Part shown: positions 1 through 64,000 of the stretch, one piece after another
Layout of the letters: each line of letters begins with the position of its first letter
How positions within the stretch are numbered: position 1 is the stretch's first letter
From: an uncultured bacterium
Lineage (GTDB): Bacteria; Desulfobacterota; DSM-4660; Desulfatiglandales; CALKZT01
Direction: 5' to 3'
Assembly (NCBI GenBank): GCA_938002815.1
Contig: CALKZT010000034.1
Span: 30,988-94,987 of the forward strand
DNA length: 64,000 nucleotides
Notes under the pieces: model-generated
Told to the model about the DNA's origin: nothing
What the model saw: only the letters and a program-made list of their open reading frames with translations
Databases searched by the model: none
Position numbers and translations under genes: made by a program

Positions 1-9
1 GAGGTAAGA

Positions 10-276
10 ATGATCGGAAAATATCTTGGGGCACTTCTGCCAACGATATTTGGTTTTTATGGGCTTATTAACCTTTTTGGAGAATACACACACGCAATAG
101 CACTCCAGTATGTTGCACAGATGGCATTGGTGCTCTATCCTCCCTTTGTTGTATTTGCCGTATTTCATCAACGTTATATTCAGAAACAGGCAGGATTATT
201 ATTGAGAAGATTGAAGGCGTCATCATGCCAGATAATGGAACTCGATAAAAGGTTGGTTAGTTTGAATGATCGATAG
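10..276 (+). CDS. hypothetical small membrane protein (88 aa)
   Basis: ORF with an SD-like gaggt just upstream of the ATG. Two hydrophobic segments (LGALLPTIFGFYGLINLF; MALVLYPPFVVFAVF). No family recognised. Confidence 0.35.
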   Translation: MIGKYLGALLPTIFGFYGLINLFGEYTHAIALQYVAQMALVLYPPFVVFAVFHQRYIQKQAGLLLRRLKASSCQIMELDKRLVSLNDR

Positions 277-291
277 AATAAATGAGGAACT

Positions 292-822
292 ATGAAAAGT
301 CATTTGAGTATTGCCAAATTTGTAAAAATATTCTGTTTATCCATGGTGTTCGTTGTTTTATGTGTTCTACTGGAGGGGGTAAACGCCATGGCCGAAACAA
401 AAGAACAGGCAACAGTAGTGGGAGAAGTGGAAGATGTTGTCCTATTTCCCTGGAAGATAAAATTGCCGGCGCGCATCGATACCGGAGCCGGCATGTCCTG
501 TCTTGACGCACGGGACATTCGTATCGAGGGCAATATGGTTGAATTCCGTTTGCCGGAAAAGTATGGCGGAGCACTTCTCCGTTTACCCATGAAAGGCCAG
601 AAGAATGTCAAATCCGCTCAAGGCCCTATGAAAAGAGTCACCGTGGAGATTGAGATATGTATCGGTTCAAAACGATTTCTTACCACGGTAAACCTTACCG
701 ATCGCTCTGGTATGAACTATCCGTTCCTCGTGGGACGCAATCTTCTCGCCCACGGTTTCATTGTTGATGTATCCCGGTCTCATCTCCTGTCTCCAACGTG
801 CCTTACGGTATCATCAGAATGA
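292..822 (+). CDS. secreted retropepsin-like aspartic protease domain protein (family often annotated 'putative ATP-dependent zinc protease', RimB-like)
   Basis: 176 aa. Signal-like N-terminus (IFCLSMVFVVLCVLLEGVNAMA). Aspartic protease signature ARIDTGAGMSCLDA. aggaa SD before the ATG. Confidence 0.7.
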   Translation: MKSHLSIAKFVKIFCLSMVFVVLCVLLEGVNAMAETKEQATVVGEVEDVVLFPWKIKLPARIDTGAGMSCLDARDIRIEGNMVEFRLPEKYGGALLRLPMKGQKNVKSAQGPMKRVTVEIEICIGSKRFLTTVNLTDRSGMNYPFLVGRNLLAHGFIVDVSRSHLLSPTCLTVSSE

Positions 823-2348
823 AAGTGAAACACCCTGCAACCATATTGGCGTTTGTACTCTTTGCGCTGACAATCTCTATCGTTATGTACCGTATCATCT
901 GGCTCAAATATCCTATTCTTCCAACTGTACCAGGTCAGGTATGGCAACTCTCCTTCGAGGCCAGCATACAGCCTGAGGAGCGCGAAATTGAGGCAGCCAT
1001 AGCGCTCCCCACCGAACAAGCCGGGAGAGTTATTGCTGAAGAACGGATTACCTCTGATACACTGAGTTTTAACCTTTTTCAGGAAGGAGCGAACCGTATC
1101 GGGCTCTGGTCGGGAATGTCCGATAAAGAGGCGGCAATCATCACCTATAAAAGCACCCTCCTTTTGAGGCCCAGACGCTTTCCCGCATCCCAGAACCCCA
1201 CCCTATCAACAGACATGCCTGAAATAGGCCGGGAAGAAACGGCATTTATTGAACGTTTAGGCGAAAAATGGAAAACGCTCGATCCACAGCAACGACTCAA
1301 GGAGGTTTCCTCTGTTGCCGGAGGGAGACAAGAAGCAGGCGGCGTGAGTAGAGAAGACATGGAGGCATGGAATAAACTCAAAGACAAGCACGGAGAATCG
1401 GGTGCAATGCTTATTCTCTTAAAGGCAGCTGGTCTTCCCGCGCGGTCTGTTTCAGGTCTTTTGCTCGTAAGGGGAATACAAACATCTCCTACAATCTGGG
1501 TGGAAGCCTGGGATGGACAACAATGGCGCGACTTAGACCCACGCACCGGACAGATCTATGGTGATAAATCAGCGCTCCTTGCGCTCACTACAGCAGGAAC
1601 TCCGATAGTCCATGTAACAAAGGGACACATTCTGGATACCCGCTGGAGCCTTGAGAGACAGATTATGAGCAAATGGCGTCTACATTTCGAGCGTATCAAA
1701 AGGTCGCAGCATATCCTTGACCGATGGTCGTTCTTCTCCATTCCCGAAGAATTCCAGAATTTACTTCGAGTTCTTTTCCTTGTTCCGCTGAGCGCCCTTA
1801 TGATCTGCCTTTTGCGTAACGTTATTGGGTTTCCCACCTTCGGGATATTCATGCCTGTACTCCTTGCCCTTGCGTTCAGAAGCACTGGGCTTATGTATGG
1901 CATAGGTATTTTCGCAAGTCTGGTATTGATAGGGTACACAGCTAGGCGGGGCCTTGACAGGTTTCGTCTTCTCCTTGTGCCCCGGCTCTCAGTACTCCTC
2001 ACGCTTGTTATAGTCTGTTTCGGCCTGTTTACCTTGATCGGCGGGAAACTGAGTCTGCGTGCATTGATGGGCGTTGGGCTTCTTCCCATCGTAATCCTTA
2101 CTATGAGTATCGAGAGGTTCTTCATCCTTATTGAGGAATCCGGCATCGGCGAGGCGCTCAAAACCGCTTTAGGGACGGTCGCCGTTGCGGTAATTACCTT
2201 CTTTGTCATTCAGTGGGAACCGATTCAACTTACCTTCTTTGTCTATCCTGAGCTTCTTTTTGCCGTTGCCGGGGTTCAGGTTCTCCTTGGTCGGTATACA
2301 GGCTACAGGTTGTCTGAAGTGATTCGTTTTAGGGTGCTTACGGGGTAA
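819..2348 (+). CDS. membrane protein: inactive transglutaminase-like extracytoplasmic domain fused to about 7 TM helices
   Basis: N-terminal TM (ATILAFVLFALTISIVMY). Transglutaminase-like core GESGAMLILLKAAGLPARSVSG...TIWVEAWDGQQWRDLDP, with Ser and Ile where the catalytic Cys and His normally sit. C-terminal third is multi-TM. ATG 819 overlaps the upstream stop (ATGA); an alternative GTG start is at 798. Confidence 0.7.
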   Translation: MKVKHPATILAFVLFALTISIVMYRIIWLKYPILPTVPGQVWQLSFEASIQPEEREIEAAIALPTEQAGRVIAEERITSDTLSFNLFQEGANRIGLWSGMSDKEAAIITYKSTLLLRPRRFPASQNPTLSTDMPEIGREETAFIERLGEKWKTLDPQQRLKEVSSVAGGRQEAGGVSREDMEAWNKLKDKHGESGAMLILLKAAGLPARSVSGLLLVRGIQTSPTIWVEAWDGQQWRDLDPRTGQIYGDKSALLALTTAGTPIVHVTKGHILDTRWSLERQIMSKWRLHFERIKRSQHILDRWSFFSIPEEFQNLLRVLFLVPLSALMICLLRNVIGFPTFGIFMPVLLALAFRSTGLMYGIGIFASLVLIGYTARRGLDRFRLLLVPRLSVLLTLVIVCFGLFTLIGGKLSLRALMGVGLLPIVILTMSIERFFILIEESGIGEALKTALGTVAVAVITFFVIQWEPIQLTFFVYPELLFAVAGVQVLLGRYTGYRLSEVIRFRVLTG

Positions 2349-2353
2349 ATTGT

Positions 2354-3304
2354 ATGAAATTCCAGATATTTCAAGGAATGGATGATATAGGTATCCTTGG
2401 CATGAACCGCCGAAATGCCGAATACATCATGCGATATAATGCACGAGCACGTTTTCCCCTTGTGGATAATAAGGTTCTGACCAAAAAGCTTGCACAAAAA
2501 TTCAATGTTCCTACCCCCGAAATCTATTACGTGATCGAGCATCACGGCGATATGGCGGAACTCGATAAAGCCCTCGAAGACCATAAAGAATTCGCCCTTA
2601 AACCCGCCCGTGGTTCAGGTGGGAGCGGGATTATCTTGTTTGTAGATAGGAAAAAAGAAGGATTTGTAAGACAGAGTGGTGCAACGATGTCCAGAGAGGA
2701 GTTCAATTATCATATATCAGGCATATTGTCTGGGATATATTCCCTTGGAGGACAGGAGGACGTAGCAATAGTAGAATCCCTCATCCATCCTGCAGAGCTC
2801 TTTGCGGAGGTAACCTACAGGGGCGTTCCCGACATAAGGATAATCGTTTACCGTGGCTTTCCTGTCATGGCCATGATCCGGCTGCCTACACGAGCATCAG
2901 ACGGTAAAGCGAATATACACGCTGGCGCAATCGGTGCAGGTATTGATATAAAGACAGGTGTAACCCTTACTGCTGTTCATCGCTCAAAGGTAATCACACA
3001 TCATCCTGATACAGGTAACACCATAGTGGGAATAAACATTCCTTACTGGGATAGCATGCTCGTTGTAGCATCAAAGGCATATGAAATGACGGGTCTCGGA
3101 TACATAGGAGTCGATCTGGTGATAGACATTAACAGGGGCCCACTTCTTCTTGAACTTAACGCCCGTCCAGGTCTTCAGATACAGATAGCAAACAACTCAG
3201 GTCTTCTGAAAAGGCTCCGGTCAGTGGATGATGCATTCTCCGACAGCAATTTGGAGCCAGAAGAAAGGGTTATGTGGGTAAAAGAAAGTTTCAAAATAAC
3301 TTGA
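2354..3304 (+). CDS. alpha-L-glutamate ligase-related ATP-grasp protein (RimK family)
   Basis: 316 aa. ATP-grasp-type segments (LKPARGSGGSGI; IGVDLVIDINRGPLLLELNARPGL). N-terminus GILGMNRRNAEYI as I recall for the RimK-related ligase subfamily. 5-nt gap from the upstream gene. Confidence 0.8.
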   Translation: MKFQIFQGMDDIGILGMNRRNAEYIMRYNARARFPLVDNKVLTKKLAQKFNVPTPEIYYVIEHHGDMAELDKALEDHKEFALKPARGSGGSGIILFVDRKKEGFVRQSGATMSREEFNYHISGILSGIYSLGGQEDVAIVESLIHPAELFAEVTYRGVPDIRIIVYRGFPVMAMIRLPTRASDGKANIHAGAIGAGIDIKTGVTLTAVHRSKVITHHPDTGNTIVGINIPYWDSMLVVASKAYEMTGLGYIGVDLVIDINRGPLLLELNARPGLQIQIANNSGLLKRLRSVDDAFSDSNLEPEERVMWVKESFKIT

Positions 3305-3317
3305 GGAGGTATTTATT

Positions 3318-3542
3318 ATGTGGTGGTTTTATGGTCCCATTCGATGGAATTTTTGGTTTATTCCGCCAATTATGTGGTTTCTGTTCGTATTCATAATAGC
3401 CTTTGTTTTCTATCAGCTACTCAAGAGAAGGTATCCAAAATGGACACAGGCCGAAATAGAGGCGCTGAAGATGGAGATAAAATCCATAAAGGAAGAGATT
3501 GAAGAAATAAAAAGGTTAGGAGGTTCCCATGGCACTCGTTAA
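3318..3542 (+). CDS. small single-TM protein with charged helical tail (74 aa)
   Basis: Strong SD (gaggagg) 8 nt before the ATG. Trp/Phe-rich TM (FWFIPPIMWFLFVFIIAFVFY), then EIEALKMEIKSIKEEIEEIKRL. Overlaps the next gene by 14 nt. Confidence 0.5.
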   Translation: MWWFYGPIRWNFWFIPPIMWFLFVFIIAFVFYQLLKRRYPKWTQAEIEALKMEIKSIKEEIEEIKRLGGSHGTR

Positions 3543-4242
3543 GGCAGAAAAAATCGTAAAGGTTTATAAGATAGGGGAAGTTCTGATAAACTCAATAAAC
3601 GGTGTAAGCTTCGAAATAGAAGAGGCCTCGTTCGTATCCTTTGTAGGGCCATCAGGTAGTGGCAAGACAACCCTATTAAATCTCATTGGTTGCCTCGATA
3701 GTCCCACTGAAGGGAATCTTTTTGTAGCCGGTGAGGATGTAAATGAACTGGACAGAAGACAACGTGCCTTATTCAGGGGTAAGAATATTGGTTTCATATT
3801 CCAGGACTTCAATCTCATACCGGTCCTTACCGTCTATGAGAATGTAGAATACCCCCTGATTATGGTCAAAAATGTTTCCACTAAAGAGAGGGAGGAGAGG
3901 ACAATGAAACTACTCGATGCCGTGGGTATGCTAGAGCAGAAAGATAAATACCCCGATCAAATCTCCGGGGGCCAGAAGCAAAGGGTTGCAGTTGCACGCG
4001 CCCTTGTGACAAACCCGAAACTTGTCCTTGCAGATGAGCCTACTGCTAACCTCGACCATAAGACCGCATACACAGTCATTGAATTGATGAAAAGGATGAA
4101 GGCAGAGTTCAATACCACTTTCATCTTCTCAACCCATGACCCAAAAATTGTGGAAGCGGCAGAGGTTATATATACCTTGGAGGACGGAGAGATTGTGGAC
4201 AGACATGTGAAAGGAGTAAATAGCAATGGCAAATCTCTTTAA
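3529..4242 (+). CDS. ABC transporter ATP-binding protein (MacB/LolD type)
   Basis: Walker A GPSGSGKTT, signature ISGGQKQRVAVARAL, Walker B LVLADEPTANLD. SD aggagg upstream. Confidence 0.9.
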   Translation: MALVKAEKIVKVYKIGEVLINSINGVSFEIEEASFVSFVGPSGSGKTTLLNLIGCLDSPTEGNLFVAGEDVNELDRRQRALFRGKNIGFIFQDFNLIPVLTVYENVEYPLIMVKNVSTKEREERTMKLLDAVGMLEQKDKYPDQISGGQKQRVAVARALVTNPKLVLADEPTANLDHKTAYTVIELMKRMKAEFNTTFIFSTHDPKIVEAAEVIYTLEDGEIVDRHVKGVNSNGKSL

Positions 4243-5464
4243 AATAGCCATACGCAATCTCGCGCGTTACCGGAGGAGGACCATCCTCACTTCGTCGCTC
4301 ATCGCCATCGGTGTCATTTTTGTTCTCCTTTTCGTGGGTGTATCTGGTTCTTTTAAGAACATGATGATAGGCCAGATGACAGACTCCATGCTTGGCCACA
4401 TCCAGGTTCACAGAAAGGGATATATGGCATCCATCGATAACCTCCCCCTCACCATGAACATGAAACCACAGGCGGTGAAAAAACTTGAAAAGGTGTTTCA
4501 GGACATCCCTGATGTAGAATCATATTCGCCGAGGATCAAATTCGGAGGTATGTTGAGCACCTTTACCGAAACGACAAACATCAGGCTAAATGGGGTATAT
4601 CCTGAGAAAGAGATGAAGACACTGCCTCTATTGGCATCAAGGATTTCAAACGGCGGGAAAGAGATTAGAAAGGGAGAAATCATTATCCCTGAACTTCTCT
4701 CCAGGGGAATGAAGATAAACGTAGGTGACATCGTGGTGGTGATCGCCACAAATAAGGACGGCTCGGTAAACGGAAAACAGCTCAAGGTGAGTGGAATAAT
4801 CGAGAGCGTAACAGGTCCAGGCGGGAGAGATGGCTACGTACATATTGAAGATGCCATGGAAATATTAAGAATGGAGGAGATGGAGATCAGCGAGATAGCC
4901 GTAAGGCTCAGAGATTTCGGTAAGCTCCACTCAGTCTATAACACACTTAACACTCTACTTTCAGGGGAGTTGAATAAGCAGGGCAAGCCTGCCTTCGAGG
5001 TCCATACGTGGGAAAGTTTGTCACCTTTTTACAATATCGCAAGGAGCATCGACTTCATGACTATTTTCATCAAGGCCATGCTTACTGCCATTGTCCTCAT
5101 CAGCGTCATGAACGTGATGATCATGGCGGTCTATGAGAGGATCAGAGAGATAGGCACAATAGCCGCAATCGGCACCATGCCAGGGAAAATCCTCTCCATG
5201 TTCGTGACAGAGGGGGTTCTGCTCGGCATCATAGGTGCCATAGCGGGAAATATCATTGGCACCGGTCTTGTGTATCTATTGAAGGTTGTAAAGATAACAT
5301 TCAACTTTGGAAGGCAGTCAGGCCTTGTTTTGTCTCCTTATGTAACGTTATATGACATTGTGATGATATCCTTGATCGTTACTATAGTGGCTGTTATAGG
5401 TAGCTTACAGCCAGCGTTCAAGGCATCTAGGATGGAGCCTATAAAGGCCCTGAGACATGTTTAA
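4226..5464 (+). CDS. ABC transporter permease, FtsX/MacB-LolCE type
   Basis: 412 aa. One N-terminal TM, about 230-aa extracytoplasmic domain, three C-terminal TMs. C-terminal PAFKASRMEPIKALR is typical of the family. 17-nt overlap with the ATPase gene. Confidence 0.85.
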   Translation: MANLFKIAIRNLARYRRRTILTSSLIAIGVIFVLLFVGVSGSFKNMMIGQMTDSMLGHIQVHRKGYMASIDNLPLTMNMKPQAVKKLEKVFQDIPDVESYSPRIKFGGMLSTFTETTNIRLNGVYPEKEMKTLPLLASRISNGGKEIRKGEIIIPELLSRGMKINVGDIVVVIATNKDGSVNGKQLKVSGIIESVTGPGGRDGYVHIEDAMEILRMEEMEISEIAVRLRDFGKLHSVYNTLNTLLSGELNKQGKPAFEVHTWESLSPFYNIARSIDFMTIFIKAMLTAIVLISVMNVMIMAVYERIREIGTIAAIGTMPGKILSMFVTEGVLLGIIGAIAGNIIGTGLVYLLKVVKITFNFGRQSGLVLSPYVTLYDIVMISLIVTIVAVIGSLQPAFKASRMEPIKALRHV

Positions 5465-5489
5465 TTAAGCTGAAAGGAGATATGAAACG

Positions 5490-6218
5490 ATGAAAAAGAT
5501 CTTGATTGTTTTACTTATGATCTTTGTTGCCATTCCTGCTTATGCTATAGATGCCATACAGCTTTTGAAAGAGATTGATAGAAATCTGAATCCTGAATCT
5601 TATGAACTCTATAGAAAACTCATTAATATTGAGCCCGATGGAAGGAAAAAGGAATATGTACTATTCACAGCAAAAAAAGATAAGGATAAAGTGGCAGCAC
5701 TTTTTATCTCTCCTGCAAGCGATAAGGGAAGAAGCACCTTAAGGCTTGGCGACAATATGTGGCTGTATATCCCTAATGTAGGTAAGCCTGTCAGGATTAC
5801 GAGCCTTCAGTCTGTTGTTGGCGGCATTTTTAATAATTCAGACATAATGCAGCTCGACTATTCAGATGAATACGATGTTGAAAAATTTGAAGACTTAAAA
5901 GATCAGTACCTTCTCTATCTGAAGGCAAAAACAAAGGCAGTGGCTTATGATAGAGTGAACCTATGGGCAGATAAAAATACAAAGACACCTGTCAAAATAG
6001 AATGCCAGACAGAGGCAGGGATGCTCATAAAGACATTGTATTTTAAAGAGATAAAGGATTTTGGTGATGGCATAGTAAGGCCCTCTGTCATCGAAACAGA
6101 TAGTCCTCTATATAAGGGCTATAAGTCCATTATAATAATTGCGGGAATCAAAAAGAGGACATTTAGTGACGAAGTCTTTACACTTACTTTTATGCCAAAG
6201 ATGGAAACTTTAAGATAA
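5490..6218 (+). CDS. periplasmic LolA-like outer-membrane lipoprotein-sorting family protein
   Basis: Signal peptide MKKILIVLLMIFVAIPAYA. Core GDNMWLYIPNVGKPVRITSLQSVVGGIFNNSDI resembles the LolA_like family as I recall it. Confidence 0.65.
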   Translation: MKKILIVLLMIFVAIPAYAIDAIQLLKEIDRNLNPESYELYRKLINIEPDGRKKEYVLFTAKKDKDKVAALFISPASDKGRSTLRLGDNMWLYIPNVGKPVRITSLQSVVGGIFNNSDIMQLDYSDEYDVEKFEDLKDQYLLYLKAKTKAVAYDRVNLWADKNTKTPVKIECQTEAGMLIKTLYFKEIKDFGDGIVRPSVIETDSPLYKGYKSIIIIAGIKKRTFSDEVFTLTFMPKMETLR

Positions 6219-6228
6219 AGAGTGTTCA

Positions 6229-7575
6229 ATGGGCAAGGCTCCAAATTTATGGTTCAAAAGATTTTTTTGCATGTGGTTACCTTGTCTTATGCTTATTCTT
6301 ATCTACTATTCCTTATTCGCTATTCATTTGTCATTTTGTGAGGAATACAAATTTGATGTCTCAGAGATTGAAAAAAAACCTTATCACATAGGGGGTTATC
6401 TTGAATTCTATCCGATTCTCTTTGGCCTTGATAAGACATCTGCCCTCTACAAACTCAATTTTTATGATCGGGATAAAGAAAGCACCACAGAACAATACAA
6501 TGGCACACTTCAGCTGGAAGCTAGCCTGGAGAAAGGCATATCAAAGCTTTATGTAAAGACCTATACGAATTATCTCAATTCCTATCAATACGAAACGACC
6601 AAGTTCAAGATCTTCGAAGGTAATCTCTCCGTCAAGCCCTCCTCATCCTGGATATTTGAAACAGGAAAAAAAACCATGAGCTGGGGCAAGGGGTATGCCT
6701 GGAATCCCGCAGCCTTTCTCGACAGAACAAAGGATCCCAACGACCCCGAGCTTTCCCGCGAGGGATTCATCCTTGCATCTATGGATTTTACTAAGAGCTT
6801 CGCAGGGGGCAATTTAAAGACATTTTCATTTACACCTGTGGTTATTCCTGCTTATTCAGGGGTCAATGATGATTTTGGCGAGGTGGGCCATCTGAATTTT
6901 GCATCAAAGTTTTACTTTCTCTTCCATGACACGGACATTGATTTTATGTTACTAACGGGTGGCAGCAGGACAACACGCTATGGGATAGACCTTTCAAAAA
7001 ATATCTTGACGAACCTGGAGGTGCACGGTGAATGCTCCTTGATAAATGGCTACAAGAAAACCAAAGTTGACAGTAGCGGGAACACATCTCAGTCAACCTA
7101 TAATGCCTTCAACTACCTCGTTGGATTAAGGTATCTCTCACAAAAAGATACCACCTTCATCCTTGAATATTACCATAACGGCACAGGCTACACTCCTAAT
7201 GAGATGCGAGACTATTTCTCTTTCATTGAGAAAGCCTATGAGATCTATAATGCAACAGGGAATCCAGGCATGCTGAATAAGGCAACCAATTTCGCCCAGA
7301 ATATCTATGGCCGGGCAAACCCAGGAAAAAATTATCTATATCTCAGAATTCTTCAAAAAGATCCATTTGACATCCTGTACGTAACACCAGCTATCACTAT
7401 GCTTGCAAATTCAGACGATAAAAGCTTTTCTCTCATGCCTGAAATTGTATATACCGGTATTACAAACTTTGAATTCCGTCTGAGAGGAGGACCTATTGTA
7501 GGAAAAAGTGGAAGCGAATATGGCGAAAAACAGAACGATTACAGGATAGACTTCAGGATAAGATATTATTTTTAA
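6229..7575 (+). CDS. putative outer-membrane beta-barrel protein, unknown family (448 aa)
   Basis: Hydrophobic N-terminus. Tyr/Gly/Asn/Thr-rich alternating composition. C-terminal RIDFRIRYYF ends in an aromatic residue, as OMP beta-signals do. No named family recognised. Confidence 0.45.
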   Translation: MGKAPNLWFKRFFCMWLPCLMLILIYYSLFAIHLSFCEEYKFDVSEIEKKPYHIGGYLEFYPILFGLDKTSALYKLNFYDRDKESTTEQYNGTLQLEASLEKGISKLYVKTYTNYLNSYQYETTKFKIFEGNLSVKPSSSWIFETGKKTMSWGKGYAWNPAAFLDRTKDPNDPELSREGFILASMDFTKSFAGGNLKTFSFTPVVIPAYSGVNDDFGEVGHLNFASKFYFLFHDTDIDFMLLTGGSRTTRYGIDLSKNILTNLEVHGECSLINGYKKTKVDSSGNTSQSTYNAFNYLVGLRYLSQKDTTFILEYYHNGTGYTPNEMRDYFSFIEKAYEIYNATGNPGMLNKATNFAQNIYGRANPGKNYLYLRILQKDPFDILYVTPAITMLANSDDKSFSLMPEIVYTGITNFEFRLRGGPIVGKSGSEYGEKQNDYRIDFRIRYYF

Positions 7576-7979
7576 TGAAAGCAATGATGAGAGAGGCAGG
7601 TTGAAAATCGTTTTGTTGCAGGTATTGACAGAAGGGGCCAGACAGTTCGTTAATGTAGCGGCCAATGGCATTCAGAGCGACCTCATTGGGGATGATGTGT
7701 TCATAATAATTGCGTTGCCAAAAGGGGTGGGCCGGGGGTGCGGGGCAATTTGTCAATGTGTTTGGTAACAGCGGATTTGAATTGGCCGATGATGGCGCCG
7801 ATGGATTGCGGCGCGGGGCCGCGCGGTGTTGTAGGGGCGACCCGGCAGGTCGCCCCTACCCCGACATCGCCCATAATCCAAATAATCCCGTGGATGTGAT
7901 TGGGCATCACCACGAATTCATCATCCCGCAATTGCACATACGCGACCTCGCCGAACAAATGGGCGCGGTCGTGGGTGCA
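7553..7979 (-). pseudogene. decayed RAYT / IS200-like (HUH Y1) transposase gene, frameshifted and internally shortened
   Basis: HUH motif region DEFVVMPNHIHGII and GAIIGQFKSAVTKHI lie in one frame. The C-terminal signature FWQRNYYEHII lies in another frame (7553-7756). The frame break is near the G/C run at about 7731-7747. The segment normally between LFGEV and the HUH motif is missing. Confidence 0.6.
7831..7859. repeat. perfect 12-bp-stem palindrome, REP-like (gtaggggcgacc cggca ggtcgcccctac)
   Basis: Read directly. 7831-7842 is the reverse complement of 7848-7859. Lies inside the RAYT remnant. Confidence 0.9.
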
Positions 7980-8128
7980 CAGGGATCCGAAGAGATCGCC
8001 CAGGGCACGGCCATAGGCCTCCTCTGCCTGGATCCGCCGATCCAGGGATCCCAGGATGTGGGCAATTTTCCGTTTCGCCCAATGACAAGCAGGCGCGCCG
8101 CTTCTTCCTTGGTGATGACGGCAAGGAT

Positions 8129-8152
8129 GGGCACGGCATGCCGTTCCCCTAC
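8129..8152. repeat. imperfect palindrome, REP-like (gggcacggcatgccgttcccctac)
   Basis: Read directly. 10-bp arms around the gcatgc centre with one mismatch (8132/8145). Shares the cccctac flank with the 7831-7859 unit. Confidence 0.8.
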
Positions 8153-8309
8153 AACCTCGACCATCCGACTTGGGTGGAAGGAACATTAAGATCCCGGGCA
8201 TCCATCAGATAAGCTGGTTTTTCCAAAATTGCCCCCGGATCCCGATCCCGCTCACTTTTTATCAGTATTTGAGATCGTGGCAAGGCCAAGAGGCCCCCCT
8301 ATTCCCCTC

Positions 8310-8356
8310 TCCACCTACGAAGGCTGCACCTACGAGGTGGACACTTCGTAGAGGAG
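8310..8356. repeat. nested direct/inverted repeat cluster built on ctacgaag
   Basis: Direct copies cacctacgaagg (8312-8323) and cacctacgagg (8327-8337). Inverted copy cttcgtag (8344-8351). 7-bp hairpin 8310-8316/8335-8341. Confidence 0.8.
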
Positions 8357-8420
8357 GTTTTGGTAAAAGATAGGAAGGAGCTCTGGCGCTTAGAAACTTT
8401 TTTAAGTCTTTACTTGTCCA

Positions 8421-8449
8421 TTGACAGCCCTATACTTTCGGGGTATTAT
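8421..8449 (+). promoter_or_regulatory. sigma70-type promoter for tRNA-Arg
   Basis: TTGACA (8421-8426), 17-nt spacer, TATTAT (8444-8449). The -10 ends 12 nt before the mature tRNA 5' end. Confidence 0.6.
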
Positions 8450-8461
8450 TTTTCTATCTTT

Positions 8462-8535
8462 GCCCCCGTAGCTCAGGTGGATAGAGCACCAGATTCCTAA
8501 TCTGGGTGTCGTGCGTTCGAGTCGCGCCGGGGGCA
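8462..8535 (+). tRNA. tRNA-Arg (anticodon CCT)
   Basis: 74 nt cloverleaf folded by hand. Acceptor GCCCCCG/CGGGGGC; D arm GCTC-AGGTGGATA-GAGC; anticodon arm CCAGA-TTCCTAA-TCTGG; V loop GTGTC; T arm GTGCG-TTCGAGT-CGCGC; discriminator A. CCA is not encoded. Confidence 0.85.
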
Positions 8536-8548
8536 TTCCCGCTTTGGA

Positions 8549-9352
8549 TCAGCACCTCATATCCCCATAATGGATGCTCAACCTTCCCCCTCCCTTCTCC
8601 TCCATTATCAGGCTTCCATTGGGTGCCAGTCCTATAGGTACCCCTTGAATGGACCTCCCATCTAAGTTGATGGTAACCTCTTTTCCAAAGAAGTCTGCCT
8701 TTTTCACCCACTTACTGAGCACCTCTTCGTAGCGCTTCTCCCTTATAAGCCCGTAGAGGAGTTCAAATTGTTTTAGGACCTTTACTGCCACCTGCTCCCT
8801 TTGAACCCTTTTCCCTGTCTCAAGGGCAATGCAAGTGGCTGGGTATATCAGTTCCTCCACAGGGGACCAGTTGGCATTGATCCCTACACCGGCTATCACA
8901 TATTCGGGGCTGTTCCCCTTGAGTGAGACCTCTGTTAAGACCCCTGCCAGTTTCTTTCCATTCAAGATCACATCATTGGGCCATTTGACCCTGGATTTCA
9001 GGCCGTACATGGACTCAACGGCCATCACTACGCTCAAGCTTAAGGCTGCAGTAATAGAGTAGATCCTCTCCTTGGGGATCTTTGGTCTCAAGAGGAGGGA
9101 AAGGAGTATATTCTCATGGGGCTCAGATAGCCAGGCCCTACCCATCCTACCCCTTCCTTTGGTCTGAGCTTCTGCCCAGACCACTGTGATCTCCTGTTCC
9201 CCTCCCTCTGCCAGTTCCTTTGCCACATCATTGGTGGAATCCACGGTGTCCCTGAATATGAAATTCCAGGGAGGGTCGCTTTCCTCGAAGCTGTTCCAAA
9301 AGAGCTCTTCCTTCACATAGGATTCCTCAAAGGACTCGGGTTTACGTTTCAT
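8549..9352 (-). CDS. birA: biotin--[acetyl-CoA-carboxylase] ligase (no N-terminal HTH domain)
   Basis: 267 aa. Signature GRGRMGRAW. KWPNDVILNGKKLAGVL. Confidence 0.85.
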   Translation of the reverse strand: MKRKPESFEESYVKEELFWNSFEESDPPWNFIFRDTVDSTNDVAKELAEGGEQEITVVWAEAQTKGRGRMGRAWLSEPHENILLSLLLRPKIPKERIYSITAALSLSVVMAVESMYGLKSRVKWPNDVILNGKKLAGVLTEVSLKGNSPEYVIAGVGINANWSPVEELIYPATCIALETGKRVQREQVAVKVLKQFELLYGLIREKRYEEVLSKWVKKADFFGKEVTINLDGRSIQGVPIGLAPNGSLIMEEKGGGRLSIHYGDMRC

Positions 9353-9355
9353 CTC

Positions 9356-10360
9356 CTATTCTTCCTTCAAAGACCTTGTCATGACCTCCTTTGCAGCCTC
9401 CATTGGAGGCTTTCCCTCGTACAAAATCTTGTAGACCTGCTCGGTGATGGGCATCTCAATACCCATCATCATAGAAAGTTCAAAGGCAGATTTGGTGGTC
9501 CTGAGCCCCTCTGCCACCATCTGGGTGGATTCGGTTATCTCCTTCACAGACATACCCAGACCTATCTTGTAGCCAAAGGATCGGTTCCTGCTAAGCTCAC
9601 TGGTGCAGGTCAGTATCAGGTCTCCCAGGCCTGCAAGCCCAGCAAAGGTCTTGGGCTGTGCCCCCAATTTCAGACCAAGGCGTGTTATCTCCACCAGGCC
9701 CCTGGTAATCAGTGCAGCCCTTGCATTGTGTCCAAAGCCAAGGGCATCACACATCCCAGCTGCAATGGCTATCACATTCTTTAAGGCCCCGGCCAGCTGG
9801 GCACCCATCACATCATCGGTCACATATACCCTAAACCAGTGGGTGTGCAATAGCTTTTGAAGCCCCTTAGCCATGGTGAGATTATTGGATGCTATTGTCA
9901 CAACCGTGGGTAAAGATTGGGCCACCTCTTTAGCAAAGCTAGGGCCTGCAATACATGCGTATCTCTCCATGATCTCATCCCCAAGGAGGGAAGAGGCCAC
10001 CTGGCTCATGAGCATGAGGCTCCTGTTCTCTATCCCCTTGGTGGCCACCAAGAGTTTTGTGCCTTTAGAGATGTTTTTGGAGATAGGGCTCAACACGTCC
10101 CTGAAGCCATGGGAAGGGATTGCTATCAGAAGGAGGTCTTTATCCTTCGATACCTCCTCTATGTCCATAGAGGGCAAGATATTTTGGCTGAGCCTTATTC
10201 CAGGCAAAAAGACCTTGTTTTCCTGAGACTCCCTTATCTCATCATAGACCTCCTTCTCCCTCACCCAAAGATGGACCTTGTACCCCTTGGACGCGATTAG
10301 GTTTGAAAGGGCAGTCCCCCAGCTCCCTGCACCCAGTACACCAATCCCTTCGATATCCAA
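9356..10360 (-). CDS. gpsA: NAD(P)H-dependent glycerol-3-phosphate dehydrogenase
   Basis: N-terminal GVLGAGSWGTALS Rossmann motif. GLAGLGDLILTC. 334 aa. Confidence 0.9.
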   Translation of the reverse strand: MDIEGIGVLGAGSWGTALSNLIASKGYKVHLWVREKEVYDEIRESQENKVFLPGIRLSQNILPSMDIEEVSKDKDLLLIAIPSHGFRDVLSPISKNISKGTKLLVATKGIENRSLMLMSQVASSLLGDEIMERYACIAGPSFAKEVAQSLPTVVTIASNNLTMAKGLQKLLHTHWFRVYVTDDVMGAQLAGALKNVIAIAAGMCDALGFGHNARAALITRGLVEITRLGLKLGAQPKTFAGLAGLGDLILTCTSELSRNRSFGYKIGLGMSVKEITESTQMVAEGLRTTKSAFELSMMMGIEMPITEQVYKILYEGKPPMEAAKEVMTRSLKEE

Positions 10361-10364
10361 CCTA

Positions 10365-12788
10365 TCACTCCTCTTCTATCTTGGCAGCACCCACAACCCT
10401 CTCCCCGTTTTGGAGCTCTATGAGCTTTACACCCTGAGTTACCCTTCCAGTTCTGGGTACATTAGACACCTCAAACCTGATAAGCTTTCCTTCCTCGGTT
10501 ATCAGAACCATGTGATCCGTCTCAGATACCTGGTAGGAATAGACTACCCCCCCATTCTTCTCGGTAAGCCTCATAAGGGTGATCCCCTTGCCACCCCTCA
10601 TCTGGGCTCTAAACTCAGAGACAGGGGTCCTCTTACCATAGCCCCGCTCTGTTACCGTAAGTATATCACCCTCGGGTTTTAGGACCTCCATACTCACCAC
10701 CTCATCATCCTCATCAAGATCTATCCCTATTACCCCTATGGAGGCCCTTCCCACCAGCCTCACCTCACTCTCAGAAAACCTTATGCACCTGCCTTTCTTT
10801 GTGCTCAAGAAGACCTCCTTGGACCCATCAGAGAGGACCACACCCACAAGCTCATCCCCTTCCCGCATCCTGAGGGCTATGATCCCGCTACTCTTCACAT
10901 TGCTGTATTCCTCAAGTCTGGTCCTCTTCACTATCCCCTTCTTGGTGGCCATAATCACCACCAAGCCATCCTCAAAGCTCCTTAGGTTCAGGGTAGCCTT
11001 TATCTTTTCCTGGGGAGAGATATCCAGTATGTTTGCTATGTGTTTACCCTGGGCTGAGCGCGCCCCTTCGGGGAGCTCATGTACCTTCTTCAGATAGACC
11101 TTTCCAAGGCTTGTATAGAAGAGAAGATGGTCGTGGGAGTTTGCAACCACCATTATCTTTACAAAATCGTCTTCCCTTGTCTTCGCCCCTAAAACCCCTT
11201 TCCCTCCCCTCCTCTGGGCCCTGTATTGGCTCAGAGGGGTCCTCTTGGTATAACCCAGGTTACTGATGGTGACCACCATCTCCTCTTCCTGGATGAGGTC
11301 CTCCTCCTCCATGGGGTCTTCTGCATCGAGGATATCTGTCTTCCTTTGATCCCCAAATTGCTCCCTGATCCAGATGGTCTCCTCTTTAATGATTCCGTCT
11401 ACCTTTTTGGGATCAGAGAGTATCTCTTCGAAACCCTCTATGTCCTTTAGAAGCCTTCCGTATTCCTCTTCCAACCTTTCCCTTTCAAGGCCTGTAAGCC
11501 TCTGGAGCCTCATCTCCAGGATGGCCTGGGCCTGTCTCTCGGTGATGCCCAAAAGCTCCATGAGACCCTGTTTGGCCGTCTTTGTATCCTCCGAGGACCT
11601 AATGAGCTGGATCACCTCGTCTAACATAAAAAGGGCCTTTCTGAGGCCTTCTAAGATGTGTGCCCTTTCTTTTGCCTTTTTGAGTTCGAATTCGGTCTTT
11701 CTATGTACAATCTCTCTTCTGTGGTCTATGAAGGAGAGCAAGAGGGTCTTGAGGTCCAGAAGTGTGGGCCTTCCTCCTACCAGTGCCAGCATATTTATCC
11801 CAAAACTGATCTCCATCTGGGTATATTTGAAGATCCTGTTTATGAGTACAGAGGGTACTGCATCCTTCCTCAGCTCCAGCACAATTCGGATACCCTCCCT
11901 GTTGGATTCATCCCTTATCTCTTGGACTCCGTCCAGCTTCTTGTCCCTTATGAGCTCCCCGATCTTTTCTATGAGTTTTGCCTTGTTTACCTGATAAGGG
12001 ATCTCCTCAATGGTGATATATTGCCTCCCACCCTTCTTTTCTTCAAACCTGGCCTTTCCCCTGATCCTGATGATACCCCTGCCTGTCCTGTACGCCTCAG
12101 TGATCCCCTCCTTCCCCACTATTACACCACTTGTGGGGAGATCAGGTCCTGGGATAACCCTTAAGAGATCATCCACCTCAAGGGTAGGATCCTCAAGGAG
12201 GGCTATTATCCCGTCACATACCTCTTTTAGATTGTGGGGCGGGATACTCGTGGACATGCCCACGGCAATACCTGAAGAGCCATTTATAAGCAGATTGGGC
12301 ACAGGAGATGGGAGCACAACCGGTTCCATAAGGGAGCCATCGTAGTTGGGACTAAAGTCCACGGTCTCTTTTTCGATATCCCTCAGGAGTTCTTCGGCCA
12401 GCCTGCTCATCCTTACCTCTGTGTATCTCATGGCTGCCGGGGCATCTCCGTCCACAGAACCAAAATTTCCCTGTCCGTCCACCAGGGGATACCTCATATT
12501 GAAGTCTTGGGCCATTCTCACTATGGCATCATATACCGCCATGTCGCCATGGGGGTGGTATTTACCTATCACGTCACCTACTACCCTTGCGGACTTCTTG
12601 TAGGGCTTGTCGTGGAAGTTTTTCAATTCGTACATACTAAAAAGGATTCTTCTGTGCACAGGCTTCAGTCCATCCCGCACATCTGGTAAGGCCCTCCCCA
12701 CTATGACGCTCATGGAGTATTCCAGGTATGAGCGCTTCATCTCCTCTTCTATGGACACAACATCCACCACTACGTTTGACCCATCCAT
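10365..12788 (-). CDS. gyrA: DNA gyrase subunit A
   Basis: 807 aa. [29 protein letters not shown], catalytic-Tyr region AAMRYTE. C-terminal beta-pinwheel repeats. Confidence 0.97.
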
Positions 12789-12811
12789 ATGTTTGGCTCC
12801 TTTATGAAAAA

Positions 12812-15187
12812 TCAGATATCAAGGCGGCTGACTTCAAGGGCGTGCTTTAGGATGAATTCCTTTCTGGGACTTACCTCATCTCCCATCAACATGCTAAATA
12901 CCTCATCGGATTCCACCAAATCCTCGATTTTCACCCTTAGCAAAGACCTCCTCGCAGGATCCATGGTGGTCTCCCATAGCTGCTCAGGATTCATCTCTCC
13001 CAAACCTTTGTATCTTTGAATGTTTAAATGGGATTTGGCACTTAAGACCAACTCGTCTAAAATTAGTGATAGGTCTTTTGCGGGTTTCCAATCTGGGGAA
13101 CCTTCCAGTCTGTATTCTTTATCGGTTAGAATTGAAAGATTCTTCCATGACCTACACAATTGGTTGAAATCAAAAGAGGAGACCAGATTCCAATCTACCA
13201 GAAGAGGAGACCTTCCATTATTGCTCCTCACAATAGTAAACCTAAAATAACCTGTGTCTTCGTCAAAGGCTATCTCCCTGATCTGTGCACCTTCCTGAGA
13301 GACCTTTTTTGAAAGGTCTCTGATAAAGGACTCTTCCTTTAGGAGGCCTCTGTCCACAAGCCCGTTTTTCAGAAGAATGTGTATGATACCCTTGTCGTAT
13401 CCATATTTCCTTAAACTACTTAAGGACCTCTCAAACCTTTGAAGCTCCCTTATCATAGATGCCAATTCTTCACCTTGATACTTACCCATCCCCTTGATGT
13501 TTAGGACCGCTTCCTTAGATATCTTCTCTAAAAGATACTCACTAAAGGCCAGCTCGTCTTTGATGTAAAATTCCCTTTTCCCATCCACTATCCTGTAGAG
13601 GGGTGGCTGGGCCACATAGAGATGCCCCCTCTCTATTATTTCCCTCATCTCCCTGAAGAAAAAGGTCAAAAGGAGTGTCCTTATGTGGGCACCGTCCACA
13701 TCGGCATCTGTCATTATGATGATCTTATTATATCTCAAAGACGATATGTCGAAGTCCTTTTCGCCTATTCCTGTTCCCAAGGCAGCTATCATAGTCCTTA
13801 TCTCGTCGCTACTGATCACCTTGTCAAACCTTGCCTTCTCCACGTTCAGGATCTTCCCTTTCAGGGGCAAGACCGCCTGAAACCGTCTATCCCTTGCCTG
13901 TTTGGCAGAGCCTCCCGCAGAATCCCCTTCCACTATGAATAGCTCCCTTACCTTGGGATCCTTCTCTTGGCAGTCGGCAAGCTTGCTGGGAATAGAAAAG
14001 TCAGAGACCCCTGCCTTCTTCCTCGCCAATTCCTTTGCCTTGCGGGCGGCCTCCCTTGCCCTGGCAGCCTCCACTGCCTTCTGTATTATGGGTCTCACCA
14101 ACTGGGGATTCTCTTCAAACGCCCTGGAAAGACCCTCGTTGGTGACCGCCTCCACTAGGCCCTTTATCTCGCTGTTTCCAAGTTTTGTCTTGGTCTGACC
14201 CTCAAATTGGGGATTTGGCAGTTTTACACTTATGACGGCAACCAATCCCTCTCTCACATCCTCACCGCTCAACTTTTCCTTAAATGACTTTGTAAGTGGA
14301 GAAGACTGAAGGACTGAATTTATGCTCCTTGTCAGGCCGGCTTTGAAGCCTATTAAATGGGTTCCACCCTCGATTGTGTTTATATTATTGGCATAACTTA
14401 AGATATTTTCATTATATGAATTATTGTACTGAAGGGCAATTTCGATCAAGATATTATTTTTCTCTGACTTAAAATATATTGGCTCTGGATGAAGGACCTC
14501 TTTTGTTCTGTTTAAATACTTTACAAATGCTACGATCCCACCCTCATATTGGTACTCTTTTGAAATCCCAGAATTTTCATCCAGGAATTTTATTTTTATC
14601 CCACTCGTGAGAAATGCCAGTTCTCTAAGTCTTCTTATTAGATAATTCGGATCCCATAATATTGTCTCGAATATCTCTGAATCAGGTTTAAATCTGACAG
14701 TCGTACCCGTCAGATGAGTATCTCCTCTAACTTCTAAACCACAGGTGGGTACACCCCTTTCGTAGCGTTGATAATAGATATGGCCGTCCCTTTTGACATA
14801 CACCTCTAAGAACTCAGAGAGGGCATTTACTACCGATACTCCAACACCATGGAGTCCACCCGACACCTTGTAGATCTTATTATCAAACTTTCCACCGGCA
14901 TGGAGTTTGGTCATCACCACCTGGACTGCAGGCACCTTCTCGGTCTCGTGTATGTCCACAGGAATACCCCTGCCATCGTCAGCTACCTCCACAGACCCGT
15001 CCTCTAAGAGCCTTACGGAGATGGTTGTGCAATAACCTGCAAGGGCCTCGTCTATACTGTTATCCACCACCTCAAAGACCAGGTGGTGCAGGCCCTCGAA
15101 TCCGGTATTGCCTATATACATGGCAGGTCTTTTTCTTACTGCCTCGAGACCTTCGAGGACCTTAATGTCAGAGGCTTTATATGTCAC
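12812..15187 (-). CDS. gyrB: DNA gyrase subunit B (long form with Toprim insertion)
   Basis: [19 protein letters not shown], Toprim [20 protein letters not shown] and [13 protein letters not shown] prefer the GTG start at 15187, which forms a GTGA overlap with the dnaN stop. The longest ORF starts at 15223. Confidence 0.95.
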
Positions 15188-16308
15188 TGTTGATATTCCT
15201 CCACCAGGGGCATTAATACACACAGATAGTCTGGATCTGCCTTTCCTGTTATTATACAGGCAGAAACCCCCTCTGTAAACGAGATCTCCATCTCATCGGA
15301 TTCCATCACCTCTGCCACGGATAAAAGCTCCTTGGGGTTCATGTGGACCACAAAATCATCACCTTCATAAGATACCTTCAAAACCTCCTCTGCCTTACCG
15401 GCATCTGTTACGGCCTTAAGGGTAAGCCTACCCCCGTCCTCAGCTCTAAAATACATTTCTGTATCTTTTAGATAGCCTTCAAGGAATGTGGACATCCTTT
15501 TGAGGGATTCCCCAAAGGGGCTCTTTTTCAAGATCGCCTTGTGCTCTATCTTCACCGTATAAAGTGGTGAGTAATCTATGAATTCTTCCTGTCTTATAGT
15601 GATATAACAGAGGCACTCATCAGATGGCTCAATATATAGCCCGTCCCCTTTAAGACCTATCTTCCAAGGACCTTTATCATCTTCCTGTTTTAGAATCTCG
15701 TTTATACTGGATTTTGGGATCATTATAAGATGATCAGGTAGGATACGATTAAACTCTGGTAATGAGAAATCACGTATACTCAAACTATGATTGTCAGAAG
15801 ACATAAATCTGACCTTGTCTCCATCATCCATTTTTTGTATGAACACACCTGAGAGGTGTGGATTCATGTCAGGTTCTGCAACGGTAATCGAGACAGTTTT
15901 TATTGCTTTTTTAAAGATTTTGCCATCAATTAGCACTTTATTGGATGGGTCTAAATATTCTATTTTAGGAAAATCTTCAAAATCTACCAAATAAAAATTG
16001 TAGTTAGTAACCTTGTCATCGATAATGATTTTGTTATCTTCGACATTTATACTGATAATTTCTCCTTTACTTTCTTTTATGATGTCATATAACTTTCTTC
16101 CAGGCAAGGCAGTACCACCTGGTTTGTCTATGGTACCTTCAATAGAAATATCATAATAGACTTGAAGGTTGGTAACTTTGATGTTTATCTTATCTTTTGC
16201 CTCTATGATTACATAGCCCAAAAGAGGTCTTATACCCCTTTTGTCGAGAACAGACTGGACCTTGGAAAGAGAGGCCAGAAGTTTTGATCTCGGTAAAAGT
16301 AATCTCAT
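15184..16308 (-). CDS. dnaN: DNA polymerase III beta sliding clamp
   Basis: About 374 aa from the ATG at 16308, with GGAGG upstream. N-terminus [37 protein letters not shown] fits the clamp N-terminal pattern. Position immediately upstream of gyrB. Confidence 0.88.
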
Positions 16309-16353
16309 TTGTTCTTTACCTCCTAGGAGAATATTTATACTTATAGCGTAGAT

Positions 16354-16404
16354 ATGTTCAAAAGTCAATCAAGTGTTGAATTTCATTGTCTAAATTTTGA
16401 ACAT
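16354..16404. promoter_or_regulatory. 10-bp perfect inverted repeat ATGTTCAAAA / TTTTGAACAT in the dnaN-cooC divergent spacer
   Basis: Read directly: 16354-16363 and 16395-16404, 31-nt spacer containing a related TGTTGAA (16374-16380). AT-rich context. Function unknown. Confidence 0.4.
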
Positions 16405-16497
16405 CTTCTTTCTGAAATCCTCATATCCATGAGAGCATCCCTTGACTGCGTTCGAAAAAGTTCTAAATCTTAGAGGAGAATAGGAGAGGAGGAGAAA

Positions 16498-17238
16498 ATG
16501 GCCTTTTCCATAGCTATGGCAGGTAAAGGCGGGACCGGAAAGACCACTGTTGCAGGCCTACTCATAAGATACCTGGTCGAGACAGGGAGAAAGCCGGTGC
16601 TTGCTGTGGATGCGGACGCAAATAGTAACCTAAACGAGGTCTTAGGTGTGGAAGTCTTTGAGACCCTTGGGAATGCCAGGGAAGAGATGAAAAAACACGT
16701 CTCCGTGGGAATGACAAAGGATGTATTTATGGAGATGAAATTACAGCAGGCAGTGGTAGAAGGGGATGGGTTCGATCTAATAGTGATGGGGCGGCCTGAG
16801 GGTCCTGGTTGCTATTGCGCTGCGAATACCCTCCTATCTGAGTATCTCGGTAAGCTCATAGGTAATTACCCCTATATAGTGATAGATAATGAGGCAGGGA
16901 TGGAGCATATGAGCAGGCTTACCACCAATAATGTGGATGTCCTGTTGGTGGTATCAGATCCAAGCAGGAGAGGGCTTGAGGCAGCCAAGAGGATATGGGA
17001 GCTGGCCAAGGAGCTCAAGTTGGACGTTGGAAAGGGATTCCTTTTGGTAAACAGGGTGAAGGATGGGGGAGGGCTTGGGGATGTGAGCAACCTTACAGGT
17101 CTTGAACTCTTAGGAGTGCTCCATGAAGACAACACCATACAAGAATACGATCTCAAGGGGATGCCCACTTCAAAGGTCCCCCCTGAATCGGCAATTATCA
17201 AGGAGTCTTATAGGGTCTTTGAAGGGATCTTCAGCTGA
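16498..17238 (+). CDS. CooC/MinD-ParA-family P-loop ATPase (nickel-insertion accessory-like)
   Basis: Deviant Walker A AMAGKGGTGKTT. CXC motif GPGCYCAAN as in CooC-type maturases. DNEAGMEH switch region. 246 aa. Confidence 0.75.
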   Translation: MAFSIAMAGKGGTGKTTVAGLLIRYLVETGRKPVLAVDADANSNLNEVLGVEVFETLGNAREEMKKHVSVGMTKDVFMEMKLQQAVVEGDGFDLIVMGRPEGPGCYCAANTLLSEYLGKLIGNYPYIVIDNEAGMEHMSRLTTNNVDVLLVVSDPSRRGLEAAKRIWELAKELKLDVGKGFLLVNRVKDGGGLGDVSNLTGLELLGVLHEDNTIQEYDLKGMPTSKVPPESAIIKESYRVFEGIFS

Positions 17239-17299
17239 GAGAGACCTCAGTTTGGGCCATGTAAGATGTTGCCTTTTTTAGGGGTTTCTTTCATTTGCC

Positions 17300-17329
17300 T
17301 TGACACCAAAGATGAGCTTCTCGTATAGA
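17300..17329 (+). promoter_or_regulatory. sigma70-type promoter candidate for the rpmH operon
   Basis: TTGACA (17300-17305), 18-nt spacer, TATAGA (17324-17329), about 35 nt upstream of the rpmH ATG. Confidence 0.5.
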
Positions 17330-17363
17330 AAGAGATAGATCAATGAGATGAGGTAAAGGGGAG

Positions 17364-17498
17364 ATGAAGAGGACTTTTCAACCAAGCAGGATTAAGAGGG
17401 CACGTACACATGGGTTCAGGGCCCGAATGAAGACAAGAGACGGGATGAAGGTGCTAAACAGGCGGAGGGCAAAGGGAAGGAAGAGGATTGCCGTCTAA
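17364..17498 (+). CDS. rpmH: 50S ribosomal protein L34
   Basis: Not in the ORF track (44 aa). Hand translation [44 protein letters not shown] is the classic L34 sequence. SD aagggga upstream. Confidence 0.95.
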
Positions 17499-17856
17499 TG
17501 GTACCCACCTCTCCAAAGGGTTTGGATTACCGAAGGAGAATAGACTTAGGGGACAAGAGGAATTCAGACGGGTCAGGTTCCAGGGGAGAAAGATCAGCTC
17601 GATCAATTTTTCAGTCTACCTTCTCAGGAATAATTTTGAGCACTTTAGGTTTGGGATCAGTATCAAAAAGGCTATTGCAACCGCTCCCAGGAGAAATAGG
17701 GTGAAGAGGCTGATAAGGGAGTTTGTGCGTTTGAATAAGTCTTTGTTGCCAAAGGGGTACGATTTCTTGATCCTCCCCAAAAGGGATTTGGCAGATCTAA
17801 AATACCAAGAAGTGGAACGAGAGCTGGGAGAATTGCTTATTGGCAAGACTGGTTAA
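17488..17856 (+). CDS. rnpA: ribonuclease P protein component
   Basis: [13 protein letters not shown] and [13 protein letters not shown] motifs. Follows rpmH. The only in-frame start is TTG at 17488, which overlaps rpmH by 11 nt. Confidence 0.85.
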
Positions 17857-18067
17857 GTGGGAAGACCTCCCTATAGGGTTAATTAGATTTTATCAATATT
17901 TGATCTCACCCATGCTTCCTAAGACGTGCAGGTTTTATCCCACATGTTCCTCCTATGCAGTGGAGGCCTTAAAGAGGTATGGGTTGGGAAAAGGTCTCTA
18001 TCTATCAGTAAAAAGGCTTTTGAAATGCCATCCATTTCACCCTGGTGGCTATGACCCCCTGACCTAG
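17840..18067 (+). CDS. yidD: membrane protein insertion efficiency factor YidD
   Basis: [27 protein letters not shown] signature. TTG start overlapping the rnpA end. Confidence 0.85.
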
Positions 18068-18106
18068 TCCCAGAAGACTTTTAATTAGGAGGCTTAATTT
18101 AGCTAA

Positions 18107-19726
18107 ATGGAAAAGAGAGTATTACTTGCAATAATCTTATCCTTCCTTGTCCTTGTGCTTTGGTCCTATATCTTTCCACCCCATAGCCCGCTGCCACAAA
18201 GGGAGCCTAAGGAGTCAGATACACCACAGGTCTTACAAAAGCCTGTATCGAAAGGGGAAATAGAAATCGAACAAAAAAAGGACTCAGCTACTCCTTCCAT
18301 AGCGGTTTCTCACAAAGACATTCCTGTAGAGACCCCTCTTTATCACATGCTTCTATCAACAGATGGGCCTTCCATCAAGGAATTCAGACTCTTGAATTAC
18401 TACACCGATATCAATAAAACAGAGCAGGTCGATATCGTAAAGCATTTTCAACATAGTTCTGAGCATATTAGATGGCTATTAAAGGGCTTAAAGGAAAATA
18501 ATCTAAATGTAGAGACAAGTGTTGATAGGATAAAAATTGAAAAAGATGACCAAGAAAAGGAGCTAAAACTTACATATTTCCAAAATCAAACACCAGTGGT
18601 AACCTATCTATTTAAATTCAGCCCGGATAGCTATAAAATTGACGTAACAAGTGAAATTTTGACAAATAAAAATGAAGAGATTACAAGCTATTTAAAGATA
18701 GCTGGAGAGAAAAGTCAAAAAAAGAACTACGGAACTCACTCCGGTTTTGCCATTTCAAAGGATGGAAAACTTACCGAGATAGAGTTTGAAAAGAAGAAAT
18801 CTTCAGAGAATATAAAAGGGAAAATTAATTACTTGGCATTAGAATCCACATACTTTGTCTCTGCCTTGCTCTTGAATGCTGATATAGACTCTGAACTAAC
18901 TCTATCCCAAACAGAGGGGGAATTGATATCTCAGGTAAGACTTTTTGAAGGCGCACAAGAATCGGGTAAAGTTTCAAGGAATTACAGTCTCTATATAGGG
19001 CCAAAGGACCTCACAGAGCTCAAAAAGGCGGGGACAGACCTCTCTTCCCTTGTGAACTTTGGGTGGACTGATTTTATTGCCAAACCTCTTCTATACGGTA
19101 TGAAATTTTGCAATGAGTACGTAAAGAACTATGGTGTGAGTATCATCATATTGACGATCTTTGTAAAAATTATCTTCTGGCCATTGAGCAACAAGAGTTA
19201 CAAGTCCATGAAAGAAATGCAGAAAATTCAGCCTCTTTTGCTCAAAATAAGGGAAAAATATAAGGATAACAAGGAGCAGATGAACAAAGAGCTTATGCAA
19301 CTTTATCGCACCTACAAGATAAATCCCATGAGCGGTTGTCTGCCAATGTTAGTTCAGATCCCAGTTTTTTTTGCTCTTTACAAAGTGCTCTCGGCTAGTA
19401 TTGAACTTAGGCATTCTCCTTTTGTCTTATGGGTAAAAGATCTCTCTGCTCCAGATAGGCTTTTTGATTTTTCGTTTTCTATTCCTTTTATGGATCCTCC
19501 ATATGGTATACCTGTTCTTACATTGCTTATGGGGGCCTCAATGTTTATACAACAGAAGATGAGTCCACCAGCAGGTGATCCGACGCAAGCAAAAGTTATG
19601 TTACTATTGCCGTTAATATTTACTTTCATGTTTATTAATTTTCCATCGGGTCTTGTTCTATATTGGTTTGTAAACAACATACTCTCGATTGGCCAACAGT
19701 ATTACATTCAGAAAAAATTGTCATAA
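18107..19726 (+). CDS. yidC: membrane protein insertase YidC
   Basis: 539 aa. N-terminal TM, large periplasmic domain, C-terminal core with MSGCLPMLVQIPVFFALY and NFPSGLVLYWFVNNILSIGQQ. Confidence 0.9.
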   Translation: MEKRVLLAIILSFLVLVLWSYIFPPHSPLPQREPKESDTPQVLQKPVSKGEIEIEQKKDSATPSIAVSHKDIPVETPLYHMLLSTDGPSIKEFRLLNYYTDINKTEQVDIVKHFQHSSEHIRWLLKGLKENNLNVETSVDRIKIEKDDQEKELKLTYFQNQTPVVTYLFKFSPDSYKIDVTSEILTNKNEEITSYLKIAGEKSQKKNYGTHSGFAISKDGKLTEIEFEKKKSSENIKGKINYLALESTYFVSALLLNADIDSELTLSQTEGELISQVRLFEGAQESGKVSRNYSLYIGPKDLTELKKAGTDLSSLVNFGWTDFIAKPLLYGMKFCNEYVKNYGVSIIILTIFVKIIFWPLSNKSYKSMKEMQKIQPLLLKIREKYKDNKEQMNKELMQLYRTYKINPMSGCLPMLVQIPVFFALYKVLSASIELRHSPFVLWVKDLSAPDRLFDFSFSIPFMDPPYGIPVLTLLMGASMFIQQKMSPPAGDPTQAKVMLLLPLIFTFMFINFPSGLVLYWFVNNILSIGQQYYIQKKLS

Positions 19727-19740
19727 GGTGGAGGAAGGCA

Positions 19741-20430
19741 ATGCAGTTCTACGAATTCGAAGGAAAAAACGTGGAAGAGGCAATTATGAGCGCTACTAAG
19801 ACCCTGAACGTGAGCAGAGATGAGCTGAATTATGAGGTGTTGGAGCCTGGTTCTGCGGGAATCTTTGGGATTGTCGGGGGAAGGAAGGCCAAAGTGAAGG
19901 TGTGGTTGAAGAGGGACGAAGAGGAAGAGAGAAAGAAGGAACTGCCGTTGAAGATGGCCAAGCTCGTGACCGAAACCATTCTGAACATGGTCTCTAAGGG
20001 AAAGGTGGAGGTGGAGGCGGAGATGACTGATGGTTCCATCTCCTTGAATGTGACAGGGGAAGATGCCGGTGTTCTTATAGGGAAGAACGGACAGACCTTA
20101 GATGCCTTACAGTACATCTTGAACCGCATTGTAAACAGGCAGCTGGAAAAGAAGGTATTAGTGGTAGTGGACATAGAGAACTACCGTAAGAGGAGAAGAG
20201 AGAGCCTGGTGGAAATGGCCAAGAAGATGGCAGAAAAGGCAAAGAGGCTAAGGCGGCCTGTGAGCACAAATCCCATGAGCGCCAGGGACAGGAGAATAAT
20301 CCACCTTGCCCTAAAGGATGACAGGCAGTTGGAGACCAAGAGCAAAGGTGAAGGACTCTTGAAAAAGGTGGTGATATATCCAAAGCTTAGGAGTCAGAAC
20401 CGCAGACAAGAGAGGGCAAGACAGCAGTAA
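19741..20430 (+). CDS. jag: Jag/KhpB-like RNA-binding protein (KH + R3H)
   Basis: Start taken at MQFYEFEGKNVEEAI (ATG 19741). KH GxxG in VLIGKNGQTLDALQYI. R3H in MSARDRRIIHLAL. Confidence 0.8.
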   Translation: MQFYEFEGKNVEEAIMSATKTLNVSRDELNYEVLEPGSAGIFGIVGGRKAKVKVWLKRDEEEERKKELPLKMAKLVTETILNMVSKGKVEVEAEMTDGSISLNVTGEDAGVLIGKNGQTLDALQYILNRIVNRQLEKKVLVVVDIENYRKRRRESLVEMAKKMAEKAKRLRRPVSTNPMSARDRRIIHLALKDDRQLETKSKGEGLLKKVVIYPKLRSQNRRQERARQQ

Positions 20431-20433
20431 GAT

Positions 20434-21804
20434 TTGACACAGGATACCATCTCAGCCATTTCCACACCCATAGGGCCTGGGGCCATCGGTGTTGTGAGGT
20501 TAAGTGGTCCTAAGGCCCATGAAATCCTATCAGCCATATTTGTGCCAAAAAAGAAAGGACCATTAAGGCCCTTCTCTCTTAAATTGGGAAATATAGTGGA
20601 CCCTGATACCGGGGATAAATTGGACGAGGTGCTGGTCTCCATCATGAAGGCACCCTATTCTTACACAAGGGAAGATATGGCTGAGATACAGTCCCACAGT
20701 GGGATCGGCATATTGAGCAGTATCCTGGAGCTTACCATAAGATTAGGGGCAAGGCCTGCCCAGCCAGGGGAGTTTACCTATAGGGCCTTTCTAAACGGAA
20801 GACTGGACCTTACCCAGGCAGAGGCAGTAGTGGATCTGGTCCAAACTCCCTCCAAGAAGGGTCAGAGTATGGCCCTAAATGCCTTGATGGGAAAGCTATC
20901 AGAAAAGGTGGATTCGGTGAGGGAGAAGCTTTTGGAGGCACTCTCTATCCTTGAGGCCTTAATAGAATTTCCGGAGGAGGAGCTTGGCATAGATCTCTCT
21001 TTGACCTTTTTGCCCCTCAGAGATTTGATCCCTGAAATGGAAGAGCTCATAGAGGCCCACAGATCCAGGAGGATTTGGTTTGAGGGTATTTATGTGGTAA
21101 TAGCAGGGAGGACAAATGCAGGAAAGTCCAGCCTGTTGAACAGACTGATAGAATCTCCGAGGGCCATAGTTACTCCCTTGCCAGGGACCACCAGGGATGT
21201 CTTGGAGGTACCCTATCTATTGGAGGGGATACCGGTCAAACTGGTAGATACCGCAGGCATTGGGGTGCCAAAGGATGAGGCAGAAGAGATGGGGATCAAA
21301 AGGGCAATGGAATCCATAGAGGGAGCAGATGTAATAATCTACGTGGTAGATCAGTCAGTGGGGGTTAAGGAGGAGGATATCTCGGTAATTAGAAGCCACG
21401 CACAAAACACGGTAGTAACCCTGAACAAGGCAGACCTTCCATCGAGTATCTCCATGGAGAATATAGAGAAGATGCTCCCGGAGGGTGTCCCCTATGCCTT
21501 TGTCTCCGCATTGACGGGTTTCGGAATCGGTGAACTGAAGGGGAAGATAAAGGAAAAGGTGCTTTGCCTATCAGGGGGAATGGTGGATAGTAACATCTCT
21601 CCAAATCTAAGGCAGACAGTTGCCCTGAAGGGTGCCCTTGCATCCCTAAAGGGCTTTTTAGAGCTTATTGGCAGGGATACACCACTAGACATTCTGGCAG
21701 AAGATTTAAGGGAGGCCATAAGGCACTTGGATGAGGTATTGGGTAGGGATCTGCCGGAAGAGATCTTGGAGAAGATCTTTTCTTCCTTCTGCATAGGTAA
21801 ATAG
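20434..21804 (+). CDS. mnmE: tRNA modification GTPase MnmE
   Basis: G1 GRTNAGKSSL, G3 DTAG, G4 NKAD, C-terminal FCIGK. TTG start. Confidence 0.9.
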   Translation: MTQDTISAISTPIGPGAIGVVRLSGPKAHEILSAIFVPKKKGPLRPFSLKLGNIVDPDTGDKLDEVLVSIMKAPYSYTREDMAEIQSHSGIGILSSILELTIRLGARPAQPGEFTYRAFLNGRLDLTQAEAVVDLVQTPSKKGQSMALNALMGKLSEKVDSVREKLLEALSILEALIEFPEEELGIDLSLTFLPLRDLIPEMEELIEAHRSRRIWFEGIYVVIAGRTNAGKSSLLNRLIESPRAIVTPLPGTTRDVLEVPYLLEGIPVKLVDTAGIGVPKDEAEEMGIKRAMESIEGADVIIYVVDQSVGVKEEDISVIRSHAQNTVVTLNKADLPSSISMENIEKMLPEGVPYAFVSALTGFGIGELKGKIKEKVLCLSGGMVDSNISPNLRQTVALKGALASLKGFLELIGRDTPLDILAEDLREAIRHLDEVLGRDLPEEILEKIFSSFCIGK

Positions 21805-21817
21805 GCCCATAAGCCTT

Positions 21818-23119
21818 TCATGGGCAGAATAGATTCTCCTTGCCCAAGAACTCCCTTACCTGTTTTATGGCACAGAACTTTCCGCACATGGTGCAGACAT
21901 CCTTTTCCGCAGGGAGGCTCCTTTCCCTGTAAGTTCTGGCCCTCTTTGGGTCTAAGGCCAGCTCCATCTGCCTTTCCCAGTTGAGGGCCTTCCTTGCTTT
22001 GGCCATCTCAAGGTCCCTCTTAAGGGCCTTGGGCCTTTTCCTGGCAATGTCTGCGGCGTGTGCAGCGATCTTGGTCACTATAACACCTTCCCTTACGTCC
22101 TCAGGGGAAGGCAGGCAGAGGTGCTCGGCAGGTGTCACATAACAGAGGAAGTCTGCCCCGTAATAGGCGGCAAAGGCACCGCCTATGGCACAGGCCACAT
22201 GGTCATAGCCAGCTGCCACATCTGTTACAAGGGGGCCAAGTACGTAAAAGGGGGCTCCCTCACAGAGGGATTTTTGTAACCTTATGTTTAACTCTATCTG
22301 GTCAATGGGGACATGGCCTGGTCCCTCTATCATGACCTGTACCCCTGCTTCCCTTGCCATCTTTGTTAGGTCACCAAGTATCATGAGCTCATGGATCTGG
22401 GCCCTGTCTGTGGCATCGGCAATACACCCTGGTCTGAGCCCATCACCAAGGCTTAAGGTGATGTCGTGCTCCTTTGCTATCTCAAGGACCCTCTGGAAAT
22501 CTGTATAAAGGGGATTCTCCCTTTCATGGTAGATCATCCAGGTGGCAAGAAAGGCCCCTCCCCTGCTGACTATGTCTGTTACTCTACCCTGGCGCCTTAG
22601 TAGCTCCAAGGCAGAAAGGGTGACGCCACAGTGTACTGTCATGAAGTCTACGCCCTCTTGGGCCTGCTCCTCTATTACCCTAAAGATGTGCTCGGGGGTC
22701 AAGTGCACAAGGCCACCCTTCTGTTCCACTGTCTCCACTACTGCCTGATATATAGGCACAGTGCCAAGGGGTAGTGGGCAATTTTTCAGGATGTTCCTCC
22801 TAATCTCCCTGAGATCACCGCCAGTGGAGAGGTCCATTACGGTATCTGCCCCTGCCTCCACTGCCAAGGAGAGTTTTTTTAACTCCATAAAAAGGTCACA
22901 GGTATCAGATGAGGTGCCCAGATTGGCATTTACCTTTACGCTCAGCCCCTCCCCTATTCCGCAGGGTCGCGTTATGGCCTTATGGATATTCTTGGGGATG
23001 ACAATCCGTCCCTGGGCCACCTTCTCCACAAGCCACCAGACATCTACTCCCTCTTCCTTGGCCACAAATTCCATCTGAGAGGTGATGTTGCCTAAGCGTG
23101 CCTCTAAGATCTGTGTCAT
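21818..23119 (-). CDS. thiC: phosphomethylpyrimidine synthase ThiC (short form)
   Basis: 433 aa. TVHCGV, MIEGPGHVP, C-terminal Cys motif CTMCGKFCAIK. Confidence 0.95.
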   Translation of the reverse strand: MTQILEARLGNITSQMEFVAKEEGVDVWWLVEKVAQGRIVIPKNIHKAITRPCGIGEGLSVKVNANLGTSSDTCDLFMELKKLSLAVEAGADTVMDLSTGGDLREIRRNILKNCPLPLGTVPIYQAVVETVEQKGGLVHLTPEHIFRVIEEQAQEGVDFMTVHCGVTLSALELLRRQGRVTDIVSRGGAFLATWMIYHERENPLYTDFQRVLEIAKEHDITLSLGDGLRPGCIADATDRAQIHELMILGDLTKMAREAGVQVMIEGPGHVPIDQIELNIRLQKSLCEGAPFYVLGPLVTDVAAGYDHVACAIGGAFAAYYGADFLCYVTPAEHLCLPSPEDVREGVIVTKIAAHAADIARKRPKALKRDLEMAKARKALNWERQMELALDPKRARTYRERSLPAEKDVCTMCGKFCAIKQVREFLGKENLFCP

Positions 23120-23135
23120 CTTTTATGTCCCCTTA

Positions 23136-23951
23136 TCATGGAAGGCCCAGCACCCCATGGCCTTTCCCTATGGGGTAGCCTAACCTTATTCTGGATACCA
23201 CAAAGATTTTAGCATAGCGAAATGCCTTCCTTAAATCAAATCCAAAGGCAAGGTAGGTGGCAAGGGCAGATGAAAAGACGCAGCCTGTACCATGGGTGTT
23301 TTTGGTCCTGATGGGGTCAAAAGCTATCTCATAGAAACCCCTCTCATCCAGGAGTAGGTCCCTTCCATCCAAATCACCCCCTGTGATTAAGACATCGGGG
23401 CCATAAGCTTTTAGCCTTTGTGCAATCAGCTTTTTAGAGAGACTCTCCTGTGAGTCCATCTTCCCAAGAGCTTGGGGGTCCAGTTCCCTTAAGAGGGCTA
23501 TGGCCTCGTATCCATTGGGGGTAATTACCTGGACAGCGGGGAGAAGCTTTTTGGCCAGTAATTTATAGGCCCGAGGGGTGGTGAGTAATTGTCCAGTGGA
23601 AGAGAGAAATAGAGGGTCCAGCACCACATTTCTGAACCCATACTCTTCTATGAGCTGGGATACAAGCTCCACAATCCCCTCATCGTAGAGCATCCCAATC
23701 TTGACAGCCTGTGGGATCCCATCAGACAAGACGGTCTCCACCTGGGACCTGATCAGATCCAATGCAAGGGGATATACCCCCTTTACCTGGGTGGTGCTCT
23801 GAATGGTTATGGCAGTGACACAGCATAAGGGATGGGCCCTTAAAAGGGCAATGGTCCTGATATCTGCCTGGATACCTGCCCCTGATGTGGGGTCGCTGGC
23901 AGCTATGGTGAGAACCTTTGGTCTTAAGCCCCTTTCCTCCATAGGGCCCAT
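23136..23951 (-). CDS. thiD: hydroxymethylpyrimidine/phosphomethylpyrimidine kinase
   Basis: VLTIAASDPTSGAGIQADIRT and HGTGCVFSSALATYLA. The start is uncertain (ATG at 23942, 23951 or 24023). Homology to short ThiD N-termini favours 23942 or 23951. Confidence 0.85.
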   Translation of the reverse strand: MGPMEERGLRPKVLTIAASDPTSGAGIQADIRTIALLRAHPLCCVTAITIQSTTQVKGVYPLALDLIRSQVETVLSDGIPQAVKIGMLYDEGIVELVSQLIEEYGFRNVVLDPLFLSSTGQLLTTPRAYKLLAKKLLPAVQVITPNGYEAIALLRELDPQALGKMDSQESLSKKLIAQRLKAYGPDVLITGGDLDGRDLLLDERGFYEIAFDPIRTKNTHGTGCVFSSALATYLAFGFDLRKAFRYAKIFVVSRIRLGYPIGKGHGVLGLP

Positions 23952-24078
23952 TATAAATGATAAAGACCTCCCCTTGAAGCCAAAGAGATTCAGCGCCATA
24001 GAGTTAGTGACATGGGGCCTCAAAAGTAATAAGTTTGGGAGACATATAAGGAGGGATCAAGACTAAAAGGAAACCCAA

Positions 24079-25086
24079 ATGAAGGTCCTTATCGTGAAGT
24101 TGAGCGCCATTGGGGATGTGGTACACACCATCCCCTTTTTGAGGACACTAAAACTAAACTTTCCCCACTGGGAGATAGACTGGGTCCTTGAGGATGTTAC
24201 CTATCCCTTGCTAAAGGGAAATCCGCTTCTAAACAGGGTCATGGAGCTAAAAAGGAGGAGCTGGGTAAAGGGAAAGGACTTAAAGGGATTTAGAGGGTTT
24301 TTGAAGGCCCTAAGGGAGGTCCACTACGATCTCGTTATAGACCTCCAGGGTCTTCTAAAGAGTGGCATAATCACCTTTCTATCCAGGGGGGACCAGAAGA
24401 TAGGACTGAGTATCTCCAAGGAGCTTTCTTATCTATTCTACACAAAGGTTATAGAGGTAGACATAGAGAGACATGCCCTCATTAGGACCCTCGATGTGGC
24501 CAAGGCCCTGGGTGCAGGGTTTTTGAGTGAAGATGCGAGCATCTTTTTGGAACCTATGGAGAGGAGGGTCTATGAAGGGTTACTAAGCTCAATGGGGCTG
24601 AGACCAAAGGAATATGTCGTAATAAATCCCGTGGCAAAGTGGGATACCAAGTTATGGATACCGGAGAGGTTTTCAGGCCTTGCGGGGAGGATAAGGGGTG
24701 AGCTGGGCTTCAAGGTGGTATTTACAGGGTCTAAGGCAGACCAGGGATATATCAGAAGGATACTCTCCCTCACAAAAGATAACCACATAGACCTATCGGG
24801 GAGGACCACCCTGAGGGAGATGGCATATCTACTTGAAAATGCACGGGCGATGGTATGTACAGACACAGGTCCCATGCATTTGGCCTCTGCCATGGGTTGC
24901 CCTGTGGTGGCCCTCTTTGGTCCCACAAGCCCCACAAGAACAGGCCCATTTGGCCCAAGGGATCGTGTTGTAAGGGCAAATACAAGTTGCTCTCCTTGCT
25001 TCAAAAGGGACTGCCAAGACTGGATATGCATGAGAAGTATCGGTATAGAAAAAGTAATGGCCCAGCTCCTGGAGCTCTTAGCTTAG
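24079..25086 (+). CDS. glycosyltransferase family 9 (LPS heptosyltransferase-like)
   Basis: MKVLIVKLSAIGDVVHTIP N-terminus. C-terminal CTDTGPMHLASAMGCPVVALFGPTSP. Confidence 0.8.
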   Translation: MKVLIVKLSAIGDVVHTIPFLRTLKLNFPHWEIDWVLEDVTYPLLKGNPLLNRVMELKRRSWVKGKDLKGFRGFLKALREVHYDLVIDLQGLLKSGIITFLSRGDQKIGLSISKELSYLFYTKVIEVDIERHALIRTLDVAKALGAGFLSEDASIFLEPMERRVYEGLLSSMGLRPKEYVVINPVAKWDTKLWIPERFSGLAGRIRGELGFKVVFTGSKADQGYIRRILSLTKDNHIDLSGRTTLREMAYLLENARAMVCTDTGPMHLASAMGCPVVALFGPTSPTRTGPFGPRDRVVRANTSCSPCFKRDCQDWICMRSIGIEKVMAQLLELLA

Positions 25087-25235
25087 GCCCTAAATTTCAC
25101 CCTCCAAGGATACCTTCCCCTTTTTAGGCATGGCTTGGGATACTCATAATGCCGTGCCTCTCTACTATAGAATCTTGAGCAGATATGAGAGGTGAAAGAA
25201 GGGCAGGGGCTTTTGAGGCCATTCTTAGAATTTCC

Positions 25236-25265
25236 TTGACATTAAAAGTAGTAAATCGGTATGAA
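25236..25265 (+). promoter_or_regulatory. weak sigma70-type promoter candidate inside the 560-nt gap
   Basis: TTGACA (25236-25241), 18-nt spacer, TATGAA (25260-25265). It would give a leader of about 375 nt before the MvhD-like gene. Confidence 0.3.
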
Positions 25266-25646
25266 ATGGTGGACCTGTTGGACTATTTGTGCCCCTATAT
25301 CAGGCCTTTTCCAAAAGAGGATTCGATTTCGGGGGATAGACCATGGGCCCAGAAGGGTTCCCTTTGGGTATAGGCAGGCGAATAGGGGTAGGGGGCTAAA
25401 AAAGAGCCCATTCAGTTTATTGGCCCAAATGTAGGGGAAGATTCCATCCACTGGAGGGTGATGCTTAGAGGAAAAACTTTGTCCTACCAACGAATGGGTA
25501 GAGGGGTACTTCCATTGCAAGTGACTAAATTTGGCCGGATATTGGGCCTTGTGATGGGAGTATTCCTGTATTAGGCCGAAGATCGGTTATAGGTCTTTGG
25601 AAACTGCTAATTATGGCAATGATAAACCAGCTATGAGGAGAATGAT

Positions 25647-26078
25647 ATGAATGAATGGAGCCCCAAGATTACAGCCTTTTTGTGTAATTGGTGCACCTAT
25701 GGTGCTGCTGACCTGGCAGGGGTAAGTAGGTTACAATACCCTCCCAATTTCAGGGTAATAAGGGTACCCTGCTCTGGCCGTGTGAGTCCTAAGTTTATAC
25801 TGGCAGCCTTCAGACAGGGAGCAGACGGGGTGTGGGTCTCTGGGTGCCATCCCGGGGATTGCCACTACCTGGAGGGGAATTTTTATGCCAGAAGAAAGTT
25901 TGCACTCCTAAAAGGCCTTCTGGAGCACATCGGTATTGAACCTGGGAGACTTCATTTCTCTTGGATTTCCTCTGCTGAGGCCACTAAGTTTGTGGAGGTG
26001 GCCACAAAGGTGGCCAATGCAGTGGGCGCACTTGGGCCGGCTAAGTACCTCATAAAACAGAGAGCAGAGGTGGCGTAA
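25647..26078 (+). CDS. MvhD-like iron-sulfur protein (methyl-viologen-reducing hydrogenase delta subunit family)
   Basis: 143 aa. FLCNWCTYGAADLAG...RVPCSGRV...GADGVWVSGCHPGDCHYLEGN matches the MvhD pattern. Confidence 0.85.
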   Translation: MNEWSPKITAFLCNWCTYGAADLAGVSRLQYPPNFRVIRVPCSGRVSPKFILAAFRQGADGVWVSGCHPGDCHYLEGNFYARRKFALLKGLLEHIGIEPGRLHFSWISSAEATKFVEVATKVANAVGALGPAKYLIKQRAEVA

Positions 26079-27028
26079 TGATCAGATACACCGAAAAGAT
26101 CAGGGAAAGGGCAAGGGAGTTATTGGGCCAAGGGAAGGTGGATGTGTTCATAGGTTACAAGAAAGGCACTGTGCCCTTGATGAACCAGCCTGTGATGATC
26201 AAGAGGGCAGAGGATGTAGATCAGCTCCTTTGGGACAGCAATTGTTGTCTCAACCTGGCCAATTATCTCACCAAGAGGACAGAGAAAATCGGGATTGTGG
26301 CCAATGGTTGTAACTCCAGGAACATTGTGATCCATATCTTGGAGAACCAGATAAAGAGGGATCAGCTTTACATCTTGGGGATACCCTGTGAGGGGACCAT
26401 CGACCACAGGGCGGTTTTGAGGGCAGCGGATAATCAAGAGCTCCTTGGCTATTCTGAAGACGGCAAAGAGTTCACCATAAGGGGGGCTGGATTTGAGAAG
26501 ACCCTCAAAAAGGAAGAGTTCTTACGCACCAATTGTAAGACATGCCAGCACAGAAACCCTGTGATCTACGATGAGTTATTGGGGGACCCTGTGCCAGAGA
26601 ACACGGAGGTGGATCCTTTCTCAGATGTAAAGGGGTTAGAAACTCAGCCACCCGAAAAGAAATGGAGCTTTTTCCAAAACCTGATCTCCAAGTGTATCAG
26701 GTGCTATGCCTGTAGAAATGCATGCCCTCTTTGTTATTGTCCCACCTGTTTTGTGGACGAATCAAAGCCCCAATGGGTGGGAAAGAGCATAGATCCCATA
26801 GACACCATGACCTTCCATATACTCAGGGCATATCATTGTGCAGGAAGGTGTACTGACTGTGGGGCATGTGAAAGGGTGTGTCCTGTGGCTATTCCAATGA
26901 GGCAGTTTACCAAGAAATTGAACAAGGATGCCAAGGAGCTGTTCGATTGGGAGGCAGGTCTTACTTTAGAGACCAGGCCCTTGTTCGATTTCTATAAGAC
27001 CAGTGATTACAACGAATTTATCTATTAA
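26078..27028 (+). CDS. 4Fe-4S dicluster protein (FrhB-like N-terminal region + ferredoxin-type domain)
   Basis: CIRCYACRNACPLCYC and CTDCGACERVCPV cluster motifs. TAATG overlap with the MvhD-like gene. Confidence 0.65.
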   Translation: MIRYTEKIRERARELLGQGKVDVFIGYKKGTVPLMNQPVMIKRAEDVDQLLWDSNCCLNLANYLTKRTEKIGIVANGCNSRNIVIHILENQIKRDQLYILGIPCEGTIDHRAVLRAADNQELLGYSEDGKEFTIRGAGFEKTLKKEEFLRTNCKTCQHRNPVIYDELLGDPVPENTEVDPFSDVKGLETQPPEKKWSFFQNLISKCIRCYACRNACPLCYCPTCFVDESKPQWVGKSIDPIDTMTFHILRAYHCAGRCTDCGACERVCPVAIPMRQFTKKLNKDAKELFDWEAGLTLETRPLFDFYKTSDYNEFIY

Positions 27029-27049
27029 TAGTCGCCATTCAAAGGAAGG

Positions 27050-28093
27050 ATGAGAGATATGGGCACATCAAAGGTACTCAAAAAGGATGAATGGCTAAAG
27101 GTGATCGAGGATCTTAGGAAGGGTTATAAGGTCTTTGTGCCAACAAAAGAGGGAGATTTCCACTTTTTCAGAGAATATAAAGATGGAATAAGGCCCGATT
27201 TGAATTTCAGCAATACGAGGCTCTCCCCAAAGGGGCTGATATACCCTCAATCGGAGAGGATGTTTGAATGTCCTCTCTCAAAAGACCAGGAAGGGGCATT
27301 TATACTAAAGGAATCCCCTAAGGATTTTGGGCCCCAACTGGTTGTGGGGATTAGGCCCTGTGACGCATATGGATTCTTGATTGTAAAGCGAAACTTCGAT
27401 AACCCCCAGTACAGGGACCCCTGGTGGGTGAGGCGGTATGAGTCTACCACCTTTGTAGGTCTTGGATGTAACGAACCTTGCCCCACCTGTTTTTGTAATG
27501 CAGCTGCAGGAGGGCCTTTTGGTGAAGAGGGGCTTGACCTGCTCATGTGGGATCTGGGTGATGAGTATCTAATTAAACCCATAACAGAAAAAGGGTCAAA
27601 TCTCCTGGCAAAGGTGGAGGGTAAGGAGGCTCAGGATGGGGAAATAAAGGAGGCGGAGAGTTTGAAAAAAGAGTCTCAAAAGAAGATGGACTTTAGTTTT
27701 GACATTACACCCTTGAAAAACAAGGCTCAGTTAGAGCTTTTCAATGAACCATACTGGGAAGATGTGGCGTTTTCTTGCATTAACTGTGGGACTTGTACTT
27801 ATCTTTGCCCTACTTGCTGGTGCTTTGACATACAGGATGAAGTTTATAAAAACCATTGTGATAGGATAAGAAATTGGGATTCTTGTATGTTCCCGCTCTT
27901 TACACTACATGGATCCGGTCATAATCCAAGGGAGAAGAAGTTTCAAAGGGTTAGACAAAGGTTCATGCATAAACTTAAGTACTATGTAGATAAATATGGT
28001 AACGGAATCCAATGCTCAGGGTGTGGAAGATGTGTTAGATATTGTCCTGTAAATATCGACATAAGAAATGTGATAGGATTGATGTGTGGTTGA
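27050..28093 (+). CDS. AsrA / sulfhydrogenase-beta-like 4Fe-4S protein
   Basis: 347 aa. CINCGTCTYLCPTCWC and CSGCGRCVRYCPV. Additional Cys cluster GCNEPCPTCFC. Size and layout as in anaerobic sulfite reductase subunit A-like proteins. Confidence 0.7.
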   Translation: MRDMGTSKVLKKDEWLKVIEDLRKGYKVFVPTKEGDFHFFREYKDGIRPDLNFSNTRLSPKGLIYPQSERMFECPLSKDQEGAFILKESPKDFGPQLVVGIRPCDAYGFLIVKRNFDNPQYRDPWWVRRYESTTFVGLGCNEPCPTCFCNAAAGGPFGEEGLDLLMWDLGDEYLIKPITEKGSNLLAKVEGKEAQDGEIKEAESLKKESQKKMDFSFDITPLKNKAQLELFNEPYWEDVAFSCINCGTCTYLCPTCWCFDIQDEVYKNHCDRIRNWDSCMFPLFTLHGSGHNPREKKFQRVRQRFMHKLKYYVDKYGNGIQCSGCGRCVRYCPVNIDIRNVIGLMCG

Positions 28094-28143
28094 TAAATGT
28101 CCTGTTTATTTAATGAAAGCAAAACGTAATAAGGGGGTGCCAA

Positions 28144-28986
28144 TTGAAGAATCCATATTTACCTTACCCTGTTAAAATAGATGATATCGTAGTGGAGACA
28201 GAAGATAAGAATTTAAAGACATTTAAGTTCGTCTTTCTGAATCCAGAAGACGAGGCCAATTTTAAATATATGCCGGGCCAATTTGCAGAACTCTCCGTCC
28301 CGGGAAAAGGGGAGATACCCATAGGGATAGCCTCCTCTCCCACTGAAAAGGGTTACCTGACCTTTACCGTAAATAAGGTGGGAGTGGTCACTACCTTTTT
28401 GCATAACATGAAGGTGGGCGACATAATGGGGATAAGGGGTCCCCTTGGAAACTGGTACCCCTGGGAGGAGATGGAAGGCAAGAATGTGGTGATCATCGGG
28501 GGTGGTTTCGCCTTTACCACACTGAGGTCCTCTGTTGTTTATATGCTCCACCCCCAAAATAGGCCCAAATTTGGGAAGATCACTGTGGTATACGGGGCCA
28601 GGAACCCAGGGCTCCTCTTATACAAACAGGAGCTCATGGAGTGGGAGAAGAGGGATGACATAGAGATGCACATAACTGTAGATGCCGCAGATGATCCCAA
28701 CTGGAAATACAATGTGGGTTTTGTCCCTGCCATTACAGAGCAGAAGGTGAAGAGCTCTGAAAATGCCTATGCCATAGTGTGTGGGCCTCCTATCATGATA
28801 AAGTTTACCCAACCCGTCCTCGAAAAGCTCGGCTTCCCTCCTGAGAGGATCATCCTAAGCTTGGAAAATAGGATGAAGTGTGCCATAGGCATGTGTGGGA
28901 GGTGCAATGTGGGAGACCAGTTTGTGTGCAAGGACGGCCCAGTATTTTCGTTGGCAAAATTAAGGACCTTGCCTCCAGAATATTAA
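28144..28986 (+). CDS. AsrB / PyrK / NfnA-like FAD- and NAD(P)-binding 2Fe-2S oxidoreductase
   Basis: MPGQFAELSVPG (FAD-binding barrel), VVIIGGGFAFTTL (NAD(P) site), C-terminal CAIGMCGRCNVGDQFVCKDGP. TTG start with a ggggg SD. Confidence 0.75.
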   Translation: MKNPYLPYPVKIDDIVVETEDKNLKTFKFVFLNPEDEANFKYMPGQFAELSVPGKGEIPIGIASSPTEKGYLTFTVNKVGVVTTFLHNMKVGDIMGIRGPLGNWYPWEEMEGKNVVIIGGGFAFTTLRSSVVYMLHPQNRPKFGKITVVYGARNPGLLLYKQELMEWEKRDDIEMHITVDAADDPNWKYNVGFVPAITEQKVKSSENAYAIVCGPPIMIKFTQPVLEKLGFPPERIILSLENRMKCAIGMCGRCNVGDQFVCKDGPVFSLAKLRTLPPEY

Positions 28987-28995
28987 TAGGTCCAG

Positions 28996-29031
28996 TGGCC
29001 CGCCTAATTTTCGTGCGGGCCATCTTTTTTT
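28996..29031 (+). terminator. rho-independent terminator
   Basis: Stem tggcccgc (28996-29003) / gcgggcca (29015-29022), followed by a T-run through 29031. Confidence 0.8.
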
Positions 29032-29042
29032 AAAGGTCCACT

Positions 29043-29666
29043 TTGAATATCAGGTATCCAAGGGAAGAGCTTAGGGCCTGGTTTTATAATAAATTCAAGC
29101 CCCTTGAGAAGGCTTTGACCAAGAGCAATCTCAACCCAGATCTCATAAGTCTCTTGGGGTTGATCTTCTGTATCATCTCAGGGTTTTTCTATGGAAAGGG
29201 TCTCTTCCTGTTAGGGGGTTTAAGCCTTGCCCTGGCAGGCCTGTGCGACGCCTTTGACGGGACCGTGGCCAGGAACAGGGGTAAGGCCTCACCAAAGGGT
29301 GCCTTTTTGGATAGCACCTTAGATAGGATAGGAGAGATAGCTATATTTGGTGGGCTTAGCTATTACTTTGCACTGAGCAGGAAACCGTTTATTGTGCTCA
29401 TCTTAGCCCTTGGTCTTGGGGCATCTTTGATGGTAAGCTATACGAGGGCAAGGGCAGAGGGCCTGGGATTCGATTGCAAGGTGGGGCTCATGCAGAGACC
29501 GGAGAGGATCTCTCTTCTTATAGGAGGAAGCCTTTTGAGCTGGATCCCGTATGTTGGTCTATATCTTTTTGAATTTGTGCTCATGGTGATCGCTATCCTC
29601 GGAGGTTTTACCACATTTGAGCGCATGAGGTATATTTTGAAATCCAAAGATCAAGGGGGGGTATAA
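29043..29666 (+). CDS. CDP-alcohol phosphatidyltransferase family protein
   Basis: Family motif DAFDGTVARNRGKASPKGAFLDSTLDR (D-G-x2-A-R-x8-G-x3-D-x3-D). Multi-TM. TTG start only 11 nt after the terminator T-run. Confidence 0.8.
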   Translation: MNIRYPREELRAWFYNKFKPLEKALTKSNLNPDLISLLGLIFCIISGFFYGKGLFLLGGLSLALAGLCDAFDGTVARNRGKASPKGAFLDSTLDRIGEIAIFGGLSYYFALSRKPFIVLILALGLGASLMVSYTRARAEGLGFDCKVGLMQRPERISLLIGGSLLSWIPYVGLYLFEFVLMVIAILGGFTTFERMRYILKSKDQGGV

Positions 29667-30112
29667 TGAAGGATTACCTTATGTGTCCCAACTGTGGGAA
29701 GAAGGTAATGGTATACAAGAATCCCTATCCTGCAGTGGATGTGATAATTGAGCTGGCTGGAGGTATTGTGCTGGTTAAGAGGAAGAACCCTCCTTTTGGC
29801 TGGGCATTGCCAGGGGGTTTTGTGAACTATGGGGAGAGCGTTGAGGTGGCCGCAGCAAGGGAGGCTCTGGAAGAGGTCTCTTTGAAGATCAGGTTGAAAG
29901 GGCTATTGGGTGTCTACTCCGATCCCAGAAGAGACCCCAGATATCATGTGATATCCACCGTATTCATAGCGGAGGCAGAGGGAGAGCCTAAGGCAGGGGA
30001 CGATGCAGCAGAGGTGGGTGTATTCACAGAGGATAGCCTCCCAAGCCCACTGGTCTTTGACCACAAGAAGGTCTTAAAGGACTATTTCAAAAGGGCAAGA
30101 AAGGTAGAATAA
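29666..30112 (+). CDS. Nudix hydrolase with N-terminal CxxC element
   Basis: Nudix box GGFVNYGESVEVAAAREALEEVSL. N-terminal CPNCGKKV. ATGA-type overlap with the upstream gene. Confidence 0.85.
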   Translation: MKDYLMCPNCGKKVMVYKNPYPAVDVIIELAGGIVLVKRKNPPFGWALPGGFVNYGESVEVAAAREALEEVSLKIRLKGLLGVYSDPRRDPRYHVISTVFIAEAEGEPKAGDDAAEVGVFTEDSLPSPLVFDHKKVLKDYFKRARKVE

Positions 30113-30113
30113 G

Positions 30114-31973
30114 TTGGCTGAGGGACAAAATAACCTTTTGGAGCTCTTCAAGAGAAGGACAAGGCATCCCTTCAGGCCAAGGGCATCAGACATAATCAAG
30201 GGCCTCTTTCACGACTTCGTGGCCCTTCCAGTCCCAGAAGAGGGCTCATTGGTTCTGGGAAAGGCCAACTTCAACGGAAGGCTCCTCTACGTGATAGGAC
30301 AACAAAAGCCAAAACCTGAGGACCTAAGAGGCCCTGAGGAACTGAAGAGACTGAACTATGGTATGCTCACAAGTGATGATCACTCTGCAATCCTGGATAT
30401 CCTGGATATCTCAGAAAAGGAGGATCCAGAACATACTGCCCTCTTTACCATAGTGGATACATATGGTGCCGATATATCCATGTATTCTGCCCAGAGGTTT
30501 CAGGCCTTTTTTATTGCCCATTTGATAAAGAGATTTTTGACGATACCAGTAAGGACTATAAGCCTCATTTTGGGAGAGGGCGGTAGCGGAGGTGCCTTGG
30601 CCATTCAGGTGACAGATATAAGGGGGCAGATGGAGGATGCCATGTATGCCACTGCACCACCTGAGAGCATGGCCTCCATCATATTCAGGGACCCTACCAG
30701 GGTAGAAGATGCCCTAAACATCCTAAGGCCCACAGCAAAGGAGCTGAGGAAGCTTGGCGTGATAGACCTGGTGGTCCCATCCCCTGAAAAGGTGGATGAT
30801 ATAGATGGGTTTGTGAGCAACATTTCCCGCTTTTTGGAGAGGTCTTTGAAGATAGTCTTTAGGGCCAGGATGAGGAAACTCTTGAAGAGAAGGTCTTCAA
30901 GGGCCAAGGCCTATGGGATCCAAAGAAAGATTGGTCCACTCCACGACATAATGAAATACATAGAAAAACCTATCCGGGCTGCCTTTAAAAGACCTTCCCC
31001 TGACATCAAAATTGTCAGCTACAGTCCCATGACAGAGGTGCCAGATGACTATGGGGCCCATAACGGAGAAGGTCACCCCCAAGATATGGTTCACTGCATA
31101 GGCTCAAAGGAGACAGGGCCTGATGGGAAAAAGGGCTGCTCCAAGCTGGTACCTCTCAAAAGTTTTTTAGACAACTACCATATATGCCCTGAGTGTGGTT
31201 ATTCCTATGTCATGGGTGCGTCTGGCTGGATAGACTGCCTCATGGACGGGGAGAGCTTTCACGAGCTTTACCACAACCTTACGGTGTATGATCTCTTGGA
31301 TGAAACCTATATAACCAAATATTACAGGGAGTTTTTAAGGAGACAGGAAGGCCGCTCCCCTTTCAAGGAGTCCCTTGTAGTGGGTACAGGAAGGATAAAT
31401 GGCTTCAGGGTAGCAGCAGCCATATGTGAGTTTCACTACTGTGGTGGTTCCATGGGGGTGGTCTTTGGGGAAAAGTTCAGAAGAGTGGTAGACTATGCCA
31501 TAAGGGAAAGATTGCCCTTAGTCTCTGTATGTTGCTCAGGAGGTGCAAGACTCTACGAGGGTATATTGGCCCTTATGCAGATGGTGAAGACCATAGAGGC
31601 AGTGAACCGACTGAAAGAACAGGGCCTACCCTATATAAGTATCTTGGCAGATCCTTCCACAGGAGGTGCCATAGCCAGCTATGCTGCCTTGGGGGATATA
31701 ATTATTGCAGAACCCAATGCCCTGATAATATTCACAGGTCCAAGGGTTATGAAGGCAAGGGGATTTGAGGTGGATGAGACCCTTGTGAGGTCAGATTTCC
31801 TGCATCGGATAAGTATGGATATATATCAAAAGCTCTCCTATTTCAAGGAAATTAGGGGTATACAAGAGATATCTTCAAGGTTTAATATGAAGTACTCCGT
31901 TACAAAGTATTTGGAATTCTTTTATCGGCAAAAATTTAAAGGAAAAAAGAACAGTTTTTTTAAGTTAGAGTAA
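30114..31973 (+). CDS. fused acetyl-CoA carboxylase carboxyltransferase, AccA-like N-half + AccD-like C-half
   Basis: N-half IVDTYGAD...LILGEGGSGGALAI...APPESMASIIFRD (AccA). C-half ICPECGY, YCGGSMGVVFGEKF, SGGARLYEG, ADPSTGGAIASYAALGD, FTGPRVM (AccD). 619 aa, TTG start. Confidence 0.85.
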   Translation: MAEGQNNLLELFKRRTRHPFRPRASDIIKGLFHDFVALPVPEEGSLVLGKANFNGRLLYVIGQQKPKPEDLRGPEELKRLNYGMLTSDDHSAILDILDISEKEDPEHTALFTIVDTYGADISMYSAQRFQAFFIAHLIKRFLTIPVRTISLILGEGGSGGALAIQVTDIRGQMEDAMYATAPPESMASIIFRDPTRVEDALNILRPTAKELRKLGVIDLVVPSPEKVDDIDGFVSNISRFLERSLKIVFRARMRKLLKRRSSRAKAYGIQRKIGPLHDIMKYIEKPIRAAFKRPSPDIKIVSYSPMTEVPDDYGAHNGEGHPQDMVHCIGSKETGPDGKKGCSKLVPLKSFLDNYHICPECGYSYVMGASGWIDCLMDGESFHELYHNLTVYDLLDETYITKYYREFLRRQEGRSPFKESLVVGTGRINGFRVAAAICEFHYCGGSMGVVFGEKFRRVVDYAIRERLPLVSVCCSGGARLYEGILALMQMVKTIEAVNRLKEQGLPYISILADPSTGGAIASYAALGDIIIAEPNALIIFTGPRVMKARGFEVDETLVRSDFLHRISMDIYQKLSYFKEIRGIQEISSRFNMKYSVTKYLEFFYRQKFKGKKNSFFKLE

Positions 31974-31985
31974 TTTGGATGGCCT

Positions 31986-33773
31986 ATGAGTAGGCCCGAT
32001 TGTATAAGCAACAGAAATGTAAAGATAATAGCTACATATCTATATCACAAAACTGGAACCATTTCAGGTCTCTTTGAAGGGCTTCAATATCCATCTTCTT
32101 TGTTTCGAACACCTGAAGAATTTTTCCTAAATGAAGAAGAATGGACGGCGCTTTCAAATTTTTATACAATATTGAAAAGGGCAAGGGAAAGGGTTCGAGA
32201 ATCTAATTTTTTCTTCAATTGTGGTTTTTCGGCTGCCAACCTCAGTTCTTGGGGAAAGTTGGGTTATTTTACGAAGCTTTTTTCGAGTCCTACAGATGGA
32301 TTTAAAAGACTTGGATTTTTTAATAGACAATTTAACGATACAAAAGAAATAAGAGTTGCTATCCATCCCTATTACGACAAGTCTGAAGGGCTTATGAGAA
32401 CGGTGATCTTGATTCAGTACCACGAAGATATGGACCCCAATGAAGACATGATGGGCGACCTCTACACCAGAGGTATACTTAGCTCTATCCCTACCCTCTG
32501 GAACCTTCCCCCTGCAAACATAAAGTGCATCATGGCGCCCTATGACCCTAAAAGGATCCTTGAGTCTTTAAAACCTGAAAAGGAACTCTTGCTCCGTTGG
32601 AAGGGAAAGGAACTTTACCTCAGGGAGGGGCAGGAGGAGAAAAAGCTGGGGGAGCTTGTAAGACTCTTGCCGGAGGAAGACCATGAAGGCCTATTTTTGG
32701 GCAGGCATAGACCCCTTTCCCTTGAAGAGGAGATAAAAGGAGAGTCTCCATGTGCCCTTCTCATGAGTCTTGATCTTATCTTAGATGAGTTGACCATAGA
32801 GAATAACACCATCCTCATGGCCCCTTACTTTGTGCTGGATATTACATACGAGAGGATGTCTGTGGGAAGCAGGTTAAGGTGTCTTATACCCTCAAAGGGC
32901 AGGCAAGAGGCCACACAGATGGCCCTTATGCAGACCATAGAGGAGCTGAGGAGCTCTGTTCAAGAGAAGAGCATTGCCTATGCACAATTAGAGAAGGTAA
33001 ACAATGAACTTAGGAGAATTAAGGAGACCCAAGAGAAGTTGATTGAGGAGAGGACAGCTGAACTTGAGAGGGCAAGGGCAGAACTAACCGCAATGAATGA
33101 GAAATTGCAACGAGAAGTGGAACTCAAATCTGAAGAATTGAAAAAGGTTGAATTTTTGAAAAGATATCTTTCCCCTTCTGTCATGAATTATCTCCTTGGA
33201 AAGGGTCAGATGGAAATTCCATTTAAAAGAAAATTTGTGACGATTATGTTTGTGGACATAAGGGATTTTTCAAGTTTGTCTGAAATCAATGAGCCAGAAG
33301 ATACGATGGATATACTTAACAAATATTTTGACAATATCATAAAGTTAATTCACGCCTATGAAGGTACAATCTATAAGATACTCGGCGATGGGATAATCAT
33401 AGTGTTTAATGACATAATTGAAATCGAAGACCATGCGTACAGGGCAGTAAAGCTCGCTTGGGAGATAAAAGATCTTTTGGAGCGGCTAAATACAGAGCTC
33501 CACGATAATATTGATGTGGGGATAGGAATCAATAGTGGATATGTGAGTCTGGGTACCATAGGATCCAGTCTTTTTAAGGACTATGCGATCATTGGGAAGG
33601 AGATGAATCTTACGGCAAGGATCCAGGCGTTGGCCCGACCCAATGAGATTTTGATAACCAAAAGGACCCTATCTCTTCTGAAAGATACTGTTAAGGTGGA
33701 AGAGAGGGGAGAGACACTCATAAAGGGTCTTTCTAAGCCTGTAAGGCTTTACAGGGTAATTGGTTTTGAATGA
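31986..33773 (+). CDS. class III adenylate/guanylate cyclase with about 330-aa unknown N-terminal domain and coiled coil
   Basis: Catalytic domain FVTIMFVDIRDFSSLSE...YKILGDGIIIVFN...IGINSGYVSLGTIGS. Coiled coil around EKVNNELRRIKETQEKLIEERTAELERARAELTAMNEKLQ. Confidence 0.8.
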   Translation: MSRPDCISNRNVKIIATYLYHKTGTISGLFEGLQYPSSLFRTPEEFFLNEEEWTALSNFYTILKRARERVRESNFFFNCGFSAANLSSWGKLGYFTKLFSSPTDGFKRLGFFNRQFNDTKEIRVAIHPYYDKSEGLMRTVILIQYHEDMDPNEDMMGDLYTRGILSSIPTLWNLPPANIKCIMAPYDPKRILESLKPEKELLLRWKGKELYLREGQEEKKLGELVRLLPEEDHEGLFLGRHRPLSLEEEIKGESPCALLMSLDLILDELTIENNTILMAPYFVLDITYERMSVGSRLRCLIPSKGRQEATQMALMQTIEELRSSVQEKSIAYAQLEKVNNELRRIKETQEKLIEERTAELERARAELTAMNEKLQREVELKSEELKKVEFLKRYLSPSVMNYLLGKGQMEIPFKRKFVTIMFVDIRDFSSLSEINEPEDTMDILNKYFDNIIKLIHAYEGTIYKILGDGIIIVFNDIIEIEDHAYRAVKLAWEIKDLLERLNTELHDNIDVGIGINSGYVSLGTIGSSLFKDYAIIGKEMNLTARIQALARPNEILITKRTLSLLKDTVKVEERGETLIKGLSKPVRLYRVIGFE

Positions 33774-33794
33774 TCCGAACTCAGAGGTGAAGGC

Positions 33795-34958
33795 TTGTCC
33801 CACAGTTATGACGTTATAATAGTAGGGGGAGGAATAGGAGGGGCCTCTCTCTCTTATCTCCTTTCCGGTTATGGGATAAGCAATGCCGTGATTGAAAGGC
33901 ACCCCCTTCCAAGGTACAAGGCCTGTGGGGGCGGTCTGACCCCTGCTGCTAGAGCTCTTCTGCCTCTGGATATAAGAGGGGTGATAGAGGAGGAGTGCTA
34001 CAGGGCCGCACTGGAGTTCAAGACAAGGGTTTTGGCAGTGAAGAGCTCCGATGGGCCTGTAATAAGCATGGTAATGCGTGAGAGGTTGGATCTATTTGTC
34101 CTCCAAGAGTCTTGTGCCCGAGGGGCAAGGCTCTATGAAAGATGCCATTTTATGGAGATGAAGGGTAGACCCGGCGACCTCTTGGTCTTTGGAGATAAGG
34201 GGAGTTTTAGGTGCAAATACTTGATCGGTGCCGACGGTGCCCAGAGCAGAGTGGCTCGAAAGGCAGGTCTATCTCCTCCTGAGCCTTGGGTGTGGGCACT
34301 GCAGTCAGAGGTCTATCCCACCAACCCAAAGACCATGGAAAGATTTTTTGGGACTGCCAGGTTTGATATAGGGTTTCAGGGCTCAGGGTACTCTTGGGCA
34401 TTCCCCAAAAGGGATCACCTCTCCGTGGGCACCGGTGCAGTTTTTGAGAGACCATCCCTTCTCAAAATGATACTATGGAGGTATCTTAAGGCCTTAGATT
34501 TAGGGGATTTCCATATAAAGAGGCTCAAATTACATGCCGTGCCTTTTAGGAGAAACTGGGAGATTCGAAGGGATCTCCCTGTGATCCTCCTTGGGGATGC
34601 CTTTGGGATCTCCGATCCCATCAGCGGGGAGGGGATGAGGTTTGCCATTGGATCCGCGGTTTTGGCCTCCAGGGCCTTAATAGATCTCTTTGACCATCCC
34701 TCTGAGGTGACCGGGAGCTATTTGGAATCCCTAAAGAGGGTCTACCATGAGGACCTCCTTTGTGCCTATGAGATAGCCAGAAACTTTTATTCAAAGCCAT
34801 GGTTACTCAAATTTTTGGCCATTCTATTTGGTAGGGCCTTTGTATCCAGATATTACGAGGTAGTTTCAGGGGGTATGAGGTACAAGGTCTTTAAGGAGAA
34901 GTTTCCATTGAAGATCCTTTTAAAGCGGGAGGCAGACCATGAAGGCCCAGGAGGATAG
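33795..34958 (+). CDS. geranylgeranyl reductase family FAD-dependent oxidoreductase
   Basis: YDVIIVGGGIGGASLSYLL dinucleotide-binding motif. LIGADGAQSRVARK. LLGDAFGISDPISGEGM. TTG start. Confidence 0.7.
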   Translation: MSHSYDVIIVGGGIGGASLSYLLSGYGISNAVIERHPLPRYKACGGGLTPAARALLPLDIRGVIEEECYRAALEFKTRVLAVKSSDGPVISMVMRERLDLFVLQESCARGARLYERCHFMEMKGRPGDLLVFGDKGSFRCKYLIGADGAQSRVARKAGLSPPEPWVWALQSEVYPTNPKTMERFFGTARFDIGFQGSGYSWAFPKRDHLSVGTGAVFERPSLLKMILWRYLKALDLGDFHIKRLKLHAVPFRRNWEIRRDLPVILLGDAFGISDPISGEGMRFAIGSAVLASRALIDLFDHPSEVTGSYLESLKRVYHEDLLCAYEIARNFYSKPWLLKFLAILFGRAFVSRYYEVVSGGMRYKVFKEKFPLKILLKREADHEGPGG

Positions 34959-36303
34959 GTGGAAAATCAAGGGATATGAGAGGTTGGTCAAATTCTTTGA
35001 AGAGGTGGACAAGGCAGAGCTCAGAGAGATTGGAGAGATCGAGGAGTTTTTGCTCCTTTACAGTGGGCTTGGTGAGGAGCAGAAGCTGAGGTTTTTAAAC
35101 GAGCTGGTCTCCAATTACGGTTTAAGAAAGTCATCCTTGGAACCCATACTCAAAGAGGTGATGAACTGTTCTGAGGACGACAAAGGCTGGCAGGAGCTCC
35201 TAACAAAATTGAGGGATGCCACCTTGAGTCCCAGGTTTAAGAAGTTGCGTGCCCTTGTGAGATGGCCGGGAGGACTCAAATTCCTGTTGGATATGAGGGG
35301 TGATATCTTAAACCTCACGCCTAAGGCAGGAACCTCCTTAAGCCCCTTAGAGAGGGATATATCGCATCTCTTTGAAAACTGGTTTCAGGAAGGTTTTCTG
35401 TATCTGGAGGAGATTACCCTGGATAGCCCCTATAGGCAGATAGAGATTATCAAGAACCGGGATTTGGTCCACCCCATGAGTTCCATAGAGGAGATGGGGG
35501 GGAGGTTGGGAAAGGATAGGAGATGTTTTGCCCTCTACCACAAAATCTGGCCAATGGAACCCATTGTATTCATAGAGGTAGCCCTCACAGAAGGGATCGT
35601 GAGAAATATTGATGAAATAGTGGGAGAAAGGAGAAAGGAGTTTCCCAGACCAGATACTGCCATCTTCTATTCTATAAATAACACCCAAAACGGTCTTGCA
35701 GGTTTAGGGCTCGGGAAGGTACTCATATTCAAGGTTGTAGAGTTTATCACCAAAAGAGAGCCCAACATAAGGAACTTTGCCACATTAAGTCCACTGCCCG
35801 GCTTTTATACGAGATATCTAAGGCCAATACTATTGGGAGAGGCTGATGGATTTCTCTTAAAAAGGGAGAACGTTGTGGAATTCTTTAAGGGTTCTAAGCT
35901 CAGAAGGCTCTTGAGGTCCTTCGATAAATCTGAGAAGGATCTAACCACCCTTCCAGATCTGCTGTCTAAAGTTTTTGATTCTTTAGAATGGGCCAATGAC
36001 CAAAACCTTGTGGAGGTCTTAGAGGAACCCCTAAGAAAAATAGCCTATAAATACATAACCGAAGAAAAGACCAAAGACGGCAAGCCCCTTAATCCTGTGG
36101 CCAACTTTCATTTGGGGAATGGCGCAACGGTCTCGTTGAAAAACGTAAATTTTCTCTCGAACAGGTCCGAGAGGGCCATAAGGGATGCCCTGGGTATCAT
36201 GGTAAACTATATCTATTCGTATAGTCTCCTTACAGAGGTGCGTAAGGCCATCAGGTGGCTGGACAAGATAGAGATAAGGGGTCTGGTAGACAGGTGGTTG
36301 TAA
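34939..36303 (+). CDS. malonyl-CoA decarboxylase family protein
   Basis: 454 aa. AIFYSINNTQNGLAGLGLGKVLIFKVVE and NFATLSPLPGF and ANFHLGNGA match the MCD catalytic-domain pattern as I recall it. gggagg SD. 20-nt overlap with the upstream gene. Confidence 0.75.
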   Translation: MKAQEDRWKIKGYERLVKFFEEVDKAELREIGEIEEFLLLYSGLGEEQKLRFLNELVSNYGLRKSSLEPILKEVMNCSEDDKGWQELLTKLRDATLSPRFKKLRALVRWPGGLKFLLDMRGDILNLTPKAGTSLSPLERDISHLFENWFQEGFLYLEEITLDSPYRQIEIIKNRDLVHPMSSIEEMGGRLGKDRRCFALYHKIWPMEPIVFIEVALTEGIVRNIDEIVGERRKEFPRPDTAIFYSINNTQNGLAGLGLGKVLIFKVVEFITKREPNIRNFATLSPLPGFYTRYLRPILLGEADGFLLKRENVVEFFKGSKLRRLLRSFDKSEKDLTTLPDLLSKVFDSLEWANDQNLVEVLEEPLRKIAYKYITEEKTKDGKPLNPVANFHLGNGATVSLKNVNFLSNRSERAIRDALGIMVNYIYSYSLLTEVRKAIRWLDKIEIRGLVDRWL

Positions 36304-36562
36304 GCCCTCTATCCTTTTAGGGGCCTGGGCCTCGATTCTCCTTGACACAGGGCTTCAAACTTTGTAGTTATGATATAGCTAAATAGTAGCCAATCGGTTC
36401 TGTTGTGGAAGATCCATATTACAACCTTTACCGAGTAACTTCCAATGGGGGGTTAAGCCTTCTATAGGATAGTCTCAAAGTTTGCCTCTCCCTCACAACC
36501 CCTAAGTATGTGGGTAGGGCCCAACTTTTTTAAAAAGGACGTACCACCTAAGGAGGACTTTC

Positions 36563-39154
36563 ATGGCCATTTATGAAGAGTTAAAGGCTATTGTGGGCAA
36601 AGAAAGGGTCTTTGCCGACAGGGTAGAGTGTCTTGCCTATTCCAGGGACATGTCTGTGCACAAGGGGGTCCCTGATTATGTGGTATTTGCAAAGACAACA
36701 GAGGAGGTCTCTCAGATTTTGAAGCTTGCCACCAAAGAGAGGATCCCTGTGGTGGCAAGGGGTTCTGGGACCAGTGTCACAGGGGCAGTGCTCCCTGTAA
36801 AGGGTGGAATATTAATGGACCTCCATCTTATGAATAGGATCTTGGAGATAGACCCCAAGAACTTTTTTGCAAGGGTAGAGCCGGGGGTGATTTGTGCCCA
36901 CCTCAATGGGGTTTTGGCAAAGCAAGGATTAATGTTTCCCCCAAATCCAGGGAGTGAAGTGATAGCTACAATAGGTGGTATGGTGAGTACCAATGCCTCA
37001 GGCCACAGGGCAGTGAAATATGGGACCACCAAAGACTATATCAAGGGTCTCACCGTGGTGCTGGCCAATGGGGAGGTGATCCAGACAGGTACTTTTGCCC
37101 CCAAATCCTCCTTGGGCTATGACTTGACCCATCTCTTTGCCTCCTCTGAGGGTACTTTGGGGGTGATCACAGAGATAGTGGTAAAACTTGAGCCCAAACC
37201 AGAGTACGGTGCCCTGGCCACTGCCATATTTGGAGATGTAAACAGGGCGGGAGAGGCAGTGACAGAGGTGATTACCTCCGGCATAAAGCTGGCGGGCTGT
37301 GAGATCCTGGACAAGTTTTCTCTTAAGGTAGTTGAGGAGGTGCTGAAGAGGGATGTCTCAAAGATAGAGGCATTGCTCCTTATGGAGGCAGATGGTGCGA
37401 AGGATGTGGTGATAAAGGACATGGGTCGAATAGGCGAGATCATGAAGGCCCATGGCTGCTTGGAGTTTGATTGGTCGGACGATCCAAAGAAAAGGGAAGA
37501 GATGATGCTGGCAAGGGGCAGACTCGTTCCCACCCTTTCCAGGATAAAGCCAGGGAACAGGCTTATCCCCATAGCAGAGGATTTGGGGGTGCCTTCCACA
37601 CAGATCCCGGCTACCATAAAGGCAGCACAGAGTATCTCCCAAAAATATGGGATACTGATAGCCACCTTTGGTCATGTGGGCGATGGGAATGTACACACCA
37701 CCTTTGTGGCAGATGTGAGGGATAGAAAGGACTGGGAGAGGATAAGAGAGGCCTCAGAGGAGCTGGTTCGTATTGCCATAGAGGCAAAAGGTACCTTGAG
37801 TGCAGAGCACGGAAGTGGGCTCACAAGGGCCCCTCATATTGAACTCCAGTTGGGCAACTCCATGGAGATTATGAGGGGGATCAAGAAGTTGCTGGATCCC
37901 CTTAACATCTTGAACCCCGGGAAGATGGGCCTGGAAGGTGAAAAGAGTGATATATTCGACTATTTTGCCTTTCAACCCCTCTTGGAGAATCCCGAGGGGG
38001 CAAGGTCCTTTGGAAGGGAGATTGACAACGAGGTACTGGCCTGCATTCACTGCGGTTTCTGTCGGCTTGGGTGTCCCACCTTCGCCCTGAGTCACAGGGA
38101 ATCAAAGAATGCCAGGGGAAGGAATGCCCTGGCATTCTATTTCATGAACAAAGAGATCGAGCCTTCAAAGGAGCTGGCAGAGGCCTTCTATAGCTGTACC
38201 ACATGTCAGGCCTGCACCTACTTCTGCCCCGCCAGGATAAAGGTGGATGAGATAGTGGAAGGGGTAAGAAGATACCTGTACAAAGAGGGTCTTACCCCTG
38301 AGCCTGTCTTGGGGGTGAGGGACAATATCTTAAAGACCGGAAACGTCTACGCAAGCCCCAAGGAGGAAAGGATCCAGGTCTATCCCCCTGCCCTAAAGGA
38401 GAAAATCAGGCAGGGGACCCTAAGAGCCAGGGCAGATACCCTTTTGTTCATGGGCTGTGTGCCCAGTTACCTGGACATGAAGATGGTACCTAGCCTCATC
38501 AAACCCCTTGATCTGGCAAAAGTGGACTACACAGTGCTTGGAATAGAAGAAAACTGTTGTGGCTTTCCCCTCTACCTCATGGGTAGTGATGCCTTTGAAG
38601 GCCATGCCAAAAGGGTGGCTGAGGCCATAGCGGCCACAGGCGCAAAAGAGCTGGTAACCCCTTGTGCCGGGTGCTTTAAGACCTTCAAGAAGATCTATCC
38701 CAAGGTAGTGGATCTCAAGATGGAGGTGCACCACACCGTCACATATCTCCATAAGCTACTCCAAGAGGGAAGATTGAAGCTCACCAAGCCGATTGAGGCG
38801 CAGGTCACCTATCACGATCCCTGCGATTTAGGTAGGGCATTGCAGATCTTTGAGCCCCCAAGGGATTTACTGAAAGCCATCCCGGGTCTAAAGTTGGTGG
38901 AGATGCCCAGGAATAGGCTCCAGGCCAAGTGCTGTGGAGGCGGAGGAGGGGTTATGGCCAATAACCCCGATATGGCAGTGGGTATGGCCTCTGATAGGGT
39001 AATGGATGCCCTCTCAGTGGGTGCAGATATCATAGTTTCTGGATGTGCTGCCTGCAAAGACACCTTGAGAAAGGGTCACAAGGCCCTTCCCAAAGAGAAG
39101 AGGGGAAAGCTTAAGATCATGGACATATCTGAGATCATAGGAGAGGCTATCTGA
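36563..39154 (+). CDS. FAD-linked oxidase (GlcD-like) fused to Fe-S/CCG-domain oxidoreductase (GlcF/HdrD-like)
   Basis: 863 aa. FAD-binding PVVARGSGTSVTG. Clusters CIHCGFCRLGCP and CTTCQACTYFCP. Two CCG-type regions (NCCGFPL; PCDLGR...KCCGGGGG). Confidence 0.8.
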   Translation: MAIYEELKAIVGKERVFADRVECLAYSRDMSVHKGVPDYVVFAKTTEEVSQILKLATKERIPVVARGSGTSVTGAVLPVKGGILMDLHLMNRILEIDPKNFFARVEPGVICAHLNGVLAKQGLMFPPNPGSEVIATIGGMVSTNASGHRAVKYGTTKDYIKGLTVVLANGEVIQTGTFAPKSSLGYDLTHLFASSEGTLGVITEIVVKLEPKPEYGALATAIFGDVNRAGEAVTEVITSGIKLAGCEILDKFSLKVVEEVLKRDVSKIEALLLMEADGAKDVVIKDMGRIGEIMKAHGCLEFDWSDDPKKREEMMLARGRLVPTLSRIKPGNRLIPIAEDLGVPSTQIPATIKAAQSISQKYGILIATFGHVGDGNVHTTFVADVRDRKDWERIREASEELVRIAIEAKGTLSAEHGSGLTRAPHIELQLGNSMEIMRGIKKLLDPLNILNPGKMGLEGEKSDIFDYFAFQPLLENPEGARSFGREIDNEVLACIHCGFCRLGCPTFALSHRESKNARGRNALAFYFMNKEIEPSKELAEAFYSCTTCQACTYFCPARIKVDEIVEGVRRYLYKEGLTPEPVLGVRDNILKTGNVYASPKEERIQVYPPALKEKIRQGTLRARADTLLFMGCVPSYLDMKMVPSLIKPLDLAKVDYTVLGIEENCCGFPLYLMGSDAFEGHAKRVAEAIAATGAKELVTPCAGCFKTFKKIYPKVVDLKMEVHHTVTYLHKLLQEGRLKLTKPIEAQVTYHDPCDLGRALQIFEPPRDLLKAIPGLKLVEMPRNRLQAKCCGGGGGVMANNPDMAVGMASDRVMDALSVGADIIVSGCAACKDTLRKGHKALPKEKRGKLKIMDISEIIGEAI

Positions 39155-40383
39155 TGAGAGTAGAGGCTAAGCCTATCGAGGCCACAAAGTTGTTGAAAAA
39201 GGTAATGTCTGACCACTTTTATGAGCTGGATGAGGCTTCGAGGACGAAGTCCAAAAAGATCGCCTGGTGTACCAGTGTAGGCCCTGCAGAGCTCTTAAGG
39301 GGGATGGGGTTTTTGGTGTATTTCCCTGAAAACCACGGTGCCATGTTAGGAGCCTCCAGGATGGCTACGGAGCTGATCCCGTATGCCAACCAGCTGGGCT
39401 ATTCCCCTGATATCTGTTCCTATCTTACAAGCGACATAGGTTCTTACCTTGCAAAGAAGACCCCCCTTCAGAAGTCCTACAATATAGAGGCCCCTCCAAG
39501 GCCTGACGTGCTGGTATTCAATACGAATCAGTGCAGGGATGTGAAAGACTGGTTCTCCTTCTATGGAAGGGAGTTCGATGTGCCTGTGATAGGGGTCTTT
39601 ACACATAGGTCCTTGGGTAAGATCCAGGATTTTCACATAAAGGATGTGGCAGAGCAGATAAAGGCCTTGATCCCAATACTTGAAGAGGTCTCAGGCCAAA
39701 GGTTCGATATGGACAGGTTCAAGGAGGTGGTTGCCCTCTCTAAGAAGACTTCAGAGCTCTGGCGGGCATGCCTTGAGACAGCCTCACACATACCATCTCC
39801 CTGGACCTTTTTTGATGCCACAATACATATGGGACCTGCTGTTGTGGGGAGGGGGACTAAAGAGGCCAATGAATACTATGAGGTGCTCTTAAAAGAACTA
39901 AAGGAGAGGGCCAAGGAGGGTATCCCGGGGGTACCTGAGGAGAGGCACAGGGTATACTGGGAAGGCATGCCCATATGGGGGAAGCTGAGGTCCCTCTCGG
40001 AGCTCTTTTCTTCCCTTAAGACCTGCGTTGTGGCCTCCACCTATTGCAACAGCTGGATCTTCGACCAATTGGATCCTGAGGAGCCCTTCGAGAGCATGGC
40101 CCTTGCCTATACAGAGCTCTTTATAGTGCGGGATGAAGATTACAAAGAGTCCTACATCCAGAACATGTATGAGTTTTTCAGGTTCAATGGGATCATATTC
40201 CACGATGCCAAGACCTGCCCCAACAATTCCAACAATAGATATGGTATGCCAGAGAGGCTTTCAAAGAGATTGAATATCCCATGCCTTGTGATAAACGGCG
40301 ATCTAAATGACCTTAGGTGCTTTTCCGAGGAGCAGGCCAAGACCAACATAGAGGCCTTTGTGGAGCAGTTGGAGGAGGTCTGA
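39154..40383 (+). CDS. 2-hydroxyacyl-CoA dehydratase / BcrBC-family protein, single subunit (double-cubane-cluster-protein-like)
   Basis: 409 aa. Family-like N-terminus KKIAWCTSVGPAELLRGMGF..YFPENH. Multiple conserved-looking Cys (WCTS, DICSY, NQCRD, YCNSW, KTCPNN). TGATG overlaps at both ends. Confidence 0.7.
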   Translation: MRVEAKPIEATKLLKKVMSDHFYELDEASRTKSKKIAWCTSVGPAELLRGMGFLVYFPENHGAMLGASRMATELIPYANQLGYSPDICSYLTSDIGSYLAKKTPLQKSYNIEAPPRPDVLVFNTNQCRDVKDWFSFYGREFDVPVIGVFTHRSLGKIQDFHIKDVAEQIKALIPILEEVSGQRFDMDRFKEVVALSKKTSELWRACLETASHIPSPWTFFDATIHMGPAVVGRGTKEANEYYEVLLKELKERAKEGIPGVPEERHRVYWEGMPIWGKLRSLSELFSSLKTCVVASTYCNSWIFDQLDPEEPFESMALAYTELFIVRDEDYKESYIQNMYEFFRFNGIIFHDAKTCPNNSNNRYGMPERLSKRLNIPCLVINGDLNDLRCFSEEQAKTNIEAFVEQLEEV

Positions 40384-41183
40384 TGTACTATGTTGGGGTG
40401 GATGTAGGGGCCTCCAGGACCAAGGTGGCCATCTTGGAGAGAAACAAAGAGCTTGTAGGCCAAGACATAAGGCGTTCTGGGACTGACTTCAAGGCCACTG
40501 CAGAGGAGGCCTTCACCTCTGCCGCCGATGGGATCCCAGACCTGAGGGAGATGGGCTTTTTCTGCGTAAGCACAGGTTATGGGAGGAGGAATGTGGAATT
40601 TGCCCATGAGACCAGGACGGAGATCGCCTGCCATGCAAAGACCGCTTACTTCTTCTATCCTGGGGCAATAACCGTAATAGACATAGGTGGACAGGATAAC
40701 AAGGTGATCAAACTGGATGAGAAGGGCAGAAGGATTTCCTTCAAGATGAACAGAAAGTGTGCTGCAGGCACAGGTGCATTCTTGGAGGAGATGTCTTTGA
40801 GGTTGAACATCCCTTTGGAGGAGATGGACCAATTGGCCCGCAAGAGCCAGGACATGGTGGAGCTTGGTAGTTACTGTACCGTCTTCACTGCTACAGAGGT
40901 CTTAGAGAAGATAAGACAAGGGAAAAAGGTGGAAGACATAGTAAAAGGTCTTTTTCTCTCCGTTTTAAAGCGGGTCTTCGAAATGGATATCTTAAGCCAA
41001 AAGGTGGTTATGACAGGTGGGGTAGTGGCCCACAATCCCTATCTGGTAGAGATGGCAAAGGAGATCTCCGGGAATGAGATACTGGTCCCGCCATTTCCAC
41101 AGCTTGCTGGTGCCTTTGGGGCCGCTCTTTTTGCATGGGAGTTAATAGAATCAAATAAAAGGGAGGTTGAAGATGAGAAGTAA
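40383..41183 (+). CDS. BcrAD/BadFG/HgdC-type activase ATPase (archerase)
   Basis: MYYVGVDVGASRTKVAI (ASKHA phosphate-1). IDIGGQDNKVI. Cluster-bridging Cys motifs NRKCAAGTGAFLEEM and GSYCTVFTATEV. Confidence 0.85.
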   Translation: MYYVGVDVGASRTKVAILERNKELVGQDIRRSGTDFKATAEEAFTSAADGIPDLREMGFFCVSTGYGRRNVEFAHETRTEIACHAKTAYFFYPGAITVIDIGGQDNKVIKLDEKGRRISFKMNRKCAAGTGAFLEEMSLRLNIPLEEMDQLARKSQDMVELGSYCTVFTATEVLEKIRQGKKVEDIVKGLFLSVLKRVFEMDILSQKVVMTGGVVAHNPYLVEMAKEISGNEILVPPFPQLAGAFGAALFAWELIESNKREVEDEK

Positions 41184-42750
41184 ATGGATGCACATGGGCA
41201 CTGTCTTAAAAATGCACGCCTTACACTATCCCAACAAGTTGGGCTGGCAGGACAAGTTCAAGGAATATACCTTCAAGGAGTGGAACGAGAGGGCTTGTAG
41301 ATTAGCCAACGGGTTGCGTTCTCTGGGCGTAAACTACAAGGACACCTTTGCGACCATAGCATACAACAGGGGCGAGTGGATGGATATATATGCTGGATGC
41401 GCCAAAGGCGGACAGATAATCGTCCCTGTAATGTTTAGGCTTGAGGGACCAGAGATTGAGTACATAGTTAACCATGCAGAATGTAAGGCATTTATTGTTG
41501 AAGAGCCTTTCGTAGAAAAGATAAATAAGATCAAGGATAAGTTGTGTGTTCCGAAAAATGCATATGTATATTTAGGGAATGGTCCTGCTCCTGAGGGCTA
41601 CATTCACTATGAAGAGTGGTTGAAAAACTCTGACCCTAATGAGGTAGATTACTTAGTAGACGCTGATGATCCTTGGACTATAATGTATACCTCTGGTACA
41701 ACAGGCAGACCAAAGGGGGTTGTAAGAACACACGAAAGTTATATGGCACAGTATTACCTCAACGATATAAATATGGGTGTGAGACCGACAGATAAGGTCA
41801 TGCTTGTTATGCCGATGTGCCATGTAAATTCCATCTTTTATAGCTTTTGCTATACCCTGGTGACTGCCCCTGTATTCGTCTACAATATGGTCAGTTTCGA
41901 CCCAGAGGACCTTTTGAGAACCATTGAAAAATACAAGATAACATTTACCTCCCTGGTTCCAACTCACTATGTGATGATACTTGCCCTCCCAGATGAGATC
42001 AAAGGGAGCATTGATGTCTCTTCCATTAGGCAGCTCTTGATCTCATCGGCTCCTGCCAGAAAAGAGCTAAAACTGGCAATCATGGAGTATTTTAAGAATG
42101 CAGAGCTATGGGAGGCCTATGGAAGCACCGAGGGAGGGCTCGTAACCCTGCTAAGGCCTGAGGAGCAATTTACAAAGCTTGGGAGTATAGGGAGGGAGAT
42201 ATTTGGTATTGATAGGATCAGGCTCCTTGACGAAAACAAGCAAGAGGTCCCTGTTGGGGAAGTGGGAGAGCTCTACTACAGGACACCCATGCTCTTTAAG
42301 GAATACTGGAAGGAACCAGAGAAGACTGCCCAGGCATTCTTTGAGGGCTGGTCCTCTGCAGGGGATATGGCCAGAAAGGATGAGGATGGCTACTTTACCC
42401 TTGTGGATAGAAAGGCCAATATGATCATTACAGGCGGGGAAAATGTCTATCCCTCTGAGGTAGAGGCAGTGGTGGCTACCCACAAGGCAGTAAAGGACGT
42501 GGCTGTGATAGGGGTGCCTGATCCCAAGTGGGGTGAAAGTATTAAGGCAGTAGTAGTCTTACACCAGGGCTTTGAACCTACAGAGGAGCTCAAAAAGGAG
42601 ATAATAGAGCATTGCAAGGGAAGGCTGGCAGGATACAAGAGGCCCAAGTCTGTGGACTTTATAAGAGATGAGGAGATGCCGAGGACTCCCACTGGCAAGA
42701 TACTTCACAGGTTGCTGAGGGAGAGATACGGAAAGTGGTCAGATACTTAA
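41173..42750 (+). CDS. AMP-forming acyl-CoA synthetase/ligase
   Basis: IMYTSGTTGRPKGV. GDMARKDEDGYFTLVDRKANMIITGGENVYPSEVE. PRTPTGKILHRLL. ATG 41173 lies 6 nt after gggagg and overlaps the activase gene end. Confidence 0.85.
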   Translation: MRSKWMHMGTVLKMHALHYPNKLGWQDKFKEYTFKEWNERACRLANGLRSLGVNYKDTFATIAYNRGEWMDIYAGCAKGGQIIVPVMFRLEGPEIEYIVNHAECKAFIVEEPFVEKINKIKDKLCVPKNAYVYLGNGPAPEGYIHYEEWLKNSDPNEVDYLVDADDPWTIMYTSGTTGRPKGVVRTHESYMAQYYLNDINMGVRPTDKVMLVMPMCHVNSIFYSFCYTLVTAPVFVYNMVSFDPEDLLRTIEKYKITFTSLVPTHYVMILALPDEIKGSIDVSSIRQLLISSAPARKELKLAIMEYFKNAELWEAYGSTEGGLVTLLRPEEQFTKLGSIGREIFGIDRIRLLDENKQEVPVGEVGELYYRTPMLFKEYWKEPEKTAQAFFEGWSSAGDMARKDEDGYFTLVDRKANMIITGGENVYPSEVEAVVATHKAVKDVAVIGVPDPKWGESIKAVVVLHQGFEPTEELKKEIIEHCKGRLAGYKRPKSVDFIRDEEMPRTPTGKILHRLLRERYGKWSDT

Positions 42751-42769
42751 AAAGAGGAGGTAATACAGG

Positions 42770-43957
42770 ATGTTGAAGAACTCTTTTATTCCTTACAAGG
42801 GGTACTATTCGTCACCTTTTTGCAGGTGGCAGGGGTCCCTTGCCTTGGACAATGCCATTGAATTGGGCGCAAAAACCGCCAAGAGGTGGTTAGAGTCCAA
42901 AAAATGGGAACCCACTATATTCGACTATGTCATCTTTGGAAACACCGTGGGGCAGCACCATCAGTTCTATTCCAGCCCATGGGCAGCCCATATGATGGGG
43001 GCAAGGGTCCCTGCAGTGGCCATGAGCCAGGCATGCACCACCTCCACTACATGCCTATTCTTTGGGGCCATGGGTGTAGAGTTGGGGTTATTCAAGAACG
43101 TCTATGTGATGCTTGCAGACAGATGTTCCAACGGTCCACATACCATTTGGCCTAATCCCCTCGGACCTGGTGGTGAGGTGATCTCAGAAAATTGGCTCAT
43201 GGACAATTTCAACTCAGACCCTGCGGTTGGAAACAAGATGATAGAGACCGCAGAAAATGTGGCAAAGGAGGCGGGAATTACAAGAGAAGAGTGCGATGAC
43301 CTCACGGTTAGGAGGTACGAGCAGTATCTGGATTCCCTAAAGAACGACAGGGAATTCCAGAGGCGCTATATGTTCCCTGTGGAGGCCACTGTCACCAAGA
43401 AGGATACAAAGCTTGTAGAAGAGGACGAAGGGATTACTCCTGTGAAAAAGGATGTGATAGCCAAGATGAAGCCTGTGATCCCAGGGGGGGTACTTACATT
43501 CGCAACCCAAACACACCCTGCAGATGGAAATTGTGGTCTGATCGTGACAACAAGGGAAAAGGCAAAGGAGTTGAGCGCAGATCCGAATATCCCTATACAG
43601 GTGATTTCTTATGGTTGTGCGAGGGTAAAGCCGGGTTACATGGCAATGGCACCTGTTCCCTCTGCCAGAATGGCCTTGGCCAATGCAGGCTTGGACATAA
43701 AGGACATGAAGGTGATAAAGACCCACAACCCATTCATAGTAAACGACATCTACATGGCCAAGGAATTGGGGATTGACCCCTATAAGTTCAACAACTACGG
43801 GAGCAGTATAATCTATGGCCATCCCCAAGGGCCCACCGCAGGGAGGCTCATCATAGAAGGAATTGAGGAGACAGTCCTTTTGGGAGGTGGCTACATGCTC
43901 TGGGCAGGCTGTGCTGCAGGAGATACGGGCGCAGCCTTGGTATTGAAGATAGGTTAA
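42770..43957 (+). CDS. thiolase-like (acetyl-CoA acetyltransferase family) protein
   Basis: 395 aa. Nucleophile-region MSQACTTS. KTHNPF. C-terminal GCAAGDTGAALVL. aggagg SD. Confidence 0.7.
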   Translation: MLKNSFIPYKGYYSSPFCRWQGSLALDNAIELGAKTAKRWLESKKWEPTIFDYVIFGNTVGQHHQFYSSPWAAHMMGARVPAVAMSQACTTSTTCLFFGAMGVELGLFKNVYVMLADRCSNGPHTIWPNPLGPGGEVISENWLMDNFNSDPAVGNKMIETAENVAKEAGITREECDDLTVRRYEQYLDSLKNDREFQRRYMFPVEATVTKKDTKLVEEDEGITPVKKDVIAKMKPVIPGGVLTFATQTHPADGNCGLIVTTREKAKELSADPNIPIQVISYGCARVKPGYMAMAPVPSARMALANAGLDIKDMKVIKTHNPFIVNDIYMAKELGIDPYKFNNYGSSIIYGHPQGPTAGRLIIEGIEETVLLGGGYMLWAGCAAGDTGAALVLKIG

Positions 43958-43980
43958 TGGAAGATTTGGAGGCTATTCCC

Positions 43981-44949
43981 TTAATCAGGGGATGGCCTCT
44001 TTGTATAGTATCTCTTCTGTCCCACCTCATACCAAAAGACCTTCCCCTGATTTGTGAAAAGGGTGAGCTTAAAGGGGAGGTTTTTTGGGCTCAAGAGGCC
44101 CTGGAGGTTGGCAGTGGGGTAAAACCTTAGGTCCAGGACCTCCAGTTTCTCTCCTTCTCTGGATACTGCCCCAAACCTTAAGAACCTATTAAAATAGAAG
44201 TCCAAGAATCTATCCTTCTGGAGATCCCCTGGTAGAGGCTCACTCCTTACAGGGAGAAAGCTACTCACATATCTTGTCTTTCCCGTAATTATGTTGTGGC
44301 TTTTCAAGGACAAAGAATCCTTTGAGGCTTCTATTACCTTCCAATTAATGGGGGCCAAGAGATCGGGAAGGACTTCCACTGATAAGGTAGGACTTTGTGC
44401 CTTTATTTTACTCTGGAGGCCAGTTTTAACTGTAAGACAAAAGATGGGGTATAGGAGCCAGACTAGGAGCAATGCTGAATAGAGCTTAGAGGGCTTTACT
44501 TTAAATGCCCTCATAATAGAGAAAGATAAAAGCAAGAGGGCCCAATATATTGGATCTATGATGAAGAGGGCATCTAAAGCAAACCTTTTGTGACTAAAGG
44601 GACTTAACAGGGATGTGCCATAACTTGTCATGAGGTCCAAATAGAGATGCCCTAAGATTGAAAAGAGTACTCCAAAGGCTAACTTTCTTAGCTCTTGTAT
44701 TTTAAATGAAATTTTTTTGTGATAGAAGAGTAAGATCAGCGAGGTCCAAAGTATAGACGTTATGATACCATGACTTAAGGAGCGGTGGTGTATGAGATAT
44801 TCTCTTCTGTCAAAAAAATATGTGATTATATCAATGTCAGGTATTAATGCGCCAATTAGGATTAAAGGGAATACAATTTTGACTTTTGATCTTTCCTTAA
44901 AATATCTCCCCTGAATGATGCCAGATATTAGATGGGTTGCCTGGTCCAT
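43981..44949 (-). CDS. YdjM-like membrane-bound metal-dependent hydrolase with C-terminal extension
   Basis: MDQATHLISG N-terminus. HRSLSHG motif. 5-6 TMs, then a soluble tail of about 130 aa. Confidence 0.55.
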   Translation of the reverse strand: MDQATHLISGIIQGRYFKERSKVKIVFPLILIGALIPDIDIITYFFDRREYLIHHRSLSHGIITSILWTSLILLFYHKKISFKIQELRKLAFGVLFSILGHLYLDLMTSYGTSLLSPFSHKRFALDALFIIDPIYWALLLLSFSIMRAFKVKPSKLYSALLLVWLLYPIFCLTVKTGLQSKIKAQSPTLSVEVLPDLLAPINWKVIEASKDSLSLKSHNIITGKTRYVSSFLPVRSEPLPGDLQKDRFLDFYFNRFLRFGAVSREGEKLEVLDLRFYPTANLQGLLSPKNLPFKLTLFTNQGKVFWYEVGQKRYYTKRPSPD

Positions 44950-44971
44950 TAGCTCTTGTAGCTGAAGAGTC

Positions 44972-46132
44972 CTAATATAGGAGGTACTGCTCTCTCCACT
45001 TTAGATACTGCTTGTGTTCCTGCTCATAACTCGAGATAAGATCCATGATCTCCCCGCCATTATCTATACATTCTCTTAGGTTTCTATCTCCCCAAACAAT
45101 GTCCACAGGCATTCTTTCGTGTTCGTACTCATAGGGGGGAGCCTTCCAAGAGAACTTTGCGGAAAGCTCTTTTACTGCCCTAAGTACTTCTGCTATAAAG
45201 GCACTACCTCTAAAGCCCTTTTTATCAGTGACATGGATGGTGAATCCATGGCAGAGCTCCCCCTGCCATTTGTTGAAGGTAGGTTTGAAGTGATATTCCT
45301 GGAGAACTATCCCCTCTAAGCACCTGGGATTTAGGGCCCTCTTTAACCCGTAGGGGTCCAAAAAGGGCGCTCCGAAGATCTCAAAGGGCCTTGTGGTTCC
45401 CCTCCCCTCCGAGATGTTGGTGGCCTCCAAGAGGACTGTGGCGGTGTAGGCAAGGGCAGTGGTAGTAAAGGGCATATTGGGAGAGGGCATATGCCAGATA
45501 AGGCCTGTATCTTCAAATGACATCTCCCTTTTCCAGCCCTTCAACTGGATAACCTCAAGATCGAGGTCCAGGCGATAGTGGTCTTTGAGTGCCAGTGCAA
45601 TTTCTCCCAAGGTTAGTCCATGCCTCAAAGGAATTGGGAGGTTTCCCACAAAGGAGAAAAGCCCTTCCTTTAATATGGGTCCATCTATGGTCATTCCATT
45701 TACGGGATTGGGCCTATCGAGGACCAAGAGCTTTGTGCCGGTTTGGGCCGAGATCCTCATGCATCCCAAGAGGGTGCTTGAAAAGGTGTATACCCTTGTG
45801 CCCACATCCTGCAAATCTACCAGGAGGATATCCAAATCCTCCAGCATCCATGAGGAGGGTTCTCTGCGGGACTCATAAAGGCTATATACGGGCACCTTAT
45901 AGATGGGATGAATGGAATGGGGTGTCTCTATCATGTTGTCCTGGTCCTGGCCATAGAACCCATGCTGTGGACCGAATATGGCCTTAAGGCTACAGGGTAC
46001 TCTCTCCCAAAGGAGGTCAACTATGTGGACCAGGTCCCTTGTGAGGGAGGCCTGGTTACAAAGCACTCCAATCCTTGCACCTTTTAGGCTAGGGGCCCAA
46101 TCCAAAATTCGATCTATGCCGTTTAAGACCAA
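44972..46132 (-). CDS. DUF1343 family protein (NamZ-like exo-N-acetylmuramidase family)
   Basis: NGIDRIL...LKGARIGVLCNQASL N-terminus. VDLQDVGTRVYTF. EATNISEGRGTTRPFE. Confidence 0.75.
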   Translation of the reverse strand: MVLNGIDRILDWAPSLKGARIGVLCNQASLTRDLVHIVDLLWERVPCSLKAIFGPQHGFYGQDQDNMIETPHSIHPIYKVPVYSLYESRREPSSWMLEDLDILLVDLQDVGTRVYTFSSTLLGCMRISAQTGTKLLVLDRPNPVNGMTIDGPILKEGLFSFVGNLPIPLRHGLTLGEIALALKDHYRLDLDLEVIQLKGWKREMSFEDTGLIWHMPSPNMPFTTTALAYTATVLLEATNISEGRGTTRPFEIFGAPFLDPYGLKRALNPRCLEGIVLQEYHFKPTFNKWQGELCHGFTIHVTDKKGFRGSAFIAEVLRAVKELSAKFSWKAPPYEYEHERMPVDIVWGDRNLRECIDNGGEIMDLISSYEQEHKQYLKWREQYLLY

Positions 46133-46534
46133 TTACCCCCCTCATGTGAACTGATCTTTGCCCAGCCATTATAAGGAAAAATCTGATTTTAGAAAGGTCT
46201 CTAAACTCAACTGCCTTAGACCTCTAATATATCCTCTGGGTTTGAGAAAGGACCCATTTTTTGATGTCTCCAAGGAGGGCCATTGTCACCCCACCTAAAG
46301 AAGTGATCACTTCCCAAAAGCACACTTCGTGGGTGTTGAAACGGTGGAAAGGCCTAAAACATACCTCCCAGTATTCAATCTTTGGGAGCTTTAGAGGGGC
46401 GAGGTGTTTAGTGGGTTTCATAAGGGAGGCAACTTTAGATTCCATTTAGGTCTGGGGGATAGTTAATTTTTTCTTGACCTGTTCTAAATAATCAAATTCA
46501 ATTGCCAGAGTAACTAAGAGAGGGGGAGTGTGAA

Positions 46535-49500
46535 ATGAAAGATGGTTTTAGGTTCGTGGGCCTGTGTTTGGCACTTTTAGTCTTGTTGGCGATTTCCGGA
46601 TGTGGGGATGGGGGCGGTGGAACAATAAGCTCAGCCCCCCCTGGTGCGGTTCTAAGTGGCTCTGCTGTAAAAGGTCCCTTCCAAAAGGGTGGCAAAGTGG
46701 AAGTCTTTAAGGTGGACAGTAACGGTTCTTTGATTACCCCGGCTGCCTGGAAGGGAACTATAGAGTCGAATGACGGCAAATTTTCCATCGACGTGGGAGA
46801 TTACCAAGGGGTGGTGGAGATCCAAGTCTCTGGGGCTTATCTAGATGAAGCCACCGGCTCAACCATAACGACTTCAGAGCCTTTAAAGTGCGTTGAATAT
46901 GTATCAGGTAGCACAAGCGCCAATGTAAACATCGTAACGCACTTGGCCTCAGAAAAGATAAAGAATTACATGAAAAAGGGATATACACCTGAGGAGGCAA
47001 TATCAGCGGCCCAAGCTGAAATAGCCCTGCTCCTGGAAGAGGTGATAGGAGAGAAGAAACCAAAGGAGCTAAATCCTCTAAAGATCTCTGTGCCTGAAAA
47101 CGCCAACTTGTTGCTCTTAAGCTATGCCCTTCAAAAGATTGGGGGTGAATATACCGTCAAACTCTTAGATTACTTGGCCGAGAATATAAAGGATGAGGGT
47201 AACCTTGACTGGGAGCTAACCGAAGAACAGAAGGCAGGATTAGCTTCTACTGCTCTTACCCCTGTAACCCTACAACTCAACGAATGGGCCAATGCCTTTG
47301 CTGATGATTACACGAATGTATTCAATTCTCTCAAGAATATCACTGGCTTTGAGGGTTCCTTGGACGATTTGAAAAATCTGAAGCTTACCTTGAAATCCTT
47401 TAGCAAGCTAAGCTCCATCGGCCTTGCAAAGCTTGCAGGGAGTGAGGTCTATGTAAACTTAGATCAAAAACCCCTTGGAACCACAGCCTTGGCCTTAAAA
47501 GAGGAAGAGGGGAAAGTGATTGCAGAGTTAAACTCCCCTGACTTCACATATGGTTTTGTAAGTACTGAAAAAGGTAAAGATGCATACATGTTTGTGCAAC
47601 CTGTGGATAAAAACAAGACCAAACTGGAACTGCCAGAAGGAGAATTAACCTGTGAAGGGTGTGAGGAGGAGTTGGGGGGTCTAAAGGCAATTTCACTCCC
47701 ATCAGGCATGGATAAACCGGTTCCTAAGACACTCTCTTCTTCTGATGCCACAACAAAGGTGATTGTCTCTAACATGAAACTCAAAAAGGACATTACCGTT
47801 GCAGTAACTCCATATAAGTCAAATAAATTTATACCTAAGTTTGATTCGATTGCCACAGATACTGGCCTGAAAGACCCAATTGTGATTTCTGGTGCGGATA
47901 TAAAGATAGTGGATTCTTTAGGAAAACCTACAACCTCGGAGAAGGCATGTTTCTGCGCCTCTATATCCATTCAGACAACACACATAATTCAAGGTAGCAT
48001 GGGTATAAATCAACTAGCTACCAAACTTAACGCAGGGGATGGTAGCCTCTATCTACTTGTCTTCAAAGACAAGAAATGGCAGATCGTAAATGGCGCAGGT
48101 TTTGTCCTCAGTGGGAATAGCCTTAACCAAACATCGGGTAAGACTTTGAGATTGTATCCCTTTGTGATTGTCTATGTTCCAAAGGAAGGCACTGCCTTTT
48201 CAGGAAAGATCAGTGGAACAGTAACGGAGGCGGGGGGCTTGACCCCTGTTAAGGGAGCACTGGTAACCATAGAGGGCCAGGAGATATTTGCGGTTACAGG
48301 ACCAGATGGGGCATACACCTTAGCCTACTCTGCCCTAAAGGCAAATGAACCTGTTCAGTTTACATTGACATTTACAAAAACTGGTTATTCAAAGGTAGCA
48401 AGTAGTGTGTCTGTGAGTTCTGCTAATCCCAATGTCACCAAAGATGCCCAGCTAGAGAAGGTGGAAACCTTTACTTTAAAAGGCAAGGTGACTGGAGATG
48501 AGGGAGCTTCTATACCTAACGCCCATCTGACCTTATACTATGATTCCCTTGAGTTTGATACGCTTACTGACGCCTCTGGCAATTATTCCTTTGAACTTGT
48601 TCCGGTTGAAAAAAAGGATACCCTCAGTATCGTAGTGGAGGCATTTGGATTTGAAAAGAAGCAGTTGAAGGTTCAGGGAAATATTGAAGATGGGAAGCTT
48701 ATCTACAACATAGGGCTTACCAAAAAGGTGGTCATGCTCCCCACTATATACAAGGAGGGTTTTGAGACGGAGTTGACCGAGAAGAAATGGACCTTTACTA
48801 ACTATAGCAGCCTCGTGGGATGGCAGGTGGTAAAGAAACCAGAGCAGATTAAGGTGGCAGAGCAAATAGTGGATCAGATCCTATTTCCAGATCGGGCCAC
48901 TGTGGATGTAATTGGAAAGGTGGTAAGTCTTTATGGCGTCCAGGGCTATGGTGGGACATGCGAAACCTATCCCATTTGGCCCATCGAACAGCCACCTACC
49001 CCTGAATCACCAGCCATACCCCAAAATGTAAAACTTACCCCAACTAATGCAGGTTTTGGTATATCATGGGATCCTGTCGAAGGTGTTTATGAGTACCTAA
49101 TTACCGTCACCGACGGTGTGACATCTGTTTCATTCCCTTTATTCCCTCAGTATGAAAGTTCTGGATATATTATTAGTGGCCCTATTTCTGACTGGCAGGA
49201 GTACACAAAGACATTAAACATAACCAACGGGAAGGTGTATCAGGTGGGGGTAAAATCCATGCAGTTCAAGCAGCCAGAAGATGGGTTGACTAGCCAGGAG
49301 GCATGGGTTTTTAGCAACTATTCAGATATCAAATGTGTGATGCCCATTTTACCTTCTAAGGTGGCAATCGCCTTCAACAAGGTTGGTGAAAACACCGAGA
49401 CCATTGTATACGCCAAGGGTGTCGATTTAAATGGGGATGGGGTATTCGATTCCGTTGAGACTGATTTTGAGGACTTTAACGCAGCCCAATATCAATTCGA

Positions 49501-50212
49501 AATCCAAGGACCTGTGCTGATCAAAAAGGATGTGTCTGTCTCCTATCCAGATCCCAAAAACAAGATAATAACCCTCTTGCCTGCCTATGAGGGAGACCAT
49601 GTGCTTTGGTATGGTAACAAGGAGAATGGGACCATTAGTGACCAGAATTCCAATACCTCTTCGACATCAAATTATGGTTTTGCCTCAGGCCCTATCTTGG
49701 ACCTCACTGGATTTAACAACGTAACTGCCCTAATGCACACCTGGTTTGAGGTGGAAAGCGTAGATGTGGCCAAAAAGCAATATGACCTCATGGAGATACA
49801 GGTGGCCATCTATGATGAGGACAAGGCTGAAGGGGATCCCATAACCATATGGGCCTCAGGGGTGGAATACACACTGCTAAACAAGATTTTCTATACGCTC
49901 GTAAGCCTAAATCCTGATAAAGAGCCACCAGGGATGCAATTGCCCTATATCAATTATAGCTCCGGAGGGGTAAATGCAGTGCCCATTTGGATACAAAAGG
50001 AGCTGAATCTTACTCCCTTTGCCGGACATAAGATCAAAATCGGTTTCTACTTTGATACAAAGGACAAAATGTATAATGGCTTCAGGGGTTGGGCATTGGA
50101 TAATCTCTTGATCACCGATGAAAAAAGCAGTCAGCCGTTTGTGTTTGAGGGCTACGTGGAACCGGACGAGGTGGCGATTTACTCGAAGGCCGTGCCTGAT
50201 AGAGGTAATTGA
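46535..50212 (+). CDS. giant surface/envelope lipoprotein (1225 aa) with carboxypeptidase-regulatory-like and FN3-like beta-sandwich domains
   Basis: Lipobox LLAISGC (Cys23) followed by GDGGGG. Two CarboxypepD_reg-like units (ISGTVTEAGGLTPVKGALVTIEG..VTGPDGAYTL; LKGKVTGDEGASIPNAHLTLYY..TDASGNYSFELV). FN3-like PQNVKLTPTNAGFGISWDPVEGVYEYLITV. No HExxH or other catalytic motif seen. Confidence 0.8.
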   Translation: MKDGFRFVGLCLALLVLLAISGCGDGGGGTISSAPPGAVLSGSAVKGPFQKGGKVEVFKVDSNGSLITPAAWKGTIESNDGKFSIDVGDYQGVVEIQVSGAYLDEATGSTITTSEPLKCVEYVSGSTSANVNIVTHLASEKIKNYMKKGYTPEEAISAAQAEIALLLEEVIGEKKPKELNPLKISVPENANLLLLSYALQKIGGEYTVKLLDYLAENIKDEGNLDWELTEEQKAGLASTALTPVTLQLNEWANAFADDYTNVFNSLKNITGFEGSLDDLKNLKLTLKSFSKLSSIGLAKLAGSEVYVNLDQKPLGTTALALKEEEGKVIAELNSPDFTYGFVSTEKGKDAYMFVQPVDKNKTKLELPEGELTCEGCEEELGGLKAISLPSGMDKPVPKTLSSSDATTKVIVSNMKLKKDITVAVTPYKSNKFIPKFDSIATDTGLKDPIVISGADIKIVDSLGKPTTSEKACFCASISIQTTHIIQGSMGINQLATKLNAGDGSLYLLVFKDKKWQIVNGAGFVLSGNSLNQTSGKTLRLYPFVIVYVPKEGTAFSGKISGTVTEAGGLTPVKGALVTIEGQEIFAVTGPDGAYTLAYSALKANEPVQFTLTFTKTGYSKVASSVSVSSANPNVTKDAQLEKVETFTLKGKVTGDEGASIPNAHLTLYYDSLEFDTLTDASGNYSFELVPVEKKDTLSIVVEAFGFEKKQLKVQGNIEDGKLIYNIGLTKKVVMLPTIYKEGFETELTEKKWTFTNYSSLVGWQVVKKPEQIKVAEQIVDQILFPDRATVDVIGKVVSLYGVQGYGGTCETYPIWPIEQPPTPESPAIPQNVKLTPTNAGFGISWDPVEGVYEYLITVTDGVTSVSFPLFPQYESSGYIISGPISDWQEYTKTLNITNGKVYQVGVKSMQFKQPEDGLTSQEAWVFSNYSDIKCVMPILPSKVAIAFNKVGENTETIVYAKGVDLNGDGVFDSVETDFEDFNAAQYQFEIQGPVLIKKDVSVSYPDPKNKIITLLPAYEGDHVLWYGNKENGTISDQNSNTSSTSNYGFASGPILDLTGFNNVTALMHTWFEVESVDVAKKQYDLMEIQVAIYDEDKAEGDPITIWASGVEYTLLNKIFYTLVSLNPDKEPPGMQLPYINYSSGGVNAVPIWIQKELNLTPFAGHKIKIGFYFDTKDKMYNGFRGWALDNLLITDEKSSQPFVFEGYVEPDEVAIYSKAVPDRGN

Positions 50213-50220
50213 CGGGAAAG

Positions 50221-50248
50221 GCCCCGGGTCTTTACCCGGGGCTTTTTT
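50221..50248. terminator. bidirectional rho-independent terminator between convergent genes
   Basis: gccccggg (50221-50228) / cccggggc (50235-50242), loop tcttta, T-run 50243-50248. A short A-rich stretch lies on the other side. Confidence 0.75.
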
Positions 50249-50627
50249 ATGTCTTAAGAGGGATATCCTTTGTCGCGATTATCAGGGTCCTAAGGCCCTT
50301 GGGGTTTTTAAGTATAACCTGACCGGATCTAACTGGTGCCTTCAGGCGGATCCTCTTAATCTCCTCCATTAGATCAAATATTGAATTTAAAGGAACAGGA
50401 GAGGTTGTCCTTACACTCACCAAGGGTAGCTCACCGCCCTCTACCGAGACGCTCGTGCAAATGGTTCTGACAGATCCTTTGATCTCACTTTCTGCCCATT
50501 TTGGGCCCTTTTTGCACAGTTGCCCTTCTACCTTTGTTATCTCCAACGCCTCCCCTTGTTTTTGGTATTCCACCTCAAGTTCGCAGCCATTGGGGCAGAT
50601 TACACAGACAAGTTCTCTTCTCATCAC
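50247..50627 (-). CDS. DUF1667 domain protein
   Basis: 126 aa. N-terminal ELVCVICPNGCELEV. Follows the two FAD oxidoreductases with a 4-nt overlap. Confidence 0.75.
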   Translation of the reverse strand: MMRRELVCVICPNGCELEVEYQKQGEALEITKVEGQLCKKGPKWAESEIKGSVRTICTSVSVEGGELPLVSVRTTSPVPLNSIFDLMEEIKRIRLKAPVRSGQVILKNPKGLRTLIIATKDIPLKT

Positions 50628-51874
50628 TCCACCCTTACCTCTAAACCCTTGGCCTTGGCAATTTTCTCCACCATCACCTTAAGCCTTACCATAACGGCAG
50701 GATGTAATCTTGGAAAGGATTTCTGAATGAGCCTCTTTCGATTTTCGTCTAAAAGAACGATCTTTTTGTCCCTCATGGGCTCCTTTACTCTCAGGGAGAG
50801 AAAGAAGTCCCTCTCCCTTGAGACCCTCTGGGGGAGGCAATAGCGTATCCCTGGGCCTGGTCTAATGGAAGTGTATTCCCCTAATGGTCTCAGTTCGCCT
50901 TCGGAGAACCTGGCCCCAAAGAGGCCTGCCAATTCTGACTCCTCTGAGACGTGATCCACCAAGTCATGGACCTGAAGTACATTCCCACACGCAAATATCC
51001 CCTCTAAGGATGTCATGAGGGTGTCGTCCACAAGTGGGCCCCCTGTCATTGGCTCTATCTCTACGCCAGCCTCTCTCGAAAGTTCATTTTCAGGGATCAG
51101 ACCCACAGAGAGCAAAAGGGTATCACAGGGAATGAAGGAGGTTGTATTGGGTAGAGGCCTCCTATTTGGATCTACTTTTGCCACACTGACACCAGTGAGC
51201 CTCCTCTCCCCGTGTACCTCCACTACCGTGGTGCTGAGGTGTAAGGGAATCCCATAGTCCAGAAGGCACTGTTGAATGTTCCTGGGTAGCCCACTGGGAT
51301 AGGGCAGGATCTCATATACCCCCACCACCTCGCAACCCTCGAGGAGAAGTCTCCGCGCCATGATAAGGCCTATGTCCCCTGAGCCCAATACTACTGCCCT
51401 TTTGCCCACCATTATGTTTTGGAGGTTAATGAGGTTTTGGGCCTGGCCTGCAGTATAGATCCCTGAGGGCCTTGTCCCTGGCAACATGATTGCACCTTGG
51501 GTCCTCTCCCTACATCCCATGGCGAGCACAACGGCCTTTGCCTCTATTCTCTTAAGACCCTTGGCTGAAGAGAGCTCCAAGGTCTTATCTCGGCCCAGCT
51601 TGGTTACCATAGTGTCCAGCATATATTCCACGCCCTCTGCATCTAACCTCTCTATAAACCTCTTGGCATACTCAGGCCCACTTAGTGCCTCTTTGAATCT
51701 GTGTAGTCCAAAGCCATCGTGTATGCACTGATTTAGGATCCCTCCAAGCCTCTTGTCTCGCTCCACTATGAGGACATCCCGTGCCCCTGCCCTTTTCGCA
51801 GATATGGCTGCAGCAAGGCCTGCAGGCCCACCTCCTATCACGACCACTTCCCGCTTCAATTTCGAAGCTCCCAA
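50624..51874 (-). CDS. NAD(P)/FAD-dependent (pyridine nucleotide-disulfide family) oxidoreductase
   Basis: VVVIGGGPAGLAAA and a second Rossmann motif AVVLGSGDIGLIMA. 416 aa. Confidence 0.8.
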   Translation of the reverse strand: MGASKLKREVVVIGGGPAGLAAAISAKRAGARDVLIVERDKRLGGILNQCIHDGFGLHRFKEALSGPEYAKRFIERLDAEGVEYMLDTMVTKLGRDKTLELSSAKGLKRIEAKAVVLAMGCRERTQGAIMLPGTRPSGIYTAGQAQNLINLQNIMVGKRAVVLGSGDIGLIMARRLLLEGCEVVGVYEILPYPSGLPRNIQQCLLDYGIPLHLSTTVVEVHGERRLTGVSVAKVDPNRRPLPNTTSFIPCDTLLLSVGLIPENELSREAGVEIEPMTGGPLVDDTLMTSLEGIFACGNVLQVHDLVDHVSEESELAGLFGARFSEGELRPLGEYTSIRPGPGIRYCLPQRVSRERDFFLSLRVKEPMRDKKIVLLDENRKRLIQKSFPRLHPAVMVRLKVMVEKIAKAKGLEVRVE

Positions 51875-51877
51875 ATC

Positions 51878-53344
51878 CTACCTCACATTTCCAGTAAAGA
51901 GATAAGAACCCTCCCTGTGCAAGAGGAAATCTTCTGGTCTAAAACCAAACTCCTTTGTTAAGATCTCCACAATCCTGGGCAGGCAAAATCCTCCCTGGCA
52001 CCTTCCCATCATCACCCTGGCCCTATATCTCAAGGAGGAAAGGGTCTTGACACCGAGGGGGTTCTGGATGGCGTCTATAACCTCTTTCTTTGTTATCCCT
52101 TCACATCTGCATACTATCTGGCCATAGTCCTTTTCTTTTGAGATGAGGTCCATCTTCTCCTCATAGGAAAGTTCACTGAAATACCCAGTAAATCCCGGTA
52201 ACTCTGAAAGGAAGTCCTCTCTTTCCTCTAAGGTTAGGACCTCCTCAAGAAGATCCTTTACAGTTAAGGCGATGGCTGGAGCAGAGGTGAGCCCAGGGCT
52301 CTCTATGCCCAGGAGGTTTATGAATCCCTTTATCTCCTTTCTATGCTCTATCACAAAGTCCCTAAAACCACCCACCTCAGGCGGGGTCTGTTTTGCCCTC
52401 AGTCCACAAAAGGATCTGATCACATCAGAGGTCTCAAGGTCAGGTAAGAGTTCCTTTCCCTCCTTTAGTAAGACTTCCATGATCTCCCTTGTGGTGGCAT
52501 ACTCCTCAGGGGAATTTACGTATTCATTGCTGGGTCCGATAAGGATGTTTCCATCTACTGTCTTTGTTAAATGTATCCCCAGACCTGCCTTGCCGTGGTG
52601 GGGCGCAGGGTATACAAGGGTTTTAAGGTGGTGCCCCAGTCGCTTATCCAGGATCAGGTACTCTCCACGACAGGGATATATCTTGTATTCCTCTATCCCC
52701 AAAAGCCTGCATATCTGGTCAGAGTAAAGACCTGCTGAATTTATTAGGACCCTTGAAGTGAATGTCTCCCCATCTTGGGTCTTCACCAAAAAGGTATCGA
52801 ATCTCTTCTCTATTGCCACAACCTTTTTGCCGAGCCAAAAAGAGACACCATTCCTAAAGGCTGATTCTGCCAGCCTAATGGTAAAGGTATATGGGCATAC
52901 TATGCCAGTAGAAGGAGAGTACAGGGCCAGGATACCTCCTACGCCAGGCTGGAGTTTTTCCATCTCGTCCCTTTTAAGTATCTGGAGCCCAGGGACGCCG
53001 TTTGCCTCCCCCTGCTCCTTTAATTCGTAGAGGCTCTTTATCTCGGAATCCTCTTGGGCCACGGTCAGTTTTCCTATGTAGCTCATCTTGACCTTAAGTT
53101 CCCTGCACAGCCTCTCAAACATGGAGTTTCCCAAGACATTGAGCTTTGCCCTCAGGGTTCCTGGCTTGTAGTGTATCCCAGAGTGTATGACGCCGCTATT
53201 ACGTGAGCTGGTGCCCATGCCCACATCCAGCTCCTTTTCCAGGACTCCAATTTTGAGTTTGTACTTGGAAAGCTCCCTTGCTATGGCATTTCCAACTACA
53301 CCTGCACCAATTATCAAGACGTCGTAACGGGTCCCCTGATCCAA
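51878..53344 (-). CDS. FAD-dependent oxidoreductase, GlpA/anaerobic glycerol-3-phosphate dehydrogenase-like, with BFD-like [2Fe-2S] domain
   Basis: YDVLIIGAGVVGNAIA. C-terminal IVCRCEGITKKEV...MMGRCQGGFC. Confidence 0.8.
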   Translation of the reverse strand: MDQGTRYDVLIIGAGVVGNAIARELSKYKLKIGVLEKELDVGMGTSSRNSGVIHSGIHYKPGTLRAKLNVLGNSMFERLCRELKVKMSYIGKLTVAQEDSEIKSLYELKEQGEANGVPGLQILKRDEMEKLQPGVGGILALYSPSTGIVCPYTFTIRLAESAFRNGVSFWLGKKVVAIEKRFDTFLVKTQDGETFTSRVLINSAGLYSDQICRLLGIEEYKIYPCRGEYLILDKRLGHHLKTLVYPAPHHGKAGLGIHLTKTVDGNILIGPSNEYVNSPEEYATTREIMEVLLKEGKELLPDLETSDVIRSFCGLRAKQTPPEVGGFRDFVIEHRKEIKGFINLLGIESPGLTSAPAIALTVKDLLEEVLTLEEREDFLSELPGFTGYFSELSYEEKMDLISKEKDYGQIVCRCEGITKKEVIDAIQNPLGVKTLSSLRYRARVMMGRCQGGFCLPRIVEILTKEFGFRPEDFLLHREGSYLFTGNVR

Positions 53345-53360
53345 GGCCTTCTCCCCTAAG

Positions 53361-54797
53361 CTACTCCACTATCCCAGCAAGCCTCTGGGCTGCCCTCTTC
53401 TTTTTTTCAAGGTCAGTCTCCCTCAAGATGGTGATCCTGTGTGCCTCAGGGGAGCCACCACCGTGTATGTCAGAGATCACATCTGCACTCTCCATGGCAA
53501 GCTTTTCTGCGAGTCTGTACATCCTGATCCTGTTTTCCACTGGGATCCCGTCTACCGCCTTTAGATATTTTTTTAACAAGGGCCCTATCTCTGGGTGCTC
53601 CAGGTCCTTGTCAGAAGGGAGATCTGCCACAAAGCCACCTACGATATCCACCATGAGCCTGATACATTCTACCAGCTCTTTTCCTTCGTGGATCTTGGAT
53701 GCATTGGCAAGGGCAGTGTTTATGTAGTATGTGCCGGAGGGCTCCCTTTTACCTTCATAGGAGGCTGCCAAACAACATCCATAAAGGGTCTCTGCCCTGT
53801 GCACCATATCTATCACCTTTTGTTTCAGGTGGCTGGCACCGGCAGTACCATTGTAGTCCATCAAGGTAAGTGCAGTGCCTATCATCACATCTATATTGCC
53901 AGCCTTACACCCCCCGTGGCTCTGCCTGTGGAAGGCAGAGAACCGCAAGACCATCTCAGAGGCGAATTCCACCTCCCCGCACATAAATACCCTCTCCCAA
54001 GGGACGAAGACGTCATTAAATATCAGGGTAGGGCAGTATTTGGAGTACCTTAGGTTTCCTATGTCAAAGCCCTCTATCTCCCTTTTATCCAGACTTGACC
54101 TGCCAACTACGTGTATCAGTCCTGGTGCATCTGAGGGGATAGCAAAGGCCACTGCATACTCTTCGTCTCCTTTTCGCAGGGCCCTTGTGGGTAAGACTAT
54201 TATCTCATGGGAGGAAAGGGAGCCTGTTTGGTGAACCTTGGCACCCCTTACCACAATACCTTCAGACCTCTTTTCCACAACCCTTAAGTAGAGGTCCTTG
54301 TCTTCTTGTTGGGAAGGGCCCTTAGACCTGTCACCCTTGGCATCTGTGACACCCGCGTTTCCCACCAGGTCATTTTTCTGCATGTACTTTAGAAACTCTA
54401 AAAAGTTTTTGTGGTAATTTGTGTTGTACCTCTTGTCTATGTTGTAGGTCACTATGGATAAGGTGCTTAAGCAATCCAGGCCTGTGCAACGTTGGTGGCA
54501 TGTCCCCACATAGTTTCCCAGGGCCCTGTTCACCTTTACACGCATTACAAGGTCTTCCACTGATAAAGGAGGTAGGGTAAACCGGTTAACAGGTTCATTT
54601 ATGAGGGGGCTATGAGTCAATATCATGTCCTTGTATTCTTCCAGGTGGGCTATTTCGTATGTGGCACCAGTGGCCTCTATTCCTGCCCTTAGTCTCGGAT
54701 TATCTAATACACTCTCTACCTTTTGGCCGAACATATAAACCGTTGGTTTCATCTGGGCTATGGAATCCAAATATTCCTCTTTTGTCTTAACTCCCAT
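53361..54797 (-). CDS. abfD: 4-hydroxybutyryl-CoA dehydratase / vinylacetyl-CoA isomerase family (4-HPA hydroxylase fold)
   Basis: Cluster-ligand pattern GTCHQRCTGLDC (C-x3-C) and FHRQSHGGC (H-x6-C). ATG 54797 lies 5 nt after GGAGG; the ORF-track TTG start at 54809 is less likely. Confidence 0.78.
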   Translation of the reverse strand: MGVKTKEEYLDSIAQMKPTVYMFGQKVESVLDNPRLRAGIEATGATYEIAHLEEYKDMILTHSPLINEPVNRFTLPPLSVEDLVMRVKVNRALGNYVGTCHQRCTGLDCLSTLSIVTYNIDKRYNTNYHKNFLEFLKYMQKNDLVGNAGVTDAKGDRSKGPSQQEDKDLYLRVVEKRSEGIVVRGAKVHQTGSLSSHEIIVLPTRALRKGDEEYAVAFAIPSDAPGLIHVVGRSSLDKREIEGFDIGNLRYSKYCPTLIFNDVFVPWERVFMCGEVEFASEMVLRFSAFHRQSHGGCKAGNIDVMIGTALTLMDYNGTAGASHLKQKVIDMVHRAETLYGCCLAASYEGKREPSGTYYINTALANASKIHEGKELVECIRLMVDIVGGFVADLPSDKDLEHPEIGPLLKKYLKAVDGIPVENRIRMYRLAEKLAMESADVISDIHGGGSPEAHRITILRETDLEKKKRAAQRLAGIVE

Positions 54798-54943
54798 GAA
54801 GTCCTCCAAATATTTCAGTCTCTAAACCTATAGGCGAACTTTTATTATTTAGCCCTGGCACCCAAAGGCCCCTCATTGGACTTTAGAGGCAACACTCCAT
54901 TGTGTTATGCCATATGGGCAGATAGCCTATAAGGGGAAAAAAC

Positions 54944-54972
54944 TTGAACAGCGCCTAAGTTTTACTTATATA
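54944..54972 (+). promoter_or_regulatory. sigma70-type promoter candidate for sucCD
   Basis: TTGAAC (54944-54949), 17-nt spacer, TATATA (54967-54972). Confidence 0.5.
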
Positions 54973-55018
54973 GCTCCGATGTCAAGAAAAAAGTAAGAGA
55001 CCGAAAGAAGGGAAGGAC

Positions 55019-56164
55019 ATGAGGCTACAGGAATACGAAGCAAAAGAGATCTTTAAAACTTATGGGATCCCTGTACCAGAGTTCAGGGTGGTAAGAGACC
55101 CGGAGGCTGCTCTAAGGGCAGGGCTGGATTTAGGTCTTCCCGTTATGCTAAAGGCCCAGGTGTTGGTTGGGGGTAGAGGTAAGGCGGGAGGAGTATTGAA
55201 GTGTGAGACCCCTGAAGAGGTCCTGACCTTTTCAGAAGAGCTATTCAGGAGGGAAATAAAGGGCCTGGTCCCAAAGGAGCTTATGGTAGAAAAGGCCTGT
55301 GAAGTTGAAAAGGAGATCTACCTGGGATGTGCCGTGGACGGGTATGAGGGTAGGCCTGTCTTGATCCTCTCTAAGAGGGGCGGTGTGGATGTGGAGGATG
55401 TCTTTAGGAGGCATCCTGAAAAGGTCAATAAGTTCCCGCTCCCCATTGATGGAGGGTTTTTGCCTTACCAGGCGAGAGGTCTTTCAAAGGAGTTAGGGTT
55501 TTCAGGTGAGGGTATGCTCTCTATTTCCAAGGTAATCTATCTATTGGTAAAGGTCTTTTATGAGTACGAAGCCCTTTTGGCGGAGATTAATCCCCTCGGA
55601 GTGTCCTCTGGTGGCGATAGTATCTGTTTAGATGCAGTCTTGGAGGTGGATAATGCAGCTCTAAAGAGGATTAGGGCAAATTTGCCAAATCCTGCCACCC
55701 GTATAGAAAACCCCATTGAAAGAAAGGGCAGAGAGATAGGTGTCACATATGTGGATTTGGATGGGGACATAGGGATAATATCCTCTGGAGCAGGCCTTGG
55801 TATGTGCAGCATGGATATAATTGGGGATAGACTTAGGCCTGCCAATTTCCTTGAGACAGGTGGTGGAATTACTGAGGAGCTCTTATATCGCTGCATGGAA
55901 CTGGTGACCATGAAGCCCAACCTGAGGGCTATCTTCATAAATGTATACGGTGGGATCAATCCCATCCATGAAGGGGCAAAGGGTGTTGTGAGGTTTATTA
56001 GAGAGAAGGGGCTCAAGATTCCCATTGTCGCCAAGGCCCTTGGAAACAGGCAGGAGGAGACCTGGGAGATACTGAGATCGGGTGGTGTAGAGGTGGTAGA
56101 GGAGACTGATACAGAAAGTGCAGTCAAAAGGCTCTGCGAGATCTTGGAAAGGGGGAGGAGTTAG
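55019..56164 (+). CDS. sucC: succinyl-CoA synthetase beta subunit-like (ADP-forming, ATP-grasp)
   Basis: MRLQEYEAKEIFKTYGIPVP N-terminus. VLVGGRGKAGGV. 381 aa. Confidence 0.8.
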   Translation: MRLQEYEAKEIFKTYGIPVPEFRVVRDPEAALRAGLDLGLPVMLKAQVLVGGRGKAGGVLKCETPEEVLTFSEELFRREIKGLVPKELMVEKACEVEKEIYLGCAVDGYEGRPVLILSKRGGVDVEDVFRRHPEKVNKFPLPIDGGFLPYQARGLSKELGFSGEGMLSISKVIYLLVKVFYEYEALLAEINPLGVSSGGDSICLDAVLEVDNAALKRIRANLPNPATRIENPIERKGREIGVTYVDLDGDIGIISSGAGLGMCSMDIIGDRLRPANFLETGGGITEELLYRCMELVTMKPNLRAIFINVYGGINPIHEGAKGVVRFIREKGLKIPIVAKALGNRQEETWEILRSGGVEVVEETDTESAVKRLCEILERGRS

Positions 56165-56167
56165 GAG

Positions 56168-57040
56168 ATGCTCTTGGACGAAAATACCAGGGTCTTGGTC
56201 CAAGGGATCACAGGCCGTATAGGCAGCATACAGACCAAATACATGTTAGAATACCATACCAATGTGGTAGCCGGGGTAACCCCTGGAAAGGGTGGGATGA
56301 GGGTGCACAGTGTGCCTGTATTTGATACGGTTCAGGAGGCAGTAAAAGAGACAGGGGCAAATGCCTCTGTCTTCTTTGTGCCGGCGCCTGGGGTCTTGGA
56401 TGCCTTTTATGAGACGGTGGATGCGGGCATAAGGCTCATAGTTGTAGTACCTGAACATGTCCCGGTGCACGATGTGATGAAGATGAAGGAGTATGCAAAG
56501 GAAAAAGGCGTGGTCGCCCTTGGCCCTACTACGCCAGGTCTCCTGGTCCCCAATCTGGGGAAGATGGGGATTATGCCTGCCTCCCTCTTTAGGCCAGGTA
56601 GGGTGGGTATTGTAAGCAGGAGCGGTACCCTCTCTTATGAGTTTGCAGGGATCTTAAGCGATCACGGTGCAGGTCAGAGTACCGTGGTGGGCATGGGTGC
56701 GGACCCTGTGGTCCTCACAAACCTTGTGGAGATCTTAAGACTATTTGAAGAGGATCCCAAGACAGAAGGGATCATCATAGTGGGAGAGGTAGGGGGCGAG
56801 CAAGAGGAGATGGCAGCAGCCTATATCAAAGCACATGTCACAAAGCCTGTGGCTGCTTATATTGCAGGCAGACTCTCTCCCCAAGGAAAGCGTATGGGCC
56901 ATGCAGGTGCCATGATAAGGGGGGAAAAGGGCTCCTGGGATGGGAAGGTAGCGGCCTTTCGGGAAGTGGGGGTGGATATCCTAAGGAGTCCCATAGAAGC
57001 AGGCCAGTGGGTAAAGGCAAAGGGACTTACAGGAGCTTAG
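56168..57040 (+). CDS. sucD: succinyl-CoA synthetase alpha subunit-like
   Basis: VQGITGRIGS CoA-binding motif. SRSGTLSYE. Phosphohistidine loop KRMGHAGAMI. 290 aa. Confidence 0.85.
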   Translation: MLLDENTRVLVQGITGRIGSIQTKYMLEYHTNVVAGVTPGKGGMRVHSVPVFDTVQEAVKETGANASVFFVPAPGVLDAFYETVDAGIRLIVVVPEHVPVHDVMKMKEYAKEKGVVALGPTTPGLLVPNLGKMGIMPASLFRPGRVGIVSRSGTLSYEFAGILSDHGAGQSTVVGMGADPVVLTNLVEILRLFEEDPKTEGIIIVGEVGGEQEEMAAAYIKAHVTKPVAAYIAGRLSPQGKRMGHAGAMIRGEKGSWDGKVAAFREVGVDILRSPIEAGQWVKAKGLTGA

Positions 57041-57050
57041 GTTTGGGACC

Positions 57051-57536
57051 TTATTCCCAGAAGGGTTTTTGTATATCAGGATGGCTCCTCAGGGTCTTGA
57101 GGAACTGCTCTGTCCTCTTTTCTAACCTCTTCTTTAGGATGTTTACAATCCCCCTAAGGAGCCTGTAACCCATTTCAGGGTCCCTTTCCATCATCTCCTG
57201 GAGGTCCTTCCCGGGTATGGTGAAGACCTCGGAAGGGCCGCTACTAATGGCATGGGTGGTGTAGTGGGCAGGAGGCTGCATAAGGGCAGACCAGCCAAAG
57301 GAGTAGCCCGGCTTGATAGTGCCTATGGTGATATCCATGATAGGCGAGGCAGAGACCTCCAGCAATATAAGGCCACTATATAGCATAAAAAATTCTGTGG
57401 CCTCTTCCCCTTCCCTGAAGACGACATCCCTGTCATTGTATCTCCTCACGGAGACAAGGGGCCTTACCTTCTCTAACATGGGATCTGTAAGCCTCTGCAT
57501 TATGTAAATCTTTTTCAATTCCTGGAGTTCTACCAT
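57051..57536 (-). CDS. stand-alone cyclic nucleotide-binding domain protein (161 aa)
   Basis: VVFREGEEATEFFMLYSGLILLEV...GYSFGWSALM fits the cNMP-binding beta-barrel pattern. No output domain. Confidence 0.7.
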   Translation of the reverse strand: MVELQELKKIYIMQRLTDPMLEKVRPLVSVRRYNDRDVVFREGEEATEFFMLYSGLILLEVSASPIMDITIGTIKPGYSFGWSALMQPPAHYTTHAISSGPSEVFTIPGKDLQEMMERDPEMGYRLLRGIVNILKKRLEKRTEQFLKTLRSHPDIQKPFWE

Positions 57537-57549
57537 CTAAACCTCCTCC

Positions 57550-59310
57550 TTATAGAAGTATCCAAAGCAAGAATATCCCCACCACTGCCAAGGCCATGCT
57601 TATGCTGGAAGGCTCTTTGAGAAGGGTATCCAACAGCTCCTTTTTGAGTCTCTCGTATATGGAGAAGGGCCTCAGTAGCCCCAAACAGAGCCCTACCAAA
57701 AGGTTAGGGAGCCTATTTGGCAAAAGGCACAAAGACCTTGTGAGCCCCACCGAGATGACCCTATATGCCCAAGAGCTTATAAGCTCAATGAGCCTTAAGA
57801 GCCAAGGGAGTAGATACCCACCCAAAAGTCTCCTGTAGAACCAGTCCAGGTCCAGGTTTATTGCCTTGAGTTCAGGGGGATAGACACCTGCCTTTAGCAT
57901 CAGGTAAAAGGCCAATATGGCAAAGAGCAACAATTGTCCTTGGGAGATCACGTGATGGCCTGTATAGGGTACATAGTCCACGGGGTAGGGGAGGATCTGG
58001 TAGAGGGGCTTAGGATATACGCCCAAGAAAACACACAGGAAGGCAGCGACCCCCATGGAAAAGAGCATATTTATTGGGGGCTCCTTTGCCCTGAGTCCTC
58101 TGTCATGGCCAAAGAATGCGAAAAAGGGGACCTTTATGCCTGCGTGGGCGATTACCCCTGCAGAGGCAAATTGCAGCATAAGCCATGCTATTATTAATCT
58201 CTCGTTTTCCGAGGCCGAGATGATCATGGATTTGCTTACAAAACCACTAAAGAGGGGAAAGGCAGAGATGGAGGCAGCAGCTATCATGCAGAAGAGGGCA
58301 GTGATGGGCATGGTCTTATAGACTCCGCCCAGTTCAGTGCACCTGATCCTCCCTGTGACGTGGAGGACAGCGCCAGTGGACATAAATAGCAGGGCCTTAT
58401 AGATGATATGACAAAAGGCGTGGGAGACTGCGCCGTTTATGGCGAGCTGTGTCCCGATGCCTACTCCACACATCATGAATCCCACCTGGTTGATAATGCT
58501 ATAGGATAGTACCCTTCTCAGATCATTTTCTACCTCTGCGTAAAAGACCGGCAAAATGGTCATGATGGCACCCAGCCAGATTAAGAGCTCTGTCCCAGCA
58601 AATACCCTTGCCATGAGATAGACTGCACTCTTTGTGGTAAAGGCGCTCATAAATACTGCTCCTGTTACAGTGGCCTCGGGATAGGCATCCTTGAGCCAGG
58701 CATGCAAAGGAGGGATCGCTCCGTTTAGTGCGATTCCAAGAAAGATAAGCCAAGAGGAGAGGCCCTTTAGATCCAGGTGACCTATTTGAAGCCCTTTCGC
58801 TGTCTTCACTTCCATTAAGATACCTCCCAGGAGTAAGAGGCCTCCCAACACATGGACGGAGAAATAGCGAAAGGCTGCCTTTCTCGCTCCTTCTGTCCTC
58901 CTTGCGAGGATCAAAAATGTTGAGAAAATGGCCATCAATTCCCAAAAGACATATAAGGTAAACCAATCCCCTGCCAGGACAACCCCTATTGCAGAACCTG
59001 CATAGGCAAGGGAGGAACAGTGTTGGAGCCTGTCAGTATGATGTAAAGAGTATATGCTACCGAGAATTGACATTATTAAGAATATCAACACAAAGGGATA
59101 ACTCAAGCTATCCAGCCTGCTAATATTTAATGCATATCCGAAAAAGTTCAGTTGGCCAGAGACTCCTTTATGCAAAAAGAAGAAGATGAAGATTGATAAA
59201 ATGGGAATTCCCAAGAGCACAACCTTCTGCCAGGTTTTGTATCTTATGAGAAGACCGATAGAGCCTGCATAAAACAAGAAAGGCAGCAGTGCAGCAAGGT
59301 TATTTCCCAT
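57550..59310 (-). CDS. antiporter-like proton-conducting membrane subunit (MrpA/NuoL-like, 586 aa)
   Basis: LYVFWELMAIFSTFLIL. LHAWLKDAYPEATVTGAVFMSAFTTKSAVYLMARV. About 100-aa C-terminal extension with an extra helix/TM. Confidence 0.75.
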   Translation of the reverse strand: MGNNLAALLPFLFYAGSIGLLIRYKTWQKVVLLGIPILSIFIFFFLHKGVSGQLNFFGYALNISRLDSLSYPFVLIFLIMSILGSIYSLHHTDRLQHCSSLAYAGSAIGVVLAGDWFTLYVFWELMAIFSTFLILARRTEGARKAAFRYFSVHVLGGLLLLGGILMEVKTAKGLQIGHLDLKGLSSWLIFLGIALNGAIPPLHAWLKDAYPEATVTGAVFMSAFTTKSAVYLMARVFAGTELLIWLGAIMTILPVFYAEVENDLRRVLSYSIINQVGFMMCGVGIGTQLAINGAVSHAFCHIIYKALLFMSTGAVLHVTGRIRCTELGGVYKTMPITALFCMIAAASISAFPLFSGFVSKSMIISASENERLIIAWLMLQFASAGVIAHAGIKVPFFAFFGHDRGLRAKEPPINMLFSMGVAAFLCVFLGVYPKPLYQILPYPVDYVPYTGHHVISQGQLLLFAILAFYLMLKAGVYPPELKAINLDLDWFYRRLLGGYLLPWLLRLIELISSWAYRVISVGLTRSLCLLPNRLPNLLVGLCLGLLRPFSIYERLKKELLDTLLKEPSSISMALAVVGIFLLWILL

Positions 59311-59539
59311 AGTAGTCCTCTTTTCTTTTGAGGAAATACCTCAAAATCTTTGCTCCATATATTACAAACACACATGATACAAAGCCAAAGGCAGCAAAGA
59401 AGGCATATCTCTCAAATGGAAGCAGCGGATGCTTTTCCATAAAAAATTCAAAGAACAGGAGGCTAAAAAGGAGCAAGTAAAATAGAACTGTGCCAATCCT
59501 TCTTACCTTTTTGCTGGAAAAGGGATCAAACTCTCTCAT
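59300..59539 (-). CDS. small two-TM protein (79 aa)
   Basis: IGTVLFYLLLFSLLFFEFF and AFFAAFGFVSCVFVIYGA. Start overlaps the upstream micro-ORF stop (ATGA); end overlaps the next gene by 11 nt. Confidence 0.4.
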   Translation of the reverse strand: MREFDPFSSKKVRRIGTVLFYLLLFSLLFFEFFMEKHPLLPFERYAFFAAFGFVSCVFVIYGAKILRYFLKRKEDYYGK

Positions 59540-59673
59540 CGGAGCTCTCCTAAAAAGCTAAAGAGAAGGTATAGGGCCGAGAGTGCAAAGAGAAGCCAGA
59601 GAGCCTTTCCGTAGCCTGGCTCAGGTTCGTGTGTCAGTTCCTGGAGTTCCTCTGGTCCCTCTATCCTTTGCAT
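59536..59673 (-). CDS. candidate 45-aa single-TM micro-protein
   Basis: Not in the ORF track. Hand translation MQRIEGPEELQELTHEPEPGYGKALWLLFALSALYLLFSFLGELR. Its ATG directly abuts the upstream gene's stop codon (59674-59676), and ATGA links it to the next gene. Confidence 0.3.
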   Translation of the reverse strand: MQRIEGPEELQELTHEPEPGYGKALWLLFALSALYLLFSFLGELR

Positions 59674-61143
59674 CTATCCCCCCAAAAGTTGAGACCAAAG
59701 ACCCGAAATGAGTTGGGCAAAGGGATAGGGGAAAAAGAAGAGGAGGATGGTAAAGAGTGCAGTGGCCAGCATTGGCAAAAGGCAAAATAGGGGTGCCTCC
59801 CTAATCTTTCCCTCTACAGGGAAGGAAGGAAAGAAGGCCCTGTAGACTAACGGGATAAAGTAGGCCACATTTAGGAGGGAGCTAGCCAAGAGGACCCCCA
59901 TTATTCCCATGTACTGGGATTGGCAACTTCCCAATAGGAGCTCCCATTTGGCCAAAAAGCCGCCCATAGGGGGTATGCCTATGATGGAAAGGGCCCCCAC
60001 AAAGAAGGCTCCAAAGGTAAAGGGCATGGTCCTCCCCAGGCCTTCCAGTTGGTCCACAAGCTTCTTCCCTGTGGCCACAAAGATGGCCCCTGCTCCCAAA
60101 AAGAGGGTAATCTTACCAAAGGCATGCATGGCAAGCTGGAGGATCCCTCCCTTGACCCCATGTTCAGTGAGCATGGCCGCACCGAGCACAATATAGGAGA
60201 GCTGGGCTATGGTGGAGAAGGCCAAGAGCCTCTTTAGTTCCCTTTGGTATAAGGCCACAAGGGACCCAATGAGCACAGTGGCCGAGGCAAAGAAGAGTAT
60301 TGTGGGCCTTGCCCAGGATCCCTCCAAGAAACCTTCTCCAAATACAAACAAGATGGTTCTAACCACAGAAAATGCCCCTGCCTTTACCACTGCAACTGCA
60401 TGTAAAAGGGCGCTTACAGGAGTTGGTGCCACCATGGCAGCAGGTAGCCATGAGTGGAGTGGCATAATGGCTACCTTTGCAAACCCAAATACCAAGAGTA
60501 GACAGGCTATGTTCAAGGGAAGATTCGCACCCCCTGCTGGAACAAAGCCCCCAAATCTAAAATCCAGGCCGTTGAATCTCATATAGAGGTATATCATTGA
60601 TGGCAATACAAGGCCTATGGAGGTGCCCAGGAGATAGACAAGGTATTTCCTCCCAGAGGCCTTTGCCTCTTGGTCTTGGTGGTGGGTTACAAGGGGAAAG
60701 GTGGAAAGGGAGAGGATCTCGTAAAAGATATACAGGGTCAAGAGATTTGCTGCAAAGGCAATCCCCATTGTGGAAGAAAGGGCTATGGCAAAGAAGGCAT
60801 AATACCTGCTTTGGGAGTGTTCCTTTAGGCCCCGCATATAGCCTATGGAGTAAAGGGAGGTGACTATCCACAAAAAGGAGGCCACGAGGGCGAAGATAAG
60901 GCCCATGGGGTCCACCCTTAATCTAAAGGGGAGGCCGGGAAAGAGGGTCAAGATATTGAAGCTAAAAGAACTCCCCGACAAAACATCTGGTAACATGCTG
61001 AGGACAAGAGCCAGCTTCAGGACCCCTGCAAGGATCGTCCATGTCTCCCTCAGGTTGGGTCTCTTAGTGGATATAATCAAGGGCACTGCACAAAGTGATA
61101 TAAGGACTACCCATAGAGGCCTTATGGAATAGATCTCATTCAA
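59674..61143 (-). CDS. antiporter-like subunit (MrpD/NuoN-M-like, 489 aa)
   Basis: LHSWLPAAMVAPTPVSALLHAVAVVKAGAFSVVR. 14-TM-type hydropathy. Confidence 0.8.
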   Translation of the reverse strand: MNEIYSIRPLWVVLISLCAVPLIISTKRPNLRETWTILAGVLKLALVLSMLPDVLSGSSFSFNILTLFPGLPFRLRVDPMGLIFALVASFLWIVTSLYSIGYMRGLKEHSQSRYYAFFAIALSSTMGIAFAANLLTLYIFYEILSLSTFPLVTHHQDQEAKASGRKYLVYLLGTSIGLVLPSMIYLYMRFNGLDFRFGGFVPAGGANLPLNIACLLLVFGFAKVAIMPLHSWLPAAMVAPTPVSALLHAVAVVKAGAFSVVRTILFVFGEGFLEGSWARPTILFFASATVLIGSLVALYQRELKRLLAFSTIAQLSYIVLGAAMLTEHGVKGGILQLAMHAFGKITLFLGAGAIFVATGKKLVDQLEGLGRTMPFTFGAFFVGALSIIGIPPMGGFLAKWELLLGSCQSQYMGIMGVLLASSLLNVAYFIPLVYRAFFPSFPVEGKIREAPLFCLLPMLATALFTILLFFFPYPFAQLISGLWSQLLGG

Positions 61144-62627
61144 GGGAGCCTCGCCCTTAAGAGAAAGGGGTCCACGATATGGCCCACAATGGGATGAGCC
61201 AAAAGGCCCATAAGGACCACAAGGAGACCTGAGGCCAAAATACCACCATAGGCACTGAGAGAGGTCTTCTTCGGCCCATAGGAAGGGGACTCTGTGTGAT
61301 GATAATAGCCCTCCTCAAAGGTCCTAAAGAAGAGCACGGTATTGAGGAGACTGCTCAGAAGTATGGCACCGAAGACCCAGAAATTCTGAGCCTCCAGGCT
61401 CCCCTGGAGGAGATACCACTTCCCGAAAAATCCAGGGGAGGGAGGGATCCCTATTACGGAGAGGGAAGCCAGGACATAGATGGAAGAGCCAAAAGGCGTC
61501 TTTTGAAAGACTCCCTTCAGCTCCTCTATTTTAGTGCCTGTGTTAACTATTAGGTGGTCGGCACTCAAAAAGAGGCAGAAGGTCATGGCCACGTCATTTA
61601 GGAGGTGGAGGAGGGATCCCCTGATGGCATTGATGTTTCCGACCCCCAGCCCGGCCACTATATAACCTATCTCGGTTATTACCACGAAGCATAGCATCCT
61701 CCTTAGATCCGTCTGTCTTAGTGCAGTGATTGCACCATAGAGGATTGCAGCTACCCCAAATAGGGTTGCCACGTGGCCCAGGGAGTAGATTTCAAAGGAG
61801 AATTCTTTTCCAAAGACGAAGAGTATTACCCTAAAGATCACATAGGCCATGACCTTTGTTCCAAGGGGGGCGATGAGGCTACTTATAGGTCCAAAGGTAT
61901 TCGTATAGGCCCTTGGCAACCAAATGTGAAAGGGAAAGAGCCCCATCTTGATCCATATACCGATGAGTATGAATATGAATCCTGAAAGTATGGTTGGGGA
62001 TTTGGGGATCTGGGTAATCAGGCGACTTACGTCTTGCATATTCAATGAGCCTGTCTTTATGTAAAGGTAACCCACACCCAATAGATAAAAGCATGCCCCA
62101 ATTGTACCCAAAAAGACATAGTTGAGGCTCGCAAAGGGGGCCTGCCTCTTGTCTCCTATTGCCAAGAGGGCATAGCCGGTAAGGGATGCTATCTCGAGTA
62201 GGACATATAAGTTGAAGAGGTCCGCCGTCAAAAGGATGCCATTTAGCCCGGTTATGAAAAGTATGTAGAGGGCCATTGTGCCGCCTATCCTGTCCCCTTG
62301 CTTCTCTAAGAATCTCTCCCGGTTGCATAAGAGGTTTATGAGGGCTACCAGGTAGACAAGGAGGCTCAAAAAGGCATTGAGTTCGTCTATGTAATAGGCT
62401 ATGCCAATGGGAGGCGGCCATCCACCCAGGTAATATTCAAAGGGCCCACGCTCTATAACCAGTATAAAGAGAGAAAAGGAGCAATAGGAGAGAAAGCCTA
62501 TGCTTAAAACGGCAAAGGGGAGGCAGAGGGATCTTTTGATCCACGTCATTGCATAGGTTATGAAGGATAGCAAAAGGCCAAAAGTTACAAGGATTACAGA
62601 GAAATGATAAGTCATTGTTCCAGACAT
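61140..62627 (-). CDS. antiporter-like subunit (MrpD-like, divergent, 495 aa)
   Basis: FHIWLPRAYTNTFGPISSLIAPLGTKVMAYVIFRV. 4-nt overlap with the downstream paralogue. Confidence 0.78.
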   Translation of the reverse strand: MSGTMTYHFSVILVTFGLLLSFITYAMTWIKRSLCLPFAVLSIGFLSYCSFSLFILVIERGPFEYYLGGWPPPIGIAYYIDELNAFLSLLVYLVALINLLCNRERFLEKQGDRIGGTMALYILFITGLNGILLTADLFNLYVLLEIASLTGYALLAIGDKRQAPFASLNYVFLGTIGACFYLLGVGYLYIKTGSLNMQDVSRLITQIPKSPTILSGFIFILIGIWIKMGLFPFHIWLPRAYTNTFGPISSLIAPLGTKVMAYVIFRVILFVFGKEFSFEIYSLGHVATLFGVAAILYGAITALRQTDLRRMLCFVVITEIGYIVAGLGVGNINAIRGSLLHLLNDVAMTFCLFLSADHLIVNTGTKIEELKGVFQKTPFGSSIYVLASLSVIGIPPSPGFFGKWYLLQGSLEAQNFWVFGAILLSSLLNTVLFFRTFEEGYYHHTESPSYGPKKTSLSAYGGILASGLLVVLMGLLAHPIVGHIVDPFLLRARLP

Positions 62628-62992
62628 TTCAGTATCTCATCTTCTTCAAGGGTTCCGTGTTCTCTATATATCATTATTGCAAGTGCAAGGGCTACTCCAA
62701 AGGTGGAAACAGATACAACAATTGCAGTTAGCATAAGAACATGGGGAAGAGGGTTTACAAAATGTGATACTTCAACTGCGTGGGACGTATGTTCAAGAAT
62801 CGGTATCGTTCCACCTTTTTTGAAACCAATAGAGATATAAAATAAGATGATGGCAGTCTGGAAAATGTTCATTCCCACTATTTTTTTTGTGAGATTATTT
62901 TTCGAGATCATGGCATAGAGGCCTATCATCATAAGAAGGATATAGAGCCAGTAGTTATATCTCCCCACTATGAACTCTAATATACTGTCCAT
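62612..62992 (-). CDS. MrpC/NuoK-like subunit
   Basis: 126 aa, 3 TM. MIGLYAMISKNNLTKKIVGMNIFQTAIILFY. Confidence 0.8.
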   Translation of the reverse strand: MDSILEFIVGRYNYWLYILLMMIGLYAMISKNNLTKKIVGMNIFQTAIILFYISIGFKKGGTIPILEHTSHAVEVSHFVNPLPHVLMLTAIVVSVSTFGVALALAIMIYREHGTLEEDEILKCLEQ

Positions 62993-63820
62993 TTATAATC
63001 CCTCATCCAGTCTGCCTTCGGAAGAAACATAGTTGTATATACTTACCATAACTGCCATTACCGTAATAGCGACACCTACTTCCACACCGAAGATACCAAG
63101 GGACCTCGCCATAACCGGATCCACCGGAAGGATCTTTGAAAGTACACCGTAGTTCAGGAACTCCTTTCCCAATATGAGACACAGGGCCCCAATCCCCGTG
63201 TAGATGAAGACGCCTGTAGCGCTAAAGAGACCAAGGCCCCTTTCATGGATCTTTTCAAGGCCTGTTCTAAGGTCGAAGGAGATGGAAAGGAGGATTATGC
63301 TTGCGCCCAGTATTACGCCGCCTTGGAAGCCTCCTCCTGGGCTGTGGTGTCCATGGGCCACCACATATAGTGCGAACAACTGAATAAAGGGTATGAGGAA
63401 CCTGGAGATGGTCTTTAATATGATGTCTGCAGGTACCCACCTGGAATCTATCCTTTCAAAGTCTCTGGAGCCGTCGAGGAGGGTTGTCTGGCCCTTTATA
63501 TGTAGGACCACCCCGCTTTGGATGTGCCTATAATAGGTGTCTTTCATCTTCGGGGCAAAGACCCTGAGGAGCACAAAGCAGGCAAGGCCTGCTGTGAAAA
63601 TCACGGTGGTCTCGAACATGGTATCGTATCCCCTGTAGTCTGCCAGGACCGATGTCACCACATTGGGGACAGACGTATCCTCCAGGGATCTCTGTAAGTA
63701 GACTGGCGAGACATGGAGGCTTGCAGGGGAGTTAGGGTCACCCCACTGGGGGAAGTCCAGGGTGGCATAGAAGAGAACAGATGCGCTGAGAACTACCAAT
63801 AGAAGGTAGAGGTACCTCAA
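62993..63820 (-). CDS. MrpB/MnhB-like subunit
   Basis: AHGHHSPGGGFQGGVILGASIILL signature. I place the start at TTG 63820, which overlaps the upstream stop (TTGA). The ORF-track extension to 63943 reads as a Cys/Arg/Gly-rich out-of-context peptide. Confidence 0.7.
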   Translation of the reverse strand: MRYLYLLLVVLSASVLFYATLDFPQWGDPNSPASLHVSPVYLQRSLEDTSVPNVVTSVLADYRGYDTMFETTVIFTAGLACFVLLRVFAPKMKDTYYRHIQSGVVLHIKGQTTLLDGSRDFERIDSRWVPADIILKTISRFLIPFIQLFALYVVAHGHHSPGGGFQGGVILGASIILLSISFDLRTGLEKIHERGLGLFSATGVFIYTGIGALCLILGKEFLNYGVLSKILPVDPVMARSLGIFGVEVGVAITVMAVMVSIYNYVSSEGRLDEGL

Positions 63821-64000
63821 TCCTTTGTCCTCCTCCTGGTATGATAGATGGCCCCCACAAAGAAGACAGTGCTGACGCCTGCTCCCACAGAGGCCTCGGT
63901 AAAGGCCACGTCCACAGCACCCATAACTGCCCACAAGAGGCACATGAGAAAGCTATAGGCACCAAAGAGGATAGCCGTGGCCAGGAGGTCTTTTACCTCC
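63817..64000 (-). CDS. partial (5' end outside window) DUF4040 / MbhD-MnhB-N-like membrane subunit
   Basis: Hand translation of the minus strand: ...EVKDLLATAILFGAYSFLMCLLWAVMGAVDVAFTEASVGAGVSTVFFVGAIYHTRRRTKD*. The stop is at 63817-63819. Confidence 0.6.
   Translation of the reverse strand, partial: EVKDLLATAILFGAYSFLMCLLWAVMGAVDVAFTEASVGAGVSTVFFVGAIYHTRRRTKD

What the first reader, a model, noticed from the sequence alone, without database searches (positions are those of the whole stretch)
292..3304. DTGA protease + 7TM inactive-transglutaminase protein + RimK-related ATP-grasp ligase triad
Three tightly packed plus-strand genes.
- A signal-peptide-bearing retropepsin-like protein (IDTGAG).
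- A membrane protein whose extracytoplasmic transglutaminase-like core has Ser and Ile at the usual Cys and His positions (GESGAM..., TIWVEAW), fused to about 7 TM helices.
- A cytoplasmic RimK-related ligase.

An ATGA overlap at 819-822 and a 5-nt gap at 2349-2353 imply co-expression. From memory, comparative genomics of amidoligases has noted this triad repeatedly. It predicts a ribosome-independent peptide or poly-amino-acid product handled at the membrane. I know of no experimentally defined product or role.
Basis: partly seen in the sequence, partly recalled or inferred. Interest (0 to 1): 0.55.

Follow-up and report, generated by a model that had tools for sequence, protein, structure and literature searches.

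The report
rloABC-type envelope peptide-ligase operon
These three genes are a clear copy, in an uncultured sulfate-reducer-like bacterium, of the rloABC operon (secreted protease, membrane protein, cytoplasmic amino-acid ligase) studied genetically in Pseudomonas in 2025. It is a new member of a known system whose chemical product is still unknown.

Summary
Three co-directional genes sit at 292-822, 819-2348 and 2354-3304, with an ATGA overlap and a 5-nt gap.

- **Gene 1** encodes a signal-peptide retropepsin-like protease (PF05618, DTGA).
- **Gene 2** encodes an 8-TM protein: an N-terminal anchor, a periplasmic transglutaminase-like domain lacking the catalytic Cys and His, and the PF14402 7TM domain.
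- **Gene 3** encodes an ATP-grasp ligase that passes the curated cut-offs of TIGR02291 and PF14397. It fails those of RimK, GshB and cyanophycin synthetase.

**Linkage.** Among 80 related genome loci from at least six phyla, the ligase follows the membrane gene in 75/75 evaluable cases. The protease precedes it in 66/76.

- The catalytic positions hold Lys190 and Thr225, not Ser and Ile.
- The triad is no longer uncharacterised. It is rloABC (Lormand et al., mBio 2025). RloA cleaves runs of at least 8 glutamates, and loss of all RloA proteases is lethal in low-osmolarity medium unless rloB or rloC is deleted.

**Most likely mechanism (inferred).** RloC builds an acidic, probably poly-alpha-glutamate, chain. 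RloB passes or presents it at the periplasmic face. RloA trims it. The product remains unidentified.

**Verdict.** New member of a known kind; modest interest.

The parts
284..288 (+). Shine-Dalgarno-like GAGGA, 3 nt (289-291) before the rloA-like ATG
   Evidence: Read from the sequence. The upstream ORF ends at 276, so there are only 15 nt of spacer and no obvious promoter of its own.
292..822 (+). rloA-like gene: secreted retropepsin-like aspartic peptidase (176 aa)
   Evidence: PF05618 at 5e-19. NCBIfam scores are RloA3 83.8, RloA 55.3, RloA2 52.1 and RimB 28.3 bits, all below the equivalog cut-offs. It hits the RloA crystal structures 9G59 and 9G58 at 7e-10 and 3e-9, and 2PMA.
292..387 (+). 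Predicted Sec signal peptide (residues 1-32, cleavage after VNA)
   Evidence: Positive n-region, hydrophobic core at residues 10-28, and V at -3 / A at -1. The family consensus also carries an N-terminal hydrophobic leader. This is heuristic only.
475..492 (+). Catalytic motif I-D-T-G-A-G (D63)
   Evidence: D63, T64, G65 and A66 are each conserved in at least 93% of 72 RloA-like neighbours. Ala after DTG is the retropepsin signature (PMC12239564).
819..2348 (+). rloB-like gene: 8-TM membrane protein with a periplasmic inactive transglutaminase-like domain (509 aa)
   Evidence: PF14402 at 1e-64, PF14400 at 1.5e-10, PF01841 at 8e-6. NCBIfam RloB scores 210.8 bits against a cut-off of 900. The AF2 model has pLDDT 88 and pTM 0.72.
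843..899 (+). N-terminal membrane anchor (residues 9-27)
   Evidence: Hydropathy 2.43. Model helix 6-27.
900..1769 (+). Extracytoplasmic beta-sandwich plus transglutaminase-like core (residues 28-317). The catalytic positions are K190 (nt 1386-1388), T225 (1491-1493) and D240 (1536-1538).
   Evidence: Foldseek hit to 3ISR (transglutaminase-like putative cysteine protease) at E 4e-9, TM 0.58. The profile hits 3ISR at 4.6e-5, with Cys aligned to the K190 column and His to the T225 column.
1770..2345 (+). 7TM domain (residues 318-509) with conserved cytoplasmic-face motifs (R333, R376, P388-R389, E432-R433, E440, G491-R492-Y493-x-G495-x-R497...R503-F504)
   Evidence: PF14402 at 4.6e-61 on this part alone. 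There is no significant PDB fold match.
819..822 (+). ATGA start/stop overlap of rloA and rloB (translational coupling)
   Evidence: Read from the sequence. The same overlap occurs in L002 and L003.
2349..2353 (+). 5-nt spacer between the rloB stop and the rloC start
   Evidence: Read from the sequence.
2354..3304 (+). rloC-like gene: cytoplasmic ATP-grasp amidoligase (316 aa)
   Evidence: TIGR02291 at 414.6 bits (cut-off 314.2). PF14397 at 300.7 bits (cut-off 31.4). No TM segment. All 55 invariant columns of 53 orthologs are present, including K83, E141, D254, E267 and N269.

Best explanation
Window 292-3304 is an rloABC-type operon. I put that identity at about 0.9.

**Proposed mechanism (about 0.45).**
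1. The cytoplasmic ATP-grasp ligase (RloC-like, 2354-3304) uses ATP to build an acidic peptide chain without the ribosome. The chain is most likely alpha-linked poly-L-glutamate, either free or as a tail on an acceptor.
2. The 8-TM protein (RloB-like, 819-2348) docks the ligase on its conserved, positively charged cytoplasmic face. Its 7TM domain passes or presents the product at the periplasmic side. There the catalytically dead transglutaminase-like domain acts as a binding module rather than an enzyme.
3. The Sec-exported retropepsin-like dimer (RloA-like, 292-822) cuts the poly-acidic chain in the periplasm and so limits its length or amount.
4. If the product is not trimmed it accumulates in the envelope and becomes harmful, especially in low-osmolarity medium.

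**Shown here.** Gene layout, family membership, an intact ligase active site, an intact protease active site including the two Arg residues needed for poly-Glu cleavage, the dead transglutaminase triad, the topology, and near-obligate B-C linkage with frequent A.

**Shown elsewhere (P. aeruginosa, PMC12239564).** RloA cleaves runs of at least 8 Glu. The triple rloA deletion is lethal in hypo-osmotic medium and is rescued by deleting rloB or rloC.

**Inferred.** That RloC makes poly-Glu, that RloB translocates or presents it, and that the same holds in this organism.
For: **Families and layout.**

**RloC-like.**
- It is above the curated cut-off of TIGR02291 ('alpha-L-glutamate ligase-like').
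- Its family profile's best solved relatives are the poly-glutamate ligase RimK (3e-8), then cyanophycin synthetase (3.5e-5) and the tubulin polyglutamylase TTLL7 (1.4e-4). All are amino-acid or peptide polymerising ligases.
- All invariant ATP-grasp residues are present.

**RloA-like.**
- It matches the RloA crystal structures.
- It has D63-T-G-A.
- R115 and R138 are the equivalents of RloA(Pa) R114 and R137, whose mutation abolishes poly-Glu cleavage and complementation. I checked the numbering on Pseudomonas orthologs, which show D48, K46, R114, R137 and C122/C171 (paper).
- It has the periplasm-type Cys pair (C123/C170), a signal peptide and a mature pI of 8.9.

**RloB-like.**
- The model is confident. 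The periplasmic domain matches a transglutaminase-like fold but has Lys and Thr at the Cys and His positions.
- Conserved charged residues cluster at the cytoplasmic ends of the helices and in the C-tail GRYTGYRLxExxRFR.

**Linkage.**
- RloC-like is directly downstream in 75/75 evaluable loci. RloA-like is directly upstream in 66/76. The full triad is present in 61/71.
- These loci span Thermodesulfobacteriota, Nitrospirota, Gemmatimonadota, Myxococcota, Bdellovibrionota and alpha-, beta- and gamma-proteobacteria.
- No fourth conserved gene was found.

**Genetics and biochemistry in P. aeruginosa.**
Against: - No product of any RloC has been identified. The authors of the only functional study leave open free poly-Glu versus a polyglutamylated protein, and suggest peptidoglycan-related effects.
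- Pfam files the ligase under 'sugar-transfer associated ATP-grasp' (PF14397), which hints at a non-peptide acceptor.
- RloB has no ATPase, and its 7TM domain resembles no solved transporter (best Foldseek E for any membrane protein is about 0.5-0.7). Translocation is therefore conjecture.
- The RloA-like and RloB-like proteins score well below NCBI's RloA/RloB cut-offs (84 vs 210 bits; 211 vs 900 bits). RloB is only 28-33% identical to the proteobacterial proteins, so function may have drifted.
- In 10 of 76 loci the protease gene is not adjacent.
Confidence: 0.55

Rival explanations
1. The operon modifies an envelope precursor rather than making a free polymer. RloC adds one or a few amino acids to a non-ribosomal acceptor, such as a peptidoglycan stem peptide, a lipid-linked or uronic-acid polysaccharide unit, or the C-terminus of a specific protein. 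RloB is the scaffold or flippase-like partner. RloA removes or edits the modification.
For: - The best Pfam family is 'sugar-transfer associated ATP-grasp'.
- P. aeruginosa rlo mutants have cell-shape defects and beta-lactam sensitivity, and the authors discuss peptidoglycan homeostasis.
- A Shewanella rloB-type mutant over-produces membrane vesicles.
- RimK, the closest solved relative, also modifies a protein C-terminus.
Against: - No glycosyltransferase, Mur, flippase or other envelope-biosynthesis gene is conserved next to the triad in 82 loci.
- RloA needs at least 8 consecutive Glu and does not cut shorter runs. That fits a polymer better than a one-residue modification.
- The RloB C-terminus is not conserved and not acidic, so it is an unlikely RimK-style acceptor.
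Confidence: 0.25
2. RloB is a sensor or regulator rather than a conduit. Its periplasmic dead-enzyme domain binds an envelope ligand, the 7TM domain signals to or regulates the bound ATP-grasp enzyme, and RloA produces or destroys the ligand.
For: - The architecture of extracytoplasmic ligand-binding domain plus 7TM resembles bacterial 7TM receptors (my own knowledge).
- The strongest conservation is on the cytoplasmic face.
- In Vibrio cholerae the operon is under the envelope-stress system VxrAB.
Against: - There is no output domain (kinase, cyclase, HD-GYP and so on) in RloB or nearby.
- Deleting rloB phenocopies deleting rloC in suppressing the protease-less mutant. That fits one production pathway more simply than a regulator.
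- The periplasmic domain is poorly conserved: identity falls to 25-30% and the conserved residues are mostly structural.
Confidence: 0.1
3. It is a graspetide-like RiPP cluster. The ATP-grasp enzyme cross-links a ribosomal precursor peptide, the protease removes the leader, and the membrane protein exports the product.
For: ATP-grasp ligase plus protease plus membrane protein is the usual parts list of graspetide clusters (my own knowledge). A 74-aa ORF follows rloC at 3318-3542.
Against: - No small ORF is conserved beside the triad in 82 loci.
- The 74-aa ORF is found only in the same-species contig and is absent from the 81%-identical relative L003.
- The ligase belongs to TIGR02291/PF14397.
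- The protease is periplasmic and specific for poly-Glu.
Confidence: 0.03
4. The three genes are neighbours by chance or by local synteny and do not work together.
For: None beyond the general caveat that adjacency is not function.
Against: - B-C adjacency is 75/75 and the full triad 61/71 across phyla, with otherwise unrelated flanks.
- The genes have overlapping start and stop codons.
- Epistasis has been shown in P. aeruginosa.
Confidence: 0.01

Closest known systems
rloABC operon of Pseudomonas aeruginosa (PA1768-PA1767-PA1766; Lormand et al., mBio 2025, PMC12239564)
   Same: - Same three families in the same order and on the same strand, with coupled or overlapping genes.
- RloA-type features: signal peptide, DTGA, the Cys pair and the poly-Glu-binding Arg pair.
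- RloB-type architecture: N-terminal TM, periplasmic dead transglutaminase domain and 7TM domain.
- RloC-type ligase at 43-53% identity to the orthologs in the 46 more distant survey loci, mostly proteobacterial.
   Different: - The RloB-like protein is only 28-33% identical to the proteobacterial proteins. The RloA-like and RloB-like proteins are far below NCBI's cut-offs for those names.
- The protease flap is about 16-18 residues shorter.
- The host is an uncultured Desulfobacterota-like anaerobe, not a gammaproteobacterium.
- Within the 64-kb window there are no extra RloA paralogs and no rimBK.
- In this lineage a LolCDE/MacB-type ABC cluster follows directly.
RimK / RimB (RimABK) ribosomal protein S6 poly-glutamylation system
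   Same: It pairs an ATP-grasp ligase related to RimK with a PF05618 retropepsin-like protease that cleaves poly-alpha-glutamate. RimK is the closest solved relative of the RloC family.
   Different: - The ligase fails the RimK family cut-off (50.8 vs 143.4 bits).
- The protease is exported, not cytoplasmic.
- A membrane protein sits between the two genes.
- In P. aeruginosa, rimB shows no genetic interaction with rloA.
Poly-gamma-glutamate synthesis and turnover (PgsB/C/A with PgdS or CapD) of Bacillus. This is a functional analogy from my own knowledge, not homology.
   Same: The logic matches: an ATP-dependent amide ligase, membrane partners that couple synthesis to export, and a dedicated extracytoplasmic depolymerase. 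PgdS belongs to the same papain-like superfamily as transglutaminase-like domains.
   Different: The enzyme families are unrelated: PgsB is Mur-ligase-like, not ATP-grasp. The linkage there is gamma, whereas RloA cleaves alpha-linked, genetically encoded Glu runs. The papain-like domain here is catalytically dead.
Transglutaminase-like putative cysteine protease 3ISR (Cytophaga hutchinsonii)
   Same: The fold of the periplasmic part, a beta-sandwich plus transglutaminase core, matches: Foldseek E 4e-9, TM 0.58 over 275 columns, and profile E 4.6e-5.
   Different: 3ISR keeps the Cys and His, while the window protein has Lys190 and Thr225. 3ISR has no 7TM domain.

Membership tests
rloABC operon (Lormand et al. 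2025) | PF05618 retropepsin-like protease with DTG-A, an N-terminal signal peptide and the periplasm-type Cys pair | tested here: met
   PF05618 at 5e-19. D63-T-G-A, C123 and C170 align to the Cys pair of 9G58/9G59.
rloABC operon (Lormand et al. 2025) | Poly-Glu-coordinating residues of RloA (K46, R114, R137 in P. aeruginosa numbering) | tested here: met
   The window residues are R61 (conservative for K46), R115 and R138. The latter two are conserved in 97-98% of 72 neighbours. Numbering was verified on Pseudomonas orthologs.
rloABC operon (Lormand et al. 2025) | [quoted passage not shown] | tested here: met
   Both families are above Pfam cut-offs.
rloABC operon (Lormand et al. 2025) | Cytoplasmic ATP-grasp protein of the TIGR02291 / PF14397 family | tested here: met
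   414.6 bits vs cut-off 314.2, and 300.7 vs 31.4. No TM segment.
rloABC operon (Lormand et al. 2025) | Gene order A-B-C on one strand, conserved in relatives | tested here: met
   (75/75 B-C; 66/76 A-B).
rloABC operon (Lormand et al. 2025) | NCBIfam models for RloA / RloA2 / RloA3 / RloB reached at their curated cut-offs | tested here: not met
   RloA3 83.8 vs 210, RloA 55.3 vs 280, RloB 210.8 vs 900. These are narrow 'equivalog/exception' models, so orthology here rests on architecture plus synteny.
rloABC operon (Lormand et al. 2025) | Cleavage of runs of at least 8 Glu by the protease, and the hypo-osmotic lethality / rloB-rloC suppression phenotype | not testable with these tools
   This needs enzyme assays and genetics.
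RimK family alpha-L-glutamate ligases (TIGR00768 / PRK10446) | Score at or above the family cut-off | tested here: not met
   50.8 vs 143.4 bits, and 20.9 vs 331 bits.
Glutathione synthetase / cyanophycin synthetase / D-Ala-D-Ala ligase | Score at or above the family cut-off | tested here: not met
   20.5 vs 272, 17.3 vs 850, and 16.8 vs 243 bits.
Active transglutaminase-like thiol enzymes (PF01841 core) | Catalytic Cys-His-Asp triad | tested here: not met
   K190, T225 and D240 occupy the triad columns. Only about 3% of 339 family members keep Cys and His.
Graspetide (ATP-grasp RiPP) clusters | Adjacent conserved precursor-peptide gene | tested here: not met
   No conserved small ORF within 600 nt of the triad in 82 loci.

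The most novel reading that the evidence does not exclude
The Rlo module makes a periplasmic poly-alpha-glutamate (or similar acidic peptide) that serves as an envelope polyanion or osmolyte, with a role comparable to osmoregulated periplasmic glucans. In this Desulfobacterota-like lineage it would be transcriptionally joined to the LolCDE/MacB-type ABC transporter, LolA-like protein and putative outer-membrane protein at 3529-7575. Those would carry the product or its RloA-trimmed fragments beyond the periplasm. Together this would be a complete envelope-spanning pathway for a ribosome-independent peptide, which has not been described in Gram-negative bacteria.
Probability: 0.12. Interest if true: 0.7.

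Novelty: new member of a known kind. Interest (0 to 1): 0.3.

Why it matters
The Rlo system affects osmotic survival, cell shape, biofilm formation and beta-lactam tolerance in P. aeruginosa, yet what RloC makes and what RloB does are unknown. This locus shows that the intact three-gene module also exists in anaerobic Desulfobacterota-like bacteria, along with related copies in Nitrospirota, Gemmatimonadota and Myxococcota. It keeps the protease's poly-Glu-binding residues, the dead transglutaminase site and the ligase active site. The conserved core points to a general envelope function rather than a Pseudomonas speciality. It also marks which residues and cytoplasmic motifs of RloB are worth mutating. 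The window itself adds a divergent ortholog for comparative or biochemical work and does not establish a new principle.

Tried and rejected
- **PDB sequence search with RloB alone.** It gave only spurious THO-complex hits at E of at least 0.013. The family profile was needed to reach 3ISR.
- **Foldseek of the full RloB model.** Nothing significant was found for the 7TM half. The best membrane-protein hits were WzxE at E 0.47 and RnfE at E 0.72, which I treat as noise. No transporter family can be named.
- **AlphaFold model of RloC.** I ran no further search on it, because ATP-grasp folds are too alike for a fold ranking to decide the substrate.
- **Source contig.** The 108-kb source contig of RloB could not be fetched. 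Cluster look-ups returned no organism names. The organism was instead inferred from GyrB relatives.
- **Literature.** Iyer et al. 2009 (PMC3268129), the comparative-genomics source of the Pfam families, is not held. What I say about it rests on citations in other papers and on memory.
- **Fourth gene.** A search for a conserved fourth gene was negative: only genus-level synteny and generic ABC ATPases turned up.
- **Precursor peptide.** A search for a conserved small ORF was negative, so I rejected the RiPP reading.
- **Promoter and terminator scan.** Counts were no higher than in shuffled sequence, and there was no + strand terminator between 276 and 3529. The operon boundaries remain undefined.
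- **GTG at 798 as the RloB start.** I rejected it in favour of the ATG at 819, because the ATGA overlap is conserved in relatives.


Full report
**1. Observation.** Three + strand ORFs lie at 292-822 (176 aa), 819-2348 (509 aa from the ATG) and 2354-3304 (316 aa).
- The first two share an ATGA at 819-822. The second and third are separated by ATTGT at 2349-2353.
- A GAGGA sits 3 nt before the first ATG.
- The same 4-nt A/B overlap occurs in relatives at 55% and 81% RloB identity, which favours the ATG at 819 over the GTG at 798.
- The upstream ORF ends 15 nt before gene 1, and the next ORF starts 13 nt after gene 3. No + strand terminator-like site lies between 276 and 3529. The three genes are therefore certainly packed together, but the transcript may be longer.

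**2. Families.**
- ORF1 matches PF05618 at 5e-19. In NCBIfam it ranks RloA3 > RloA > RloA2 > RimB, all below cut-off.
- ORF2 matches PF14402 (1e-64), PF14400 (1.5e-10) and the C-terminal half of PF01841 (8e-6). NCBIfam 'RloB' scores 211 bits against a cut-off of 900.
- ORF3 is above the curated cut-offs of TIGR02291 'alpha-L-glutamate ligase-like protein' (414.6 vs 314.2) and PF14397 (300.7 vs 31.4). It is far below those of RimK, GshB, cyanophycin synthetase and Ddl.

**3. Residues: ORF1.**
- It has I-D-T-G-A-G at residues 62-67.
- R115 and R138 are conserved in 97-98% of 72 RloA-like neighbours.
- On Pseudomonas orthologs numbered from their Met, the same columns are D48, K46, R114, R137 and C122/C171. 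This is exactly the numbering used in the mBio paper for the catalytic Asp, the poly-Glu-binding residues and the periplasm-type disulfide.
- The window protein has R61, D63, R115, R138 and C123/C170. It also has a plausible Sec signal peptide (K2/K9/K12, hydrophobic residues 10-28, VNA at 30-32) and a basic mature part with pI 8.9.
- It matches the RloA crystal structures 9G59 and 9G58 at 7e-10 and 3e-9, with a flap about 16-18 residues shorter.

**4. Residues: ORF3.** It carries every one of the 55 invariant columns of 53 orthologs, including the ATP-grasp Lys (K83) and the Mg-binding D254/E267/N269. It has no TM segment.

**5. Residues and model: ORF2.**
- Hydropathy and an AlphaFold2 model (pLDDT 88, pTM 0.72) give one N-terminal TM helix, a beta-sandwich plus alpha/beta domain (residues ~28-317) and seven C-terminal helices. 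The positive-inside rule places the large domain outside the cytoplasm.
- Foldseek matches that domain to the transglutaminase-like putative cysteine protease 3ISR (E 4e-9, TM 0.58). The family profile aligns to 3ISR at 4.6e-5.
- In that alignment, and by the canonical spacing to GIPAR and W-x-E, the Cys column is K190, the His column is T225 and the Asp column is D240.
- Across 339 family members the columns are highly variable. Only nine sequences keep Cys and His.
- Conservation is concentrated in the 7TM half and on its cytoplasmic face: R333, R376, P388-R389, E432-R433, E440 and the tail GRYTGYRLxExxRFR.
- The 7TM half has no significant match to any solved structure or to any other Pfam family.

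**6. Linkage.**
- The RloB family has 1,730 clusters at 50% identity with E <= 1e-3.
- A scan of one genome per species returned at least 594 loci. The best 80 include Thermodesulfobacteriota, Syntrophaceae, Nitrospiraceae/Nitrospirales, Gemmatimonadota, Myxococcota, Bdellovibrionales and many alpha-, beta- and gamma-proteobacteria, including Pseudomonas and Legionella.
- With profile searches on the flanks, an RloC-like gene lies directly downstream on the same strand in 75 of 75 evaluable loci. An RloA-like gene lies directly upstream in 66 of 76. The full triad is present in 61 of 71.
- Clustering all other flanking ORFs found no fourth family shared beyond genus-level synteny. No small ORF is conserved next to the triad.
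- The module is therefore self-contained. The second refutation condition is not met, and a RiPP reading is unsupported.

**7. Organism and context.**
- The window carries gyrB, gyrA, yidC, gpsA, birA and a tRNA-Arg, so it is chromosomal.
- GyrB is 79% identical to the nearest metagenomic protein. It is 59-62% identical to the named relatives listed, which are 'Deltaproteobacteria' MAGs, Desulfatiglans anilini, a Desulfobacterales MAG and a Desulfobacteraceae MAG.
- The closest named RloB relatives (about 53%) come from Syntrophorhabdaceae, Deltaproteobacteria and Thermodesulfobacteriota MAGs, where NCBI calls the protein 'UUP1 family membrane protein'.
- The host is thus an uncultured Desulfobacterota-like bacterium.
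- The window's RloB belongs to a small subfamily: seven clusters at 385-500 bits, then fragments, then full-length proteins from about 270 bits. That subfamily is distinct from the proteobacterial majority.

**8. What is known.**
- Lormand et al. (mBio 2025, PMC12239564) named this operon rloABC in P. aeruginosa (PA1768-PA1767-PA1766).
- They solved RloA-type structures and showed that RloA cleaves runs of at least 8 Glu but not 6 or fewer.
- They showed that R114A and R137A abolish both activity and complementation.
- A mutant lacking all three RloA paralogs dies in low-salt medium and has shape, biofilm and antibiotic defects. Deleting rloB or rloC rescues it.
- They state that the activities of RloB and RloC, and the physiological substrate, remain to be found.
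- Earlier screens hit the same genes. A Shewanella rloB-type mutant over-produces vesicles.
- I found no later paper on the RloC product.

**9. Mechanism.**
- The epistasis says that RloB and RloC make something that is harmful unless RloA removes it.
- RloA's specificity, the ligase's nearest relatives (RimK, cyanophycin synthetase, TTLL7), its cytoplasmic location and RloB's topology together suggest this sequence. RloC polymerises glutamate or another acidic residue. RloB receives the chain at its conserved cationic cytoplasmic face and exposes it outside. The dead transglutaminase domain holds it, and RloA trims it.
- An untrimmed periplasmic polyanion would raise periplasmic osmotic pressure. 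That would explain lethality specifically in dilute medium. This last point is my inference.
- I rate the identity of the locus at about 0.9 and this mechanism at about 0.45.
- The main rival (0.25) is modification of an envelope precursor or protein rather than synthesis of a free polymer. A sensor role for RloB (0.1), a RiPP cluster (0.03) and chance adjacency (0.01) follow.

**10. Novelty and score.**
- The kind is known. It was predicted by comparative genomics, is captured in Pfam and TIGRFAM, and was characterised genetically in 2025.
- This locus is a divergent but architecturally complete member in a lineage outside the gammaproteobacteria in which the operon has been studied.
- The only lineage-specific feature is the immediately following LolCDE/MacB-type ABC, LolA-like and 448-aa gene cluster. 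It is also present after the triad in L003 and L009 but in none of the other loci. This may be plain synteny.
- Interest is 0.3. The system still holds an open biochemical question, but this window does not make it more testable than the Pseudomonas model already does.

Noticed in passing
window 3529-7575 (+): A cluster starts 225 nt after rloC: a LolD/MacB-type ABC ATPase (3529-4242), an FtsX/MacB_PCD permease (4226-5464), a LolA-like TP_0789 protein (5490-6218) and a 448-aa protein with no family hit that ends ...RIRYYF (6229-7575, possibly an outer-membrane barrel). No terminator-like site lies in between. The same cluster follows the triad in L003 (RloB 81% identity) and L009 (54%), but in none of the other ~78 loci.
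   Followed up: partly
window 3318-3542 (+): A 74-aa ORF with one hydrophobic helix and a Glu/Lys-rich C-terminal helix sits 13 nt after rloC and overlaps the ABC ATPase start. It has no family hit. It was found only in the same-species contig L001 and is absent from the 81% relative L003.
   Followed up: partly
window 10-276 (+), cut by the window start: This is the C-terminal 88 aa of a hydrophobic protein. It is homologous to a 288-aa protein with no Pfam family that overlaps the rloA start in L003 and L004. Further upstream in L003 are periplasmic Metal_resist/LTXXQ and MamS_MamX-type genes. It is not conserved with the triad elsewhere.
   Followed up: partly
window 7701-8201 (-): A 166-aa ORF contains 'VVMPNHIHGIIW', an HUH-like motif reminiscent of IS200/REP-associated tyrosine transposases. 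It has no Pfam or NCBIfam hit at the thresholds used.
   Followed up: partly
window 8461-19723: Housekeeping genes: tRNA-Arg(CCT) at 8461-8536 (+), birA at 8549-9352 (-), gpsA at 9359-10375 (-), gyrA at 10368-12818 (-), gyrB at 12815-15292 (-) and yidC at 18107-19723 (+). This looks like a chromosomal, possibly origin-proximal region. GC content of the whole window is 47%.
   Followed up: partly
RloB-family proteins P0188, P0264, P0268 (and six others): A small minority of the family (9 of 339) keeps Cys and His at the transglutaminase catalytic columns. Three have the full Cys-His-Asp triad, so some members may still be active enzymes.
   Followed up: partly
loci L011, L013, L023, L026, L028, L042, L048, L052, L056, L061: These loci have rloB-rloC without an adjacent rloA-like gene. 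In L061 a copy lies about 3.5 kb downstream of rloB on the other strand. This fits the unlinked RloA paralogs reported in P. aeruginosa.
   Followed up: no

Follow-up and report, generated by a model that had tools for sequence, protein, structure and literature searches.

Five co-oriented genes follow one another at positions 3318 to 7575 of the window (the whole stretch analysed, 64,000 nt of contig CALKZT010000034.1, 30,988 to 94,987 of the forward strand), and the question is whether they encode a single machine and, if so, what it carries and in which direction. A sequence-only reading had taken them as a self-contained five-gene module. All five open reading frames are present on the forward strand exactly where that reading placed them and both reported overlaps, 3529–3542 (14 nt) and 4226–4242 (17 nt), are real. 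Shine–Dalgarno sites had been claimed for all five genes and four are clear: GGAGG lies 8 nt upstream of the start of the first gene, AGGAGG precedes the ATPase gene and AAGGAG precedes both the permease and the LolA-like genes; the barrel gene has only a weak AGAG. Chance origin of the frames is of no concern given their length, the strong family matches and the thousands of homologues.

Four of the genes belong together. In 59 of 60 loci from species-representative genomes (only loci with at least 3.6 kb of upstream DNA were counted) all four genes are present on one strand in the order ATPase–permease–carrier–barrel, and in the same proportion (59/60) the carrier gene sits directly upstream of the barrel gene. 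The quartet also surrounds three distant barrel relatives of about 25–30% identity, one of which adjoins a gene with a Por_Secre_tail domain. Profile comparison located an ATPase, an FtsX permease, a PF17131 protein and a 400–480-aa “hypothetical” protein in Vibrio, Burkholderia gladioli, Aliiroseovarius and an E. coli IncK2/Z plasmid (hhalign probability 96–98%, E between 1.8e-9 and 3e-14). The quartet is thus a widely conserved operon with near-obligate co-occurrence and fixed order across phyla.

The first gene (3318..3542, + strand) is not part of this unit. It encodes a 74-aa single-pass membrane protein with a transmembrane segment at residues 10–37 by hydropathy and a charged, helical C-terminal tail, which the KRR behind the segment suggests is cytoplasmic. 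No match to it was found in any of 87 related loci, and a protein database of 5.8e9 clusters holds only the protein itself and one relative, 71% identical, at the same gene position and with the same 14-nt overlap. The dN/dS of 0.24 identifies a real gene; it is a lineage-restricted local accessory outside the conserved module. The proposed five-gene module therefore holds for four genes as a unit and fails for the fifth. The same reading had remarked that the last two genes are more AT-rich than the ABC genes, and this is correct (GC 0.366 and 0.404 for the LolA-like and barrel genes against 0.440 and 0.459; GC3 0.36 and 0.44 against 0.47 and 0.57). Across 65 related loci the mean GC3 of the LolA-like gene equals that of the permease gene (difference 0.001), so the skew belongs to this genome and not to the module. 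We considered AT-richness as a sign that the LolA-like and barrel genes are a separate addition and rejected it, since the four genes occur as a set wherever they are found, whereas the skew is genome-specific.

The ATPase (237 aa, 3529..4242, +) is of the LolD/MacB/DevA/FtsE type, which upholds the earlier LolD/MacB-type call. It matches ABC_tran (PF00005, 9.4e-35) and has intact Walker A (GPSGSGKT), signature (ISGGQKQR) and Walker B (LVLADEPT) motifs. Its top NCBIfam model is LolD (TIGR02211, 229 bits, cut-off 307.75), followed by DevA (215) and the MacB nucleotide-binding domain (195). Orthologues 66–80% identical are positioned alike in related loci. The permease (412 aa, 4226..5464, +) is a type VII, MacB/LolC-like protein matching MacB_PCD (4.4e-13) and FtsX (3.7e-14); by hydropathy, about 225 aa of periplasmic domain separate TM1 from TM2–4, in accord with the large domain anticipated for it. 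The best PDB matches are LolF (1.4e-15) and LolE (4.4e-14), then YtrF and MacB. Patches of the periplasmic domain are strongly conserved across phyla; one of these, ATNkDGSVNGkQ (174–185), aligns with a stretch in the middle of the periplasmic domain of LolF. Being encoded by a single gene, the permease presumably acts as a homodimer. There is indeed one permease here, which had been contrasted with the two of canonical Lol, but this is no departure from Lol as such, since homodimeric LolDF has been solved. The real departures are that a PF17131 carrier replaces LolA and a barrel replaces LolB.

The carrier (242 aa, 5490..6218, +) is a secreted protein of the LolA superfamily and matches PF17131 (LolA_like, also listed as TP_0789-like) with 138.5 bits and E = 2.6e-40, which upholds the LolA-like call. 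Its PDB matches are 3buu (4.5e-22), 3bk5 (1.2e-7) and 4z48 (5e-6), the last a structure named as DUF1329-type within the LolA superfamily (PMC6394551). The signal peptide ends AYA|I. The carrier is not a lipoprotein, and it is strongly conserved across phyla. With LolF and LolE as nearest permeases, LolD as the highest-scoring ATPase model and a LolA-superfamily carrier, one may ask whether the quartet is a second, specialised Lol pathway, in which certain triacylated lipoproteins are extracted by the ABC transporter and ferried by the PF17131 protein to a barrel that either stands in for LolB as insertase or flips them to the cell surface. Lipoprotein cargo and a barrel serving as outer-membrane insertase are also among the options put forward for the analogous Borrelia BBJ23–29 cluster (PMC13078400). 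We consider this unlikely. Every Lol equivalog model remains below threshold (LolD as above; lolCE, TIGR02212, 108 bits against 362 for the permease; LolA1_Flavo 17.5 against 100), no conserved lipoprotein gene was found in or beside the operon among related loci, and the accessory periplasmic proteins of the operon appear, from their N-termini, to have signal peptides that end in alanine (signal peptidase I-type) and not lipoboxes. The proteobacterial copies, moreover, accompany acyl-carrier and ketosynthase genes. On the E. coli plasmid the quartet is embedded among SDR, acyl carrier protein, ketosynthase-like and crotonase genes that form a cluster in one orientation; genes for ketosynthase-like proteins, crotonases and fatty acyl-AMP ligases flank other copies from proteobacteria.

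The fourth protein (448 aa, 6229..7575, +) has no Pfam or NCBIfam match at E ≤ 1. Its 3085 homologues carry no Pfam domain and every named one is “hypothetical”; a search of clusters at 50% identity gave 1244 with E ≤ 1e-3. AlphaFold2, given an alignment of 76 sequences, predicted an 18-stranded barrel (pLDDT 93.5, pTM 0.86), in agreement with the outer-membrane barrel postulated from the C-terminus RIRYYF. The best Foldseek matches to this model are chitoporin, AlgE and OccD2 (TM 0.45–0.54, 9–11% identity) and are generic to barrels; the protein still belongs to no named family. With the family assignments of the other three, the model bears out the core of the earlier reading, a set that spans inner membrane, periplasm and outer membrane. 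The barrel has a signal peptide, for which the start at 6229 supplies the positively charged n-region; the database copy, of 428 aa, has its start 20 codons further on. The N-terminal part contains a conserved acidic peptide (EEYKFD..EIEKKP), an invariant loop (149–179, GKKT..WGKGYAWNP...KDP.DP) without regular secondary structure sits between strands 5 and 6, and a helical hairpin occupies 323–360. The most conserved residues include W152, G153, G155, Y156, N159, P160, K168, D236, N258, E264, H266, E268, R301 and E313. Conserved polar and charged residues of this kind are easier to reconcile with a channel specific for some polar moiety than with simple insertion of lipids.

Chitoporin and OccD2 are uptake channels and DUF1329 genes are found in catabolic clusters (bioRxiv 10.1101/072470), thus the flow might be reversed, with a hydrophobic substrate entering through the barrel and being conveyed inward by the carrier in Mla-like retrograde traffic. 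Alternatively, the ABC proteins might not transport at all and be purely a mechanotransmitter that activates a partner in the periplasm, like FtsEX with EnvC; type VII systems include the non-transporting FtsEX (PMC7668044). Either arrangement seems very improbable. The characterised systems covered in the abstract of PMC12646458 include no type VII ABC importer, the operon has no conserved hydrolase or other effector, a carrier and barrel pair would have no role in an FtsEX-like scheme, and FtsX models score far below Lol and MacB models in the NCBIfam comparison of the ABC proteins.

We therefore favour, with a probability of roughly 60%, a single trans-envelope export machine with Lol-like logic, different parts and a probably non-protein cargo. 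The direction of transport, the kind of cargo and its physical transfer from part to part are inferred as follows. Most likely a hydrophobic molecule is moved from the inner to the outer membrane, consistent with the lipoprotein extractors LolF and LolE as nearest solved permeases and with a LolA-superfamily carrier. The homodimeric type VII transporter, fuelled by cytoplasmic ATP hydrolysis, would extract a hydrophobic or amphiphilic molecule from the outer leaflet of the inner membrane by mechanotransmission, as in LolCDE/LolDF and YbbAP. Its periplasmic domain would pass the cargo to the soluble PF17131 carrier, which would shield it across the periplasm, dock on the dedicated barrel and have it inserted into the outer membrane or let through. 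The operon has neither a MacA-type adaptor nor a TolC-type duct, making a shuttle likelier than a continuous duct, and the cross-phylum conservation of the permease patches and of the carrier fits a specific protein–protein hand-over. As cargo we favour a specialised lipid, a metabolite resembling one, or a hydrophobic compound connected with the envelope or with stress; the acyl-carrier and ketosynthase-type genes around the proteobacterial copies argue for a non-protein lipid.

Neither the window nor any of the 80 closest loci has biosynthetic genes beside the quartet. The recurrent neighbours in those 80 are periplasmic stress or metal-related proteins, which weakens the preferred explanation and suggests that the role is another or a wider one. 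Upstream, Metal_resist/LTXXQ (ZraP/CpxP/Spy-type) genes are met most often: they make up 16 of the 104 ORFs in the first two upstream positions, come from 15 loci and always share the orientation of the operon. About 11 loci have ChrA-type transporters, either downstream of the quartet or inserted between its last two genes, and MamS_MamX, ArsR, CDF and thioredoxin/DsbD genes are also found. At 18 of 84 loci the operon contains a NifX-like domain (PF02579) with a signal peptide, and in 6 this domain forms a fusion with the carrier; many copies have histidine kinases and response regulators next to them. Together with the conserved E/H/E/D residues in the barrel, these neighbours would be consistent with an inducible envelope-stress or metal(loid) detoxification exporter, in which a toxic hydrophobic or metal species (a metal–ligand or metal–sulfur complex) leaves the inner membrane or periplasm through the barrel. 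We regard this as doubtful, if worth entertaining. The associations cover only some 15–25% of loci and are raw counts without a genomic background, the window's own copy has none of these neighbours, and no ligand is known for non-nitrogenase NifX-like domains. We know of no metal-binding LolA-type cavity. Characterised Lol carriers bind acyl chains in such cavities (PMC9457489).

A literature search found no paper describing an ATPase–permease–PF17131–barrel system, although its coverage was incomplete and a description could have been missed. Several known systems resemble parts of the export machine. Chitoporin, the OprD/Occ family and AlgE are monomeric channels that share strand number and overall shape with the barrel; at 9–11% identity it differs in having no Pfam family and its own invariant WGKGYAWNP loop and helical hairpin. 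MacAB–TolC shares the MacB_PCD and FtsX permease fold and a mechanotransmission-type ATPase; the quartet has a separate ATPase polypeptide and, instead of adaptor and duct, a soluble carrier. Lol (LolCDE or LolDF, LolA and LolB) has the same type VII extractor with a separate LolD-like ATPase, a soluble LolA-superfamily carrier and the logic of extraction, shuttling and delivery. Its equivalog models all score below threshold on the quartet, and it differs in carrier family (PF03548 against PF17131), in ending at the lipoprotein LolB instead of an 18-strand barrel and in cargo, which for the quartet is probably not a lipoprotein.

The aryl-polyene/flexirubin export proteins ApeL (LolA-like), ApeM (RND) and ApeN (LolB-like) also form a dedicated LolA-like carrier system, encoded within the biosynthetic cluster as is the E. 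coli plasmid quartet. They are proposed to supply the outer membrane with a specialised lipid derived from ACP and are thus a precedent for non-protein lipids; the pump, however, is RND/MMPL and not ABC, and the outer-membrane partner LolB-like and not a barrel (PMC8253772). In DUF1302/DUF1329/BNR/RND sets, such as AmeABCD of Castellaniella defragrans, a pump, a LolA-superfamily protein and a dedicated barrel are co-encoded. Genetic data tie these to tolerance of apolar monoterpenes and export of an envelope component, a precedent for apolar compounds (PMC6394551; bioRxiv 10.1101/072470). Their pump is RND (HAE3) and their carrier DUF1329, whereas the quartet has an ABC pump, a PF17131 carrier and no BNR protein, and DUF1302 matches none of 76 barrel-family members. 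In Borrelia BBJ23–BBJ29 a MacB-like ABC homodimer is joined by a LolA-like protein and a barrel of the outer membrane, for which modelling led to a proposal of non-polar ligand export. Its barrel is an Omp85-type domain in place of the 18-strand porin-like fold, and the set includes TPR proteins and is restricted to Borrelia, whereas the quartet spans many phyla (PMC13078400).

All five co-oriented open reading frames that the sequence-only reading placed in 3318-7575 of the forward strand are present in the ORF listing at exactly those coordinates. They encode a 74-aa protein (3318-3542), an ATPase (3529-4242), a permease (4226-5464), a LolA-like carrier (5490-6218) and a 448-aa barrel protein (6229-7575). 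Both reported overlaps, 3529-3542 and 4226-4242, are real. Shine-Dalgarno sequences had been claimed for all five genes; those of the first four are strong (GGAGG, AGGAGG, AAGGAG and AAGGAG), but the fifth, that of the barrel gene, is only weak. The region downstream of the barrel gene is variable among related loci and the operon boundary was therefore set after this gene.

The LolD/MacB-type assignment of the ATPase was confirmed by profile search; the best NCBIfam models are LolD, DevA and the MacB nucleotide-binding domain (NBD), all below their cut-offs. The LolD equivalog TIGR02211 gives 229.2 bits (cut-off 307.75) and PRK11629 gives 190.6 bits (cut-off 360). This ABC_tran gene lies upstream of the permease gene and overlaps it. 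The permease scores above both Pfam cut-offs, FtsX at 53.2 bits and MacB_PCD at 50.4 bits, and its hydropathy profile (TM1, a domain of about 225 aa, then TM2-4) has type VII topology, in agreement with the original description of an FtsX-type permease with a large periplasmic domain. With a four-TM FtsX protein, a large periplasmic domain and a cognate NBD, the permease and ATPase constitute a type VII (MacB/FtsX-type) ABC transporter. Against the LolC/E equivalog TIGR02212 the permease reaches 108 bits (cut-off 362.45), and its top PDB match is LolF at only 1.4e-15. Strongly conserved periplasmic patches are observed in the permease on cross-phylum comparison; one of these, ATNkDGSVNGkQ (residues 174-185), aligns with the central part of the LolF periplasmic domain. 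A carrier-docking hairpin has been described in LolC. The presence of one permease had been taken as a departure from Lol, which does not hold, since homodimeric LolDF systems have solved structures (PMC13575116) and these are the best PDB matches of this permease.

The call of a secreted LolA-like protein was upheld. The carrier matches PF17131 over profile positions 2-183 of 184 (138.5 bits, cut-off 30, E 2.6e-40), and nothing else in Pfam was found at E ≤ 1. A PDB search showed the carrier to be homologous to the solved LolA-superfamily proteins 3buu (4.5e-22) and 3bk5; the match to 4z48, named as a DUF1329-type LolA-superfamily structure (PMC6394551), is distant (5e-6). Membership of the LolA family itself was rejected: two NCBIfam LolA models fall below cut-off (LolA1_Flavo 17.5 bits, cut-off 100; LolA3_fam 26.8 bits, cut-off 83) and PF17131 is the sole Pfam match. 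The annotated RefSeq plasmid records that were inspected call the product of the PF17131 gene an ‘outer membrane lipoprotein-sorting protein’ and give it lipoprotein-transport GO terms, which are marked as inferred from electronic annotation. We note that the label is likely an annotation trap, which the present assignment corrects. A specialised lipoprotein pathway is one rival reading of the operon.

The 448-aa protein had been described as a barrel outside the named families, and this description stands. An AlphaFold run with 39 close homologues gave a pLDDT of 73 and was replaced by one with 76 diverse sequences, in which the protein is modelled with 18 antiparallel strands (pLDDT 93.5, pTM 0.86). 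The N-terminus carries a hydrophobic segment and the C-terminus is YYF. Judged by its signal peptide, even number of modelled strands and aromatic C-terminal residue, the protein is predicted to be an outer-membrane beta-barrel. A structure search with the model gave 299 matches in the PDB with E ≤ 0.001; each of the 50 listed is either an outer-membrane barrel or an engineered variant of one. The Foldseek neighbours are generic (chitoporin, OccD2, AlgE and general porins; TM 0.45-0.54, identity 9-11%) and membership of AlgE, OprD or the porins was rejected on this basis.

Sequence comparison did not place the barrel in a family either. Searches of Pfam, NCBIfam and PDB sequences with the single sequence and two profiles gave no usable match, the PDB profile search was empty, and the barrel of the window does not match the OprD, Alginate_exp, Porin_O_P or general porin models. 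A Pfam scan of 76 relatives found sub-threshold Porin_O_P matches in just seven (best 1.6e-4), and Porin_O_P membership was rejected at an hhalign probability of 1% against a protein that was taken as Porin_O_P-like without a profile check. DUF1302 is found in none of the 76 family members at E ≤ 0.1. The 5.8-billion-cluster database holds 3085 homologues, none with a Pfam domain and every named one called hypothetical; an exhaustive profile search recovered 1244 clusters (50% identity) at E ≤ 1e-3 and 253 at E ≤ 1e-30. The protein is therefore a barrel of no family named in Pfam or NCBIfam, neither of which has a model for it.

In the model, the loop between strands 5 and 6 (149-179) is long and without regular secondary structure; it bears the most invariant motif of the family, GKKT..WGKGYAWNP...KDP.DP. 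A helical hairpin (323-360) sits between strands 13 and 14 and contains the only long helices past the signal peptide. Elsewhere in the barrel, the positions that hardly vary are occupied by polar or charged residues: Asp-236, Asn-258, Glu-264, His-266, Glu-268, Arg-301, Glu-313, Asn-394 and Asp-397. The N-terminal peptide EEYKFD..EIEKKP is also conserved. Glu-264, His-266 and Glu-268 alternate along one strand as an invariant E-x-H-x-E motif, and hence presumably lie on the same side, facing the lumen.

A scan of species representatives (one genome per GTDB species) gave at least 594 confirmed matches, the best 80 of which come from Syntrophorhabdaceae, Syntrophia, Desulfobacteria, Nitrospirota, Nitrospinota, Planctomycetota, Omnitrophota and others. 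Sixty loci have at least 3.6 kb of sequence upstream; in 59 of the 60, the ATPase, permease, PF17131 carrier and barrel genes are all present, co-oriented and in the same order. These four genes behave as one unit. Three barrel relatives at only about 25-30% identity are also found within the same operon type, one of them beside a Por_Secre_tail-domain neighbour. A tblastn search of plasmids with the barrel gave no match; distant plasmid copies were located by searching annotated plasmids with the LolA-like protein, followed by hhalign. In Vibrio sp. HDW18, Burkholderia gladioli, Aliiroseovarius crassostreae and an E. coli IncK2/Z plasmid, the ATPase, FtsX permease and carrier genes are followed by a ‘hypothetical protein’ of 400-480 aa, in each case a remote homologue of the barrel family (hhalign probability 96-98%, E 1.8e-9 to 3e-14). 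Haematospirillum jordaniae has a degraded copy. Given these distant copies across phyla, the architecture is ancient, or widely transferred, across diderm phyla.

The lone exception among the 60 loci is L021 (3782-6314), whose barrel gene lacks its three partners upstream. An unrelated 388-aa P-loop NTPase-like ORF lies directly upstream there, with a porin-like gene and Zn-uptake-like ABC genes further up, all identified by eye.

The sequence-only reading had proposed a five-gene module, but none of 87 related loci has an equivalent of its 74-aa member. Even L005 and L006, the closest relatives, whose upstream synteny is as in the window, show just an 80-bp gap at the position of the gene. 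One relative was found in the whole protein database (71% identity); it sits at the same position, between ATP-grasp and ATPase genes, and has the same 14-nt overlap. The 74-aa protein was accordingly rejected as a component of the module. A strong ribosome-binding site, a frame preserved despite two indels and a dN/dS of 0.24 show that the ORF is nonetheless a genuine, clade-restricted gene. The KRR sequence after the TM segment suggests that the tail of the protein is cytoplasmic.

As had been remarked, the last two genes of the operon are richer in AT, with GC of 0.37 and 0.40 versus 0.44 and 0.46 in the ABC genes; GC3 of the carrier gene is unusually low at 0.36. Separate acquisition of the carrier and barrel genes was considered and rejected: the skew is absent in 65 relatives, in which carrier and permease genes have the same mean GC3, and the quartet is kept intact. 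The higher AT content is a peculiarity of this genome. As a member of its family, the operon of the window is ordinary, with a local 74-aa addition.

We also observed that the best protein matches of the carrier (79%) are Nitrospirota loci (compared with L020, L022 and L005), and that the permease and barrel have their best matches at other loci (L005 and L007, 87% and 80%). Recombination within the operon may have replaced the allele, or the difference may be no more than noise in a slowly evolving protein.

Directly upstream of the operon on the forward strand (292-3304) are three genes encoding a Zn_protease/RimB-like protein (PF05618), an inactive transglutaminase with seven TM helices (PF14400/PF14402) and an ATPgrasp_ST ligase (PF14397). 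They occupy the same position in L005 and L006 and not in the other loci. The first ORF of the window (10-276, forward) looks like the C-terminal end of a protein with several TM segments, about 272 aa long and without a Pfam match, encoded at 2034-2852 of the related locus L025, the correspondence being drawn from visible similarity of the translations. Four other loci have members of the same protein cluster encoded immediately before the ATPase gene, and the three genes appear to have been inserted between ORF 10-276 and the operon. Past the barrel gene, a GC-rich stretch on the reverse strand (about 7553-8201; GC 0.56-0.61 versus 0.47 for the window) overlaps its last 23 nt. It contains two ORF fragments, each in its own frame, that match consecutive portions of NF047646 (REP-associated tyrosine transposase, RAYT) weakly and below threshold; the stretch looks like a decayed RAYT pseudogene. 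A tRNA-Arg (CCT) gene lies just past this remnant (8461-8536, forward), preceded at 8421-8449 by a near-consensus promoter-like site (TTGACA, 17-nt spacer, TATTAT).

At other loci the operon acquires accessory genes. A NifX-like domain with a signal peptide (PF02579; FeMo-cofactor-binding family) is within the operon in 18 of 84 loci. Twelve of these encode it as a separate secreted protein between the permease and carrier genes; in six loci of Planctomycetota or Aegiribacteria the carrier appears to bear it as an N-terminal fusion (signal peptide, PF02579, PF17131). Pfam verified the fusion for the 351-aa protein of L044 (4943-5998); the assignment of the other five (L041, L054, L060, L063 and L068) relies on their having the 410-nt gap pattern of L044 and a tblastn match to the NifX-like domain inside the operon. 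We found no published account of a NifX-like domain in the periplasm that is linked to a lipid-carrier fold. Upstream, the most frequent neighbours are Metal_resist/LTXXQ proteins (ZraP/CpxP/Spy-type), which account for 16 of the 104 ORFs in the two positions nearest the operon, all co-oriented. ChrA-type transporters occur in about 11 loci, either downstream or between the carrier and barrel genes; CDF and ArsR genes also recur beside the operon, and histidine kinases and response regulators are frequent neighbours. The window itself has no NifX-like, Metal_resist/LTXXQ or ChrA accessory.

The NifX-like, ZraP-like and ChrA context in this anaerobe subfamily, together with the polar character of the conserved barrel residues, supports a rival reading, a stress- or metal-linked detoxification exporter. 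A more specific proposal is that the cargo in anaerobes is not an ordinary lipid but a hydrophobic species that contains metal, such as a metal-sulfur one, which the machine exports or delivers to the outer membrane. The NifX-like domain, its fusion to the carrier, the recurrent ZraP/CpxP-type, ChrA, CDF and ArsR neighbours and the E-x-H-x-E strand of the barrel point this way, and we consider the proposal improbable. Were it true, the operon would be a route across the envelope, not known before, that carries inorganic or organometallic cargo on a Lol-like chassis.

The proteobacterial copies have a different context, with fatty-acid/polyketide-type genes alongside. The copies of Haematospirillum, Aliiroseovarius and Burkholderia are flanked by genes for a crotonase, a ketosynthase-like protein or a fatty acyl-AMP ligase. 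On the mobilisable E. coli IncK2/Z plasmid (L104, NZ_CP060058.1, 11878-23074), co-oriented genes encode, in order, an SDR, an acyl carrier protein, a ketosynthase-like protein, a PfkB kinase, several hypotheticals, the ATPase, the FtsX permease, PF17131, the barrel homologue and a crotonase. Of 5426 complete E. coli genomes, 2 have this run of genes, which resembles a lipid or polyketide cluster, so far uncharacterised, that brings its own export set. The biosynthetic context of the proteobacterial copies favours a non-protein, lipidic cargo. Three known systems point the same way: ApeL/M/N, which serves aryl-polyene lipids (PMC8253772), AmeABCD or DUF1302/DUF1329/RND, which serves apolar compounds or a component of the envelope (PMC6394551; bioRxiv 10.1101/072470), and the computationally described Borrelia BBJ23-29 cluster (PMC13078400). 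In Porphyromonas gingivalis the consecutive tags RS06000-RS06015 (a hypothetical protein, an ‘outer membrane lipoprotein-sorting protein’, an MMPL transporter and a TetR regulator) show the strongest under-expression of all genes when hemin is in excess, and are thus induced when it is limiting (PMC10470040); these may be another set of pump, carrier and unknown partner.

A Lol-like relay is the best-supported model for the quartet. In the inner membrane, the homodimeric type VII ABC transporter would take a hydrophobic or amphiphilic molecule out of the outer leaflet and hand it to the soluble PF17131 carrier, which would bring it to the dedicated barrel for insertion into, or passage through, the outer membrane. 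The identities of the parts, the barrel fold and the fixed co-occurrence are shown, and we infer the direction, hand-over and cargo; a retrograde or non-transport function is a further rival reading. A MacAB-TolC-type tripartite pump was rejected, as 3318-7575 contains no MacA-type adaptor ORF and the barrel, which has no OEP match, is not a TolC duct; their absence argues for a shuttle rather than a continuous channel. The conserved periplasmic patches of the permease and the 70% identity of the carrier across phyla would fit specific docking in such a relay.

Lol, Lpt, Mla and Bam are the well-characterised inter-membrane routes of diderm bacteria. The operon looks like a further such route, modular and widespread, and no paper on it was found in the literature searched. 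Culturable carriers exist and one copy sits in a small acyl-carrier-protein cluster on a mobilisable E. coli plasmid, thus the cargo and mechanism are open to direct testing. Systems that join a pump in the inner membrane to a LolA-like carrier and a partner in the outer membrane are not a new idea; the combination of a type VII ABC transporter, PF17131 and this barrel superfamily is new and widespread. In canonical Lol the cargo is triacylated lipoprotein and the acceptor is the lipoprotein LolB; here the acceptor would be an 18-strand barrel in an operon without a lipobox protein, and neither ATPase nor permease reaches the LolD or LolC/E equivalog scores. MacAB-TolC differs in having a MacA-type adaptor and an OEP duct, both absent here. 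AmeABCD-type systems pair a DUF1302 barrel and a DUF1329 carrier with an RND pump; the present operon has, in their place, a barrel of an unnamed family, PF17131 and an ABC transporter.

Follow-up and report, generated by a model that had tools for sequence, protein, structure and literature searches.

The window, by which we mean the whole 64-kb stretch of DNA analysed here, carries at 36563-43957 of the + strand five co-directional genes that place one HGD-D protein beside an activase, a CoA ligase and a thiolase. What can such an operon do with only the catalytic one of the two subunits that radical dehydratases usually have? Its most likely task is to form the CoA ester of a 2-hydroxy acid, remove water by ATP-primed radical chemistry and then shorten the chain; the HGD-D protein is most likely a dehydratase and not a double-cubane reductase. 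We give a probability of about 0.7 to the reading of the operon as an uncharacterised pathway of (R)-2-hydroxyacyl-CoA dehydration, built around an alpha subunit that is an orphan and probably homodimeric. The dehydratase function is suggested by homology and gene context. The direction of the reaction, the quaternary state and the substrate are likewise deduced; gene content, family placement, cluster ligands, the lack of a partner gene and the conserved or alternating context are observations.

Layout and conservation of the operon

The ORF check returned the genes at the coordinates of the first-pass annotation, and an independent gene caller chose identical starts on the identical public contig. 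The first gene (36563..39154, +) encodes an 863-aa protein in which a GlcD-type FAD dehydrogenase is fused to a GlcF/HdrD-type module that has two [4Fe-4S] motifs and a pair of CCG domains, as described in that annotation (Pfam FAD_binding_4, FAD-oxidase_C, Fer4_8 and CCG x2). It is followed, on the same strand, by the genes of the 409-aa catalytic protein of alpha or HadB type (39154..40383), which has one full-length HGD-D domain (PF06050), of a 266-aa activase (40383..41183; BcrAD_BadFG; TIGR00241 at 207 bits for a cut-off of 125), of a 525-aa AMP-forming acyl-CoA ligase (41173..42750; AMP-binding and AMP-binding_C) and of a divergent thiolase of 395 aa (42770..43957; Thiolase_N and Thiolase_C). 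The junctions, read from the sequence, are also those described before and make a tightly joined operon: TGATG overlaps at 39152-39156 and 40381-40385, an 11-nt overlap of activase and ligase (41173-41183) with GGGAGG ahead of it, and a gap of 19 nt with GAGGAGG between ligase and thiolase (42751-42769). The 259 nt upstream (36304..36562, +) are the presumed promoter region and carry AGGAGG 7 nt ahead of the operon's first ATG. Within them, sigma-70-like and terminator-like matches did not outnumber those in shuffled sequence, and a search against Rfam matched no family. Further upstream lies the gene of a 454-aa malonyl-CoA-decarboxylase-family protein (34939..36303, +; MCD_N and MCD), a possible accessory gene. 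It is uncertain whether it belongs with the operon: of the 55 loci with sufficient flank, only 8 have such a gene ahead of the fusion, among them those of Desulfatiglans anilini DSM 4660 and strain NaphS2.

The five-gene arrangement exceeds chance, and the operon is conserved, chiefly in sulfate-reducing-type bacteria. Among the orthologous loci with sufficient flanking DNA, which include those of D. anilini DSM 4660 and NaphS2, the HGD-D gene is followed by that of the activase in 66 of 68; a ligase gene is present in 39 of 59 and a thiolase gene in 29 of 51. In 38 of the 64 loci with enough upstream sequence, the gene directly ahead of HGD-D encodes the GlcD/GlcF fusion.

A HadB-type subunit and its missing partner

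Profiles and a structural model place the 409-aa protein among the catalytic alpha-type subunits of the BCR/HAD radical enzymes. A profile of its orthologues matched HadB best (196 bits), then MbdO (133), BzdO (94) and DCCP (20). The AlphaFold model (pLDDT 97.3) gave the same first match in Foldseek: HadB at TM 0.91 (rmsd 1.9 Å), BzdO/MbdO at 0.87, DCCP at ~0.77 and beta subunits at 0.67-0.74. Identity to HadB is 27 %, and the NCBIfam HadB model scores 210 bits for a cut-off of 750. Three cysteines, C88, C127 and C355, are kept in 92-93 of 96 family representatives and are the sole cysteine set conserved across the wider family; they coincide with the ligand set of HadB and BzdO, which in BzdO is Cys95/128/380 (PMC11971306). 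The glutamate of a PEN motif, aligned to Glu55 of HadB, is kept in 88 of the 96 relatives. We infer a dehydratase of (R)-2-hydroxyacyl-CoA whose [4Fe-4S] cluster is held by these three cysteines. Two further cysteines, Cys39 and Cys298, are conserved and clade-specific; we count them against the dehydratase reading.

By sequence, the 266-aa protein is a bona fide dehydratase activase, an ATP-dependent ASKHA-type archerase closest to HadI (187 bits) among solved relatives, followed by MbdQ and HgdC. Both cysteine motifs reported earlier are present, with C126 (KCAAGTG) and C165 (YCTVF) each aligned with its counterpart in HadI and MbdQ, and these residues would bridge a [4Fe-4S] cluster in a homodimer.

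The first-pass annotation had claimed one catalytic-type subunit instead of two, and our searches bear this out. Using tblastn, we found no HGD-D paralogue in the 64-kb window. We then scanned 84 related loci with 10-kb flanks and the whole window in six frames (1.32 Mb) with two profiles, A2 and A3, which had been validated on the PDB, where they score HadC, BzdN and MbdN at 49-116 bits. No second HGD-D gene was found in these loci or in the window, i.e., there is exactly one gene per locus; precomputed Pfam calls concur for D. anilini and another genome. The only fusions of the HGD-D protein found in relatives are to a PanE reductase, with no second catalytic subunit fused or adjacent, and a literature search found no characterised orthologous pathway. 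Since these loci and the window yielded no beta subunit, an alpha2 homodimer is the most likely working form of the catalytic protein, although a beta subunit may be encoded far from the operon. Against an alpha2 enzyme stands that every solved or characterised 2-hydroxyacyl-CoA dehydratase we found is a heterodimer of alpha and beta; transfer of the activator's electron to an alpha2 enzyme is hypothetical. In the FCB relatives, whose BcrC and BcrB genes share a cluster with the HGD-D gene at a distance of 0.8-10 kb, the HGD-D protein might borrow a partner.

Gene context, candidate pathway and alternatives

At the position upstream of HGD-D, three unrelated enzymes of 2-hydroxy or 2-oxo acids stand in for one another by non-orthologous replacement: the GlcD/GlcF fusion, PanE and LarA. 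A PanE/ApbA 2-oxo-acid reductase lies just upstream in 11 loci and a LarA-type 2-hydroxy-acid racemase in three Acidobacteria loci (L073, L077, L080), while in two loci (L013, L029) a LarA-type gene stands beside the GlcD/GlcF gene. The databases also hold three independent PanE::HGD-D fusion proteins, 52, 41 and 32 % identical to the query. The N-terminal half of the 863-aa fusion has LctD lactate dehydrogenase (264 bits), glycolate oxidase and mitochondrial D-lactate dehydrogenase as best solved relatives; the fusion falls under every NCBIfam equivalog cut-off and is probably a D-2-hydroxy-acid dehydrogenase. Enzymes of GlcD/GlcF type normally oxidise the 2-hydroxy acid, and so compete with a dehydratase branch instead of feeding it, which we count against the proposed pathway.

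The nearest solved relatives of the ligase, whose orthologues are 61-82 % identical, are FadD5, FadD13, feruloyl-CoA synthetase and anthranilate-CoA ligase. In its place, the Acidobacteria loci encode an ADP-forming acyl-CoA synthetase and a family III CoA-transferase, which we take to be of the HadA/FldA class. The ligase would activate the 2-hydroxy acid, standing in for the CoA-transferase of the clostridial pathways. The thiolase scores 166 bits with TIGR01930, under the cut-off of 240.55. Its Cys89, His351 and Cys381 motifs are kept in 29 of 30 orthologues, and HNPF replaces the classical NEAF loop. It would cleave the 3-oxoacyl-CoA that arises once the enoyl-CoA has been hydrated and oxidised. 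The operon in the window contains no hydratase or 3-hydroxyacyl-CoA dehydrogenase gene, which counts against this scheme; in relatives, a FadB-like dehydrogenase/hydratase fusion (L056, L060, L062) or a 3-hydroxyacyl-CoA dehydrogenase (L059, L063) is adjacent.

In the proposed pathway, a D-(R)-2-hydroxy acid would be taken up directly or interconverted with the 2-oxo acid by the flavo-iron-sulfur dehydrogenase, and the ligase would make its thioester. The homodimeric activase would spend ATP to transfer a single low-potential electron to the 409-aa HadB-like protein. The thioester carbonyl would bind the Cys-free iron of the three-Cys cluster to give a ketyl radical, from which the alpha-hydroxyl would leave, so that 2-enoyl-CoA is released and the electron recycled. 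Outside the operon, the genome would encode the enoyl-CoA hydratase and 3-hydroxyacyl-CoA dehydrogenase that yield the 3-oxoacyl-CoA, which the divergent thiolase would split into acetyl-CoA and an acyl-CoA two carbons shorter. The comparative context strengthens the earlier proposal of an unassigned anaerobic acid pathway of activation, ATP-primed chemistry and thiolysis; low-potential reduction of the substrate, which that proposal had included, gives way to 2-hydroxyacyl-CoA dehydration.

Aryl-lactates are the favoured substrate class because relatives 56-58 % identical to the HGD-D protein lie inside bcrCBAD benzoyl-CoA-pathway clusters, whose BcrC and BcrB exceed their NCBIfam cut-offs. 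Phenyl- or 4-hydroxyphenyl-lactate would be converted via cinnamoyl- or coumaroyl-CoA into benzoyl- or 4-hydroxybenzoyl-CoA and acetyl-CoA. The thiolase and activase of these clusters are not orthologous to those of the operon (23 and 34 % identity), hence this context transfers only through the HGD-D protein. In Syntrophales-like loci, IorA/IorB, PaaK-like ligase and ACT-domain genes adjoin PanE-HGD, and the PanE::HGD-D fusion gene of Myxococcota adjoins a Mo-hydroxylase whose best NCBIfam match is 4-hydroxybenzoyl-CoA reductase alpha. Together with the bcr genes, these neighbours hint at aromatic substrates. 2-Hydroxyglutarate and branched-chain 2-hydroxy acids are possible.

The enzyme might instead interconvert glutaconyl-CoA and (R)-2-hydroxyglutaryl-CoA, in a reverse or glutaconyl-CoA-linked pathway entered from glutamate or 2-oxoglutarate through a D-2-hydroxyglutarate dehydrogenase-like fusion. 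It could be tied to the lower benzoyl-CoA pathway, or to thiolysis of 3-oxoglutaryl-CoA into malonyl-CoA and acetyl-CoA followed by the upstream malonyl-CoA decarboxylase. We consider this unlikely. The fusion does match the D-2-hydroxyglutarate dehydrogenase YdiJ (193 bits) and mitochondrial D2HGDH, but its GlcD domain is nearer to lactate/glycolate dehydrogenases than to D2HGDH (126 bits). Similarly, the MCD-family gene stands upstream here, in D. anilini and in NaphS2, but this linkage is rare across the loci. The atypical thiolase suits this alternative, as do the FCB relatives, which cluster with lower-pathway genes of benzoyl-CoA degradation, including an acyl-CoA dehydrogenase, and have a reversible ADP-forming acyl-CoA synthetase adjoining PanE. 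However, the AMP-forming ligase sets an acid-to-CoA direction in this clade, its nearest solved relatives act on hydrophobic or aromatic acids, and aromatic 2-oxo acids agree better with the IorAB, PaaK and 4-hydroxybenzoyl-CoA-reductase-like neighbours.

It is improbable that the enzyme is akin to benzoyl-CoA reductases and uses ATP to reduce a ligase-made aryl- or enoyl-CoA by one or two electrons. MbdO and BzdO are the next-best matches in sequence and fold, close relatives sit in bcrCBAD clusters, and many host lineages degrade aromatics. Against this, the BcrB model gives 140 bits for a cut-off of 486, below the HadB score; the partner of BzdN/MbdN type present in the solved BzdNO and MbdON was not found in the 84 loci and the window, and in BzdNO it is BzdN that carries the electron-storing double cubane (PMC11971306). 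Moreover, the single activase is of homodimeric type and not a BcrA/D pair, the FCB clusters already hold a complete BcrCBAD, and the PanE fusions and the alternation of GlcD/GlcF with LarA indicate a 2-hydroxy acid.

Very improbable, finally, is a DCCP/YjiM-type double-cubane ATP-dependent reductase, which the first-pass annotation had seen in the single-subunit architecture and which would act as a homodimer on some low-potential substrate: the layout of one HGD-D and one activase gene, the homodimeric state of DCCP (PMC7317905) and the alignment of the clade's Cys298 with DCCP ligand Cys308 agree with it, but the 7-Cys motif is absent from the 409-aa protein even with relaxed spacing, two of six ligand positions are lost in a profile-profile alignment with 17 DCCP-family proteins (C75 is Leu54; C340/C342 are deleted), NF040772 (double_cubane) scores 53 bits for a cut-off of 350, HadB is the far better match by profile and fold, and the neighbours are 2-hydroxy-acid and CoA-ester enzymes. 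Of that likeness, only the gene-level layout stands.

Comparison with known systems

This layout is shared with DCCP and DCCP-R of Carboxydothermus hydrogenoformans (PDB 6ENO, 7YYL) and with YjiM/YjiL of Escherichia coli. In DCCP, a homodimer docks a homodimeric ATPase (PMC7317905, PMC9351452), and by analogy this is likely to be the quaternary model for an alpha2 dehydratase here. The class I benzoyl-CoA reductases (BcrABCD, BzdNOPQ, MbdONPQ) belong to the same BCR/HAD family, and BzdO and MbdO have the three-Cys [4Fe-4S]-OH2 site in common with the 409-aa protein (PMC11971306). Unlike them, the operon has neither a double-cubane subunit of BzdN/BcrC type nor a second ATPase subunit, and its context indicates a 2-hydroxy acid.

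The proposed chemistry, from aryl-lactyl-CoA to cinnamoyl-CoA, is by description that of phenyllactate dehydration by FldABC and FldI of Clostridium sporogenes, and the IorAB, PaaK and benzoyl-CoA-pathway context of the relatives suits 2-oxo acids derived from aromatic amino acids. A 2026 paper raises such a step as a hypothesis for a benzene degrader that reduces sulfate, notes a 'singular' FldB-like gene in it, and describes the Fld enzyme as the heterotrimer FldABC, which includes a CoA-transferase subunit (PMC13416013). The operon has one subunit and a ligase instead, and the product would undergo beta-oxidation to benzoyl-CoA, whereas in the Fld pathway it is reduced to phenylpropionate.

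The nearest system is HadBC with HadI of Clostridioides difficile (PDB 3O3M, 4EHT). The operon differs from it by the distant identity to HadB and the two extra clade-specific cysteines, by having no HadC-type subunit near the 409-aa gene in the 84 loci and the window, by an AMP-forming ligase in place of the CoA-transferase HadA, by an FAD/Fe-S/CCG dehydrogenase in place of the NAD-dependent LdhA, by the inclusion of a thiolase, and by its hosts, which are respiratory Desulfobacterota and not fermenting clostridia. In common are the [4Fe-4S] ligand positions and the PEN glutamate of HadB, an activase nearest to HadI, and the logic of the Had pathway, i.e., a 2-oxo-acid reductase, CoA activation and dehydration, which recurs in the relatives of the operon.

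Gene content and conservation of the operon

The operon at 36563-43957 has five co-directional genes on the + strand, and all five open reading frames were found where the first-pass annotation had placed them. They encode a GlcD/GlcF fusion (863 aa, 36563-39154; FAD_binding_4, FAD-oxidase_C, Fer4_8 and two CCG stretches), a protein with a single full-length HGD-D domain (PF06050; 409 aa, 39154-40383), an activase (266 aa, 40383-41183; BcrAD_BadFG), an AMP-forming ligase (525 aa, 41173-42750; AMP-binding and AMP-binding_C) and a thiolase (395 aa, 42770-43957; Thiolase_N and Thiolase_C). A public contig of identical sequence bears the same gene calls. The DNA sequence also gives the junctions described before: TGATG on both sides of the HGD-D gene (39152-39156 and 40381-40385), an 11-nt overlap between the activase and ligase genes (41173-41183) with GGGAGG ahead of it, and a 19-nt SD-type spacer between the ligase and thiolase genes that includes GAGGAGG. 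No paralogue of the five proteins was found elsewhere in the window by tblastn, and no Rfam family reached its gathering threshold in window positions 30000-47000. Consensus scans for promoters and terminators between 34500 and 45500 gave sites no more numerous than in shuffled sequence. Hence, transcript boundaries could not be drawn.

To place the operon among related loci, we scanned one genome per species and identified at least 582 loci encoding a relative of the 409-aa protein, of which the best 80 were compared (65-80 % identity to this protein). Most of these 80 loci belong to metagenome-assembled genomes of Desulfobacterales, Desulfatiglans, and other Thermodesulfobacteriota; the rest include strain NaphS2, Acidobacteria, one spirochaete, and a small number of bins from Chloroflexi and Bacteroidales. 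The neighborhood proposed from the single sequence turned out to be conserved. Counting only the loci with enough flanking DNA, the HGD-D gene is followed downstream by the activase gene in 66 of 68 loci, the ligase gene in 39 of 59 and the thiolase gene in 29 of 51, and the GlcD/GlcF fusion lies upstream in 38 of 64. Desulfatiglans anilini DSM 4660, a cultured strain whose orthologue of the 409-aa protein is encoded on AULM01000010.1, has the gene order of the window, i.e., malonyl-CoA-decarboxylase-family gene, GlcD/GlcF, HGD-D, activase, ligase, and thiolase. This linkage across loci, together with the same order in D. anilini, indicates that the operon is a real, conserved unit. The malonyl-CoA-decarboxylase-family gene (34939-36303) is directly upstream of the operon, after a gap of 259 nt; D. 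anilini, NaphS2, and a few MAGs also carry it there. We did not adopt it as a member of the operon, since only 8 of 55 loci have it linked upstream.

The other operon proteins were compared with characterized families. The activase passes the acyl-CoA dehydratase activase model TIGR00241 (207 bits for a cut-off of 125) and matches the activator HadI with 187 bits. The two cysteine motifs noticed earlier, KCAAGTG and CTVF, align with those of HadI, which is consistent with a feature of classical dehydratases, a cognate ATP-dependent activator whose [4Fe-4S] cluster would be bridged by two Cys per monomer. In the GlcD/GlcF fusion, FAD_binding_4 and FAD-oxidase_C are followed by a dicluster ferredoxin motif and the two CCG stretches, which completes the expected set of features. 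The protein reaches none of the equivalog cut-offs, with glcD at 407 vs 568 bits and YdiJ at 193 vs 1350 bits, and the nearest relatives of its N-terminal half are GlcD-type lactate, glycolate, and D-lactate dehydrogenases. Its orthologue in one long contig of the collection (L084, 7392-9990) was called as two genes, for a protein of 677 aa and a 192-aa CCG protein, owing to either a genuine split or a frameshift. The thiolase is divergent. Its catalytic loops align (QAC89TT with the nucleophile Cys, GH351P, and GC381AAG with the acid/base Cys), and the Cys/His/Cys loops are kept in 29 of 30 orthologues. Thiolases have a fingerprint loop, NEAF, and in the same proportion of orthologues (29/30) the classical NEAF is replaced by HNPF. 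This replacement and a TIGR01930 score of 166 bits, below the cut-off of 240.55, suggest an unusual 3-oxoacyl-CoA substrate.

Several other features of the window were recorded. Three adjacent redox genes at 26078-28986 encode a Fer4_8 protein, a Fer4_22 protein, and a FAD_binding_6/NAD_binding_1/DHODB-type Fe-S protein. At 30114-31973, an ACCA-type domain precedes a Carboxyl_trans domain in one 619-aa polypeptide with a TTG start, i.e., a fused carboxyltransferase. Three co-directional genes on the - strand at 50624-54809 encode an HpaB_N/HpaB-family protein (482 aa), a DAO-type flavoprotein with a BFD-like [2Fe-2S] domain, and a Pyr_redox_2 flavoprotein. The HpaB family includes 4-hydroxybutyryl-CoA dehydratase, and these genes may form a second unusual acyl-CoA dehydratase system. 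Finally, a Mrp/Mbh-like module on the - strand at 57550-63943 (three Proton_antipo_M genes and MnhB/MbhE-type membrane subunits) is adjoined by succinyl-CoA-synthetase-like genes at 55019-57040.

An alpha-type protein with no partner gene at its locus

The 409-aa protein matches PF06050 over its full length (222 bits, residues 42-406 on profile positions 3-342 of 342). We searched the PDB with a narrow profile of its orthologues (A1) and compared a fold model (pLDDT 97.3, from an alignment of 102 diverse relatives) using Foldseek; an earlier model built from 20 close orthologues had a pLDDT of 62.6 and was discarded. The closest match is HadB, the dehydratase alpha subunit (196 bits; TM 0.91, rmsd 1.9 A), followed by MbdO (133 bits; TM 0.87-0.88, no NCBIfam score) and BzdO (94 bits; TM 0.86-0.87). 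The beta subunits HadC, BzdN, and MbdN gave no A1 match at E <= 1 and TM values of 0.67-0.75 (0.67 for HadC, 0.73-0.75 for BzdN and MbdN). The 409-aa protein is thus a catalytic alpha-type member of the BCR/HAD family, nearer to the alpha than to the beta subunits. With 210 bits for the HadB equivalog NF052455, below its cut-off of 750, it is a relative and not HadB itself.

The first-pass annotation had seen in the single catalytic subunit the architecture of the double-cubane cluster proteins (DCCP). The single subunit stood up to the analysis (see below), whereas the kinship with DCCP did not. DCCP gave 20 bits with A1, TM values of 0.76-0.79, and 53 bits with its model NF040772 (cut-off 350), where the match spans only the C-terminal half of the 409-aa protein; HadB is far closer in both score and fold. 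The cysteines of the protein (39, 88, 127, 206, 291, 298, 355, 377, and 389) do not match the seven-Cys motif of DCCP, CX19CX18-19CX29CX166-170CX32-34CX32C (PMC7317905), when searched as a regular expression, even with relaxed spacing. We then aligned the orthologue profile with an alignment of 17 DCCP-family sequences (hhalign, probability 96.8 %). Four of six ligand positions are kept: C113, C143, and C373 of DCCP correspond to C88, C127, and C355, and C308 corresponds to C298. The other two are lost, since C75 is replaced by Leu54 and C340/342 falls within a deletion. The distal sub-cluster thus retains one of its three ligand positions. On the cysteine motif, the profile scores, and the fold, we rejected the DCCP reading.

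The conserved cysteines fit the alpha type. In a set of 96 sequences representing the alpha-type family at large, conservation is confined to C88, C127, and C355, each present in 92-93 of them, and these three align with Cys of HadB, MbdO, and BzdO. In BzdO, Cys95, 128, and 380 hold the [4Fe-4S]-OH2 site (PMC11971306). The three residues are thus predicted ligands of an active-site [4Fe-4S] cluster, whose fourth iron would be open to water or substrate. In the PEN motif, the glutamate that aligns with HadB Glu55 is kept in 88 of the 96 representatives. C39 and C298 are present in every relative examined with at least 41 % identity but are not conserved in the alpha-type family at large. MbdO has a Cys aligned with C39, and C298, given its alignment with the DCCP ligand C308, is possibly a remnant of the distal sub-cluster that was lost.

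Nor does the system qualify as a class I benzoyl-CoA reductase. The scores are below the cut-offs for BcrB (140 vs 486 bits, BcrB being absent from the PDB-profile and Foldseek lists) and BzdO (63 vs 449 bits), and the locus encodes neither a BzdN/BcrC-type subunit nor a second ATPase subunit beside the one activase. A BCR-type reductase is an unlikely reading of the 409-aa protein.

We then searched for a partner subunit. A first search with A1 was discounted because this profile is blind to HadC and BzdN in the PDB. We therefore used a broad alpha profile (A2) and a DCCP profile (A3), which detect BzdN, HadC, and MbdN in the PDB with 49-116 bits. With filters off, they were run on six-frame stop-to-stop open reading frames of at least 70 aa from 84 related loci and the whole 64-kb window (1.32 Mb). 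There is exactly one HGD-D gene per locus and no second one in the 84 loci and the window, the sole second match being a frameshifted piece of the same gene. Precomputed Pfam annotations of the D. anilini contig and of another long contig likewise have one HGD-D gene. A heterodimer with an adjacently encoded homologous beta subunit, as in HadBC, HgdAB, and FldBC, was thus not found in these loci or in the window. A partner gene may lie farther off in the genome, as the search spanned the loci and the window. Since the pair of HGD-D protein and activase is invariable across several phyla, the economical reading is a self-sufficient enzyme, presumably alpha2.

Gene context and candidate substrates

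We clustered all open reading frames of the 80 loci. The slot just upstream of the HGD-D gene is occupied by different but functionally related genes. It carries the GlcD/GlcF fusion in most loci, a PanE/ApbA-family 2-oxo-acid reductase in 11 loci (Pfam), usually preceded by an ACT-pair protein, and a LarA-type 2-hydroxy-acid racemase in three Acidobacteria loci (L073, L077, and L080). In two further loci (L013 and L029), a LarA-type racemase is beside the GlcD/GlcF gene. An exhaustive search of representatives revealed three proteins in which PanE is fused N-terminally to HGD-D (52, 41, and 32 % identity to the 409-aa protein). One of these was confirmed on its contig, in the Myxococcota MAG BAAHET010000005.1 (L085, 8001-10187, 728 aa). 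In Acidobacteria (L073, L075, L077, and L080), the variant consists of family III CoA-transferase, LarA racemase, HGD-D, activase, and ADP-forming acyl-CoA synthetase; the transferase and the synthetase take the place of the AMP-forming ligase, and there is no thiolase. Family III CoA-transferases are the class of HadA and FldA.

Taken together, the gene context suggests a single pathway, in which a D-(R)-2-hydroxy acid would be converted to its CoA ester and an ATP-primed radical dehydration would give the enoyl-CoA, which would enter beta-oxidation and thiolysis. The alternation of GlcD/GlcF, PanE, and LarA, the PanE fusions, and the family III CoA-transferase support the predicted role of the 409-aa protein, a syn-elimination of water from an (R)-2-hydroxyacyl-CoA. 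The hydratase and dehydrogenase that would lead from the enoyl-CoA to the thiolase substrate are missing from the operon of the window. In other loci, a FadB-like dehydrogenase/hydratase fusion (L056, L060, and L062) or a 3-hydroxyacyl-CoA dehydrogenase (L059 and L063) adjoins. The earlier suggestion of an unassigned anaerobic acid pathway thus stands, on comparative gene context.

Among the candidate substrates, we favor aryl-lactates. In Syntrophales-like loci, PanE-HGD is beside IorA/IorB (TPP- and ferredoxin-type 2-oxo-acid oxidoreductase subunits), a PaaK-like ligase, ACT proteins, and a LivJ-type binding protein. Proteins with 56-58 % identity in Bacteroidota, Ignavibacteria, and Chlorobi share C39, G43, E59, C88, C127, C298, and C355 with the 409-aa protein, and in four of the five contexts sampled they are inside bcr clusters. 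The order in these clusters is bcrC, bcrB, bcrA, bcrD, ADP-forming synthetase, PanE, Zn-dehydrogenase, two enoyl-CoA hydratase-family genes, HGD-D, activase, thiolase, and a large 3-hydroxyacyl-CoA dehydrogenase, with an acyl-CoA dehydrogenase and a molybdenum hydroxylase coming next in several. The Thauera-type bcrCBAD set is complete in Ignavibacteria and Bacteroidota contigs (L086, L087/L088, L090, and L091), with BcrC and BcrB above the NCBIfam cut-offs. Next to the Myxococcota PanE::HGD-D fusion come the activase and then a Mo-hydroxylase of three subunits, whose large subunit has as best NCBIfam match the 4-hydroxybenzoyl-CoA reductase alpha subunit (733 bits, below the cut-off of 994). 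These contexts are consistent with a route in which arylpyruvate would be reduced to aryl-lactate, activated to aryl-lactyl-CoA, dehydrated to cinnamoyl- or coumaroyl-CoA, and cleaved to (4-hydroxy)benzoyl-CoA and acetyl-CoA. The sequence from arylpyruvate to (4-hydroxy)benzoyl-CoA is only hypothetical in a 2026 paper on a sulfate-reducing benzene degrader, where a 'singular' FldB-like gene was noted (PMC13416013). However, at 23 % and 34 % identity, the thiolase and activase in the Bacteroidota clusters are no orthologues of the window proteins, and we rejected carrying over their function. Hence, the bcr context transfers through the HGD-D protein only.

Two other types of substrate remain. 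The pair 2-hydroxyglutarate/glutaconyl-CoA would explain the co-clustering with genes of the lower benzoyl-CoA pathway, the weak similarity of the GlcD/GlcF fusion to YdiJ and D2HGDH, and the malonyl-CoA decarboxylase upstream. Yet, the rarity of the linkage to the latter gene speaks against it, and the nearest solved relatives of the ligase use hydrophobic or aromatic acids. Branched-chain or small aliphatic 2-hydroxy acids remain as further candidates.

Significance and relation to known systems

The operon probably encodes an orphan alpha-type, probably homodimeric, 2-hydroxyacyl-CoA dehydratase system that is widespread in respiratory anaerobes. A more far-reaching reading, to which we give tentatively about three chances in ten, is that in the 409-aa protein we have the prototype of a homodimeric 2-hydroxyacyl-CoA dehydratase free of beta subunit. 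It would be an evolutionary intermediate between the homodimeric DCCP and the heterodimeric HAD/BCR enzymes, with one vestigial distal-cluster Cys, and would open the aryl-lactate route to (4-hydroxy)benzoyl-CoA. In sulfate reducers and other respiratory anaerobes, this route would start from aryl-lactates derived from phenylalanine and tyrosine, proceed via cinnamoyl- or coumaroyl-CoA and beta-oxidation, and would be previously unrecognized.

Ketyl-radical 2-hydroxyacyl-CoA dehydratases have mainly been described as alpha/beta enzymes of amino-acid-fermenting clostridia and fusobacteria, and the proposed evolution of the family is from DCCP to BCR to HAD. The beta-less clade includes at least several hundred species-level genomes from Desulfobacterota, Acidobacteria, Bacteroidota, and others. 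If its members are active, the accessory subunit is dispensable for taking the electron of the activator, which bears directly on this evolution, and ketyl-radical dehydration has a role in respiratory, completely oxidizing anaerobes of marine sediments. They would also be a candidate link by which beta-oxidation and the benzoyl-CoA pathway are supplied with 2-oxo and 2-hydroxy acids; these acids could be the aryl-lactates of phenylalanine and tyrosine, and the demanding alpha-oxidation of phenylacetyl-CoA would be avoided. For specialists, the interest is in the electron path from activator to catalytic cluster without an accessory subunit, the reason for the conservation of Cys39 and Cys298, and the task of these enzymes in sulfate reducers. 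Since D. anilini DSM 4660 and strain NaphS2 are cultured carriers, the clade is open to testing now.

In full-text literature searches, including papers on Desulfatiglans, D. multivorans, and TRIP_1, we found no description or assay of this clade or cluster. Sulfate reducers grown on ketones induce unnamed 'BCR/2-hydroxyglutaryl-CoA dehydratase subunits' with no assigned role (PMC7888143, PMC8084838), which may be a classical two-subunit enzyme. Among known systems, class I benzoyl-CoA reductases have two types of HGD-D protein and two types of ATPase, whereas the operon has one of each. With DCCP/DCCP-R, it has in common only the gene layout, one catalytic and one activase gene, and the family-defining cysteine motif is absent. 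The clostridial systems HadBC/HadI and FldABC/FldI differ by the beta subunit, one of their defining features, and the 409-aa protein is far under the HadB equivalog cut-off, but it is these systems that the operon resembles in its way of working.
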